From Saprospiraceae bacterium (GTDB taxonomy: Bacteria > Bacteroidota > Bacteroidia > Chitinophagales > Saprospiraceae), in contig JAUMBK010000232.1 of NCBI GenBank assembly GCA_032115795.1, positions 1 to 46,777 on the forward strand: a DNA stretch of 46,777 bases, written 5' to 3'. Every line of letters starts with the position of its first letter. The first letter of the stretch is position 1. The notes under the pieces are model-generated. The model did no database searches, was not told the origin of the DNA, and worked only from the letters and a program-made list of their open reading frames with translations. The position numbers and the translations under genes were made by a program. Positions 1-46,777 of the stretch are shown here, piece after piece.

Positions 1-1179
1 ATGCTCACGCTGATGATCATCGCAGTGGGTATTACGTGTTTGGTTGGCATTCTTACGGCCATCGACAGTATTTTGTTTTCGATGAGTGATAATTTTAATC
101 GCCTTGGGGCCAATTCATTTAATATCCGGCCTTTATCAGAATCATTACGCAACCGGGAGAGAGGCAGGCAGCAGAAACAATCAGACCCTATATTGTTTGA
201 ACAGGCCATGGATTTTAAGTCAACTTATTCATATGGCTCCACCAAAGTAGCCATTGAATCGTTTTGTATTTCGGATGCAACTGTAAAATTCGGGACGAAA
301 AAGACAAATCCCACCGTGAGAATAGCTGGGGTTGACGAAAACTACCTGGACAACTCCTCCTTTGAGTTGGGTGCCGGCAGAAATTTTACGTATGATGAAG
401 TTTTTTCCACAAGCAACAAGGCAATAATAGGCAGCGATATTGTGAAGGTATTGTTTCAGGATAATCCGGATAAGGCAATTGGCAGGGACATTTACATCAA
501 CAGCGACAGGTATAAGGTAGTAGGTGCATTGAAAAGCAAAGGTTCCGCTTCGGGCGGATCAAATGATCGACGGGTGTTTATTCCTTTGTACAATTCAAAG
601 GTATTGTATGGTTATGCTGATAAGCCCTACATCCTGACTGTAGCTGTGACCATGCCAAATGAAATGGAGGAGGCCATCAATCAGGCAATTGGCACGATGC
701 GTAAGGCCAGAAAACTGAAGGTATCTGAAGAGAATGACTTTGAAATCCGAAAAAGCGATGGTATATTAAATCAGTTGAAAGACATGACCAGTACTCTGCG
801 GTGGAGTACTGTTGTTATTGCGATGCTGACTTTGCTGGGAGCGTCGATTGGACTTATGAATATCATGCTGGTCTCAGTGACAGAGCGCACGAAGGAGATT
901 GGCATTCGCAAAGCGCTTGGAGCAACCAGACAAAATATACTGACGCAATTTTTATTTGAAGCGGTAGTGATTTGTCTGCTGGGAGGCATTGTAGGCATAC
1001 TTTTGGGCATATTGATGGGCTTTGGCGTATCCACCATGGTGGATGGGCGGTTTTTTATCCCCTGGAACTGGATTTTACTCGGCTTTACAGTGTGTATTGT
1101 GGTGGGACTGATTTCAGGGCTATACCCGGCACTAAAAGCCTCCAGACTTGACCCAATCGAGGCGCTGCGTTATGAATAA
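1..1179 (+). CDS. ABC transporter permease, FtsX/MacB family (N-terminus probably cut by window edge)
   Basis: The ORF runs from base 1. An N-terminal TM segment is followed by a large MacB-like extracytoplasmic domain and a C-terminal FtsX 4-TM module (LGASIGLMNIMLVSVTERTKEIGIRKALGA; ends LYPALKASRLDPIEALRYE). Confidence 0.8.
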   Translation: MLTLMIIAVGITCLVGILTAIDSILFSMSDNFNRLGANSFNIRPLSESLRNRERGRQQKQSDPILFEQAMDFKSTYSYGSTKVAIESFCISDATVKFGTKKTNPTVRIAGVDENYLDNSSFELGAGRNFTYDEVFSTSNKAIIGSDIVKVLFQDNPDKAIGRDIYINSDRYKVVGALKSKGSASGGSNDRRVFIPLYNSKVLYGYADKPYILTVAVTMPNEMEEAINQAIGTMRKARKLKVSEENDFEIRKSDGILNQLKDMTSTLRWSTVVIAMLTLLGASIGLMNIMLVSVTERTKEIGIRKALGATRQNILTQFLFEAVVICLLGGIVGILLGILMGFGVSTMVDGRFFIPWNWILLGFTVCIVVGLISGLYPALKASRLDPIEALRYE

Positions 1180-1205
1180 ATTATTCAAAAATTAACTGGC
1201 CGGAG

Positions 1206-1835
1206 ATGACCTTAAAGAATCGCTATTCTGACCTGTTTCCTGAAGCAGGATGTGATGAAGCGGGTCGGGGATGTCTCGCAGGACCTGTGTATGCAGCAGC
1301 GGTTATTTTGCCACCTGACTACTTTCATCCGGTATTGACGGATTCCAAAAAACTGACAGAAAAACAAAGAGACTTACTCAGGAAGGATCTTGAAACCCAC
1401 GCCATAGACTTTGCAGTTGCCAGATTGGATGCCCCGGAAATCGACAAGCTCAATATTTTATGGGCCTCTGTCAAGACAATGCATCTGGCGCTGGATTTGC
1501 TTCAAACACGCCCACAGCATATTTTGATTGACGGGAATAAATTCAAGCCATACGCAGAGATACCACATCAATGTGTGGTAGGGGGAGATGCACTCTACGC
1601 GAGCATTGCGGCGGCATCAATTCTGGCCAAAACGTATCGAGATGAGTATATGATGTCCATTCACGGAGAATTTCCTGAATACTGTTGGGACAGCAACAAG
1701 GGTTATCCTACCGATAGTCACAGGAAAGCCATCATGGCAAATGGGCCATGTTTGTATCACAGGAAAAGCTTCCAGCTCTATGCAGGAGGTGGACATGATG
1801 CGTCTACTAGACAGCAGGGTACACTCCCATTATAA
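1206..1835 (+). CDS. rnhB: Ribonuclease HII
   Basis: Carries the GCDEAGRGCLAGPVYAAAV metal-binding motif and the later ASILAK motif. At 209 aa it is typical for RNase HII. Confidence 0.9.
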   Translation: MTLKNRYSDLFPEAGCDEAGRGCLAGPVYAAAVILPPDYFHPVLTDSKKLTEKQRDLLRKDLETHAIDFAVARLDAPEIDKLNILWASVKTMHLALDLLQTRPQHILIDGNKFKPYAEIPHQCVVGGDALYASIAAASILAKTYRDEYMMSIHGEFPEYCWDSNKGYPTDSHRKAIMANGPCLYHRKSFQLYAGGGHDASTRQQGTLPL

Positions 1836-1952
1836 AAACGCAGGCAAACGCAAATTTCACAAACATTGGCGGCCGGATTACAGCCTTGTTTTCCAACAAA
1901 TGGCGATGTTATAAAAATAGCGTATTTCTAGCTTTGAGGGTTGGAAAATCTG

Positions 1953-1960
1953 TATTTTTG
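1953..1960 (+). promoter_or_regulatory. Candidate Bacteroidota -7 promoter box (TAnnTTTG)
   Basis: TATTTTTG lies about 26 nt upstream of the ATG at 1986, in a 150-nt intergenic gap. This is a motif match only. Confidence 0.3.
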
Positions 1961-1985
1961 CAGGACCTAACCAAAATAGAATAAC

Positions 1986-3161
1986 ATGCAATTTCAACTC
2001 TCAGAAGAACAACTGTCGGTTCGTGAGGCGGCACGTGATTTCACGGAGCAAGAATTATTGCCGGGTGTCATAGAAAGAGACAGGATGATGGCGTATCCCA
2101 GAGAACAGGTGAATAAAATGGCCGACATGGGATTTATGGGTATGATGGTATCCCCTGCGTTTGGGGGAGGGGGAATGGATACTCTTTCCTATGTGCTGGC
2201 AATGGAAGAAATCAGCAAAGTGGATAGTTCCTGTTCTGTGATTATGTCTGTGAACAACTCCCTGGTATGTTGGGGAATAGAAGAGTATGGCAGTCAAGAG
2301 CAGAAGGAGTTGTATCTGCCAAAACTTACATCCGGAGAGTGGATCGGTTCCTTTTGTCTGTCTGAACCTGAGGCAGGCAGTGATGCAACGAGCCAGCGTA
2401 CGACCGCGATTGATATGGGAGACCATTACATACTCAATGGCACGAAAAACTGGATTACGAACGGAGGAACATCTTCTGTTCACATTGTCATAGCCCAAAC
2501 GGATGTGTCGAAAAAGCACCACGGCATCAATGCCTTTCTGGTAGAAACGTCCTGGCCGGGAGTAGTGATTGGTGCAAAAGAAGACAAGCTGGGAATACGT
2601 GCATCGGATACGCATACAATCATGTACACTGATGTGAAAGTACCAAAGTCACACAGGATTGGAGGAGATGGCTTTGGATTTACATTTGCAATGAAAGTCC
2701 TTTCCGGCGGTAGGATTGGTATAGCGGCGCAGGCATTGGGCATTGCGGCGGGTGCATATGAACTGGCGGTAAAGTATGCAAAAGAAAGAGAGGCGTTTGG
2801 CAAGCCAATTGGGCAGCACCAGGCCATTGCATTCAAACTGGCTGACATGGCAACGGAGATTGAGGCGGCCAGGCTTTTGGTATATCGTTCTGCCTGGATG
2901 AAGGACCAGGGCATGGACTACACATCTGCTGCTGCCATGGCCAAGCTTTTTGCATCTGAAGTGGCAATGAAACATACGGTTGAAGCCGTTCAGGTGCATG
3001 GAGGGTATGGCTTTGTCAAAGAGTATCATGTGGAGCGGCTGATGCGGGATGCAAAGATTACGCAGATTTATGAGGGCACATCTGAAATGCAACGCATTGT
3101 CATCAGCAGAAAATTGCTGTCTGGTCAGTTGTATGAACCAATGTGGCAGGTACAGGAATAA
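1986..3161 (+). CDS. Acyl-CoA dehydrogenase (short/branched-chain type)
   Basis: 391 aa with ACAD hallmarks: GSFCLSEPEAGSDA, NGTKNWITNG, QVHGGYGFVKEY and the C-terminal IYEGTSEMQR catalytic-Glu motif. Confidence 0.9.
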   Translation: MQFQLSEEQLSVREAARDFTEQELLPGVIERDRMMAYPREQVNKMADMGFMGMMVSPAFGGGGMDTLSYVLAMEEISKVDSSCSVIMSVNNSLVCWGIEEYGSQEQKELYLPKLTSGEWIGSFCLSEPEAGSDATSQRTTAIDMGDHYILNGTKNWITNGGTSSVHIVIAQTDVSKKHHGINAFLVETSWPGVVIGAKEDKLGIRASDTHTIMYTDVKVPKSHRIGGDGFGFTFAMKVLSGGRIGIAAQALGIAAGAYELAVKYAKEREAFGKPIGQHQAIAFKLADMATEIEAARLLVYRSAWMKDQGMDYTSAAAMAKLFASEVAMKHTVEAVQVHGGYGFVKEYHVERLMRDAKITQIYEGTSEMQRIVISRKLLSGQLYEPMWQVQE

Positions 3162-3175
3162 TTGGAAAAAACAGA

Positions 3176-4261
3176 ATGGAAGGAGGCACAGTAAAAATCG
3201 GTAGTTTTAGCAGAATACCTGTCAAGGTCCATTGGACATTTGGTGTATTGATCCTGTTTGTCAGTTACTCGATTTTCACCAGTGAACAAAAAATGGAGGA
3301 AAATTTTGCCACTCTTGCGTTTTTGGGAGGAATCTTTTTTTGTGTCGTTTTGCATGAGTTTGGCCATGCATTGACGGCTCGACGATATGGAGTAGTCACC
3401 AGGGATATCATTCTTTCTCCCATTGGAGGAGTTGCCAGGATGGAAAGGATGCCTGAAAAGCCGTTTCACGAATTCGTGATTGCGCTTGCCGGCCCGTTGG
3501 TCAATCTTGTTATTGGGCTTGCGCTGGCAGTCTATTTATATCTGTTTACTGACAGGATTTTTCCGGAGGTAGTGGATTTTCAGTTTAAGGAGGCAGAAGA
3601 ATTCATGAGATATATGACCATGATGAATTTTCTTCTTTTTGGTTTTAATCTAATACCGGCATTCCCAATGGATGGAGGAAGGATACTTCGTGCCATATTG
3701 TCTGCAAAACTTGGAAGAGTTCCGGGAACGAAGGTGGCCACATTTGTAGGCAGGTTTATTGCTGCTTTGTTTATCATCACGGGTATTTTTCAGGCTGAGA
3801 TCGTGTTGGGCCTGATAGGTTTGTTTATATTCATGATGGCAGGAAAAGAATATGACCAGGCAAGAATTACCCAGCTGCTTGACAAAACAACAGCTGCAGA
3901 AATTATGCGAACGGCGTTTACACGACTTCATCTGAGTGATACCTATTCGATGGTCATTGAGAAATATTACAGGGAAGGAGAGCAAAATTTTCTGGTATTT
4001 GATTCGCTGGGCAATTTTTCCGGGACGGTTCCGGAATTATTTATCAAAGATATAATCAAGCATAACACACCAGATAAAACAGTCAACCAACTGATGTCAG
4101 GGAAGGCAGTGATGGTACCTCCATCAAAATCCCTGAAAGAAATCATTGAATTGATGAAAAACGAAGGGATTGCCATAGTGGCAGTAGGAGATGAGAATCA
4201 TATAATGGGTATTCTGGACAGGAACGGAATAGAAAACTATATTCGGATCAAATCAGAATAA
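3176..4261 (+). CDS. Site-2 protease family (M50) zinc metalloprotease with C-terminal CBS pair
   Basis: Has the HEFGHAL zinc motif, a second motif NLIPAFPMDGGR and several TM helices. The C-terminal ~130 aa look like a CBS pair. I moved the start from GTG 3143 to ATG 3176 to remove the overlap with the upstream gene. Confidence 0.85.
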   Translation: MEGGTVKIGSFSRIPVKVHWTFGVLILFVSYSIFTSEQKMEENFATLAFLGGIFFCVVLHEFGHALTARRYGVVTRDIILSPIGGVARMERMPEKPFHEFVIALAGPLVNLVIGLALAVYLYLFTDRIFPEVVDFQFKEAEEFMRYMTMMNFLLFGFNLIPAFPMDGGRILRAILSAKLGRVPGTKVATFVGRFIAALFIITGIFQAEIVLGLIGLFIFMMAGKEYDQARITQLLDKTTAAEIMRTAFTRLHLSDTYSMVIEKYYREGEQNFLVFDSLGNFSGTVPELFIKDIIKHNTPDKTVNQLMSGKAVMVPPSKSLKEIIELMKNEGIAIVAVGDENHIMGILDRNGIENYIRIKSE

Positions 4262-4376
4262 CGGATGTGTTTTTCTCCCTAACCATGCAAATTGTGCGAT
4301 GTTTGATGGTACCTGCATGACGTGGGATTAAAAATTTTGCGTTAACTTCGGCCATAATCTATAAATCAAACGGCCA

Positions 4377-5900
4377 ATGTCTCCTGTAACCCTTTTTTCT
4401 TTTGTATTTGGTTATTTTCTCCTTTTGCTTGTGGTGGCCTGGTACACTTCGAGAAATGCCAACAACGATTCATTTTTTATAGGCAATAAAAACAGCAACT
4501 GGATGCTGGTGGCGTTTGGCATGGTGGGTACCTCGCTGAGCGGGGTGACCTTTGTCAGTGTGCCGGGTACTGTAGGAACCGCCGGGTTTGGATATTATCA
4601 GGTGGTATTAGGATATTTTATAGGTTATTTTGTCATCGCGTTTGTGTTGTTGCCCATGTATTACCGTATGAATCTCACGTCGATTTATAGATTTCTTGAA
4701 GATCGGTTTGGTGTGGTTTCCTATAAGACGGGGGCTTTGTTTTTTATCATATCCAGAACACTCGGAGCGACGGCGAGAATGTATCTTGTCATTAATGTGC
4801 TGCAATTGTTTATTTTGGATCAAATGGGTGTACCATTTATCCTCACGGCCTTTGTCATGTTGTTGTTGATTTTGCTGTATACGTTTGAGGGAGGGGTCAA
4901 AACGATTGTATATACAGATACGCTGCAGACGTCATTTATGCTTGGAGGTCTTGTTTTGTGTATTATCGCCATCATGCAAAAAATGGATCTTGGAATCACT
5001 GACACATTTACGCTGCTCTCACAAGAGGGTTATACCCGTATTTTTAATACGGATGTCAACTCGTCAGGTTTCTTTTTAAAGCAAATTCTTGGAGGTGCAT
5101 TTATTACAATTACAATGACAGGATTAGACCAGGAGATGATGCAAAAAAACATCAGTGTCAAAAGACTTGTAGATTCTCAAAAAAATGTGCTGACACTGGC
5201 TACGGTACTCCTGATTGTGAATGTGCTGTTTCTGATGCTTGGCGGGTTACTTTCCTTATATGCAAGTCAAAACAACCTGGCGTTTAGCGGAGACGATTTG
5301 TTTCCCTCGATCGCCCTGGGCAATTATTTGTCTGCAGGAATGGGTGTCATTTTCATTATTGCCCTGGTGTCTGCATTGTTTCCCAGTGCAGATGGAGCAT
5401 TGACCGCGATGACATCGTCTTTTTGTATAGACATGCTCGGAATGCAGAAAGACACCCTTTCGACGGATGCAAAGAAGAGGCAGGTACGATTGGGTGTCCA
5501 CCTGAGTTTTGCAATGTTGTTTTTCTTATGCGTTTTGGTATTTAAATGGATTGACGACAAGTCTATCATTGATGTCATTTTAAAGCTCGCAGGATATACG
5601 TATGGTCCGTTGCTTGGCATGTTTGCGTTTGGGATGTTTACAAAAAGAATAGTCAAAGACAAATGGGTAATTTGGGTTTGTCTGGCTTCTCCTGTATTGG
5701 TATTGGGCATCGACTTGATCAACAATGCAGAGTGGTTTGTAGCTAAGCTGACAATGGATGGATCAATGGCCGAAGGTCTTGTATCTTTGTCTGAACGCGT
5801 GTTTTCCGGGTTCAAAATAGGGATAGAAATACTCATTATAAATGGACTGCTGACGTTTGCGGGCCTATTTATCATATCTACAGATCAAAAGCCGGAATAA
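4377..5900 (+). CDS. Sodium:solute symporter (SSF) family transporter
   Basis: 507 aa with about 13 hydrophobic helices and an SSF-like N-terminal region (SFFIGNKNSNWMLVAFGMVGTSLSGVTFVSVPG). Confidence 0.85.
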   Translation: MSPVTLFSFVFGYFLLLLVVAWYTSRNANNDSFFIGNKNSNWMLVAFGMVGTSLSGVTFVSVPGTVGTAGFGYYQVVLGYFIGYFVIAFVLLPMYYRMNLTSIYRFLEDRFGVVSYKTGALFFIISRTLGATARMYLVINVLQLFILDQMGVPFILTAFVMLLLILLYTFEGGVKTIVYTDTLQTSFMLGGLVLCIIAIMQKMDLGITDTFTLLSQEGYTRIFNTDVNSSGFFLKQILGGAFITITMTGLDQEMMQKNISVKRLVDSQKNVLTLATVLLIVNVLFLMLGGLLSLYASQNNLAFSGDDLFPSIALGNYLSAGMGVIFIIALVSALFPSADGALTAMTSSFCIDMLGMQKDTLSTDAKKRQVRLGVHLSFAMLFFLCVLVFKWIDDKSIIDVILKLAGYTYGPLLGMFAFGMFTKRIVKDKWVIWVCLASPVLVLGIDLINNAEWFVAKLTMDGSMAEGLVSLSERVFSGFKIGIEILIINGLLTFAGLFIISTDQKPE

Positions 5901-5901
5901 A

Positions 5902-6717
5902 ATGGAACGGATGACGGAAAGGCCCTCCTTGTACAGGCATTTAGAAACAAAAACAACAGAAGAGCTCCTTACGGAAATCAACACGGAGGACCAAAAGGTG
6001 GCAATGGCGGTCAAAATGTCCATTCCGCAAATCATTCTACTGGTTGATTGCATAGTGGAAAAGATGAAACTTGGAGGTAGGTTGTTTTATATCGGTGCAG
6101 GGACCAGTGGCCGTCTTGGCGTACTGGATGCTTCGGAATGTCCCCCAACGTATGGTGTCCCCAAAGACTGGGTCATTGGATTGATCGCAGGAGGAGACAC
6201 AGCCTTGCGAAACTCTGTAGAGAAAGCGGAGGACGATATTGACCAAGCCTGGATAGATTTGCAGCAATACCATATAAACAAGAAAGATGTTCTTGTGGGA
6301 CTGGCAGCATCAGGGACTACGCCTTACGTAATAAATGGACTGAAAAGAGCCAGACAGGAAGGAATCGCAACAGGCAGCATCACGTGCAATGCTGGTTGTC
6401 CTGTGTCTGAGAACGCAGACTTTCCCATAGAAGTGGTTGTCGGCCCGGAATATGTGACAGGAAGTACACGGATGAAATCTGGTACAGCGCAAAAAATGGT
6501 CTTGAATATGATCAGCACCAGTGTTATGATTCAACTGGGCCGGGTCAAGGACAATAAGATGGTTGACATGCAGTTAAGCAATGACAAGCTGGTTGACAGA
6601 GGTGCCAGGATGGTGATGGAAAAAACGGGTCTTGATTACGATGCAGCCCTACGTTTGCTACAGTCCAAGGGCTCCGTCAGAGCAGCCATCGAAAGTATCC
6701 AGCCCAGCCAGGGATAG
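5902..6717 (+). CDS. murQ: N-acetylmuramic acid 6-phosphate etherase
   Basis: Shows SIS-domain etherase motifs: GGRLFYIGAGTSGRLGVLDASECPPTYG, GLAASGTTPYV and TGSTRMKSGTAQK. ATG 5902 is 1 nt after the symporter stop, so the start was trimmed from 5857. Confidence 0.9.
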   Translation: MERMTERPSLYRHLETKTTEELLTEINTEDQKVAMAVKMSIPQIILLVDCIVEKMKLGGRLFYIGAGTSGRLGVLDASECPPTYGVPKDWVIGLIAGGDTALRNSVEKAEDDIDQAWIDLQQYHINKKDVLVGLAASGTTPYVINGLKRARQEGIATGSITCNAGCPVSENADFPIEVVVGPEYVTGSTRMKSGTAQKMVLNMISTSVMIQLGRVKDNKMVDMQLSNDKLVDRGARMVMEKTGLDYDAALRLLQSKGSVRAAIESIQPSQG

Positions 6718-6725
6718 GACAGGCC

Positions 6726-6938
6726 CTATTTACTGTAAGCAAGAATCTTTGAGATTGTTTTTTCCGAAGGACGAAATTGTATTTCCGGCAATGAGGCATA
6801 GCCTTCATTCAGATGTTCAAATGATTCCAGCAACGTGCTGTCTTCTTCGAGGGCAAACTCCAGTTCGAGTTTTTCAAACAAGTCCGCTTCATTATACAAG
6901 AAACGAACCAGAGACTCTTCAGTGTACATTTGTATCAT
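6726..6938 (-). CDS. Hypothetical small acidic protein (70 aa)
   Basis: An isolated 70-codon ORF that is not the shadow of a longer gene. It lies 70 nt downstream of the DUF2147 gene on the same strand. I recognise no family. Confidence 0.35.
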   Translation of the reverse strand: MIQMYTEESLVRFLYNEADLFEKLELEFALEEDSTLLESFEHLNEGYASLPEIQFRPSEKTISKILAYSK

Positions 6939-7008
6939 GCAATGTGTTTAATAGATGTGATGCCTACTAAACGGATGGTTAGATAAAATATTGTACAGAA
7001 AAAACGAA

Positions 7009-7431
7009 CTATTTTACTTTATACCAGACCTGGGTACGACCAAACATAGAAAACCCCAGAAAACCTCTTACATTGAGTTTGGAGGACCCGTCCATTTCGA
7101 TTTTACAATCATAGACCTTTCCACTTTTGGGATCAAGTATTTCGCCTCCGTCCCAAACAGACCCGGATTTGGACAAATTCCAGAGGATGTCCATGCCAAC
7201 CAGGGATTTTCCTTTGTTTGCCCCTTCGCATTTATCACAACGGGTGATTGTGGCGGCAGGAAGAAGTTTGATCACCTTGCCACGTAGCTTTCCATTGGCT
7301 TCATAGATTTCTATGTGGGACTTTTCTTTTCCATCTGTATCGTCCAGGTTTTTCCAAATACCAACAGGACTTTGCGCGTGTAAACCGAATGAAAGGGAAA
7401 GAAAACTCAATAAGATTGAAAATCGAAACAT
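7009..7431 (-). CDS. DUF2147-like secreted protein
   Basis: Signal peptide MFRFSILLSFLSLSFGLHAQ, then the pattern GIWKN..DG..IEIYE..GKLRGK..DPKSGKVYDCKI..LNVRGF typical of DUF2147. The start was trimmed to ATG 7431; the longer ORF would overlap the next gene. Confidence 0.75.
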   Translation of the reverse strand: MFRFSILLSFLSLSFGLHAQSPVGIWKNLDDTDGKEKSHIEIYEANGKLRGKVIKLLPAATITRCDKCEGANKGKSLVGMDILWNLSKSGSVWDGGEILDPKSGKVYDCKIEMDGSSKLNVRGFLGFSMFGRTQVWYKVK

Positions 7432-7552
7432 GTGATGATTTATTTTTATTGGAAATATAACCAAAAAGGCTCGGAAGGGTTCAATTTTTCTTTCGTACGA
7501 TTTCCACATTCTTCCTTGTTGGTTGGAAAACATCCTGCACAACAAGAAAGTA

Positions 7553-7918
7553 TCAGAGAAGATCCAGTTCTCTTGGATGCCAGAATTTAGAATCAAAATC
7601 GAAAACAGCATCATTTACCACCCGAATTCCCTCTGCTTGTAATCTTTCCATCATGAGCGTTGGGGTAGAAAACTGCATTCTTCCAGAGAGCTCGCCTTTT
7701 CTGTTTACCACTCTGTGTGCCGGAATGAGGTGATCCTGGTGATGGCAATGGTTTAAGGCCCAGCCGACCATGCGTGCCGACCCAAGGGCCAGGTAGTCGG
7801 CAATGGCGCCATACGTAGTCACTCTACCTTCGGGTATGAGACAGGTCACATCGTAGACCAAATCAAAATAATGGGGTGAGCGTAGGTCTTTCTTCTCCAA
7901 TCCCTTTTTTCCGGACAT
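7553..7918 (-). CDS. MGMT-family DNA-binding protein lacking the acceptor cysteine (alkyltransferase-like, ATL)
   Basis: Has the MGMT C-terminal domain pattern (GRVTTYGAIADYLALGSARMVGWALN). The active-site PCHRV motif reads IPAHRVV, and the Ala codon GCA is at 7718..7720 on the minus strand. Start trimmed to ATG 7918. Confidence 0.75.
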   Translation of the reverse strand: MSGKKGLEKKDLRSPHYFDLVYDVTCLIPEGRVTTYGAIADYLALGSARMVGWALNHCHHQDHLIPAHRVVNRKGELSGRMQFSTPTLMMERLQAEGIRVVNDAVFDFDSKFWHPRELDLL

Positions 7919-7950
7919 AAAGCTTCCTATTTTTGTACAAAATAACGACA

Positions 7951-8547
7951 ATGCCAGACATTAAGATAAAAGCAAGTAAAGTATCCAGCCTGACAGATGC
8001 CAGGTATTTTGCTGCTGCAGGAGTGGATTACCTGGGATTTTGTTGTAATACAGGCACGGAATTGTATTGCTCACCTTCAAAAATCAGGGAGATCACAGAA
8101 TGGGTTCATGGGCCTTCCTTTATTCTGGAACTGGATGGGTGGCAAAGCGAAGAAGAAATTCAGATTTTGCTTGATAGCCAATTAGGTCAAGGCCTGCATT
8201 TTGGAGCATTTGCTTCTTATGACAGGGTCTTTTCACTGCCGGTCTTCCAGGATTTTATTTTTGAAAACATGGGAGAGGCAGATTTGTCTCGGGCAGATTA
8301 TCCCGTAATACGCTCTGATCGGGCATTTGGCCAGCTGGCTTCTTCTGACATTGAAATGCTTGCCACCATTTGCAAGGGTTCCAGCATTTTTGTCGACATT
8401 CCTTTTCAAATAGAGGACTGGCCAGAGCTCATAGAGAGAATACCCTTGTATGGCCTGATTATCCGGGGCGGCGAGGAGGAAAAGACCGGAGTCAAATCGT
8501 TTGATTCTCTGGATGCATTGTTTGACATCATCTTTTCGGACCGCTAA
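7951..8547 (+). CDS. Phosphoribosylanthranilate isomerase (TrpF)-like TIM-barrel protein, divergent
   Basis: The N-terminus IKIKASKVSSLTDARYFAAAGVDYLGFCC aligns by eye with the TrpF pattern VKICGIT.LEDA....GADA.GF.F. There are no other trp genes nearby. Start trimmed to ATG 7951. Confidence 0.45.
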   Translation: MPDIKIKASKVSSLTDARYFAAAGVDYLGFCCNTGTELYCSPSKIREITEWVHGPSFILELDGWQSEEEIQILLDSQLGQGLHFGAFASYDRVFSLPVFQDFIFENMGEADLSRADYPVIRSDRAFGQLASSDIEMLATICKGSSIFVDIPFQIEDWPELIERIPLYGLIIRGGEEEKTGVKSFDSLDALFDIIFSDR

Positions 8548-8549
8548 GC

Positions 8550-9884
8550 CTACACCTCCGTATTCGGGTCGAACGATTCAAGCAGGTCGCTGACTCTTTT
8601 CAGGAACGCCCCTCCCAAAGAGCCATCGACGACCCGATGGTCGTACGACATGGACAAGAACATCAGGTGCCGTATAGCGATGACATCACCGTAGGGTGTT
8701 TCAAGTACGGCAGGCTTCTTTTTGATCGCTCCTGTGGCCATTATGGCCACCTGAGGCTGGTTGATGATGGGTGTACCCATGAGATTTCCAAATGTTCCCA
8801 CATTTGTCAGGGTAAATGTACCGTCTTTTATTTCCTCCGGTTTTAATTTGTTTTGTCTTGCGCGGCTTGCCAGGTCATTGACAGATCGTGCCAATCCGGC
8901 CAAATTGAGCAGGTCGGCATTTTTTACGACCGGAACGATTAGATTCCCTGAGGGAAGAGCCGCTGCCATTCCGATATGGATGTCTTTTTTAACAAGAATC
9001 CTGTTGCCATCAAGAGAGATGTTGATCATGGGGAACTCTTTGATTGCTCTTACGATGGCGTGGATGAAGAGTGGGGTGAACGTGATATTTTCGCCGTATT
9101 TCTCGAGAAATTTCTTCTTGTTTTTTTCACGCCATTGTACCATGTTTGTCACATCCGACTCAACAAAAGACGTCACATGCGGAGAAGTTTGTTTTGACAT
9201 CACCATGTGGTCTGCGATCAACCTTCGCATTCTGTCCATTTCCACAATTTCTACATTGCCGGTTGATTGAACTGATGCCGGGCTTCCAGGGCTGGCTGCA
9301 GGTTCGGAAGAATCAGGCTGATGTTGCTGTGCTGTAGTTATGGTTTGCTGTGGTTGAGGGTAAGTACCTTTTTGCCGGTTTTGGATAAAAAGAAGCATGT
9401 CCTGTTTTGTCACTCTGCCATTGGCGCCACTTCCCTGAATTGCATCCAGTTCGCTGGCAGAAATATTTTCTTCTTTGGCCATATTTCTGACCAGGGGAGA
9501 ATAAAATCGGTCGCCAGAGTGAGCATGCATTGGAGCAATTTGCTTTGAAACAGCATCCATGTCCAGTGACAGAGTTTCACTGCTTTGGGAGGGTGACGCA
9601 GGCATCTCTACAGCAGGGGATGGTACTACTTCCGCAGATTCTCCATCTGTCTGAATGATGGCAATGACCTTACCTACAGAAACGACACTCTCTTCCGGGA
9701 ATAGCACTTCTGTTAAGACACCGGATACGGGAGAAGGAATTTCAGAATCCACTTTATCAGTGGCTATTTCAAGTATGGTTTCATCTTGATTGACGGTTTC
9801 TCCAACTTTTTTTGTCCATTTCAGGATGGTGGCTTCTATGATGCTTTCGCCCATTTTAGGCATGATCAATTCAACTTTCGCCAT
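8550..9884 (-). CDS. 2-oxoacid dehydrogenase complex E2 (dihydrolipoyl acyltransferase)
   Basis: N-terminal lipoyl domain (LEIATDKVDSEIPSPVSG), a Pro/Ala/Ser-rich linker, an E3-binding segment (SPLVRNMAKE) and a C-terminal catalytic domain with SYDHRVVDG. Confidence 0.9.
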   Translation of the reverse strand: MAKVELIMPKMGESIIEATILKWTKKVGETVNQDETILEIATDKVDSEIPSPVSGVLTEVLFPEESVVSVGKVIAIIQTDGESAEVVPSPAVEMPASPSQSSETLSLDMDAVSKQIAPMHAHSGDRFYSPLVRNMAKEENISASELDAIQGSGANGRVTKQDMLLFIQNRQKGTYPQPQQTITTAQQHQPDSSEPAASPGSPASVQSTGNVEIVEMDRMRRLIADHMVMSKQTSPHVTSFVESDVTNMVQWREKNKKKFLEKYGENITFTPLFIHAIVRAIKEFPMINISLDGNRILVKKDIHIGMAAALPSGNLIVPVVKNADLLNLAGLARSVNDLASRARQNKLKPEEIKDGTFTLTNVGTFGNLMGTPIINQPQVAIMATGAIKKKPAVLETPYGDVIAIRHLMFLSMSYDHRVVDGSLGGAFLKRVSDLLESFDPNTEV

Positions 9885-10039
9885 AAAGTAGTGGGTTTCG
9901 ATTAGGTATGGTACAAAATTACGAATAAATGGGGGTTTGTCATCTTTGAATGCTGAAATTCCTTTAGACCAGAGAGGGAAATGTGATTTGGCAGGGGTGA
10001 ATTTGCCGTCGATTTTTCTTAATCGGATTTTTGCCGGTG

Positions 10040-11296
10040 TTATTTCTTTTCATGCATTTTCAGAATCCATTTTCTTAGAAGATTCAGTGCATAAATGGTT
10101 GTTGTTTCAATATTTCCTGCCCTTTCTTTCCCTGCTTTCAATAAATACGTCACATGCGCATTTTCATTACCGGCACAGATCCAGATGGTACCTGCTGGCT
10201 TTTCTTCTGTTCCTCCATCCGGGCCAGCAATGCCTGAGACGGCGACAGCGGCATTGACGCCAAGTTTCCGGATAGCCCCTTTCATCATGGCGACAACAGT
10301 TTGTTCGCTTACAGCACCATATTGAGTCAGTATTTCTTCCGGAACATCAAGCAATGCTGATTTCATCTGGTTGGAATACGCAATGATGCTGCCGACAAAC
10401 GAATCCGAGGACCCCGGCACTGAAACTATTTTTGCCGCGATGGCTCCTCCGGTGCAACTTTCGGCTGTACCTATATGCAGGCCATATTTGCGACAAGTGG
10501 CCAACAATTCTTTTTCCAGGCTGGATACGTTGACACCGTATACAATGTCACTCAGTTGTCGACTGATGACTTCGGCAATTTCGTCCACCTGCTTTTGTAC
10601 TTCATCGAGTCTCTTCCCTTTTCCTGTAACCCGAACTCTGACCTGCCCCAGGGAAGGCAAATAGGCAATCGAGATGTTTTCTGGCAGGAAACTGACAATA
10701 TCTTTGATTTTGTTTTCAATGGTTGTTTCGCCTTCTCCTGCTGTAAGGAGAGTGGTGTGGGCAATCGCGGTAGTTGTTTGACCTAGCAGGACGGGCAAGA
10801 CTTCATCTTCCATGATGGCTTTCATTTCAAAAGGTACACCGGGCATGGATATCAGGGTTTTGTTGTTGAAATGAAAAAGCATGCCGGGTGCGGTTCCCAA
10901 CCGGTTGTGTAAAATGGATACCCCTTCAGGCATCAAACACTGGTCATTGTGTGATGGCGACATGGTCCGGCCCAGTTTTTCAAAGATTTTTTGGATCCGA
11001 TGATAGGTAGGTTGATGAAAGACGAGGGGCACCCCTACGAAGTCAGCGATGGCTTTTTTAGTCACATCATCACGCGTCGGACCGAGGCCACCGGTGATCA
11101 GGATAAGGTCTGTTTCTTTCACGGCCTGTGACAGGGTTTCAATGATCTGATCATGTCGGTCCCCAATTGTCCAGGTTTTAATTACGTCAAGGCCTGCCAG
11201 TGTCAGCTGGTCACCAAGCCAGGCTACGTTTGTATTTATGATTTGTCCGATGAGAATTTCGTCTCCAATGGTGATGATACCTGCCCTTGTGTTCAT
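10040..11296 (-). CDS. cinA: CinA family protein (MoCF-type domain plus NMN deamidase PncC-like domain)
   Basis: N-terminus GIITIGDEILIGQIINTN..LITGGLGPTRDD, and a C-terminal CinA domain with TAESCTGG and GIAGPDGG. Confidence 0.9.
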   Translation of the reverse strand: MNTRAGIITIGDEILIGQIINTNVAWLGDQLTLAGLDVIKTWTIGDRHDQIIETLSQAVKETDLILITGGLGPTRDDVTKKAIADFVGVPLVFHQPTYHRIQKIFEKLGRTMSPSHNDQCLMPEGVSILHNRLGTAPGMLFHFNNKTLISMPGVPFEMKAIMEDEVLPVLLGQTTTAIAHTTLLTAGEGETTIENKIKDIVSFLPENISIAYLPSLGQVRVRVTGKGKRLDEVQKQVDEIAEVISRQLSDIVYGVNVSSLEKELLATCRKYGLHIGTAESCTGGAIAAKIVSVPGSSDSFVGSIIAYSNQMKSALLDVPEEILTQYGAVSEQTVVAMMKGAIRKLGVNAAVAVSGIAGPDGGTEEKPAGTIWICAGNENAHVTYLLKAGKERAGNIETTTIYALNLLRKWILKMHEKK

Positions 11297-11991
11297 AGTC
11301 CTCCATCTTCATCACTGGCTATGCCTCTGTTGAGGAAATGCAAAAAAGGCATTAAGGCTGTCCAGGCGTTGACGATCATGGGCAATGCGTCTGATGAGGA
11401 TAACTGTGCGTCTGTCAGGGTCTTTGTGGCGGTGAAGCTTTTGTATTTTATCCATTCGATGGCGGGGTCGTCGGGATCAAACCCTTTGGGAGCGCGGCTG
11501 AGTTTAGCGCCTTCTTCTTCGTCCGGTGAATCATATATTTTTAAAAAGGCAGGGTCTTGCAGAATGGCATTCCATTCCTCTGGAAAATAATGAATTTCCT
11601 TACGGATTTTTTTCAACACAGGTGCTTCAGGCATCCAAATGCCGCCACCAACAAAGGTGCTACCCGGTTGGATATGCAGGTAATAGGCCGCCATCCCAGA
11701 TTTTTTACCGCCAATGTGCAAAGCAATGCCAAAATGTGTTTTATAAGGGGACTTGTCTGCAGAAAACCGCACATCCCGGTTTATTCTGAAAAGGCAATCT
11801 TTTGGCTGGAGCATCTCCAGTCCGGCTTCCACTTTTTGCAACTCTGACAGGAGGGCGGAAGCAGCTGCAAGGCAATTGGCTTTTGCGGAAGTATATAGGT
11901 GTTTGTTTTCGTCAAACCAGGCTTTGTGGTTGTTTTCGGCCAGGCTGGTTAAAAAATGCAGGGTAGAAGGTTGTATCATGGCAGGTTGCAA
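11293..11991 (-). CDS. DUF2461 (TIGR02453) family protein
   Basis: Shows the DUF2461 pattern: FLTSLAENNHKAWFDENKHLY, FRINRDVRFSADKSPYKTHFG and GGGIWMPE. Its stop overlaps the cinA start by 4 nt. Confidence 0.75.
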   Translation of the reverse strand: MQPAMIQPSTLHFLTSLAENNHKAWFDENKHLYTSAKANCLAAASALLSELQKVEAGLEMLQPKDCLFRINRDVRFSADKSPYKTHFGIALHIGGKKSGMAAYYLHIQPGSTFVGGGIWMPEAPVLKKIRKEIHYFPEEWNAILQDPAFLKIYDSPDEEEGAKLSRAPKGFDPDDPAIEWIKYKSFTATKTLTDAQLSSSDALPMIVNAWTALMPFLHFLNRGIASDEDGGL

Positions 11992-12025
11992 GATGCGTGA
12001 AAGAAAAAGTCAATGGCGGCGATGA

Positions 12026-12883
12026 TTAAAACCGGAAGCCAAATGAAACCTCAAAGCCGGTATTGCGATCGAAATGATTGGCAGGTATCGCTCGGTTGAT
12101 TGTTTCGTCATACTGTTTTCTGAGTACATCCATGCCATTGTTTGTGACATCAAGCAAACCGTAACTGTATTTAAACCCTACAAAGAATCCTTTATTTATG
12201 AAATAGTTGACACTTCCAGTGAGCCCAAGATCCAGGAAGTTGTACATGTTACCAACTTTTTCTGTAGATAGGTAGTTGTAGTAAGCACCTGCGTCTCTGG
12301 CAAGGGTGACTATTTTCCCATCAACCCACACGGAGGGACCTGTTGAACCGGTTGCTACACCACCTGCGGCATCATTATAGTAGTTGTGTATCAAAGATTG
12401 CTTAAAAAAGAGGGAGTCAGTATTTTTTTCGAAGTATAGTGTTCCATTTCCCCTAGGACCTATTAGAAAAGAAACATAGGCTCCGGCAGACAATTCCCAT
12501 TTTTTATTTACCTGCCAGCTCAAGGAAATAGGTAGGCTGACATAGGCATTTGAAATTTTCATTTTGATTGTAGACCTTCCTTTTTCGTAAACAAAGGCAT
12601 TTCCGATAGGGATCTTATAAAATGACTCTCCATCGTACGAATAACCTGTTCCCACTTGTGTATACACCAATTCGCCTCTGACAGCCAGATCTTCAGCGAT
12701 GGGATAAGCGTAATTTACTCCAAAGTGAAAGCCATTGGCCAATGAGAATTTTTCTCCTACGCCTTCTTCCAGAGGGCCTGAAAATTGTGTATAATTCAGG
12801 CCTGCACGAATTCCGAAGCTTTGCGCAGATAGACTGATTGACAACAGGCAAACAAACCACAACAGGCGAAAACGTAATGCCAT
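12026..12883 (-). CDS. Outer-membrane beta-barrel protein (porin-like, unknown specificity)
   Basis: Signal peptide MALRFRLLWFVCLLSISLSAQS, alternating-hydrophobicity strands and a C-terminal FGFRF. Start trimmed to ATG 12883. Confidence 0.65.
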   Translation of the reverse strand: MALRFRLLWFVCLLSISLSAQSFGIRAGLNYTQFSGPLEEGVGEKFSLANGFHFGVNYAYPIAEDLAVRGELVYTQVGTGYSYDGESFYKIPIGNAFVYEKGRSTIKMKISNAYVSLPISLSWQVNKKWELSAGAYVSFLIGPRGNGTLYFEKNTDSLFFKQSLIHNYYNDAAGGVATGSTGPSVWVDGKIVTLARDAGAYYNYLSTEKVGNMYNFLDLGLTGSVNYFINKGFFVGFKYSYGLLDVTNNGMDVLRKQYDETINRAIPANHFDRNTGFEVSFGFRF

Positions 12884-13003
12884 AAAAGACCAGGTTTGAA
12901 TAAAAAATGCAAAGATACACATTTTCCCGGACAGGGGCCAGGCAGGAGGTAAGTTGTGGTATTCAGCCAATATGACTATTTTTGCCAGCCAACAAGCGCC
13001 GTT

Positions 13004-13696
13004 ATGGGTAAAAAAAATAAGCACCGAAAATTTGCAGACCTGTTGTCATACCCCAATGTGTATGAGAATTACGACCCCAAGCAGCCGCGGTTGCTATCAG
13101 GTGACAATCAGGAAGCGGATTTGAAAGGGAAGTGGGCGAGTACTCATTTTGGCAACAATCATGGGCTTATACTGGAACTCGCCTGTGGTCGTGGAGAGTA
13201 TACAGTAGCTCTGGCGGAGGCATTTCCGGATATAAATTTTATTGGTGTGGATGTAAAAGGAGCAAGAATGTGGCAGGGGGCTTCCATCGCGCTGGAAAAA
13301 GGGCAAAAAAATGCCGCTTTCCTTCGAACCCGTATTGAGCAAATTGATTTATTTTTTGAAAAAGAGGAAGTATCGGGCATCTGGATTACTTTCCCGGATC
13401 CTTTTTTGCGGGAAAGTAAAGAAAACAAAAGGCTCACTTCCGCGCGATTTTTAGATAGATACCGCTCAATTCTCAATGCCGGGGCAATCCTCCATTTAAA
13501 AACGGATGACCCGACGCTATACCAGTTTACCTTAGACACACTTGCAGGTTATGAAGGTGCCCGCATTTTGTATTTTCATGATGATATTTATAGCTTGCCA
13601 TTGCCATTTCCGGAACTTGAGTACAAAACCCATTACGAAAAATCACACCTTGCCGCCGGAAAAACAATAAAATACGTAAGGTTTACCATCAATTGA
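13004..13696 (+). CDS. trmB: tRNA (guanine46-N7)-methyltransferase
   Basis: SAM-binding motif LELACGRGEYTVALAEAFPDINFIGVDVKG plus WITFPDPF. Start trimmed to ATG 13004. Confidence 0.9.
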   Translation: MGKKNKHRKFADLLSYPNVYENYDPKQPRLLSGDNQEADLKGKWASTHFGNNHGLILELACGRGEYTVALAEAFPDINFIGVDVKGARMWQGASIALEKGQKNAAFLRTRIEQIDLFFEKEEVSGIWITFPDPFLRESKENKRLTSARFLDRYRSILNAGAILHLKTDDPTLYQFTLDTLAGYEGARILYFHDDIYSLPLPFPELEYKTHYEKSHLAAGKTIKYVRFTIN

Positions 13697-13814
13697 GAAG
13701 CAGCAAGGATAAATTCCTTCGCGAGCTGTATTTTTACCTCAACAAGGAATAACAAAACAGACGTTGGTCTTTTTTTCGAGTAAATACAAACCGGTGTACG
13801 CCAAAAAACGGAAT

Positions 13815-14795
13815 ATGGAACTTATTCAATCCCTTTACCAACAATTTGAGGAATATCTTGCCTTGCATCCAATGACGAGGGAACCCAAAAACTTGTATGC
13901 TCCGGCGGATTATATACTTTCTATCGGAGGGAAGAGGATGCGGCCGGTTTTTGCTTTGCTTGGTTGCAGGCTGTTTGGCAAGGATGCCAGACTTGCAAAT
14001 GGTGCAGCGATGGCCGTGGAAGTCTTCCATAATTTTACGCTGCTGCATGATGACATCATGGACAATGCTACTGTCCGGAGAGGGCAGCCAACGGTACACG
14101 TGAAATATAGTCAAAATACAGCAATTCTGACTGGCGATGTAATGATGATTCAGGCTTACCAGTGTATTTTGAACTATGGCGATGCGGCGCTGGTAAAATC
14201 AATGCTGGATGTATTTACAAAAATGGCATTTGAAGTTTGCGAAGGGCAACAGCTGGACATGGATTTTGAACGACGGGTTGATGTTACCCTGCCGGAATAT
14301 ATCCAGATGATTACACTGAAAACGTCAGTTCTTGTTGCGGCATCCATTCAGTTAGGGGCAATGATTGCGGGTGCTTCAGAGGAGGATCAACGACATTTGT
14401 ATTTGTTTGCACTCAATTTCGGCATTGCCTTCCAGTTGCAGGATGATGTTCTGGATACATTTGGAGATGGAAACAAAGTGGGTAAACGCATTGGTGGAGA
14501 TATACTGCAAAACAAAAAGACCTATCTGTATTTGAAGGCGCTTGAACTGGGTAGCCAGGAACAGAAGAGCAGGTTGCTGGCACTATATTCTGGTGAGGAA
14601 AAACTGCGGGACGAGGAGAAAATTGAGAGTGTAACCCACATTTTTAAACAAACGCTCGTCAGGGAGTATACTGCCCAGCTGATTGAGGCATACCGGGATT
14701 TGGCGATTTCGCATCTGGAGGCAGCCCACGTTCAGGAAGAGGAAAAAGAGTCCTTAACGCTGTTTATCAAGCAAATGATTGTTCGGGAACACTGA
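13815..14795 (+). CDS. Polyprenyl diphosphate synthase (trans-isoprenyl diphosphate synthase family)
   Basis: First Asp-rich motif LLHDDIMD and second motif FQLQDDVLD, with GKRMRP upstream. Chain-length specificity cannot be determined by eye. Confidence 0.9.
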   Translation: MELIQSLYQQFEEYLALHPMTREPKNLYAPADYILSIGGKRMRPVFALLGCRLFGKDARLANGAAMAVEVFHNFTLLHDDIMDNATVRRGQPTVHVKYSQNTAILTGDVMMIQAYQCILNYGDAALVKSMLDVFTKMAFEVCEGQQLDMDFERRVDVTLPEYIQMITLKTSVLVAASIQLGAMIAGASEEDQRHLYLFALNFGIAFQLQDDVLDTFGDGNKVGKRIGGDILQNKKTYLYLKALELGSQEQKSRLLALYSGEEKLRDEEKIESVTHIFKQTLVREYTAQLIEAYRDLAISHLEAAHVQEEEKESLTLFIKQMIVREH

Positions 14796-14970
14796 TGTGA
14801 AGTTAAAAGCCCATTTGCAACACTTTATTGAGGTATTTACTATTCTTAGAAAAAGAAATATTGCAAAATGGTAAGTTGCGAATATCTTTGCATGCTTACT
14901 TTGAACAAAACAATGAACGTCTCTTTTAAATTAACTATATACAAAATATTATTTTTTCAGGAAGAATAAA

Positions 14971-14978
14971 TATATTTG
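14971..14978 (+). promoter_or_regulatory. Candidate Bacteroidota -7 promoter box (TAnnTTTG)
   Basis: TATATTTG lies about 30 nt upstream of ATG 15009. A second match, TATCTTTG, is at 14883..14890 in the same AT-rich 213-nt gap. Confidence 0.3.
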
Positions 14979-15008
14979 TTTATTAAGGGGTATTTAAATT
15001 GCCCGTTT

Positions 15009-15455
15009 ATGTCGCAAATTTTACAGTATCTTGTTTTATCTGGATTCATTTCTTTTGTGGTGATTTCCTGTGCCCCGACAGCACATGCAATTCAGGAAGG
15101 GGAATGTGCAGGCAATGCCATTGTGGTAGCAGTAGGAGGTGGGTTTACAGGTAAAGAGACGGCCTACATGTTGACAGAGCGTGGTGTTTTGTATGAAAAG
15201 CAGGGCAGTGCATTTCAATACAAAGCGGTGCTGGACAAGCGTTTTATCAGGCAGGTATTTTCTCTGTATAGACACCATGGTTTCTCTGCAATGACAGTTC
15301 GCGAGCCGGGGAATAAATTTTACAGTCTGGAAATGCGTCGGGGAGGAGATCGCCAACAACTGTTATGGGGTAAACATCCTGAAACTCCGGATATTCTTTA
15401 CCGATATCACCGTTTTATCTGGGAGGGAATTAAAAAACACACATCGTTAAAATAA
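15009..15455 (+). CDS. Hypothetical lipoprotein upstream of the M4 protease
   Basis: The N-terminus MSQILQYLVLSGFISFVVISC looks like a lipoprotein signal with lipobox Cys. It ends 11 nt before the protease start. I recognise no family with certainty. Confidence 0.5.
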   Translation: MSQILQYLVLSGFISFVVISCAPTAHAIQEGECAGNAIVVAVGGGFTGKETAYMLTERGVLYEKQGSAFQYKAVLDKRFIRQVFSLYRHHGFSAMTVREPGNKFYSLEMRRGGDRQQLLWGKHPETPDILYRYHRFIWEGIKKHTSLK

Positions 15456-15466
15456 AAAAGCAAGCC

Positions 15467-18400
15467 ATGTATTTACGTACAATTTTCTCATTTTTCCTAT
15501 TTATTCTGGCAATACTCGGTTCTTTGAATGGGCAGTTTAAGTCAATTTTACTCAACAAGCAGGAACCCGGTTACAGGGACAAGGTTTCCATTGTAAAACA
15601 GCCATGGGCGCTGGCACCGTCATCAAACGAGGAAGAGGTTCGTGTTTCTTTCAAGCCTTTGGAAGAGCTTGGTTTGTTGGCGGCTAAGACGGGGTTGCGG
15701 GCAGGGATGCTTACAGAAATGAATGTGCCGGCCTACATTGAGGGGACGTTGCGCAAAGCGATGCCCAAAGGCTTGTCGCCAGAGGTGCTGGCGGGCATTT
15801 ACCTCAAAGAAGCCGCGCCTTTAATGAAAATCTCTCATCCGGAGGAGGAGTGGCAATATGTGTCATCTGAAACGGATGATTTGGGAATGACGCACATTCG
15901 GTTTCGTCAAAAGATAGGCAACATTCCCATTTATGGAGCAGAAGTGATTGTACATGGTGTTGGAGAGACGTTTGACTTTGTCAATGGAAGGTATTACCCT
16001 TCCTCTTCTGGTGCTGCTGAAAAAATTATTCTGACCCCTGAAAAAGCGACAGAACTTGTTCAGACTGATTTAGGTCTGCAGGTGAAGTACACACAGGATT
16101 TGCATCAACTGGGGGATATGACAAGCCGATCAGAACTGGTTTACTATTGGCATGAGGGGGCGCTACTGCCGGTTTTTCACGTAACGGCGTATAAAAATCT
16201 GGTTGACAGGTGGGAGTATTTTGTGGATGCGGAAAGAGGCACTGTTGTCAGGAAATACATCAGTATTTGTAAATTTCACAACCACAGGCACGACAAGGGC
16301 AATTGTGCTCAACATGATGCATCAATGCCGGTGCTTGACGGCAAAGCAACGGCCAATTCGCAGGATTTATTCAATATCAACCGACTTATCAACACGTATG
16401 AAGTGGGGGGCAAGTTTTTTATGATTGACGGATCCCGGGATATGTTTCGTTCGATCCCATCCCAGTTGCCCAACGAGCCGGAAGGGGTGATCTGGACCAT
16501 TGATGCATTCAACACCTCGCCTGCAAAGGATGATTTTCGGTATGACCATGTAACATCCACGAATAATATCTGGGGCAATAAGACGGCAGTGTCTTCCCAT
16601 TTCAACGGGGGCAAGGCATTTGAGTATTTCCGGAATGTGCACAACAGGAAATCCATCAACGGAAATGGGGGAAATATAATTTCGCTGATCAATGTATCTG
16701 ATGAGGATGGAACATCGCTGGGGAATGCTTTCTGGAATGGTCAGGCCATGTTTTATGGCAATGGGGATGGTGCCTTTTTACCATTGGCCAGGGGATTGGA
16801 TGTTGCCGGTCACGAAATGACGCATGGTGTGGTGCAAAATACGGCCAATCTGGAGTACGAAGGGGAGTCGGGGGCGCTGAATGAGTCTTTTGCGGATGTT
16901 TTTGGTGCCATGATAGACAGGGATGACTGGAAGATAGGAGAAGATGTAGTCAAGTCGGCGGCTTTCCCTTCCGGAGCATTGCGAAACATGGAAGACCCGC
17001 ACAACGGGGCGGCGACCAATGATTTTAACAATGGCTGGCAGCCCCGCCACTACAATGAACGATTTAAAGGATCACAGGACAATGGAGGAGTGCATATAAA
17101 CAGTGGCATACCAAATTTTGCTTTTTTCAAGATTGCCACAGCAATAGGGAAAGACAAGGCAGAGAAGATGTATTACAGGGCTCTGGCAAATTACCTGACA
17201 AAATCGTCACAGTTTACAGATTGCCGTGTGGCGGTGGTGAAAGCCGCCGGAGATTTGTTTGGCACATCTGAGGTAAATGCAGTCAGGAAGGCATTTGACG
17301 AGGTTGGCATTACCGGCGAAACGGGCGGGGATTATGAAGACGATGTCAATGTCAATCCGGGTACAGAGTTTATTCTGACAACAGGTGCCAGCAATACAGG
17401 GTTGTTTTTAATGGACAAGGACGGAAAGGAACTGGCCAAATTGTCTTCCAAAACACTGATCAGCAAGCCAAGTGTGACGGATGATGGCACAGTGATTGTC
17501 TATGTTGCTTCAGACAAAAAGCTATACTTTACAACGATCAATTGGGCCCAGGGGCAATTTACTGCAGATCAGTCACTGGATAATTCTCCAATATGGAGGT
17601 CAATTGTTATATCCAAGGACGGCGACAGGATTGCAGCCCTTTTTGATGATAAAACAAACCAGATTTTTGTGTATGATTTCAATTCCAACACAGAAATGGA
17701 TTTTGAATTGTACAATCCTACCTTTACACAGGGAGTGACCACAGGAGACGTCCTTTATGCGGATGCAATGGAGTTTGATATAAGTGGCGAGTACATCATG
17801 TATGATTCAGAAAACCAGATCTCGAGCAATACTGCAGGAGATATCACATACTGGGATATTAGTTTTATACGGGTATGGGATAACGAAACAGACGAATTCG
17901 GGGACGGCAGGGTAGAAAAATTATTTACTTCTTTGCCGGAGGATGTCAGTGTGGGAAATCCTTCTTTTTCAAAAAACAGTCCGTACATCATTTGTTTTGA
18001 TTACCTAGACGAGGAGGGCAACGCCAGTATCCTGGGAGCGAATATCGAACGGGGAGACGTGGGTTTATTGTTTGAAAACAACATTTTAGGATATCCTAAT
18101 TTTAGCAGCAAAGACAACAGGATTGCCTTTGACAATGAGGGCACCAGTGGTTTAAATCTGGGTGTCGTCAACCTTACAACAGAAAAGATCAAGCCTAGCG
18201 GCAATGCATTTTTATTTACGTCAGGCAAGCGGTGGGCGGTTTGGTTTAGCAATGGTGATCGAAACCTTTCTGGCTTGAATGGAAGACTGGAACAGGTACA
18301 TGGGCTTACCATTGCAGGAAATCCTGTGAGTCAATTGCTAAGGGTAAGACTGGAGGAAGAAACGAACCAGTTGGGCATAGCCCGCATCACAGATATGGCC

Positions 18401-18547
18401 GGCAATCTGGTGCAAACCTTGCATCCGATGCAATTGGACGGTCTTGATCTGACCTTTGACCTGTCACGTTTACCGAGTGGAGCGTATGCCATCACATTAC
18501 CTGTATCTGGAAAAATACATGTTGGGCGGTTTGTAAAGCAGGAATAA
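15467..18547 (+). CDS. Secreted M4 (thermolysin/protealysin-like) zinc metalloprotease with beta-propeller-like region and T9SS C-terminal sorting domain
   Basis: Signal peptide present. HEMTH is at 16811..16825 and the downstream Glu motif is GALNESFADVFG. The middle ~350 aa contain TolB/WD40-like repeats. The last ~80 aa fit the T9SS type-A CTD pattern (GNPVSQLLRVRL..ITDMAGNLV..LSRLPSGAYAITL..FVKQ). Confidence 0.9.
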   Translation: MYLRTIFSFFLFILAILGSLNGQFKSILLNKQEPGYRDKVSIVKQPWALAPSSNEEEVRVSFKPLEELGLLAAKTGLRAGMLTEMNVPAYIEGTLRKAMPKGLSPEVLAGIYLKEAAPLMKISHPEEEWQYVSSETDDLGMTHIRFRQKIGNIPIYGAEVIVHGVGETFDFVNGRYYPSSSGAAEKIILTPEKATELVQTDLGLQVKYTQDLHQLGDMTSRSELVYYWHEGALLPVFHVTAYKNLVDRWEYFVDAERGTVVRKYISICKFHNHRHDKGNCAQHDASMPVLDGKATANSQDLFNINRLINTYEVGGKFFMIDGSRDMFRSIPSQLPNEPEGVIWTIDAFNTSPAKDDFRYDHVTSTNNIWGNKTAVSSHFNGGKAFEYFRNVHNRKSINGNGGNIISLINVSDEDGTSLGNAFWNGQAMFYGNGDGAFLPLARGLDVAGHEMTHGVVQNTANLEYEGESGALNESFADVFGAMIDRDDWKIGEDVVKSAAFPSGALRNMEDPHNGAATNDFNNGWQPRHYNERFKGSQDNGGVHINSGIPNFAFFKIATAIGKDKAEKMYYRALANYLTKSSQFTDCRVAVVKAAGDLFGTSEVNAVRKAFDEVGITGETGGDYEDDVNVNPGTEFILTTGASNTGLFLMDKDGKELAKLSSKTLISKPSVTDDGTVIVYVASDKKLYFTTINWAQGQFTADQSLDNSPIWRSIVISKDGDRIAALFDDKTNQIFVYDFNSNTEMDFELYNPTFTQGVTTGDVLYADAMEFDISGEYIMYDSENQISSNTAGDITYWDISFIRVWDNETDEFGDGRVEKLFTSLPEDVSVGNPSFSKNSPYIICFDYLDEEGNASILGANIERGDVGLLFENNILGYPNFSSKDNRIAFDNEGTSGLNLGVVNLTTEKIKPSGNAFLFTSGKRWAVWFSNGDRNLSGLNGRLEQVHGLTIAGNPVSQLLRVRLEEETNQLGIARITDMAGNLVQTLHPMQLDGLDLTFDLSRLPSGAYAITLPVSGKIHVGRFVKQE

Positions 18548-18632
18548 TGAAATCGTTGTGAATGGGACAATCGCAGCGGATTGTAACAATTTTAAAATCA
18601 TGTTGTTGTATTAATCTGAGTTTCCTTATTCT

Positions 18633-18947
18633 ATGTATAAAAAAGTCGCATCCATTCTCTTATTAGGATTGTTCCTTGTTTCCACTGCCATTGTGAGTAT
18701 GGCCTGGAAGGAGATGGGTTTAAGTCTGGTTCTCCTTGAAGAAGTCAAAGAAAACTCGACTTCAGAAGAGGAAACAGAAGAAGTAAATCTCGCTTTTTAC
18801 TTAAACAAGTCACTTGTTTCGGATCGCTTTAACATTTCTAAAGTTGCTTTATCGCTCCAATTTTATTATTCGAGCCCATTTTATTACGATGGTTCGTTTG
18901 TAAGTGATCCTTTTAGCCCTCCGGAAGAAACCCCAACGCATTCATAA
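18633..18947 (+). CDS. Hypothetical small membrane/secreted protein with acidic cluster, upstream of SulP-1
   Basis: 104 aa with an N-terminal hydrophobic segment and the acidic stretch SEEETEEVNLAF. Coding status is uncertain. Confidence 0.35.
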   Translation: MYKKVASILLLGLFLVSTAIVSMAWKEMGLSLVLLEEVKENSTSEEETEEVNLAFYLNKSLVSDRFNISKVALSLQFYYSSPFYYDGSFVSDPFSPPEETPTHS

Positions 18948-19095
18948 AGTAGTTCTTTTATTCATTGTAAGAGCTGTTTTTATAGATTTCTTTTTTGTTC
19001 ACACTTTGCGAGAGGGGGTACCATCTTTATGAAACTTTGCTTGCTCGGGTTTTCATAATTCCTATTCGTACTGCAAAGTATTAATCAATATAGTC

Positions 19096-20706
19096 ATGCG
19101 TGTAAAAACCCAATTTATACATGCCAAAGCGGATATATCTTCTGGTTTGGTGGTGTTTCTTGTTGCGCTTCCCTTGTGTTTGGGCATAGCTTTGGCTTCC
19201 GGAGCGCCTCTTTTTTCAGGAATTATTGCTGGAGTTGTTGGAGGCATTGTTGTTGGATTGTTCAGTGATTCGAATGTCAGTGTTTCGGGGCCGGCAGCGG
19301 GTTTGACGGCCATTGTACTGAGTGCGATTACTGAATTGGCCAGCTTTCCGGCCTTTCTTTTGGCCGTAGTTTTAGCGGGTCTTCTTCAGCTTTTCTTTGG
19401 TTGGGTGAAGGCCGGTACGATATCAAATTACTTTCCAAACAACGTGATTGAGGGAATGCTTGCCGGAATTGGTGTAATAATTTTTTTAAAACAGATTCCG
19501 CATGCCGTAGGGTATGACAAGGATGCGGAAGGAGATTTTGGATTTATTGAACAATCTGGTAGCAATACAATTTCCTCCCTTTTTTCGGCCCTGGAGAATA
19601 TCCAGCCAGGGGCAGTGATTATTACGATCCTTTCCCTTGCCATTCTTATAGCCTGGGAAAACATAGCGATATTCAAACGTCTTGCGTTTGTACCGGCAGC
19701 GTTGCTTTCGGTTGTATTTGGGATTCTATTAAACCAGCTTTTTATAGGGACCGGCTCGTCTTTGGCTGTGCAGGGGGATCACCTTGTAAATTTGCCCATA
19801 TTGGAACACGCAACTGATATTTCCACTATCCTCATTTTTCCTGATTGGGGCAGAATAGTTGATAGTGAAGTGTGGGTAATTGCGCTTACGATTGCGGTAG
19901 TTGCCTCTATTGAGACCTTGTTGTGTATTGAAGCGGGTGACAGGCTTGATCCAGAAAGACGGATTACAAATGCCAACAATGAATTGAGAGCGCAAGGGAT
20001 CGGCAACGTTTTGAGTGGTCTTATAGGTGGTTTGCCGATGACTTCGGTAGTTGTCAGAACAACGGCGAATATAAATGCAGGAGCGAAGACAAAAAATTCC
20101 ACAATTTTTCATGGTGTGTTACTTCTGGTATCGGTGTTATCCGTGCCTTACATCCTGAATCTGATTCCCTTGGCAACGTTGGCAGCAATTTTACTGCTGA
20201 TTGGCTATAAGCTGGCAAAGCCGTCCAAAGTACTTCACTTTTTTGCTCAGGGCAAGTATCAGTTTGTCCCATTTATAGCCACTTTACTGGCTGTCGTTTT
20301 TATTGATCTGCTGAAGGGTGTGGCAATAGGTATGGTTATCAGTTTTCTGTATGTATTATGGGGAAATACGAAGAGAGCGTATTTTTTCAGAAAGGAACAA
20401 TATGTTGATGGGGATGTCATACATCTGGACCTTACCCAGGAGGTGTCATTTCTGAATAAGGCGGCGATAAAGCAAACACTAGCACACTTACCGGACCATT
20501 GCCATGTCATTATAAATGCGTCTGATACATTCTATATTGCGCATGATATTCTTGACCTAATTCGTGAGTTCAGGGATATTCATGCTTTACGTAAAAATAT
20601 AAAACTGGAATTGGTTGGATTTAAGCAAGAATACCTGATTGAAAATACAATCGGGAAGGAAAATAGGGTTTGGATTGAATCTAAAGTTAATAAAACAATA
20701 AATTAA
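19096..20706 (+). CDS. SulP family inorganic anion transporter with C-terminal STAS domain (SulP-1)
   Basis: 536 aa with the SulP N-terminal signature (SGLVVFLVALPLCLGIALASGAP..GIIAGVVGGIVVG), about 11-12 TM segments and a C-terminal ~110 aa STAS-like domain. Confidence 0.9.
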   Translation: MRVKTQFIHAKADISSGLVVFLVALPLCLGIALASGAPLFSGIIAGVVGGIVVGLFSDSNVSVSGPAAGLTAIVLSAITELASFPAFLLAVVLAGLLQLFFGWVKAGTISNYFPNNVIEGMLAGIGVIIFLKQIPHAVGYDKDAEGDFGFIEQSGSNTISSLFSALENIQPGAVIITILSLAILIAWENIAIFKRLAFVPAALLSVVFGILLNQLFIGTGSSLAVQGDHLVNLPILEHATDISTILIFPDWGRIVDSEVWVIALTIAVVASIETLLCIEAGDRLDPERRITNANNELRAQGIGNVLSGLIGGLPMTSVVVRTTANINAGAKTKNSTIFHGVLLLVSVLSVPYILNLIPLATLAAILLLIGYKLAKPSKVLHFFAQGKYQFVPFIATLLAVVFIDLLKGVAIGMVISFLYVLWGNTKRAYFFRKEQYVDGDVIHLDLTQEVSFLNKAAIKQTLAHLPDHCHVIINASDTFYIAHDILDLIREFRDIHALRKNIKLELVGFKQEYLIENTIGKENRVWIESKVNKTIN

Positions 20707-20712
20707 AAGATC

Positions 20713-21363
20713 ATGAGTGAATTTTATCAGAAACTATTGGATAATAACCGAAAATGGGTAGAGGAGAAAATCAAGGAAGATGCTGATTTTTTCAGCAGGC
20801 TGTCCAAAGGTCAGAGTCCGCCATTGTTATGGATTGGGTGTGCTGATAGTCGGGTACCTGCCAATGAGATTACGGGGACTCAACCTGGAGAAGTGTTTGT
20901 ACACCGGAATATTGCCAACATGGTTATCCATACGGATATGAATATGCTGAGTGTGCTGGACTATGCTGTAAATGTACTGAAGGTCAGGCATGTGATTGTG
21001 TGTGGTCACTATGGCTGCGGAGGAGTGAAAGCGGCCATGTCAAACGGTCACTTTGGGTTGATAGACAACTGGATCAGACATATAAAAGATGTGTACAGAT
21101 TTCATCACCAGGAGCTGGATGGCATTCAGGATGAACAGGAAAGATTTGACAGGTTTGTGGAATTAAATGTCATTGAACAAGTGCATGATCTGGCAAAGAC
21201 GTCTATTGTCCAAAATGCCTGGGGTATTGGACAGAAGTTGTGGATTCACGGTTGGGTTTACTCAATACATGATGGATTGGTCAAGGATCTTGGCGTGAAT
21301 TTTGGGAATAACGATGAATTGCCTGATGTCTACAGGCTTGAAATGGGTTTTGGCAAGGGGTGA
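20713..21363 (+). CDS. can: Beta-class carbonic anhydrase (Can type)
   Basis: LWIGCADSRVPANEITG..GEVFVHRNIANMV..VIVCGHYGCGGV gives the Cys-Asp-Arg / His-x-x-Cys zinc site, close to E. coli Can. The start is 6 nt after the SulP-1 stop. Confidence 0.92.
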   Translation: MSEFYQKLLDNNRKWVEEKIKEDADFFSRLSKGQSPPLLWIGCADSRVPANEITGTQPGEVFVHRNIANMVIHTDMNMLSVLDYAVNVLKVRHVIVCGHYGCGGVKAAMSNGHFGLIDNWIRHIKDVYRFHHQELDGIQDEQERFDRFVELNVIEQVHDLAKTSIVQNAWGIGQKLWIHGWVYSIHDGLVKDLGVNFGNNDELPDVYRLEMGFGKG

Positions 21364-21400
21364 AAAAGAGGAGGGCTGGTACTGCCAGCCCTCCTCTTTT
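21364..21400. terminator. Bidirectional rho-independent terminator
   Basis: A perfect 16-bp inverted repeat, AAAAGAGGAGGGCTGG / CCAGCCCTCCTCTTTT, with the 5-nt loop TACTG. The arms begin with an A-run and end with a T-run. It sits between the convergent can and nhaD-like genes. Confidence 0.75.
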
Positions 21401-21409
21401 ATAGTAACC

Positions 21410-22816
21410 TTATTGATTTTGTGGAGTTTGCTGGTAGCCAGGTGTAGGCAGAGGTGTCGTTTCTAATGCTTCCATTCTGGCTTTACAATTGTCAACAGGG
21501 CAAGTTGCCGCTGGTTCTTTGTGTTTTTTGTTGTCAGCGGGTTCCCAGCCCATGGTCAGATAAAGGGCAAAGAAACCTATGACATAAGCCAAGATTACGT
21601 GCCACCCTTTGAGAATCCAATTTCTGACATTTCTGGCTTCAGTAAACTTATTTGTGATGGCTACGCCAGCGGACGAACCAAACCAGATCATGGAGCCTCC
21701 AAAGCCAACAGCATAAGCAAGAATGCCCCAGTCATAATGTCCTTGTTCGAGACATAATTTGGTGAGAGGAATGTTGTCAAACACGGCAGATACAAAGCCC
21801 AGCACAAATGCGGTCACCCAGGAAGCATTTGGCAGCGTTTCGACAGGCATAAGAGAGGCAGCAGTGACCAGGCATAAGAGAAAGATGGTTCCTTTCATGG
21901 ATGCAGGCACTTCTTCCCACGGCATTTTACTAAAGGTTGCGCCAACGAAAATAGCGACCCAAACGCCCAGTGCAGGCATATCATAGTAGATATTTGACAA
22001 AATAGCCCCCGCCAGAATGAGCAGAACAATGGCTATTTTTCCCCAGTCGATGGGTGTATTTGTATTGACTTCTGTCGAAATAGGCTGGTATTTGTCCTGT
22101 TGTTTTGATGCAAACCAGGCAATAATAAGTAAAGATACAATCGCAGCCACGTATGCGTGCAGCACGTTGAATGCGTCTACACCATCAATCCACATCATGG
22201 TCGTTGTTGTATCCCCAACAATACTTCCGGCGCCACCGGCATTTGATGCAGCAACGATTGCCGCTACATACCCAACATGCACTTTGTTTTTAAAAACCAC
22301 AAGGGCAACGGCTCCTCCAATCATGGCCGCGGCTATATTGTCGAGGAAAGAAGAAAGAACAAACACCAATACCAGCAATCCGGCAGCTCCTTTCCAGCCG
22401 GATGGCAGCAATTTAGGTAATTTTTCCGGTACTCCCGACTCCTCAAAAATTTTGGCCAGCATACCAAAACCGAGCAACAATCCCAGGAGGTTTACAAGAA
22501 TACTCCACTCTCCCTGTCGTAAATGTTTGTCCCTGAGCTGGTCAACCAGTGCGTTTTCACCAACAAAGTGTGAAGCAAAGGGATAGCCGTCAGTAAAAAA
22601 AAGCTTGTATAGAGTTATGGCTATCAAACCAGAAAGCGCCACCCAAAAGGTGTGCTCGTGGAAGACGGCAACAGCAATCAGCGTAAGAGCGAATAAAAAG
22701 AATTCTACCCGTATTCCGGCAATTTCCATGCCACCACTGTGAGCCGATGCCATCATTACCAGGGGACATAAGACAACCAATGCTGCCAGGATGCTATTTT
22801 TTATGAACCGAGACAT
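21410..22816 (-). CDS. NhaD-like Na+/H+ antiporter (ion transporter superfamily, ArsB/NhaD/citrate-transporter fold)
   Basis: 468 aa and polytopic. The motifs SSFLDNIAAAMIGG and SNAGGAGSIVGDTTTTMMW resemble the NhaD patterns FLDNLTT and GD.TT.M.W. Substrate is inferred only. Confidence 0.6.
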   Translation of the reverse strand: MSRFIKNSILAALVVLCPLVMMASAHSGGMEIAGIRVEFFLFALTLIAVAVFHEHTFWVALSGLIAITLYKLFFTDGYPFASHFVGENALVDQLRDKHLRQGEWSILVNLLGLLLGFGMLAKIFEESGVPEKLPKLLPSGWKGAAGLLVLVFVLSSFLDNIAAAMIGGAVALVVFKNKVHVGYVAAIVAASNAGGAGSIVGDTTTTMMWIDGVDAFNVLHAYVAAIVSLLIIAWFASKQQDKYQPISTEVNTNTPIDWGKIAIVLLILAGAILSNIYYDMPALGVWVAIFVGATFSKMPWEEVPASMKGTIFLLCLVTAASLMPVETLPNASWVTAFVLGFVSAVFDNIPLTKLCLEQGHYDWGILAYAVGFGGSMIWFGSSAGVAITNKFTEARNVRNWILKGWHVILAYVIGFFALYLTMGWEPADNKKHKEPAATCPVDNCKARMEALETTPLPTPGYQQTPQNQ

Positions 22817-23097
22817 TTTTCAGTATTTAATCGATCAAATATAATATTTAAAACAGTGTGACCAAGAAGGTAGCATTTTATTATTTCATGATATTTCTCA
22901 GCTAAAATGCTCATTACAAAGGGGATAGATCTCGAGGACTTTCGCATCAAAAGGAACAAGGTTCTCTTCTACGTCACCTTTGAACCTATTTGTTGCCTAA
23001 GTAAGAAAAGAAACGTTCCAGGGCTATTCCTATTCTTTCTTTGGAAAGAGAGGGAACGAACAGAAATCCCGTGGCTATATTTTTCATCGTAACGGAG

Positions 23098-24519
23098 TTA
23101 AAACAGATCGATAAATGCCTCTGGAAAGCATCCCATCGCGATCAGGAGTAAGGTTCCCAAAGCAAGCCAGCCGATGAAAAACGGATGGAAAGTCAATTTA
23201 GTTGCGTTTTGCTCGTCGGGTGTGGCGATGGAGGTTACTATTCTTACATAGTTGTATGCTCCAATCAGAGAAGAAAGGATGGCAACCAGAACCAGGGGAA
23301 TCAAATGGCTTTGCATGCTCAGGGAAAGAATGCCAAACTTACCCCAAAAACCAGCCAGCGGGGGTATTCCTGTAAAGGAGAGAAGGCAAACAATCATGGT
23401 GATGCCGGCAAGTTTGTGTTTATGCAGCAGTCCTTGGAGGCCGGACATTGTATCAATGCCTGTCAATTTTTTTAACTCGGCGTATAAGGTAAAGCAGAGA
23501 ATGGCAGCAACGCCATATCCGGCCATATAATACAACAGAGAGGAAAGGACATTTGGCTGATTGCTCAGTACCGGCAGCAGGATAAAACCGGCATTAAATA
23601 TCCCCGTGTAGGCTAAAAATCGTTTTAAATCGTTTTGCTGAAGCGCGACAATACTCCCAAAAAGCATGGAGGCAGCGGATGCCAAAACGAGCAACCAGAA
23701 CCAGGTCGTCTGGCTAAAGGCTATCTGGGAAACAACATTGGCCGAAGCCGGGATGCCTTCAAAGGAGATGGCCGCGGCAAGTTTGATCATCGCTCCGGCA
23801 ACGGCTACTTTTACGACCGTTGACACAAAGGCAGTCAGTACGGTGGGAGCCCCCTGGTATACATCAGGTGCCCAAAAATGAAAGGGTACTGCAGATAACT
23901 TAAACAACAGCGTGCCGAAAACCAGCGTGATTCCAGTCATGAACAGTGAGGACTGCATGCCCCCATTTGTAAGAAATAGGCGTAATTCGTTCAAATCAAA
24001 TGTGCCGGAAGCACCATAGATGAGGGTGATTCCAAGCAACATAAAGCAGGTTGCAAAAGACCCCATCAGGTAATATTTCAGGCCTGCTTCATTGGAAGAG
24101 AGATGTCTTCTGTGACTTGCTGCCAAAATATATAAAGGAATAGAAAGGATTTCTGCTCCAAGAAAAAGCATGACAAAATTCTGAAATGAAACCAGAAGAA
24201 TGCCGCCTGCCAGGGAAAACATGAATAAAGCATAAATGTCTGACAAATGCTCTACACCCGGGTTGTAATAATAATGGCTTAAAATCAAGATGCCAATGGT
24301 GAGAAAAACCATGACAAGGCTAAACGAGGTGGATAGTTTGTCAAAGGAAAGCATATTGTGCAGGACAGCACTGTAATCACCCAACCAGGGAAGTGTGATG
24401 CTCAGAATGGCGAGAAAACAAGCTGCCAGCACAACGGGAAGTCCCCACTGTTTTCGTTGGTGACTTCCAACTAACATGGCAATTATGCCGGATGAAGAAA
24501 GTATTATAAACGTATTCAT
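23098..24519 (-). CDS. nuoN: NADH-quinone oxidoreductase subunit N
   Basis: 473-aa polytopic ND2/NuoN-type antiporter-like subunit. It is the last gene of the nuo cluster, 14 nt after nuoM. Confidence 0.88.
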   Translation of the reverse strand: MNTFIILSSSGIIAMLVGSHQRKQWGLPVVLAACFLAILSITLPWLGDYSAVLHNMLSFDKLSTSFSLVMVFLTIGILILSHYYYNPGVEHLSDIYALFMFSLAGGILLVSFQNFVMLFLGAEILSIPLYILAASHRRHLSSNEAGLKYYLMGSFATCFMLLGITLIYGASGTFDLNELRLFLTNGGMQSSLFMTGITLVFGTLLFKLSAVPFHFWAPDVYQGAPTVLTAFVSTVVKVAVAGAMIKLAAAISFEGIPASANVVSQIAFSQTTWFWLLVLASAASMLFGSIVALQQNDLKRFLAYTGIFNAGFILLPVLSNQPNVLSSLLYYMAGYGVAAILCFTLYAELKKLTGIDTMSGLQGLLHKHKLAGITMIVCLLSFTGIPPLAGFWGKFGILSLSMQSHLIPLVLVAILSSLIGAYNYVRIVTSIATPDEQNATKLTFHPFFIGWLALGTLLLIAMGCFPEAFIDLF

Positions 24520-24533
24520 CTGTTCAGCCTGGA

Positions 24534-25985
24534 TTAGTTTGTATTAAGTATATTTTGAATCGGATTATCAATCCATTCCAGCAGCCTTTGTGGGAAAAGG
24601 CCTAAGAAAAGGATGAGAGTGGCTAAGGCCAGCATCAGTAGTTTGTCAGACAAACTCATTGGATTTTGAAAGGCACCATACTGGGTAAACTCAGGGTTGG
24701 CAGGTCCCAGCATAAGCAACTGGTACGCTTTGAGCATATAAACAGCACCCAAGATCATAGCCAGTCCTGCCAGGAAAGAAGACCATTCGTTCCAGTGAAA
24801 CAAGGAGGAAAGCAGCATCACTTCTCCAGGGAAACCGGCTGTGAAAGGGACGGAAATAAAGGAAAAGACAAAGAGCAGAAAGAGGCCTCCAAAAAAGGGA
24901 TCCATGTTGCGAACCCCTCCGAAATCGGCAAGGCCACCAGCCTTTTTCCATTTAGACAACAGGTGGACGCCCATTAAAAACGCAAGGGCGTTGATTGTGT
25001 GAGCCAGCATTTGCAAAACGGCCCCTTTCAATCCATCCGGGGAAGCAGTCAGAATTCCTGCCGCAATCAATCCTACGTGAGCCATGGAAGACCACGCAAA
25101 CAATTTTTTTATTTCGGTTTGTTTCAGAGCAATCACGGAGGCATAAACGATGCCAAAAACAGCCAACCACAAGAAAACCGGCCCTACAGACAACATTGCG
25201 TCCGGGACAATGGGAATCACCCATCTGACCATGCTGTATAAAGCCATTTTCAACATGACACCAGCCAGTAAGATAGTCAGAGGGATTGGTGCAGAAGAAT
25301 AGGTCTCCGCTTGCCAGGTATGGAACGGGAATATTGGAATTTTGACAGCATAGGCGACCATGAATGCCACAAAAACGGCTACTTGTGTTTCATGGGGAAG
25401 AGTAAGACCCATCATTTTTTCCAATCCAAATCCTATCGTGGGACCCGAGATGCCAAGCCAAATAATGGCGGCCAGCATAAATAAGCTGCCAGCGAGCGTA
25501 TATAAAAAGAATTTGAGTGTTGTTTTTTGAATTTTTCCATTGCCCCACAAAAGCAAAAGAAAAAAGGCGGGAATGAGTGACAATTCCCAAAAAACGTAGT
25601 AAACAAAAAGATCAATCGAAAGGAAGGCGCCATTCATCAATGCCTGCATGGCCAGAATTAAGGCAAAAACCAATTTTGGATTTCTTTCTTTGGGCACTTC
25701 TGTTAACAACACGCTTACAAAGGCAGCCAGGTTTGACAGAAGAAGCATAACCCAGGTAATGCTGTCCATTCCAAAATAGAACATAATCCCTGCGCTGCTC
25801 ATCCAGGCAGATTGAAAGACATGCTGCATTTCTGCAGTTGGTTTGAGCAGAAATCCTTCCAAAACCACCAGTATCATTGACAGAAATACAGAAGCCAAGG
25901 ATATCCTTCTTGCCCAATCCCTTGTACCAAGAGAAATGAACAGAGATGACAGAGCAGGCAATAGAATGGATAGTACGGACAGCAT
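24534..25985 (-). CDS. nuoM: NADH-quinone oxidoreductase subunit M
   Basis: 483-aa ND4/NuoM-type subunit. It contains a WELSLIP-type TM5 Glu region and lies 4 nt after nuoL. Confidence 0.88.
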   Translation of the reverse strand: MLSVLSILLPALSSLFISLGTRDWARRISLASVFLSMILVVLEGFLLKPTAEMQHVFQSAWMSSAGIMFYFGMDSITWVMLLLSNLAAFVSVLLTEVPKERNPKLVFALILAMQALMNGAFLSIDLFVYYVFWELSLIPAFFLLLLWGNGKIQKTTLKFFLYTLAGSLFMLAAIIWLGISGPTIGFGLEKMMGLTLPHETQVAVFVAFMVAYAVKIPIFPFHTWQAETYSSAPIPLTILLAGVMLKMALYSMVRWVIPIVPDAMLSVGPVFLWLAVFGIVYASVIALKQTEIKKLFAWSSMAHVGLIAAGILTASPDGLKGAVLQMLAHTINALAFLMGVHLLSKWKKAGGLADFGGVRNMDPFFGGLFLLFVFSFISVPFTAGFPGEVMLLSSLFHWNEWSSFLAGLAMILGAVYMLKAYQLLMLGPANPEFTQYGAFQNPMSLSDKLLMLALATLILFLGLFPQRLLEWIDNPIQNILNTN

Positions 25986-25989
25986 AAGA

Positions 25990-27933
25990 TTAGAGTAAAA
26001 TGAAGATAACTAAAATTCCAATCATTCCGAGGGCCATGGCAAACAGGTAATAACTGATGAACCCGTTCTGGGTTTCCTTCCATTTCGAACCCAGAAACAA
26101 GGATAAGCGACCAGTTCCTTCTACCAGACCGTCAATCCATTTGCGGTCTATGTACGAAAAAAGGAAATCAGATAACTTTTGGACAGGGTTGACAATAACA
26201 GCATGGTAAACTTCATCCACAAAGAATTTTCCCGCAAACATATATTGTAAACGATTGTTTTTCAGCGAATTATCTTCACAAGGGACGTGCTTTAACACAC
26301 TGTATTTGTTTCTTGCAAACAGGGTGACACCCAGCACACATAGTGTTGAGGTGCCCATAAGAACCCATTCTGTGGCATGGCTAACATGAGATACAGACAA
26401 GGGGATTACAGAAGACAAATACGTGCTAAGCCATTGATTGCCAAGGAACAGGGATGGAATATTCAATAATCCTCCGGCAACAGAAAATACAGCCAGTACC
26501 ACAAGGGGGACAGCCATTTCAGTGCCTGCATCATGGAGGGACTTTTCCTGTTGCTGGTCTAGACGAGAGTTGCCATGAAACATCACGAAATACAAGCGGA
26601 GCATGTACCAGACGGTGAGTAAGCCGGCGAACAGACCGAGTAGCCACCAAAGAGGACTCTTTTGGTATGCTGCCAGGAGGATGGCATCCTTTGAAAAGAA
26701 GCCGGAGAAGGGGGGCAGGGCAATAATGGCAAGTACACCTGCTAAAAACACCCATCTGGTGAGCTTTAGTTTTCCAGCCAGGCCTCCCATTCTGCGGATA
26801 TCCTGTTCACCATGCAATGCATGAATCACACTACCCGCTCCCAGGAAAAGCAGCGCCTTGAAAAAGGCGTGGGTCAATAAATGAAAGAATGCGGCATGAT
26901 ATGCCCCCAATCCGAGCGCAAAAAACATAAGTCCCAGCTGGCTAACAGTGGAATATGCCAGTATTTTTTTACAATCATGTTGTTTGAGGGCAACGAGACC
27001 ACCAAAGATGGAGGTGAGCAAGCCAGTTGCCATGATGATGTCCATTGTGGCGGGACTCAGCATAAACAGGGCATGGTTTCGCAATATAAGATAAATTCCC
27101 GCTGTAACCATGGTTGCTGCGTGAATCAGGGCACTGACAGGCGTGGGACCTGCCATGGCATCTGGCAGCCACGTGAATAAAGGTATTTGTGCACTTTTTC
27201 CAGTCGCACCCAGGAAAAGCAGTAGAGTAATAGCCAGAATCGTTCCTGGTGCCAGGGGCTCTGTTGTCAGGGCTACGGAGGAGTTTGGAATGACTGGCTG
27301 GCCAGAGGAGAAAAATTGATTGATCGATTCGAAGGTAAGGGTACCTGTGTGTTGAAATAACAGAAAAACACCCAATAAAAAAGCGAGGTCTCCAATACGG
27401 TTTACAATAAATGCTTTATTGGCTGCGGCATTGTAGGCATGGTTTTGATACCAGAATCCGATCAGCAGATAGGAACAAAGGCCTACACCCTCCCATCCTG
27501 CAAAAAGAAGTATGAAATTGTCAGCCATAATCAGGATGAGCATGAAGAAGACAAACAGGTTCAGGTAGGAGAAAAACCGCCTGATTTCTTTGTCGTTGTG
27601 CATATATCCGATAGAATACAAATGAATCAGTGTTCCGACGCCAGTGATGAGCATCATCATTATGGAAGACAGCGCATCGATCGTGAAGGCAAAATCAACC
27701 TGAAATGCGCCTGATTTGAGCCAGGTGTAGAGGTGCACGTGCTGCTTTCCCTCTTTTGGAATTTGCAAAAAAAGGGAAGCACTGAACAAAAATGAAACGA
27801 ACACCCAGAACGAGGCAATCCAGCCAGAAAAGCCCGGTTTTATCCATTTGCCAAAAAGAAAATGGATGAAAAACCCGAATAAAGGCAATGCGGGTATGAG
27901 TAAGGCGATCAATTGCGCAGGAGTATAATTCAC
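25990..27933 (-). CDS. nuoL: NADH-quinone oxidoreductase subunit L
   Basis: 647 aa with GWEGVGLCSY, GKSAQIPLFTWLPDAMAGPTPVSALIHAATMV and THAFFKALLFL. The C-terminus has FFVDEVYHAVIVNP, then a long amphipathic segment and a final TM helix (lateral-helix architecture). Confidence 0.92.
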   Translation of the reverse strand: MNYTPAQLIALLIPALPLFGFFIHFLFGKWIKPGFSGWIASFWVFVSFLFSASLFLQIPKEGKQHVHLYTWLKSGAFQVDFAFTIDALSSIMMMLITGVGTLIHLYSIGYMHNDKEIRRFFSYLNLFVFFMLILIMADNFILLFAGWEGVGLCSYLLIGFWYQNHAYNAAANKAFIVNRIGDLAFLLGVFLLFQHTGTLTFESINQFFSSGQPVIPNSSVALTTEPLAPGTILAITLLLFLGATGKSAQIPLFTWLPDAMAGPTPVSALIHAATMVTAGIYLILRNHALFMLSPATMDIIMATGLLTSIFGGLVALKQHDCKKILAYSTVSQLGLMFFALGLGAYHAAFFHLLTHAFFKALLFLGAGSVIHALHGEQDIRRMGGLAGKLKLTRWVFLAGVLAIIALPPFSGFFSKDAILLAAYQKSPLWWLLGLFAGLLTVWYMLRLYFVMFHGNSRLDQQQEKSLHDAGTEMAVPLVVLAVFSVAGGLLNIPSLFLGNQWLSTYLSSVIPLSVSHVSHATEWVLMGTSTLCVLGVTLFARNKYSVLKHVPCEDNSLKNNRLQYMFAGKFFVDEVYHAVIVNPVQKLSDFLFSYIDRKWIDGLVEGTGRLSLFLGSKWKETQNGFISYYLFAMALGMIGILVIFILL

Positions 27934-27967
27934 TTTTCCAATTACTTTTAGATTCTAAGAGAAACCA

Positions 27968-28306
27968 TTACCATTTTAATCGATTGAGTGCGTTGATATC
28001 CACCGTACGAATATTTCTGTAAATCATTACCAGCATGGCAAGACCAACGGCCACTTCGGCAGCTGCTACGACCATATTAAAGAAGACGAAAGCCTGTCCG
28101 GCAGGGTCGTTGTGGTACACTGAAAATGAAACTGCAAGCAAATTGACGGAATTCAGCATAAGTTCAATGCTGAGAAACACGATGATCATATTTCTTCTGA
28201 GCAAGACCCCTGCCATGCCGATGCAAAACAATGTTATGCAAAGAAAAACATAATGCTCCAGGGGAATCAGGCGCAACTGGTCTTTTAATTCTATGAATTC
28301 ATTCAT
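27968..28306 (-). CDS. nuoK: NADH-quinone oxidoreductase subunit K
   Basis: 112 aa with three TM helices and the LSIELMLNSVNL motif. Confidence 0.9.
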   Translation of the reverse strand: MNEFIELKDQLRLIPLEHYVFLCITLFCIGMAGVLLRRNMIIVFLSIELMLNSVNLLAVSFSVYHNDPAGQAFVFFNMVVAAAEVAVGLAMLVMIYRNIRTVDINALNRLKW

Positions 28307-28805
28307 TTTCCGCTTCTTTTTTATTGAAGATGACTACGCCCACCATTCCTGAAAGGAACAATACGCTAGTCACTTCAAAGGGAATTAAAAATTCGTTAAA
28401 CAGGACTTTGCCCAGCGTTTTCGCCAAACCGATATTCTGGTCAACAAGTTGAGGTGCCTGACCAAACGGGGTTGCCCAAAGTGCAGCAAATAGTACAAAT
28501 AAAAACAATAAGCCAGTGAAGACAGCGGCTACCATCACCAGCTTACTTTTTCTGATTGTGACAGGAGAGCTCATATTCAGAAACATGATCACATAGAGGA
28601 AAAGCACCATGATGGCGCCGGCATAAACGATGATATGCACGATTCCCAGAAACTGGGCATTCAGCATGACATACAGACCGGCGACAGCAAAAAAGCAAAC
28701 CAGTAAAAAGAGCACACTATACATGGCATTCTTATGGAAAATCATGAGCAAGCTGCTAATGATAGCCACAAAGGAAAGGGAATAGAAAGCGATTTCGGTC
28801 AGCAT
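28299..28805 (-). CDS. nuoJ: NADH-quinone oxidoreductase subunit J
   Basis: 168-aa ND6-like hydrophobic protein in the conserved position between nuoI and nuoK. It overlaps nuoK by 8 nt. Confidence 0.85.
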   Translation of the reverse strand: MLTEIAFYSLSFVAIISSLLMIFHKNAMYSVLFLLVCFFAVAGLYVMLNAQFLGIVHIIVYAGAIMVLFLYVIMFLNMSSPVTIRKSKLVMVAAVFTGLLFLFVLFAALWATPFGQAPQLVDQNIGLAKTLGKVLFNEFLIPFEVTSVLFLSGMVGVVIFNKKEAENE

Positions 28806-28817
28806 AGAAATATATTT

Positions 28818-29366
28818 TTAAACAGCGCCCTCACGCACGCCTTTTCGTCTGGGTCCAATATCAATCCGTTCATTCGCTGATTCGCCTTCCAGCAACATAT
28901 CCTTGGTGTAAAGGAAGGCGTTTCGGGCGTAATCGGACAAGCTGATTGTATCGGTCAGATAAATGGCATCTTTGGGGCAGGCTTCTTCACACAAGCCGCA
29001 GAAGATGCATCTGAGCATATTGATATTATATTCAGCTGCGTATTTCTCTTCTCTATAGAGGTGTTCTTCACCTTTGTTTCTTTCTTCAGCAACCATCGTT
29101 ATTGCCTCTGCTGGACAAGCCACTGCGCAAAGACCACAGGCGGTGCAGTTTTCCCTGCCATCCTCATCCCGTTTCAGAACATGGCGACCTCTGAAAAACT
29201 TGCTGTGTTCCCTGGTTTGTTCCGGGTAGCTGATGGTCACTTTTTTCTTAAACAGGTGGTGAAATGTGATTTTCAGACCACCCAGTATGGCGGGAAGATA
29301 GAGTTTTTCCACCCACGACATCGTCTTATTTGAAACGACTTTGCTTCTTTTTGTTAACGGCTGCAT
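28818..29366 (-). CDS. nuoI: NADH-quinone oxidoreductase subunit I
   Basis: Two ferredoxin-type 4Fe-4S motifs: CTACGLCAVACP and CIFCGLCEEACP. Confidence 0.93.
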   Translation of the reverse strand: MQPLTKRSKVVSNKTMSWVEKLYLPAILGGLKITFHHLFKKKVTISYPEQTREHSKFFRGRHVLKRDEDGRENCTACGLCAVACPAEAITMVAEERNKGEEHLYREEKYAAEYNINMLRCIFCGLCEEACPKDAIYLTDTISLSDYARNAFLYTKDMLLEGESANERIDIGPRRKGVREGAV

Positions 29367-29370
29367 GCAA

Positions 29371-30405
29371 TTATTGATTTAGAATAATGATGGTACCAGT
29401 AGCCAGCATATTGAGAACAGACAGGGGAAGGAGCACTTTCCAACCCAGATTCATCAGTTGGTCAAACCGAAATCTCGGGATGGTCCACCTGACCCACATG
29501 AAAAAGAAGATAAAAAAGATAATTTTTGTGAAGAACACCAAAACGCAAAGAATGACAAAGGGTATTTCTCCCATTGACTGAGCAACCACATCCATGAAGG
29601 GAAAGTTATACCCGCCAAAATAAAGGCAAGTAATGACAGCACTGGAAATGAACATGTTTACGTATTCAGCAAACAGGTAAAATCCGAGTTTCATGCTGGA
29701 ATACTCTGTGTGATAGCCACCGACAAGTTCAGTTTCACTTTCCGGCAGGTCAAACGGTGTCCGATTGCACTCGGCAAAAGCGCAGATCAGAAAAATTATA
29801 AAGCCCAGAGGTTGAATCAGTACATTCCAGTTCATTCCTGCAGAACCATGTTGCGCGGCAACAATATCACCCAGGCTAAGGGAACCTGAGGTCATGATAA
29901 TGGCGATGATGCTCATCCCCATGGCCAGTTCGTAGCTTATCATTTGAGTTGAAGCCCGGACGGCGCCCAGGAGGGCAAATTTATTGTTGGAAGCCCAGCC
30001 ACCGATCATAATGCCATAAACACCCAGGCTGACTACCCCCATAACATATAAAATGCCGATGTTGATATCGGCCACCTGGAGGGGCACTTTTGTACCGTTA
30101 ATCGTGATATCTGGCCCAAAAGGGATGACAGCACTGGTCATTAGTGCGGTGATCATGGTGATGGCAGGTCCTGCGACAAACAAGATTCTATTTGATGTAA
30201 GGGGGATAATTTCTTCTTTCATAATCATCTTGATGCCATCAGCGATTGGCTGGAGTATGCCAAAGGGACCGGCTCTGTTTGGTCCCAGTCGGTCCTGAAT
30301 AAAGGCAGCAATTTTTCTTTCAGAAAACGTGCTGTAGGCTGCAATTCCCAGGGATACAAGGAACAAGACAAAGACCAGCAAAATTTTAAATGCAATGATT
30401 GTCAT
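29371..30405 (-). CDS. nuoH: NADH-quinone oxidoreductase subunit H
   Basis: 344 aa with the ND1 signature FIQDRLGPNRAGPFGILQP and the later ECNRTPFDLPESETELVGGYHTEYS. Confidence 0.93.
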   Translation of the reverse strand: MTIIAFKILLVFVLFLVSLGIAAYSTFSERKIAAFIQDRLGPNRAGPFGILQPIADGIKMIMKEEIIPLTSNRILFVAGPAITMITALMTSAVIPFGPDITINGTKVPLQVADINIGILYVMGVVSLGVYGIMIGGWASNNKFALLGAVRASTQMISYELAMGMSIIAIIMTSGSLSLGDIVAAQHGSAGMNWNVLIQPLGFIIFLICAFAECNRTPFDLPESETELVGGYHTEYSSMKLGFYLFAEYVNMFISSAVITCLYFGGYNFPFMDVVAQSMGEIPFVILCVLVFFTKIIFFIFFFMWVRWTIPRFRFDQLMNLGWKVLLPLSVLNMLATGTIIILNQ

Positions 30406-31364
30406 GGTGCAACCTGGTTTTCGGTGGGTAATTGAGGCTGAATGACGGGCAATTCAAATTTCATGTGATTTTGGGAAATCACAGAATGGCTGTCGATTTT
30501 TGCGGGTCCTTCGATAATCCAGTCTTCTGTATTTTTATGATCAAACCTGCAGGAATTGCAAATAAACGACTCTGCTTCACCCCATTTGTCTTTTCTTGCT
30601 GTCACTCTGAGTACATCCTTTCCCTGGTACCATAACGTCACTTTTCCATCGCAGGTAGGGCAGTTACGATGTGCAAGCACGGGTTTTGTAAACCAAACGC
30701 GGGATTTAAACCGGAACGTTTTGTCGGTCAGCGCACCTACCGGGCAGACATCGATCATATTTCCTGAAAAGTCATTCTCGATGGCTTGTTCAATGAGGGT
30801 TGAAATTTCAGAGTGGTCTCCTCTGTGCAATACTCCATGGACTCTTTCCGGTGTCAATTGCTCTGCTACCTGCGTACATCGGTAACAGAGGATACACCGG
30901 TTCATGTGAAGCTGAATTTTATCTCCGATGTCGATTCGTTCAAACTCTCTCCGTTTGAATTCGTACCTGCTTTTTGAAAGGCCATGTTCATAGCTGAGAT
31001 CCTGGAGTTTGCATTCTCCGGCCTGATCACAAACGGGGCAGTCTAGGGGATGGTTTGCCAGTAAAAGCTCGGTTACTCCTTTTCTGGCTTCCTGCACCTG
31101 TGGAGATGTTGTGTTTTTTACTTCCATGCCGTCCATGACGGCAGTGCGACAGCTGGCCACAAGCTTGGGCATGGGTCTGGGGTCTTTGTATGATCCTGCT
31201 ACCACCTGAACCAGGCAAGTTCTGCATTTGCCGCCGCTTCCCTCCAGTTTGCTGTAATAACACATTGCCGGGGGCACATTTTCTCCAATCATTCTTGCTG
31301 CCTGCAATATGGTTGTCCCCAGGGGTACTTCTATGCTTATATCATCTATGGTCACTTTGGGCAT
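30402..31364 (-). CDS. nuoG: NADH-quinone oxidoreductase subunit G, short form (N-terminal Fe-S module only)
   Basis: Cluster motifs are all present: 2Fe-2S C-x10-CRTC-x..-C, N5-type HPLDCPVCDQAGEC, and N4-type CILCYRC..CPVGAL. The protein is only 320 aa, so the molybdopterin-like C-terminal domain is absent. Confidence 0.88.
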   Translation of the reverse strand: MPKVTIDDISIEVPLGTTILQAARMIGENVPPAMCYYSKLEGSGGKCRTCLVQVVAGSYKDPRPMPKLVASCRTAVMDGMEVKNTTSPQVQEARKGVTELLLANHPLDCPVCDQAGECKLQDLSYEHGLSKSRYEFKRREFERIDIGDKIQLHMNRCILCYRCTQVAEQLTPERVHGVLHRGDHSEISTLIEQAIENDFSGNMIDVCPVGALTDKTFRFKSRVWFTKPVLAHRNCPTCDGKVTLWYQGKDVLRVTARKDKWGEAESFICNSCRFDHKNTEDWIIEGPAKIDSHSVISQNHMKFELPVIQPQLPTENQVAP

Positions 31365-31384
31365 GGCAAGCGAATTATTTTACA

Positions 31385-32731
31385 TTAAACAAGGCTGGTT
31401 TGCATTTCGGGTTGATACACATGATCCTCATCGAATACGCGGTGAGGGTATTTTACATGGTACTCAAATTCATGACGGAAGTGCCTGATTGCTGCTGCGA
31501 CAGGCCAGGCGGCAGCATCGCCCAGGGGGCAGATGGTGTTTCCTTCAATATTGCTTTGTACCTGCCAGAGCAGGTCAATGTCCTCCATCCTGCCATGTCC
31601 TGTTTCGATGTTGTGCAGGATGCGCTCCATCCAGCCGGTTCCTTCCCGGCATGGGCTGCACTGGCCACAACTTTCATGGTGGTAAAAGCGAGCGAAGTTC
31701 CAGGTGTTGCGAACGATGCATTGTTTTTCGTCGTAGACAATAAAGCCTCCGGAGCCCAACATTGAACCTGTGGCAAATCCGCCCTCTGCCAAACTCTCGT
31801 AGGTCATCAATCTGGGGGATCCATTGCTTTCTTTGAATAAAAGATGTTTTGGGAGGATGGGTACTGACGACCCTCCAGGTACACAGGCTTTCAAATCCAG
31901 TCCATTGCGCATACCTCCACAATATTCATCGGAGTAGATAAATTCTTCCACGGGCAGACCGAGTTCAATTTCGTACACGCCAGGTTTGTTTATGTTTCCT
32001 GATGCAGAGATTAATTTTGTACCTGTCGACTTGCCGATGCCAACGTTGGCATATTCCTCTCCGCCATGGTTGATGATCGGTACCACAGCGGCGATACTTT
32101 CCACATTATTTACAATGGTTGGACAATTCCAAAGACCGGCAACTGCTGGGAATGGAGGTTTAATTCTCGGATTCCCCCTTTTTCCTTCCAGAGACTCAAT
32201 CAACGCTGTCTCTTCACCACAGATGTAGGCACCCGCTCCGGGATGCACATACAAATCGAGGCTGTAGCCTGAATTTACTATATTTTCACCCAGAAATCCT
32301 TTGGAATAGGCTTCCTTTATTGCATTTTCAAGAATTCGAAGCACAAACATGTACTCCCCGCGGATATAAATATAACTTGTGCGGCATCCCAGGGCAAAGC
32401 TCGACAAAATCATACCTTCAATAAGCAGGTGGGGCAGTTTTTCCATCAGGTACCTGTCTTTGAAGGTGCCGGGTTCACTCTCATCAGCGTTGCACAGAAG
32501 GTATCTGGGCTTGTCGGAAGATTTGTCCAGAAACGACCATTTCAACCCTGTGGCAAATCCTGCACCCCCTCGACCACGCAACCCTGACTTTTTCACTTCT
32601 TCCGTTACATCGTCAGGAGACATCGTCAACAGGGCTTTATTCAGGGACCTGTACCCACCGTGTTTCATGTATGTATCAATTCCCTGGATTCCGGGAATAT
32701 TGGCGTGTTCGAGTAAAATCTTTCTTCCCAT
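31385..32731 (-). CDS. nuoF: NADH-quinone oxidoreductase subunit F
   Basis: FMN/NADH-site motif GLRGRGGAGFATGLKW and N3 cluster motif ESCGQCSPCREG..C. Confidence 0.95.
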   Translation of the reverse strand: MGRKILLEHANIPGIQGIDTYMKHGGYRSLNKALLTMSPDDVTEEVKKSGLRGRGGAGFATGLKWSFLDKSSDKPRYLLCNADESEPGTFKDRYLMEKLPHLLIEGMILSSFALGCRTSYIYIRGEYMFVLRILENAIKEAYSKGFLGENIVNSGYSLDLYVHPGAGAYICGEETALIESLEGKRGNPRIKPPFPAVAGLWNCPTIVNNVESIAAVVPIINHGGEEYANVGIGKSTGTKLISASGNINKPGVYEIELGLPVEEFIYSDEYCGGMRNGLDLKACVPGGSSVPILPKHLLFKESNGSPRLMTYESLAEGGFATGSMLGSGGFIVYDEKQCIVRNTWNFARFYHHESCGQCSPCREGTGWMERILHNIETGHGRMEDIDLLWQVQSNIEGNTICPLGDAAAWPVAAAIRHFRHEFEYHVKYPHRVFDEDHVYQPEMQTSLV

Positions 32732-33252
32732 TATCGGTATTCTTTTGGGCTTTCATTTTTGGAAAGGGAGGCCAGTATTTCGTCTACTTTTTCCTCTGTC
32801 AGATTTTCATAATACGTTTCACCTATTTGAAACATAGGAGCATAGCCACAGGCCCCCAGGCATTCTACAGTGGTGAGTGTAAATTGTCCATCCGACGTCG
32901 TCTGACCCACCTGAATACCCAGTTTCTTTTCGAGATAGCTTAGCAGTTTTTCGGCACCACAAATCATGCATGGTCCTGTCTGGCATACTTCGATTACATA
33001 TTTTCCTACAGGTTCAATGCGGAACATTGTGTAGAACGTGGCCACTTCATAAACTTCTATGGGTTTTATCTGCAGCAAGGCAGCCACCTTATTCATGGTT
33101 TCTATCTGTAGCCAGCCTTCTGTCTCATTCTGAACGACGTGTAAAATGGGAAGCAGCGCTGATTTCCGCTTATCTTCCGGATATTGCAACAGAATTTTGT
33201 TTATTTCCTCTGCTGCTCGGGCACCGATTGGCAAGTCATGCAAATGTGTCAT
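32731..33252 (-). CDS. nuoE: NADH-quinone oxidoreductase subunit E
   Basis: Thioredoxin-like 2Fe-2S motifs: CQTGPCMICG and ECLGACGYAPM. Confidence 0.93.
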   Translation of the reverse strand: MTHLHDLPIGARAAEEINKILLQYPEDKRKSALLPILHVVQNETEGWLQIETMNKVAALLQIKPIEVYEVATFYTMFRIEPVGKYVIEVCQTGPCMICGAEKLLSYLEKKLGIQVGQTTSDGQFTLTTVECLGACGYAPMFQIGETYYENLTEEKVDEILASLSKNESPKEYR

Positions 33253-33263
33253 TTCTGTATTGT

Positions 33264-34502
33264 TTATGCATCCAATTCTCCTGCAATCACATTCATACTA
33301 CTCATGGTGAGAATGGCATCGCTCAGCATGCTTCCTTTGATCATTTCCGGGTATGCCTGGTAATAGATAAAACAAGGTCTGCGCAGGTGCAGGCGGAAAG
33401 GCTGCCTTCCTCCGTCACTGATCAGGTAAAATCCCAATTCTCCATTGCCCCCTTCCACGCACTGGTATACCTGTCCTTTGGGAACATTGATTTCTCCCAT
33501 CACTATTTTAAAGTGCCAGATTAAACCTTCCATTGTATTGTATACATCTTCTTTCGGAGGGAGATAAAATTCGGGTACATCCGCATGAAAGTTGCCTTCC
33601 GGCAAATTTTTCAGGGCCTGCCTGATGATGTCCATGCTTTGCCACATTTCCTCCTGTCTGACACAAAACCGATCATAGGTATCACCGGAAGAACCCACCG
33701 GAATTGTAAAGTCAAAATCCTGGTAAGAGCAGTAGGGCGACATCACGCGAACGTCATAATCGACGCCTGCGGCGCGTAAGTTGGGTCCTGTAAAACTATA
33801 TTCCATTGCCCTTTCGGCCGTAATTTTACCTACATTGATTGTTCTGTCCATGAAAATGCGGTTGCGCATAACCAGGCTTTCAAATTCTTTCAGGGCTGTT
33901 GGAAATTCTTCCAGCAAGGCATGTATTCGCTGGAAGACCTTTTCAGAAAAATCACGCTCGAAGCCGCCTACCCTACCTATGTTTGTAGTAAGTCTGGCAC
34001 CGCAAATTTCCTCATAAATATCATAAATTTTCTCACGCCATTGGAAAACATACAGAAATCCCGTCAACGCACCTGTGTCAACGGCAACGACGCTATTGCA
34101 GATAATGTGGTCAGCAATGCGTGCGAGTTCCATGATGATGACGCGCATATAATCAACGCGTTTCGGGGTTTGTACGCCCAGCAATTTTTCAACAGTCAGG
34201 TGCCAGCCTATGTTGTTGATTGGAGAAGAGCAATAATTTAAACGGTCGGTGATGGTAGTTACCTGGTAAAACGGCCGATTTTCGGCTAGTTTTTCAAATG
34301 CACGGTGGATATACCCTATGGTTGGTTCGGCTTCCACAATGATTTCCCCGTCCATTTTCAGTACATTCTGAAAAATACCATGCGTTGCCGGGTGGGTGGG
34401 CCCCAGGTTCAGGTAATTGTATTGCCTGATGTCTTCCTCTGTCTCAATATGGCCATTGAGGGTGTGAGAATGGTGAAAATTATCGTCCGAAATATTTATC
34501 AT
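33264..34502 (-). CDS. nuoD: NADH-quinone oxidoreductase subunit D
   Basis: 412 aa with LNLGPTHPATHG near the N-terminus and a 49-kDa-subunit-like C-terminus. Confidence 0.93.
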   Translation of the reverse strand: MINISDDNFHHSHTLNGHIETEEDIRQYNYLNLGPTHPATHGIFQNVLKMDGEIIVEAEPTIGYIHRAFEKLAENRPFYQVTTITDRLNYCSSPINNIGWHLTVEKLLGVQTPKRVDYMRVIIMELARIADHIICNSVVAVDTGALTGFLYVFQWREKIYDIYEEICGARLTTNIGRVGGFERDFSEKVFQRIHALLEEFPTALKEFESLVMRNRIFMDRTINVGKITAERAMEYSFTGPNLRAAGVDYDVRVMSPYCSYQDFDFTIPVGSSGDTYDRFCVRQEEMWQSMDIIRQALKNLPEGNFHADVPEFYLPPKEDVYNTMEGLIWHFKIVMGEINVPKGQVYQCVEGGNGELGFYLISDGGRQPFRLHLRRPCFIYYQAYPEMIKGSMLSDAILTMSSMNVIAGELDA

Positions 34503-34995
34503 CTTTATCCGTTCTTGTATCGTCCACCAGGGAATATTGTTTTCTTAAAGGGTGATAATTCATGTCCTCTACATTCAGTATGATTCTAAGGTCTGGATGA
34601 CCATCAAAAAGAATTCCGTAAAATTCGAAAGTTTCCCTTTCCATCCAGTTGGCGCCAGCATACAAGGTTGTCAAAGTTGGTACATTCAGGTCGTTTTCGG
34701 ACATAAAAATGTGTACCCTTATTCGAATGTTGTTTACGAAGCTGTGCAAATGGTACACTACTGAAAATTCATTTTCCTTTTGTTCGGGATAATGTACACC
34801 ACAGAGACTTGTGAGGAATTGAAACTGGAGGATGTCGTGCTGTTTTAACCAGGTAATGACGGGTATGAGGCTTGGTTTCTTGATTACAATATCGAGCATG
34901 CCATAACTTTCCTCAATGCTCTTTACATCATTTCTAAATTCATGGAGGACAGCTTCTCTGATGTAAGAATTGTCGGGTGTTGTTTCACGCATCAT
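34480..34995 (-). CDS. nuoC: NADH-quinone oxidoreductase subunit C
   Basis: 171 aa with the 30-kDa subunit motif [25 protein letters not shown]. Confidence 0.92.
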   Translation of the reverse strand: [171 protein letters not shown]

Positions 34996-35546
34996 AGAAT
35001 ATCGTAACTTTCCAGTAATTGCCTGTATTCGGGAGATTCTCTTCTTCTGAGGGGTTCATTTTTCATCAGCTCCTGGATTTTCAGGATGCCATCCAAAATT
35101 GCCTCGGGCGGAGGAGGACATCCGGGCACGTATACATCCACAGGGATGACCTTGTCGATGCCCTGTAGCACGGAGTATGTGTCAAAAATTCCACCGCTGC
35201 TGGCGCACGCACCCACAGCGATCACCCATTTTGGCTCTGCCATCTGCGTATATACCTGTTTGAGGACGGGACCCATTTTTTTTGCAATCGTACCCATTAC
35301 CATCAGCAAATCGGCCTGCCTTGGTGAGAAACTAAGTCTTTCGGCTCCAAAACGTCCCAGGTCATAGGTAGCTGCCATTGTAGCCATAAACTCAATACCA
35401 CAGCAAGAGGTGGCAAAGGGAAGTGGCCAGATGGAATTGGCTCTGGCCAGGCCGACTACCTTTTCCAGTTGGGTTAAACCGTACCCTTCGCCGACGTACA
35501 TTTCCGGTCCGGCGGAATTGGATTTCAATGCAGGATTTAGTCCCAT
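34992..35546 (-). CDS. nuoB: NADH-quinone oxidoreductase subunit B
   Basis: N2 cluster ligand motifs CCGIEFMA, GACASSGG and VPGCPP. Confidence 0.95.
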   Translation of the reverse strand: MGLNPALKSNSAGPEMYVGEGYGLTQLEKVVGLARANSIWPLPFATSCCGIEFMATMAATYDLGRFGAERLSFSPRQADLLMVMGTIAKKMGPVLKQVYTQMAEPKWVIAVGACASSGGIFDTYSVLQGIDKVIPVDVYVPGCPPPPEAILDGILKIQELMKNEPLRRRESPEYRQLLESYDIL

Positions 35547-35917
35547 CTCAACGCCCCTTTTTTGATTACATAATAAAATCCAAGTAAAAAAGGAGAAACA
35601 AACAGTAGCATTTTCAGCAAGCCTGATTCTCCGAGTTCTCTAAAATTGACTGCCCAGGGATAAAAGAAGATGATTTCAGCATCAAACAACACAAACAGGA
35701 TGGCCGCCAAAAAGTATTTTACTGAAAAAGGAAGGCGGGCATCACCAATGGATTCCAGTCCACACTCAAAGCTCTGCAATTTCGTATCGCTTTTAAATTT
35801 TGGGCCAAGTTTGTGTGTCAGAAAAAAAGTACCCAAAACAAAGCTTGCAGCCACAATAAATTGCGCCAATATGGCCAAATAGTCAATTTGAATTGCATCA
35901 ATCGTCATGTTTTCCAT
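35537..35917 (-). CDS. nuoA: NADH-quinone oxidoreductase subunit A
   Basis: 126 aa with three TM helices and the ND3 motifs FECG and FDAEIIFFYPW. Confidence 0.9.
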   Translation of the reverse strand: MENMTIDAIQIDYLAILAQFIVAASFVLGTFFLTHKLGPKFKSDTKLQSFECGLESIGDARLPFSVKYFLAAILFVLFDAEIIFFYPWAVNFRELGESGLLKMLLFVSPFLLGFYYVIKKGALRWD

Positions 35918-35956
35918 GCCACAACTTGTTTTGATTCAGTCACTTATTTGAAATTG

Positions 35957-35964
35957 CAAATGTA
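35957..35964 (-). promoter_or_regulatory. Candidate Bacteroidota -7 promoter box for the nuo operon
   Basis: The minus strand reads TACATTTG (TAnnTTTG), about 40 nt upstream of the nuoA ATG, in an AT-rich 240-nt divergent gap. Confidence 0.3.
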
Positions 35965-36158
35965 ACCATTATTTGTTTAATAAGTTTTTCAGAAAATAAT
36001 ATTTTTATTGTCGTCAAAATATTGTTTGTTTTTTATTAAATATTTTTCTAAGCCCAGGAAATCCTCGGTATCTGAGTAAAATAATCTATTGATTCAAAAG
36101 ATAGAAAGAGGCAATGGGATCAATTATGTACCTTTGTCTTACGGAAGACCTTGTTAAC

Positions 36159-36848
36159 ATGGAACTGATACAAACGCTTTTAGATTTTATACTGCACATA
36201 GACGACCACTTATTTACGTTGATTCGGGAATACGGTGTCTGGATTTATGCGCTTCTTTTCCTGATCATATTTGTGGAGACGGGACTGGTTGTCATGCCTT
36301 TGCTTCCCGGGGATTCGTTGTTGTTTGCGGCTGGCGCATTCTGTGCCGGGGTAGTGAATGAGTCTTCGGGTCAAACAGCGCAGTTGAGCCTGCCGGTCAT
36401 ACTCGTTTCGTTGATTGTTGCCGCTATTGCAGGAGATACGGTTAATTATAAGATGGGAAGGACAATCGGATTAAAAATTCTGCAATGGGAAATCGGGGGT
36501 TATAAACTGGTAAAAGAGAAGTATCTGGATCAGACGCGCGAATTTTACAGCAAACATGGCAACCGAACGATCATTATTGCCCGTTTTGTACCGATTGTCA
36601 GGACTTTTGCCCCGTTTGTAGCAGGAATCGGCAAGATGGAATACCGGCAATTTTTGCGGTTCAATGTCATTGGCGGCATCGTTTGGGTGGTGGGCCTTAC
36701 CCTGCTTGGCTATTTTTTTGGGAACATCCCTATTGTAAAGAAGCACTTTGAAACAGTCATTTTTGGAATTATTGGAGTCTCCCTTCTTCCGATTCTTGTA
36801 GAGGTGATCAGGGCAAGGACCAACTCAAAGAAGGAGCGAATTTCTTGA
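36159..36848 (+). CDS. DedA family membrane protein (paralog 1)
   Basis: Has the DedA core motif FVETGLVVMPLLPGDSLLFAAGAF and the later RFVPIVRTFAPFVAG. Start trimmed to ATG 36159. Confidence 0.85.
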   Translation: MELIQTLLDFILHIDDHLFTLIREYGVWIYALLFLIIFVETGLVVMPLLPGDSLLFAAGAFCAGVVNESSGQTAQLSLPVILVSLIVAAIAGDTVNYKMGRTIGLKILQWEIGGYKLVKEKYLDQTREFYSKHGNRTIIIARFVPIVRTFAPFVAGIGKMEYRQFLRFNVIGGIVWVVGLTLLGYFFGNIPIVKKHFETVIFGIIGVSLLPILVEVIRARTNSKKERIS

Positions 36849-37077
36849 GAGGGAAAGGGGCATCGTTTCATTCTGCTGCACCATGCTTCCCGGTACAAAC
36901 TGATTTTTTGAATAGGTGTACTTTCAGGTAAATTCAACGATGTGTGAAATTTACCTAAGACAAGAAAAAAAGAAAGATTGATAGTGGGCAAATGAGGTTG
37001 AAAAAACGCAATTTTGTAACATGTTTCCATTTGGAGTATTTTCTTCTGATAAAAATAGAGTAGAGACATAACGGGTC

Positions 37078-37734
37078 GTGTGGTTATTTCAATTGCTTCA
37101 TTTTACTGATTTATTGCAACCGCAATGGTATGTAGCGAATGGCGGTATTCTTCTGATCATGTTTGTGGTATTTGCAGAAACGGGACTTTTTGCCGGTTTC
37201 TTTTTGCCTGGCGACTCGTTGTTGTTTGTTGCGGGAGTATTCAGTAATCAGTTGATGGATGGTGTCATTCCCGTTGAAAATGAATTCATTCGACTTTCGG
37301 CGATCATCTTTCTCATTTCTCTGGCAGGGATATTTGGGAATGTTTTTGGGTACTGGTTTGGGAAAAAGGGAGGGAAGCGCCTATATTCAAAGGAGGATAC
37401 TTTCTTTTTTAAGCACAGGCATCTGGAGGAGGCGAGAAACTATTATAACAAGCATGGTTCGCTTACCATCTTTGTTGCCCGCTTCATTCCCTTTATTCGG
37501 ACGTTTGCTCCTATCGTTGCGGGGACGGTATTGATGGATTACAAAAAATTTATGGCATACAATGTATCGGGTTGTTTCGTCTGGACAATTTCGATGATTT
37601 TAACTGGGCATTACCTGAACGCTTTTTTGATCAGGCAATATGGATATGATGTCAGTGCCGATCTGGGCTACATTGTTTTGGCCATTGTTATTTTTACTAC
37701 GGGACCCTTCATCTACAAGGTGTTGAGGCGTTGA
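37078..37734 (+). CDS. DedA family membrane protein (paralog 2)
   Basis: Has FAETGLFAGFFLPGDSLLFVAGVF and RFIPFIRTFAPIVAG. The only start that keeps the conserved N-terminal helix is GTG 37078. Confidence 0.8.
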   Translation: MWLFQLLHFTDLLQPQWYVANGGILLIMFVVFAETGLFAGFFLPGDSLLFVAGVFSNQLMDGVIPVENEFIRLSAIIFLISLAGIFGNVFGYWFGKKGGKRLYSKEDTFFFKHRHLEEARNYYNKHGSLTIFVARFIPFIRTFAPIVAGTVLMDYKKFMAYNVSGCFVWTISMILTGHYLNAFLIRQYGYDVSADLGYIVLAIVIFTTGPFIYKVLRR

Positions 37735-37795
37735 TCATAAAATGATGAATATTAAAATATCATTTTGAATCAAACGTTTTTTAATAAAACAACAG

Positions 37796-37803
37796 TACTT
37801 TTG
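37796..37803 (+). promoter_or_regulatory. Candidate Bacteroidota -7 promoter box (TAnnTTTG)
   Basis: TACTTTTG lies about 38 nt upstream of ATG 37842, at the head of the small-ORF / SulP-2 / porin gene string. Confidence 0.3.
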
Positions 37804-37841
37804 CCAATCGTAAACACATAAATAGTGATTTTCATTCTTTA

Positions 37842-38222
37842 ATGAGATTGTTATCTAGATTTCTTTTTTTTACACTCATCTTCCAATTGCTTGCCTTAAG
37901 CAGTCTTCCACCGGCGGTAGGAAGTGCTGTGACGGAACGCAATAAGTTTCGGGTCACAAAGCAGGCTGTTCTGACGAACGATTCCGGAGTGTTGGGTCAG
38001 TTTGCGGGTTTCAACAAGGAAGAACTGAATGAAATTACAGAAGACGAAACGGAAGATTTTCAAGCATTTCCTGACGACACGGAGGGCGAATCTTCGACAT
38101 TTTCTCCGTTTGCCTTTGGGACATCGGCCACAAATCTCTCGGCTGGTGTGCTTGTGCCCATAGTAACGAGGGCGTTGTTTATACTTTTCCATTGCTGGAT
38201 GGTGGACCTTTTTCTTGACTAA
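37842..38222 (+). CDS. Hypothetical small secreted/membrane protein with acidic cluster, upstream of SulP-2
   Basis: 126 aa with signal-like N-terminus MRLLSRFLFFTLIFQLLALSS, acidic stretch TEDETEDFQAF and a hydrophobic C-terminus. Coding status is uncertain. Confidence 0.35.
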   Translation: MRLLSRFLFFTLIFQLLALSSLPPAVGSAVTERNKFRVTKQAVLTNDSGVLGQFAGFNKEELNEITEDETEDFQAFPDDTEGESSTFSPFAFGTSATNLSAGVLVPIVTRALFILFHCWMVDLFLD

Positions 38223-38315
38223 ACTATGTGCGGTCATGTGAATTTTAGTTTCATGTGGCTTCTTGCATGGTATCCTGACAGGATACCTGTTTTTTAGTCA
38301 TGTAAAAAGGTAAAA

Positions 38316-39908
38316 ATGAAATCATTCAATACAGTTCCTAAAGACGGAATCGCCGGACTAAGGGAACATTATCAAGCGGATGCGATCTCCGGCTTTCTTG
38401 TTTTTTTGCTCGCCTTGCCATTGAGTTTGGGTATTGCGAAGGCTTCAGAATTTCCACCGATTATGGGTTTGATCACAGCCATTGTCGGAGGGATTGTGGT
38501 CAGTATTTTTGCTGGAAGTCGTCTGACGATCAAAGGCCCTGCTGCCGGATTAATTGTGATTGTTGCCGGTTCTGTAACGGATTTTGGTGGAGGTGAAGAA
38601 GGGTGGCACCTTGCTTTGGGGGCCATGTTTGTTGCGGCAGTAATTCAGATTCTGTTTGGGGTTTTCAAATTTGGCAAGCTGGCAGATTTTTTTCCGTTGT
38701 CAGCCATCCATGGTATGCTAGCGGCTATTGGCATCATCATCATCGCCAAGCAAATTCCAATCATGCTCAATGTGGACCCGTCCCTGCTGAAGGGCAAAGG
38801 GCCGTTGGGGCTACTTGCCTACATTCCACAAGCCATTGCTCACCTTGACCCAAGGGGTGCGGCTATTGGCATTTTGAGTCTGGCAATTATGATGGGTTGG
38901 CCCTACATGAAAAACAGGGTTATTGGGAAGCTGCCAGCGCCCCTGGTTGTCCTTCTAATCGCTATTCCTGCGGAGTTGTGGATGGATTTTCAGCATTCAG
39001 AACCAACGTATGCGCTTGTCCATTTAGGCAATCTTGTAGAAAGTCTCCACTTAAATGTTCGTTTTGACGGATTTTCAGAGCCGGGAGTTTTTATCAAGTA
39101 TGTAATTATGTTTGCCCTGGTAGGTTCGCTGGAGTCTCTGCTGACAGTCAAGGCCATCGATTTACTTGACCCATACAAAAGAAAATCGGACTATAACCGA
39201 GATCTGATTGCAGTTGGCATTGGCAACGTATGCACATCCATTTTGGGGGGATTGCCCATGATTTCAGAAGTAGCGCGAAGTTCTGCCAATGTGCATAATG
39301 GGGCAAAAACCCGTTGGGCCAACTTTTTCCATGGATTTTTCATTCTGGTCTTTGTGCTCATTGCCTCCAGGTATATTGAGATGATACCCAATGCTGCTTT
39401 GGCGGCCATGTTGATTTCTGTGGGTATTAAACTTGCACATCCTAAGGAATTTGTGCATACTTTTCAGATTGGAAAAGAGCAACTGGTGATATTTTTAACA
39501 ACGATTTTCTTCACATTATTTGAAGATTTGCTGGTGGGAATTGCTGCCGGCATAGTGGTGAAAATCCTTTTCCATTTATGGAATGGAGCCCCGTTACGAG
39601 CCCTTTTCAAGGCCCCTGTGTCCATTTCCTTTGAGGGGAATGAATATTTGGTTGAAATCGACAGGGCAGCGGTATTTACCAACTTCATTGGTATAAAAAA
39701 TTGTTTGGAAAGCATCCCAGGAGGCTTCTATGTTACAATTGATCTTCAAAACACCCGCATTACGGATCACTCTGTCATGGAAAACCTACAACATTTTAAA
39801 CAGGATTATGAACAAAGCGGTGGTTCTGTGTATATTTCGGGTTTGGATGAACATATCCCTTTTTCTAAGCACGAACTGGCTTCCAGAAAGAAAAAGGCAA
39901 AAGGGTAG
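38316..39908 (+). CDS. SulP family inorganic anion transporter with STAS domain (SulP-2)
   Basis: 530 aa with the SulP signature ISGFLVFLLALPLSLGIAKASEFPPIMGLITAIVGGIVVS and a C-terminal STAS-like domain. It is a paralog of SulP-1. Confidence 0.9.
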   Translation: MKSFNTVPKDGIAGLREHYQADAISGFLVFLLALPLSLGIAKASEFPPIMGLITAIVGGIVVSIFAGSRLTIKGPAAGLIVIVAGSVTDFGGGEEGWHLALGAMFVAAVIQILFGVFKFGKLADFFPLSAIHGMLAAIGIIIIAKQIPIMLNVDPSLLKGKGPLGLLAYIPQAIAHLDPRGAAIGILSLAIMMGWPYMKNRVIGKLPAPLVVLLIAIPAELWMDFQHSEPTYALVHLGNLVESLHLNVRFDGFSEPGVFIKYVIMFALVGSLESLLTVKAIDLLDPYKRKSDYNRDLIAVGIGNVCTSILGGLPMISEVARSSANVHNGAKTRWANFFHGFFILVFVLIASRYIEMIPNAALAAMLISVGIKLAHPKEFVHTFQIGKEQLVIFLTTIFFTLFEDLLVGIAAGIVVKILFHLWNGAPLRALFKAPVSISFEGNEYLVEIDRAAVFTNFIGIKNCLESIPGGFYVTIDLQNTRITDHSVMENLQHFKQDYEQSGGSVYISGLDEHIPFSKHELASRKKKAKG

Positions 39909-39911
39909 ACA

Positions 39912-41204
39912 ATGAAAAATATCATATTGATTTTGTTTGTGCTCGTTTTTTCGTCAGCAGCATACTGTCAGCGCATTTCTGAAGGAAAATTCTATCTGGA
40001 CGAAAGCGGACAACATTACCTAAAGATTTCTTTTGCTTCGCAATTTTGGTTGCGTCAGGCTTCCTACAATCCGGGTTCCAGTGTGTACGGGTTTCCAAAA
40101 AAAGGGGGTGTGGATATAGGAATCCGGCGCTTTCGAATGCAGTTTTTTGGGCAGCTGACTGACAGGATCTTTTTTTACAGTCAGTTTGGAATCAATAATT
40201 TCAACAGTATTTCAGACCGAAAGCTTTCCTTTTTTGTGCATGATGTCAATGGAGAAGTGGCTGTTTTCAAAGGAAAGTTATCTCTTGGTATGGGTTTGTC
40301 GGGATGGAGTGGACTTGCCCGTTTTTCGTCACCAGCAGTTGGATCCATTATGGGTTTGGATGCACCGTTGTACCAGCAGACCACAAATGATGTGACTGAC
40401 CAGTTTTTACGAAAATTAGGGGTTTTTGCCAAAGGCAAATGGGCTGCGTTGGATTACCGTTTTCAGGTGGCACAACCTATGTCCATACAGAAGTCCACCT
40501 TTTATTCCCCTGAGGTGACCAGCAATGTCTCGTTTTCCAATCTGCCGCCACATTGGCAGTGGAATGGATATGTGCAGCTGCAGTTTTTGGACAAAGAACC
40601 CAACTTAACGCCCTATTCGACCGGCACATATCTAGGTAAGAAACGAGTCCTAAACCTGGGCGCCGGGTTTCAGTACCAGCGAAAAGCCATGTGGCGATTA
40701 AACCAACTTTCCGGAGACACACTATTGCACCCTTTGTTTCATCTGGGAGCGGATGTGTATTATGATGCCCCTCTTGGGACGGATGGAAAGGCAATGCACG
40801 CCTATGTGCAATGGAGCCATCTTGATTTCGGTCCTGGCTATCTCAGAAATCTGGGTGTAATGAATCCCTCTAACGGAACGCTGGATAAGTATGTTGTGAA
40901 TGGGGGAGGTGTTGCTTTTCCAGCATACGGAACGGGCAATGTCTTTTATGTGCAGATGGGCTACAAACTGCGGGACCAGTTGCTTGGGAAGGCGTCATGT
41001 ATGCCCTTTGTTTCCTGGCAGCGCGCCGATTATGAGCGGTTATCGGGTATAATGCATTATTATACCGGGGGCATATCTGTTTTTCTAAATGGACATGGTT
41101 CAAAACTGACATTGGCGTATGAAAGCAGACCAGTATTTTATTCTGATGGTCAGGAAAGCAGCCGGAAAGGTGCAATGATTCTGCAATACCAGATTTTTTA
41201 TTAG
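39912..41204 (+). CDS. Outer-membrane porin (beta-barrel, possibly anion-selective)
   Basis: Signal peptide MKNIILILFVLVFSSAAYCQ, amphipathic beta-strand periodicity throughout, and a C-terminal ILQYQIFY aromatic terminus. It starts 3 nt after the SulP-2 stop. Confidence 0.7.
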   Translation: MKNIILILFVLVFSSAAYCQRISEGKFYLDESGQHYLKISFASQFWLRQASYNPGSSVYGFPKKGGVDIGIRRFRMQFFGQLTDRIFFYSQFGINNFNSISDRKLSFFVHDVNGEVAVFKGKLSLGMGLSGWSGLARFSSPAVGSIMGLDAPLYQQTTNDVTDQFLRKLGVFAKGKWAALDYRFQVAQPMSIQKSTFYSPEVTSNVSFSNLPPHWQWNGYVQLQFLDKEPNLTPYSTGTYLGKKRVLNLGAGFQYQRKAMWRLNQLSGDTLLHPLFHLGADVYYDAPLGTDGKAMHAYVQWSHLDFGPGYLRNLGVMNPSNGTLDKYVVNGGGVAFPAYGTGNVFYVQMGYKLRDQLLGKASCMPFVSWQRADYERLSGIMHYYTGGISVFLNGHGSKLTLAYESRPVFYSDGQESSRKGAMILQYQIFY

Positions 41205-41422
41205 ATCCGCATGAGTCAAGTCATGTAGGTGGGTAAATGTATTTGCTCACTACATGCCTTCATATAATCCAATCACTTACTTGTTGGATGGCATTGTTTC
41301 TTTCTTAAACGAAAAAAAAGAGGATACATACACCGATGGTTCTTTTTCGAGTGGTGAACCCTTGGCAGTAAAATCCAATCACGCGTAGTGTCATGTACAA
41401 TTCGTAAACTAACGCAACAACA

Positions 41423-43915
41423 ATGAAACACACAATAGATATTTTCAGGGTGGATAATGTGATCCATCATTTAAAGCATTATTTGCCTTCGCAGGCTCCG
41501 CTCAAGGATTTTATACATCACAATACGCTGCATGCCTTTCAGGACAGGAAGTTTTTTCAGGCAATCACTGAAGCAAGCAACATCTTTGGGTATAAAACGA
41601 GTCTTTCTCTAAGCGAATACAGGATGCTTTTTCTTTCTGGTAAAATTCAAGTAGGAGTGCTTGAAAAGGTGATCCAAAGCAGAAAGGGTAAAGGACAGCA
41701 GGAAGAATGGAAGCAAAAAATGCTTCAAGGGGAATACTCCGATAATTTTGCCGGACGAAGGAGTCATTTAAGAAACCATTGGAAAGACCTGTACAACATA
41801 GATCTTGATCTTGCCATCCAGCCCTTTTTGTTTCGGTTTTTATGCAGCTATCTGGACCAGGGAATTGCAATCTGGCGATTTCCGGTATGGAACAAGGGAT
41901 TCCTGACCACAATCAGAGAGATGGAGAGGAATACGTTTAACAGTTTTTTCAAAACGCCTCGTGCACGAAAATTACTGATGGACAGGAAATGCGAAATTAT
42001 TGACCTGTTGCAGATTCTGGTGGGCGACGAAACTCTGTTTGAGCATTATCTGTTTGACCAGCAATTTGCCCACCCGGGCTGGTCGGGCATGGTGTCTGTC
42101 ATTGAAGACACGCCTCAATCCCTGCTTGATGCCAGGCGTATTTCCTTGCATGATTTGATCATTTTTGAATTGTTGCTGGAAATAGATCAACTAGACAGGA
42201 AGTTTGGTGAAAACTGGCTGCCTTTAGGACTGAGGATAGAGAAGAAACCGGAACATTTGTTTGCAAACGTAGAGGTAACAGAGTACAGGGAAGTGCTTCA
42301 TCTGTGGCAAGAAGCGTTTGAATGGACATATTACGACCAGGTATTGGGTGGAATTTCGAAGGTTACTGTTCGGAATGAAGAGGTCAGGAAGGTGGATTTT
42401 CAAGCATTATTTTGTATCGACGACAGAGAATGTTCTTTTCGGCGTTATGTAGAGGACATTGATCCTGGTGCTGAGACTTTTGGAACGCCCGGATTTTTTG
42501 GTGTCGAATTTTACTACAAACCAATGAATGGCAAATTTTCCATGAAGGTATGTCCGGCGCCGGTAACACCAAAATACCTGATTAAAGAGGAGATAGAAAA
42601 TAAAACTACGAAGAAGGATTTTCACTTTGCGGATTATACACATTCGCTCTTTTTTGGCTGGCTGATTACGCATTCCATTGGATTTTGGTCAGCGATCAGG
42701 CTTTTTATCAACATTTTTACACCGCGTTTGAGTCCTGCGACGACACTCTCGTTCAGGCATATGGATCGATTTTCGAGATTGTCTGTGGAGCATTTTGGCC
42801 ATGAACAACCAGAAGACGGTTTGCAGGTTGGCTTTACGGTGACAGAAATGGCAGACAGGGTGGAGGCATTATTAAAAAGCATTGGCCTGGTTGGTGATTT
42901 TGCTCCTATCGTGTATGTCGTTGGCCATGGTGCCAGCAGTGTCAACAACACCCATTATGCAGGCTATGATTGCGGTGCCTGTTCAGGAAGACCGGGTTCT
43001 GTCAATGCACGGGTTTTATGTTACATGGCAAACCACCTGGAGGTCAGGCAAATTCTCAAGTCACGTGGAATCACGATTCCGGCAACAACGATTTTTCTGG
43101 GGGCATTGCATGATACGACACGTGATGAAATTGAATTTTATGATGATCAGTTCACTGACGCGGGCAAAAATCAGTTGCACCTGAAGAATAAGGAAGTTTT
43201 TCAAAAAGCTTTATTGCGAAATGCACGGGAAAGGGCGAGGCGCTTTGTCACCATTTCGCCAAAATTGTCTTTGCGGCGCTTATACAAGAAGGTCAAAGAC
43301 AGGTCGGTATCCCTCTTTGAGCCACGTCCGGAATTAAACCATGCCACAAATGCGTTGTGCATCATTGGGCGCCGTGACATGACAAAAGACCTGTTTCTTG
43401 ACAGGCGGGCCTTTATGAATTCGTACGATTGCACTATCGACCCTGAGGGCAATTCTCTTTTTCATATTTTAAAGGCGGCGGCGCCGGTTTGTGGAGGCAT
43501 TAATCTTGAATATTATTTTTCCAGAGTCGACAATCTGAAACTGGGTGCCGGCACCAAACTTCCACACAATGTGATGGGGCTGATAGGTGTGGCAAATGGC
43601 ATAGACGGAGATTTGCGGCCGGGGTTGCCAAATCAAATGGTTGAGGTCCACGACCCTGTTCGCTTGCTGATCATCGCGGAACATTACCCGGAAGTTGTAT
43701 TAAAGACGATACAGCGTACGCCTGAATTGTATGAATGGTTTATAAACGAATGGGTGCATCTGGTTGCAATTCATCCGGACAACCGGACCATCTGGCGTTT
43801 TGAGGAAGGCAGTTTTACAGAATATATGCCTGATTATCAGCCGGATGTAGTAGGAAACATAGAAAAACATTTTGAAACGGAAGTAGATAACTTACCTGTA
43901 TTCCTTATAAAATAA
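41423..43915 (+). CDS. dabA: DUF2309 family protein, DabA/MpsB-type (beta-CA-like subunit of a DAB inorganic-carbon pump)
   Basis: 830 aa with the DUF2309 N-terminal hallmark LPSQAPLKDFIHHNTLHAF. The putative zinc ligands are FCIDDRE (C331 codon 42413..42415, D333), GHG (H502, 42926..42928) and DCGAC (C517, 42971..42973). The gene is directly followed by a PF00361-type gene. Confidence 0.9.
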   Translation: MKHTIDIFRVDNVIHHLKHYLPSQAPLKDFIHHNTLHAFQDRKFFQAITEASNIFGYKTSLSLSEYRMLFLSGKIQVGVLEKVIQSRKGKGQQEEWKQKMLQGEYSDNFAGRRSHLRNHWKDLYNIDLDLAIQPFLFRFLCSYLDQGIAIWRFPVWNKGFLTTIREMERNTFNSFFKTPRARKLLMDRKCEIIDLLQILVGDETLFEHYLFDQQFAHPGWSGMVSVIEDTPQSLLDARRISLHDLIIFELLLEIDQLDRKFGENWLPLGLRIEKKPEHLFANVEVTEYREVLHLWQEAFEWTYYDQVLGGISKVTVRNEEVRKVDFQALFCIDDRECSFRRYVEDIDPGAETFGTPGFFGVEFYYKPMNGKFSMKVCPAPVTPKYLIKEEIENKTTKKDFHFADYTHSLFFGWLITHSIGFWSAIRLFINIFTPRLSPATTLSFRHMDRFSRLSVEHFGHEQPEDGLQVGFTVTEMADRVEALLKSIGLVGDFAPIVYVVGHGASSVNNTHYAGYDCGACSGRPGSVNARVLCYMANHLEVRQILKSRGITIPATTIFLGALHDTTRDEIEFYDDQFTDAGKNQLHLKNKEVFQKALLRNARERARRFVTISPKLSLRRLYKKVKDRSVSLFEPRPELNHATNALCIIGRRDMTKDLFLDRRAFMNSYDCTIDPEGNSLFHILKAAAPVCGGINLEYYFSRVDNLKLGAGTKLPHNVMGLIGVANGIDGDLRPGLPNQMVEVHDPVRLLIIAEHYPEVVLKTIQRTPELYEWFINEWVHLVAIHPDNRTIWRFEEGSFTEYMPDYQPDVVGNIEKHFETEVDNLPVFLIK

Positions 43916-43921
43916 GCAGTA

Positions 43922-45790
43922 ATGGACAAATTTCTTGAAATATTCATCCTCTGGCCGATGGCCGCGTTTTTCATTTCCCTGTTTCTTCCAAAGTCGAATG
44001 AAAAGTTGATTTCCGGATTTTCATTTGGTGTTGTAGGCCTTCATTTCATTAGCATCATTGGCTTTTTGGCCTATTGGATTTCTGTGGGCAGGGGCAATAT
44101 TAACATCCAGGAGTTTTCACTTTATAAAAGTGAGAACCTGCATTATTTTATTGATTTTTATTTTGACCATGTTACAGCGGTTTACAGTCTGGTTGGTTCC
44201 ATGCTTACATTTCTGGTGATCACATACAGCAGGATATACCTGCACAGGGAAGACGGCTTTAAACGGTTTTTTTATACAATTTTGTTTTTTTATGCCGGCT
44301 ACAACCTGGCTGTCTATGCTGGCAATCTGGAGACCTTATTCATTGGGTGGGAGATTCTGGGCATTACTTCCTTTTTATTGGTCGCATTTTACAGAGAGAG
44401 GTATCTTCCTGTAAAAAATGCCTTAAAAGTATTTTCCATTTACCGGATAGGGGATGTGGGTATTCTTCTTGCGATGTGGGCGAGCCATCACTTTTGGCAT
44501 GAAAATGTCACCTTTGAAAAAATGCATGACATCAACCAAGTGCAGTCACACCTGCAGGGCCATGCTTTGTTTGGGGTCTTTATATCGATCATGTTGTTAT
44601 TGGCAGCCTGTGCAAAGTCAGCCCAGTTTCCTTTTTCTTCCTGGTTACCCCGTGCGATGGAGGGGCCAACTCCTTCCTCTGCCATTTTTTATGGGTCGTT
44701 GTCTGTTCATTTAGGTGTTTTTCTATTGTTGCGGACGATGTCATTTTGGGAGCAACAACTCTTGCCGTCCATTCTCATCGGCACGGTGGGCTTGTTTACA
44801 GCCATAATCGGAGCATCGATAGGAAGGGTACAGTCGTCGGTCAAGAGCCAGATTGCATATGCGTCTGTCGCACAGATTGGGTTGATCTTTTTTGAACTTG
44901 CGCTGGGGTTTGAGACGCTTGCTTTGGTACATTTTGCCGGCAATGCGTTTCTCCGGACATACCAACTTTTGGTTTCTCCTTCAGCGGTTAGTTATTTGAT
45001 CCGAGAGCAGTTCTATCATTTTGAGTCTAAGCATCAGAACATCGAGACCCATTTTTCGAAAAAACTGGAATATTCTTTGTTTCTTTTGAGCATCAAAGAA
45101 TGGAATATGGACGAACTTCTTGACAAGTTTATCTGGAAACCTTTGAAACATATGGGAACGCTTCTATCCTTTCTAAATAGCAGGAATGTATTTTATTTTG
45201 TCATTCCGACGTACGTCATCGGCTTGCTTGTCAAGATTACGAGTTATTCCATTCCGCCATTCATGTTGGATCTCTTGCCTGAGATTTATGCCTTTCTGGG
45301 CTTGCTTCTTGTGTTCAGGGCGTATTCGGAAAGACGAAATGTGTTTGTTGGCTGGACATTGATTTTAATGAACCATTTCTGGGTTGTTCTTGCCATCTCA
45401 TTCAATGATACGCTTTCGCTTTATGAGACAATATATTATTTTACTGGTGTCATTGTTGCCGGTTTGTTGGGATACACTGTTTTGTATGCCTTACAAAAGA
45501 AGGAAGCGGGTATTGACCTGAATAGATTTCAAGGACACGTATATGAATATCCGCGATGGTCAGCTGCATTTTTGACAGCCTGTCTTGGCCTTGCAGGGTT
45601 TCCTATTAGTACGACGTTTGTAGGCGAAGATATTTTGTTTTCACACATTTCCTACGATCAGGTCTTTCTGGCTTTTTATCTTTCTTTAGGCTTTGTGATT
45701 TCCGGGATTACCCTGATCAGAATGTTTGCCAGATTGTTTCTTGGGCCACATGTGAAGAGATACCATGCCATTGCCCAGCGATCTTCTTAA
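43922..45790 (+). CDS. dabB: NuoL/MrpA-like proton-conducting membrane transporter, DabB/MpsA-type
   Basis: 622 aa and polytopic, with FIGWEILGITSF (TM5 Glu), AKSAQFPFSSWLPRAMEGPTPSSAIFYGSLSVHLG (TM7 Lys plus the broken helix) and a C-terminal GFPISTTFVGEDILF. It starts 6 nt after dabA. The real nuoL lies elsewhere in the window. Confidence 0.85.
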   Translation: MDKFLEIFILWPMAAFFISLFLPKSNEKLISGFSFGVVGLHFISIIGFLAYWISVGRGNINIQEFSLYKSENLHYFIDFYFDHVTAVYSLVGSMLTFLVITYSRIYLHREDGFKRFFYTILFFYAGYNLAVYAGNLETLFIGWEILGITSFLLVAFYRERYLPVKNALKVFSIYRIGDVGILLAMWASHHFWHENVTFEKMHDINQVQSHLQGHALFGVFISIMLLLAACAKSAQFPFSSWLPRAMEGPTPSSAIFYGSLSVHLGVFLLLRTMSFWEQQLLPSILIGTVGLFTAIIGASIGRVQSSVKSQIAYASVAQIGLIFFELALGFETLALVHFAGNAFLRTYQLLVSPSAVSYLIREQFYHFESKHQNIETHFSKKLEYSLFLLSIKEWNMDELLDKFIWKPLKHMGTLLSFLNSRNVFYFVIPTYVIGLLVKITSYSIPPFMLDLLPEIYAFLGLLLVFRAYSERRNVFVGWTLILMNHFWVVLAISFNDTLSLYETIYYFTGVIVAGLLGYTVLYALQKKEAGIDLNRFQGHVYEYPRWSAAFLTACLGLAGFPISTTFVGEDILFSHISYDQVFLAFYLSLGFVISGITLIRMFARLFLGPHVKRYHAIAQRSS

Positions 45791-45832
45791 ACAGGATAGA
45801 AGAGAAAAAGAAAACAGAAACAGGAAATGAAC

Positions 45833-45869
45833 AAAAGGAAGGTGATGTATCTTTTGTGCCTCCTTTTTT
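45833..45869 (+). terminator. Weak candidate terminator after dabB
   Basis: AAAAGGAAGG pairs imperfectly with CCTCCTTTT across a 16-nt loop, and the 3' arm extends into a 6-T run. The stem is A/T-rich. Confidence 0.3.
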
Positions 45870-45930
45870 CAATTGCGCGCTTTCTGTATCTGCATTTACA
45901 TGGCCCATCAAATGCAAGTGACCATATGTG

Positions 45931-46761
45931 TTAGAATAAAAGTGCATCTCCTGTCTTGACAAGTCCCTCTTTCAGGCAGACCAAATGGCTGCCAAAACAG
46001 ACACTTTGCTCTTGTTTTCGGTATTTATTGAGGATTTTCAATGGTTCGTTGTCTGTGAGACCCGTTTCCTGGTCTATTGTTATGACGTTGCATCTTCCAC
46101 AGGGTTTGACGTAGCGGAAAGCAGCTTCTCCAATGCTGAAATTTTGCCATTGGTCCTCTTCATGCGCCTGGATGGTTGTCACGACAATGTTGGGGCGAAA
46201 ACGGTTCATGGCAATTTTCTGTGACAATTGGTCATTCAGGTTTTCCAGGCTTTTGGTCCCGGTGAGAAGGTAGGGATAGCTGTCTGCGAGGCTGACGGGT
46301 ACTTCCGATTGCAAGACGGAACTGGGATGTTTTCTTGCCTCTTCGTGGGTCAATTTCACCAGTCTGACGGATTGATGCAGGTGGTCTGAGAACCATTCGC
46401 TGATGATTGGATTTACTTCCCGTGTAAAGGCGGCATCATCCCAAATTTTAGCCACAATCACCGGGCCCACCTCTTCTTTGATATGGAAAACGGCAGAAGA
46501 GAGGGCATGATTCACCTGAATTTCGTTGGAGAGAATATTCAGGTTGAATAAGGCCATACCGGCCCAATTTCTTTGTGTAAGAAAGTGATTTTCCTTGTCA
46601 ATGAGCATCCATCTGCGGTCAAGTGCAAAACCTGCTTTTTGGGCAAGCCATTCGGTTTGATTTACGCCGCCCAGACTTTTTATTGGGTAAATGGTCAGTT
46701 GTGCAACGCGAAAAACACGGGTATTTATGGTTGTTATACGATCAGAAGGAGGCATCATCAC
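45931..46761 (-). CDS. MOSC domain-containing protein (with N-terminal MOSC beta-barrel)
   Basis: LTIYPIKSLGG at the N-terminus, then RFRPNIVV and the conserved Cys in KPCGRCNVITIDQETG. Confidence 0.85.
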   Translation of the reverse strand: MMMPPSDRITTINTRVFRVAQLTIYPIKSLGGVNQTEWLAQKAGFALDRRWMLIDKENHFLTQRNWAGMALFNLNILSNEIQVNHALSSAVFHIKEEVGPVIVAKIWDDAAFTREVNPIISEWFSDHLHQSVRLVKLTHEEARKHPSSVLQSEVPVSLADSYPYLLTGTKSLENLNDQLSQKIAMNRFRPNIVVTTIQAHEEDQWQNFSIGEAAFRYVKPCGRCNVITIDQETGLTDNEPLKILNKYRKQEQSVCFGSHLVCLKEGLVKTGDALLF

Positions 46762-46777
46762 TGGCTATTGCAATAAA

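Follow-up and report, generated by a model that had tools for sequence, protein, structure and literature searches.

A SulP-linked, His-type DabA/DabB gene pair in a Saprospiraceae-like heterotroph

We analysed a 46,777-nucleotide stretch of DNA (the window) and found two adjoining genes, dabA and dabB, which by sequence are a genuine inorganic-carbon uptake pair of the DabA/DabB type; the host is a Saprospiraceae-like heterotroph. Alignments and a tree place the pair in a deep "His-type" division, apart from every DAB/MpsAB lineage compared. This division is a large, SulP-linked branch whose aligned sequences lack several residues that recent structures hold to be essential for energy coupling. 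We consider it most likely, at somewhat better than even odds, that the pair carries out energy-coupled CO2 hydration beside SulP bicarbonate transport, by a coupling path unlike that of the solved complexes. The novelty lies in the separate division and not in the occurrence of the pair in Bacteroidota, as mpsAB homologues were reported in Bacteroidetes in 2019 and the presence of DABs in heterotrophs is well established. All functional data known for the family come from the Leu-type division.

The dabA-dabB locus and its zinc site

The dabA gene (41423..43915, + strand) encodes an 830-residue protein, the predicted cytoplasmic beta-carbonic anhydrase (CA)-like subunit, and is followed after 6 nt (TAA GCAGTA ATG) by dabB (43922..45790, + strand), which encodes a 622-residue NuoL-like membrane subunit; both fall in the His-type division. 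The initial annotation had proposed exactly these two genes as a PF10070 and PF00361 pair of the DAB/MpsAB type and suggested an HMM search. The open reading frames agree, DabA matched PF10070 at full length (E 1e-214, positions 1-747 of 747) and DabB matched PF00361 (4.6e-35) and PF00662 (4.1e-07), so that the assignment holds at the family level. The DabA N-terminal string LPSQAPLKDFIHHNTLHAF begins at residue 21. AF2 models of DabA and DabB reached pTM values of 0.82 and 0.84, and the best Foldseek matches of DabB were NuoL/ND5 (E about 1e-14), with the NuoL/ND5/NdhF group also giving the best matches in a PDB sequence search. DabB scored under all NCBIfam NuoL/Mrp/NdhF cut-offs (200.7 vs 556 for NuoL/NdhF). 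The nearest relatives, 74-78% identical, are MAGs of Saprospiraceae, close relatives occur in more than 437 species genomes, and dabB directly follows dabA in 68 of the 69 loci with room for it.

It had also been suggested that such pairs are usually labelled as a hypothetical protein plus NADH dehydrogenase subunit 5. This is true of DabB, which is still called NuoL or "proton-conducting transporter membrane subunit", but not of DabA, as Pfam uses the name DabA for PF10070 and UniRef gives "Probable inorganic carbon transporter subunit DabA". A related Saprospiraceae protein bears the PGAP name "Na-translocating system protein MpsB".

The beta-CA-like zinc site, as judged by alignment, is intact and invariant. 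The C331-I-D333-D-R335 segment (42413..42427, + strand) provides the predicted first zinc ligand and an Asp-Arg dyad and aligns to C351/D353/R355 of DabA2, while H502 … NNTHYAGYDC517GAC (42926..42973, + strand) provides the second and third ligands and the NN…DCGAC loop. The spacings of C331, D333, H502 and C517 are 2, 169 and 15 residues, and a HMMER alignment to Halothiobacillus neapolitanus DabA2 (PDB 9RD0 chain A; E 2.9e-63, about 217 bits) placed these residues on C351, D353, H524 and C539, in line with the intact site claimed from the four columns in the initial annotation. In the DAB2 structure (Lo et al. 2026) C351, H524 and C539 are the zinc ligands and D353 is the Asp of the Asp353-Arg355 dyad; the Arg partner is also present in the window protein (R335). 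The C331-I-D333-D-R335 segment was invariant, and the ligands and dyad as a whole showed no variation, across 120 close homologues and 33 representatives sampled for diversity; the GFFG lid motif and the NN…DCGAC loop were kept in the alignment of homologues.

His-type DabA and its NuoL-like partner

Outside the zinc site, DabA departs from the canonical motifs. The segment S630-L-F-E-P-R-P-E-L-N-H640 (43310..43342, + strand) stands in for the canonical DW(X3)RPEWGL, so that the DW…W coupling motif is gone, with S-L and L instead of DW and W, and H640 takes the position of DabA2 L658. At least 119 of the 120 homologues retain the residue at each of positions 630-640, except at 632 (F in 113, Y in 7). 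The Leu at the H640-equivalent position has been called "strictly conserved" in DAB1/DAB2, whereas the transition-state residue of canonical beta-CAs at this point is His or Gln. An NJ tree split cleanly into 147 His-type and 37 Leu-type sequences, with His at this position in all 147, and the genuine Staphylococcus, Bacillus and Legionella entries all carried the canonical DW…RPEWGL (116/120). Furthermore, in the hydrophobic helical hairpin that is the counterpart of the DabA "finger/elbow" (residues 408-446; 42644..42760, + strand), an L-INS-i alignment put H417 at the position of the essential canonical Glu (E444), and H and Q alternate there among the 120 homologues. The AF2 model has helices at 409-419 and 421-432 with low pLDDT; its low-confidence parts are the DabB-contact loops and finger as defined by cryo-EM.

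The differences in DabB go together with the type of DabA. Profile alignment (hhalign) matched DabB residues 3-363 to EcNuoL 2-360 with 100% probability. Along the central axis (44351..44956, + strand), E144, R175, D178 and K232 are as in NuoL, and the changed positions are Y257 (NuoL H254, DabB2 H260), H337, N341 (NuoL H338) and R345 (NuoL K342). These residues are the same in all 69 Bacteroidota orthologues, and the Tyr and Arg replacements are shared by the Bryobacterales and Bacteriovoracaceae partners. Between TM11 and TM12 lies an insertion of about 170 residues (364-534; 45011..45523, + strand) with two short helices and four predicted TM helices, which is absent from NuoL and gave no PDB sequence match. 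Beyond it, GFPISTTFVG-E569-D570-ILF (45596..45640, + strand) resembles the discontinuous TM12, with E569 and D570 as the probable equivalents of NuoL K399 and D400. This assignment draws on a significant bridging alignment through a split Bryobacterales DabB, whose B2 part aligned without a shift in register to window DabB (E 5e-9) and EcNuoL (E 1e-8), and on a broken helix predicted by AF2 (544-558/564-574); a direct TM12 profile alignment was no better than shuffled controls.

Taken together, the two-gene architecture likened to DabAB and MpsAB stands as a family resemblance, but equivalence to DabA2/DabB2 or MpsAB does not. The window pair falls in a separate division: its DabA has neither DW(X3)RPEWGL nor the Leu of the active site nor the Glu of the finger (E444), and its DabB has no counterpart of the His in TM8 (H260). 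Of these, DabA2 E444 and DabB2 H260 are essential according to the DAB2/DAB1 studies. Its gene order is reversed, and in BLAST its DabB is nearer to NuoL than to canonical DabBs, so that a shared "DabB" ancestry of the two types is not demonstrated.

A different ion could lie behind the altered Tyr, Asn and Arg positions on the axis, and cation translocation or membrane-potential/pH homeostasis might then be the primary role, as in the original "membrane-potential-generating system" (Mps) proposed to translocate Na+, with CO2/HCO3- chemistry secondary or serving to supply or consume protons. MpsA was indeed reported as a Na+ translocator that rescues a Na+-sensitive strain, and the PGAP label quoted above points the same way. 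We nevertheless regard this role as improbable, given the perfectly conserved zinc site, the lack of Na+ dependence in DAB2 and a neighbourhood that is rich in inorganic-carbon genes (SulP, porin and beta-CA) and in which Na+ or Mrp genes were not found.

Gene neighbourhood and probable function

Upstream of dabA lie SulP2 (38316..39908, + strand), a SulP-family anion transporter of a DAB-linked lineage (PF00916, 2.8e-64), and, 3 nt past it, a gene for a 430-residue porin-like outer-membrane protein (39912..41204, + strand), which resembles the ExtI porin weakly (39 bits against a cut-off of 150). Of 48 loci with full flanks, 35 have SulP2 no more than 10 kb from dabA, and 24 have the porin-like gene together with it. 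In Acidobacteriota and Bdellovibrionota, too, SulP genes stand directly beside dabA or dabB of the His type, and SulP2 is 48% (Bryobacterales) and 39% (Bacteriovoracaceae) identical to them; the SulP linkage is thus conserved across three phyla. A hairpin followed by a T-run (38269..38287, + strand) is likely the 5' boundary of a SulP2-porin-dabA-dabB unit, and no comparable terminator was found in the gaps between porin, dabA and dabB. The 218-nt porin-dabA spacer (41205..41422, + strand) possibly holds an internal promoter; a 14-nt direct repeat in it (41263, 41369) is not kept in relatives.

A second inorganic-carbon gene pair, SulP1 (19096..20706) and a Can-type beta-CA (20713..21363; together 19096..21363, + strand), is loosely associated: among the 48 loci a SulP1-like gene is present in five and a beta-CA gene in four. 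The window beta-CA scored 275.5 against NCBIfam NF007756, above its equivalog cut-off of 251. The window also carries a complete nuo operon (23098..35917, - strand) whose own PF00361 gene is a genuine NuoL with all canonical residues, which rules out DabB as a complex I subunit. A convergent MOSC gene lies 3' of dabB, and the remaining neighbours have housekeeping functions or are typical of a heterotroph, among them a gene for an M4 protease whose match to a T9SS tail is weak. A Pfam scan of window ORFs of at least 120 residues found no RuBisCO, carboxysome or CBB genes. These neighbours and the Saprospiraceae relatives bear out the non-autotrophic Bacteroidota context proposed at the outset.

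Catalysis, direction and energy coupling we infer. DAB2, DAB1 and MpsAB all rescued CA-free E. coli. For DAB1 and DAB2, two cryo-EM studies from 2026 make a case that the coupling is to protons, so the earlier statement that coupling ion and mechanism were unresolved no longer wholly applies. In the reading that we favour, the two proteins would form a complex of the DAB/DAC/MpsAB family in which DabA docks on DabB via its membrane-inserted hairpin and active-site loops, and ion flow down the membrane gradient through DabB, acting as a NuoL-like ion-conducting subunit, would drive or gate CO2 hydration, so that CO2 diffusing in is trapped as HCO3-. SulP2, co-transcribed or co-localised and taking up HCO3-, and the outer-membrane porin would work with DabAB as a joint module supplying bicarbonate to the heterotroph's carboxylases. 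The DAB2 proposal runs the ion path partly via a Glu donated by the DabA finger; here the path may lie wholly within DabB (E144-K232-Y257-H337/R345-E569/D570), which retains its own NuoL-like TM12, and H640 could bring the chemistry nearer to that of an ordinary beta-CA. Against energy-coupled hydration stand the missing E444 and H260 equivalents, the missing DW…W motif and the conventional cytosolic Can-type beta-CA encoded 20 kb away, which if co-expressed would dissipate any out-of-equilibrium HCO3- pool.

The same departures would suit an essentially ordinary, non-vectorial beta-CA tethered to the membrane in a "bicarbonate transport metabolon" with SulP2, in which DabA turns CO2 and HCO3- into one another on the inner side of the membrane beside the transporter and DabB is mainly an anchor or local proton sink and not a pump. 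H640 restores the canonical transition-state residue, the coupling motif and finger Glu are absent, the SulP linkage is tight over phyla, and SulP-CA pairs occur both in the window and in another locus (L022) where SulP, a CA-like ORF and a porin gene lie together. However, the DabB charged axis (E144, R175, D178, K232, H337, R345, E569, D570) is invariant or nearly so among the orthologues, which is unexpected for a mere anchor; DabA2 L658Q did not turn into a free CA in vitro, so a His need not by itself uncouple the enzyme; and the organism already encodes a soluble Can-type CA. We think such a metabolon unlikely. The full complex I operon and the genes for 2-oxoacid dehydrogenase close by, and an active-site His of canonical type that could allow reversibility, might instead suggest that SulP2 and DabAB serve pH control and not carbon supply, either by removing or buffering CO2/HCO3- from respiration or by dehydrating HCO3- that has been imported. 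This reverse direction has no precedent in the family and nuo adjacency is not conserved (NuoA within 10 kb in 1 of the 48 loci), and we judge it very improbable.

Comparison with known systems

Among characterised systems, the pair may first be set against DAB2 (H. neapolitanus DabA2/DabB2, PDB 9RD0; Desmarais 2019; Lo et al. 2026). Both systems pair a PF10070 with a PF00361 subunit without DabC, and share the Cys-His-Cys zinc site with its Asp-Arg dyad (C331/D333/R335/H502/C517 for C351/D353/R355/H524/C539), the GFFG lid, the NN…DCGAC loop, the RPE core, the hydrophobic finger hairpin and NuoL-like DabB TM1-11. In contrast, window DabA has H640 for L658, S-L/L for DW/W, His or Gln for E444 and a TPGFFG lid (FAGFFG in DAB2). 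Window DabB, which matches DabB2 with only about 95 bits, has the NuoL E144 (I151 in DabB2), Tyr for H260, Asn and Arg at NuoL H338 and K342, its own TM12 Glu-Asp and the 170-residue insertion (622 vs 551 residues). The window pair is also SulP-linked, and its order is dabA then dabB, whereas all five canonical operons examined (plasmid) run dabB then dabA; the mpsA/mpsB and Tcr_0853/0854 numbering likewise gives the reverse of the window's order.

DAB1 (DabA1-DabB1-DabC of Thermocrinis albus / H. neapolitanus; Phillips et al. 2026) shares the zinc site, the lid and loop motifs and a NuoL-like partner, but in the window a DabC candidate is absent, with the MOSC gene after dabB, Leu825 is His, the "strictly conserved" NNPYESALDCGACGG reads NNTHYAGYDCGACSG, and the proton-path residues His229, H312 and K316 are neither His nor Lys. 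MpsAB of Staphylococcus aureus and the Bacillus YbcC-type systems (Fan et al. 2019, 2021) similarly occur in heterotrophs, with a proposed bicarbonate supply to carboxylations and a conventional CA alongside in some species; the window type is a separate clade and MpsAB has the order mpsA(B)→mpsB(A).

Like NuoL/ND5 and NdhF, window DabB conserves E144, R175, D178 and K229 and discontinuous TM7 and TM12 helices. Unlike them, it is encoded outside the nuo operon, is always paired with DabA and carries the 170-residue insertion with no long lateral helix evident, and relative to NuoL its TM8 His is Tyr, its TM11 Lys Arg and its TM12 Lys Glu. SulP/SLC26 proteins include bicarbonate transporters such as BicA, and SulP-carbonic anhydrase pairs or fusions are known. 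Genetic coupling of a SulP gene to a CA-type enzyme is likewise seen with SulP1 and its beta-CA in the window and at the separate locus L022. SulP2, a putative bicarbonate transporter, scores far under the BicA equivalog cut-off (141 vs 880), and its CA-like partner is, in contrast to such pairs, a large DabA-DabB complex.

The DabA-DabB pair and its zinc site

In the Saprospiraceae window, dabA (41423..43915, forward strand, 830 aa) and dabB (43922..45790, forward strand, 622 aa) are co-directional and lie 6 nt apart, as the initial annotation had described, and the N-terminal string that it had quoted as a DUF2309 hallmark is present from residue 21 of DabA. The profile search that it had proposed gave matches for both subunits. 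The DabA match covered the whole PF10070 profile (DabA/DUF2309), which now carries the Pfam name 'DabA' (positions 1-747 of 747; E 1e-214; 715.7 bits, with the cut-off at 25), and DabB matched PF00361 (4.6e-35) as well as PF00662. The order of dabA followed directly by dabB is kept in 68 of the 69 related loci with room for dabB.

The H. neapolitanus DabA2-DabB2 complex has been solved (PDB 9RD0/9RD8/9RD9), and the DAB2 structure paper assigns zinc binding to C351, H524 and C539 and names D353-R355 the catalytic dyad. The window DabA aligned to chain A of 9RD0 with an E-value of 2.9e-63, placing C331, D333, H502 and C517 on C351, D353, H524 and C539, and D333-R335 on D353-R355, so that R335 is the Arg of the dyad. 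The four residues claimed for the window protein are indeed there, and the DabA2 residues named by the initial annotation agree with both this alignment and the structure paper. All five positions (C331, D333, R335, H502 and C517) are invariant among 120 close homologues and 33 sampled diverse representatives. An AF2 model of DabA reached a pTM of 0.82; a Foldseek search of the PDB with this model, using a library that apparently lacked 9RD0, returned faint beta-CA matches, none of them significant.

Two cryo-EM papers from 2026 list as hallmarks of DabA a lid, GI(A/G)GFFG, a loop, NNPYESALDCGACGG, a linker, DW(X3)RPEWGL, and a helical hairpin (the finger or elbow) with E444. The lid of the window protein reads GTPGFFG and its loop NNTHYAGYDCGACSG; GFFG is kept in the former and NN and DCGAC in the latter, with flanks that differ from GI(A/G)GFFG and NN…DCGAC(G/A)G. 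Among the features of a DAB/DAC/MpsAB system in the broad sense, those found are a PF10070 subunit, an adjoining PF00361 subunit, the zinc site, and the lid and loop motifs. A decayed pseudo-enzyme was rejected, as the 120 DabA and 69 DabB orthologues are strongly invariant and the DabB length of 622 aa is exactly conserved.

Taken as the initial annotation put it, as DabAB in a heterotrophic member of the Bacteroidota, the finding is real but ordinary. Desmarais et al. described DABs in heterotrophs and in >15 clades, and mpsAB homologues in Bacteroidetes were noted already in 2019. The expectation of the initial annotation that such pairs are annotated as a hypothetical protein plus NADH dehydrogenase subunit 5 is out of date for DabA, which UniRef names as such, and still holds in kind for DabB, which appears as NuoL or 'proton-conducting transporter membrane subunit'.

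Residues that set the His-type lineage apart

According to the 2026 papers, the last Leu of the DabA linker (L658/L825) replaces a beta-CA Gln or His, and the finger Glu of DabA2 is needed for function, with both E444A and E444Q inactive. The conservation claims of both papers are based on close homologues of DAB1/DAB2 only. In the window DabA the linker is S630-L-F-E-P-R-P-E-L-N-H640 (SLFEPRPELNH), which has only RPE in common with DW(X3)RPEWGL and which puts H640 at the position of DabA2 L658. Position by position, these residues are kept in 119 or 120 of 120 Bacteroidota homologues, except at position 632 (F in 113, Y in 7). The canonical F-x-F-V-E-x-x-G of the finger aligns to I-T-H417-S-I-G in the window protein, and within the division of DabAs that have H640 or its equivalent (His-type) the position of the Glu is occupied by H, Q, G, Y or S, although the alignment is only moderately reliable here.

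The His at the end of the linker is found in 147/147 members of this division, and Leu in 37/37 canonical (Leu-type) sequences. In a set of 1.84 billion representatives at 50% identity, 3,689 relatives were found; among the best 150 of these (32-51% identity), nearly all motif-bearing sequences have RPE-x-[G/N/T]-H. The combination of DW…RPEWGL and FAGFFG was seen in HnDabA2 and in five named plasmid operons (Pantoea, Phaeobacter, Mycolicibacterium, Halorussus and Salinivibrio). A further set of 120 proteins, with genuine entries from Staphylococcus warneri, B. subtilis, B. thuringiensis and Legionella and Bacillus 'MpsB' among them, has RPE-x-x-L in 116. These were retrieved with an inexact S. 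aureus MpsB probe, 70% identical or less to real entries except for a single 277-aa fragment (87%), and the evidence lies in the retrieved sequences, not in the probe. An unbootstrapped neighbour-joining tree built from 184 catalytic cores groups the 147 His-type sequences in a single clade, with a short stem, and leaves all 37 Leu-type sequences outside it. Rudanella lutea, a member of the Cytophagales, has a DabA of the canonical type, indicating that either type is possible in Bacteroidota.

One His-type relative from Saprospiraceae, P0123 (1390 aa), has an unrelated N-terminal extension of 540 aa. We considered a DabB-DabA fusion and dropped it because the extension has no PF00361-like similarity. 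The PGAP name of P0123 is 'Na-translocating system protein MpsB', and the window DabA has no hit in the current NCBIfam library.

At the level of sequence, the differences in DabB co-vary with the type of DabA. The 2026 papers give as DabB hallmarks K235/D185, I151 at the position of NuoL E144, an essential His (H260/H229) and an H…H…K series in TM11; by a constant offset of +6 (K235/K229), DabB2 H260, which is H229 in the DabB of Thermocrinis albus DAB1, would correspond to NuoL H254. The canonical partners are 455-551 aa long, have lost NuoL E144, and keep H254, H334, H338 and K342. The window DabB has Y257 in place of the TM8 His and H337/N341/R345 in place of the TM11 series, as do 69/69 orthologues, with Y257, N341 and R345 standing at NuoL H254, H338 and K342. 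It retains E144, which is A, T, T, M or V in five canonical DabBs (I151 in DabB2), and E144, R175, D178 and K232 are all kept in the window protein and in 69/69 Bacteroidota orthologues. The length of 622 aa is itself constant in the 69 orthologues from related loci and in nearly all of 120 database homologues.

BLAST scores of the window DabB are 129-130 bits with NuoL and 62-89 bits with canonical DabBs, which puts it closer to NuoL, and hhalign aligned its residues 3-363 to residues 2-360 of E. coli NuoL. An insertion of ~170 aa (residues 364-534) follows TM11, and beyond it GFPISTTFVG-E569-D570-ILF is the counterpart of NuoL TM12 (…GFFS-K399-D400-EIL). Direct profile alignment of DabB 526-622 to NuoL gave the expected register with a score of 15.5, no better than column-shuffled controls (maximum 22.4), and a PDB sequence search with the C-terminal 263 aa gave no match. 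The TM12 assignment was rescued only through a Bryobacterales contig (L088, 7740-10300), where two genes, of 451 and 400 aa, together make up the partner of a His-type DabA. The second of these matches the window DabB at 520-612 (E 5e-9) and E. coli NuoL at 217-441 (E 1e-8) in identical register. The break between the two genes falls roughly at the insertion of the window protein, so that the C-terminal module is separable. The AF2 model of DabB (pTM 0.84) has two discontinuous helices, as expected for TM7 and TM12, and the partners from Bryobacterales and Bacteriovoracaceae have the TM8 Tyr, TM11 Arg and TM12 Glu-Asp in common with the window protein.

A role for DabB as a complex I subunit is ruled out by a genuine NuoL at 25990..27933, which retains all canonical axis residues and lies within a complete nuoA-N operon of the 14-gene type (23098..35917, minus strand, ~5.5 kb upstream of dabA) that the initial annotation had missed. 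DabB also scored under every curated NCBIfam cut-off for NuoL, MrpA/D, NdhF and hydrogenase-4 subunits (NuoL equivalog NF005141, 200.7 against 556; MrpA models, at most 130 bits against at least 937; NdhF3, 83 against 588). No mrpB-G or cupA/B neighbours occur in the window. DabC, the third subunit that marks DAB1 in the 2026 papers, has no counterpart here, as there is no extra membrane ORF and a convergent MOSC gene lies 140 nt after dabB. A further NuoL-like paralogue (~30% identity) is located ~6-8 kb downstream of dabB in 5 of 48 flanked loci (L028, L041, L050, L060 and L064).

Genomic neighbourhood and host range

Every His-type locus examined has dabA before dabB, and every canonical one examined has dabB before dabA. 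On the upstream side of dabA in the window is a SulP gene (SulP2, 38316..39908), with a porin-like gene (39912..41204, 430 aa) between them. The porin-like protein belongs to no Pfam family, only weakly matches ExtI, the selenite/tellurite porin of Geobacter, and may be an anion-selective outer-membrane channel. A hairpin terminator (38269-38287) precedes SulP2, and the intergenic gaps from SulP2 through dabB contain no comparable terminator. Among 48 related loci with at least 8 kb on each side, a gene of the SulP2 type lies within 10 kb in 35, and the porin is also present in 24, in varying arrangements. The SulP gene is 9 nt upstream of dabA in Bryobacterales and follows dabB in Bacteriovoracaceae; the window SulP2 is 48% identical to the former and 39% to the latter, with only 33% for SulP1, the other SulP of the window. 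In Ohtaekwangia, a SulP gene, a small CA-like ORF and a porin gene are found 2.7 kb upstream of dabAB. None of five canonical operons has a SulP neighbour, with LysR regulators or CA genes there instead. These linkages suggest that the SulP transporters beside His-type pairs are candidate bicarbonate carriers.

Several further features were seen around these genes. The Ohtaekwangia and Chryseolinea loci have a SulP of ~736 aa, roughly 200 aa longer than that of the window, and in the related locus L022 (2970-5707) this SulP is followed by a 176-aa beta-CA-like ORF (Pro_CA 3.7e-8). Between two DedA/VTT genes and SulP2 of the window is a 126-aa ORF (37842-38222) with a signal-like N-terminus, a very acidic middle and no Pfam or NCBIfam hit, followed by the clean hairpin at 38269-38287. 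A fast-evolving ORF of ~120 aa lies directly upstream of dabA in L022 (9393-9761), L036 (9549-9908) and at least 12 other Cytophagales loci; it has a signal- or TM-like N-terminus, an acidic middle, 'DHFFFI' and a C-terminal 'YL[TV]QRS[IL][IL]I', matches no Pfam family, and is absent from the corresponding position in the window. The spacer upstream of dabA contains a 14-nt direct repeat, TA[T/A]AATCCAATCAC, at 41263-41276 and 41369-41382 (106 nt apart), which was dropped as a regulatory candidate because it is conserved in 0/15 relatives checked. A sigma-70 promoter scan gives no information on promoters of the Bacteroidota type.

A putative classic bicarbonate-transport pair, also missed by the initial annotation, is found at 19096..21363, where a Can-type beta-CA gene, scoring above its NCBIfam equivalog cut-off, begins 6 nt after SulP1 (19096..20706). 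Of the 48 fully flanked loci, 5 have a SulP1-like gene near dabAB and 4 have a beta-CA gene there. With a soluble CA of the Can type in its genome, the organism would have less need of a bicarbonate pool held far from equilibrium, which is a caveat for an energy-coupled role of DabAB. Elsewhere in the window are genes with housekeeping or heterotroph functions and one for an M4 protease that weakly matches a T9SS tail. In keeping with what had been reported, genes for RuBisCO, carboxysomes or the CBB cycle were not found.

The nearest DabA proteins, at 74-78% identity, come from MAGs of Saprospiraceae, and the next nearest, at 60-65%, from Cytophagales. A stringent pattern scan recovered relatives in 437 species-level genomes, and 80/80 of those listed are Bacteroidota. 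Cultured heterotrophs among these genomes include Runella zeae, Arcicella aurantiaca, Ohtaekwangia kribbensis, Emticicia and Fibrivirga, and the distant representatives, for which cluster members were inspected for taxonomy, are mostly metagenome proteins.

Proposed coupling in His-type and canonical DAB systems

The 2026 studies proposed how ion flow is coupled to one-way CO2 hydration in DAB complexes and single out the active-site Leu, the DW…W linker, the finger Glu and the DabB His as conserved or essential. Judged from its sequence, the window pair is a widespread, uncharacterised variant of this known system, with coordinated changes at the residues underlying current mechanistic models. 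In the literature searched, we found no report of Ci uptake, of rescue of CA-free E. coli in air or of sensitivity to uncouplers for any His-type member.

Energy-coupled CO2 hydration is the best reading, and we consider it reasonably probable. It is favoured by the conserved zinc chemistry, by the strict pairing of DabA with an ion-conducting subunit that has an invariant charged axis, and by the inorganic-carbon genes nearby. DabAB would hydrate CO2 at the expense of an ion gradient, the bicarbonate would feed the heterotroph, and SulP would move HCO3- in parallel. Less probable alternatives are that DabAB acts as an ordinary, non-vectorial carbonic anhydrase in a metabolon with SulP, that it has a cation- or potential-centred role of the Mps type, or that it operates in the reverse direction. 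Under energy-coupled hydration, the coupling path must differ from that of DAB1/DAB2, because the His-type lacks the Glu of the DabA finger, the His of DabB TM8 and the DW…W linker. What it retains is a NuoL/NuoM-like TM12 acid pair in DabB and, in the active site, the canonical beta-CA His. DabB alone may contain the ion path, leaving the DabA hairpin only a mechanical role, and the His-type may be nearer to an ancestral state of an antiporter-like subunit plus a beta-CA.

If this is an ordinary DAB after all, the gain is a modest one, the correct annotation of a common Ci-supply module of heterotrophs. Many Bacteroidota annotations of 'DabA/DabB' and 'NuoL' are suggested to cover a system of putative function. 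More broadly, a large natural lineage that is common in environmental heterotrophs has kept the zinc chemistry and changed all of the singled-out positions in coordination, and it offers a test, provided by nature, of what vectorial carbonic-anhydrase activity truly needs. It also hints at an evolutionary stage lying between the simple combination of an antiporter-like subunit with an ordinary beta-CA and the specialised pumps of autotrophs.

A bolder reading, which we hold tentatively and think rather doubtful, is that His-type dabA-dabB pairs form a third, mechanistically distinct DAB class, having their own two-half-channel path like that of NuoL/NuoM (with the TM12 Glu-Asp), an ancestral His as in beta-CA/CsoSCA, and an obligate, dedicated SulP. 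Such a class would span Bacteroidota, Acidobacteriota, Bdellovibrionota and probably other groups, and would include all 150 nearest of the about 3,700 50%-identity representatives. It would amount to a SulP-DAB bicarbonate metabolon with coupling rules (the ion, the stoichiometry and even the reversibility) unlike those derived from DAB1 and DAB2.
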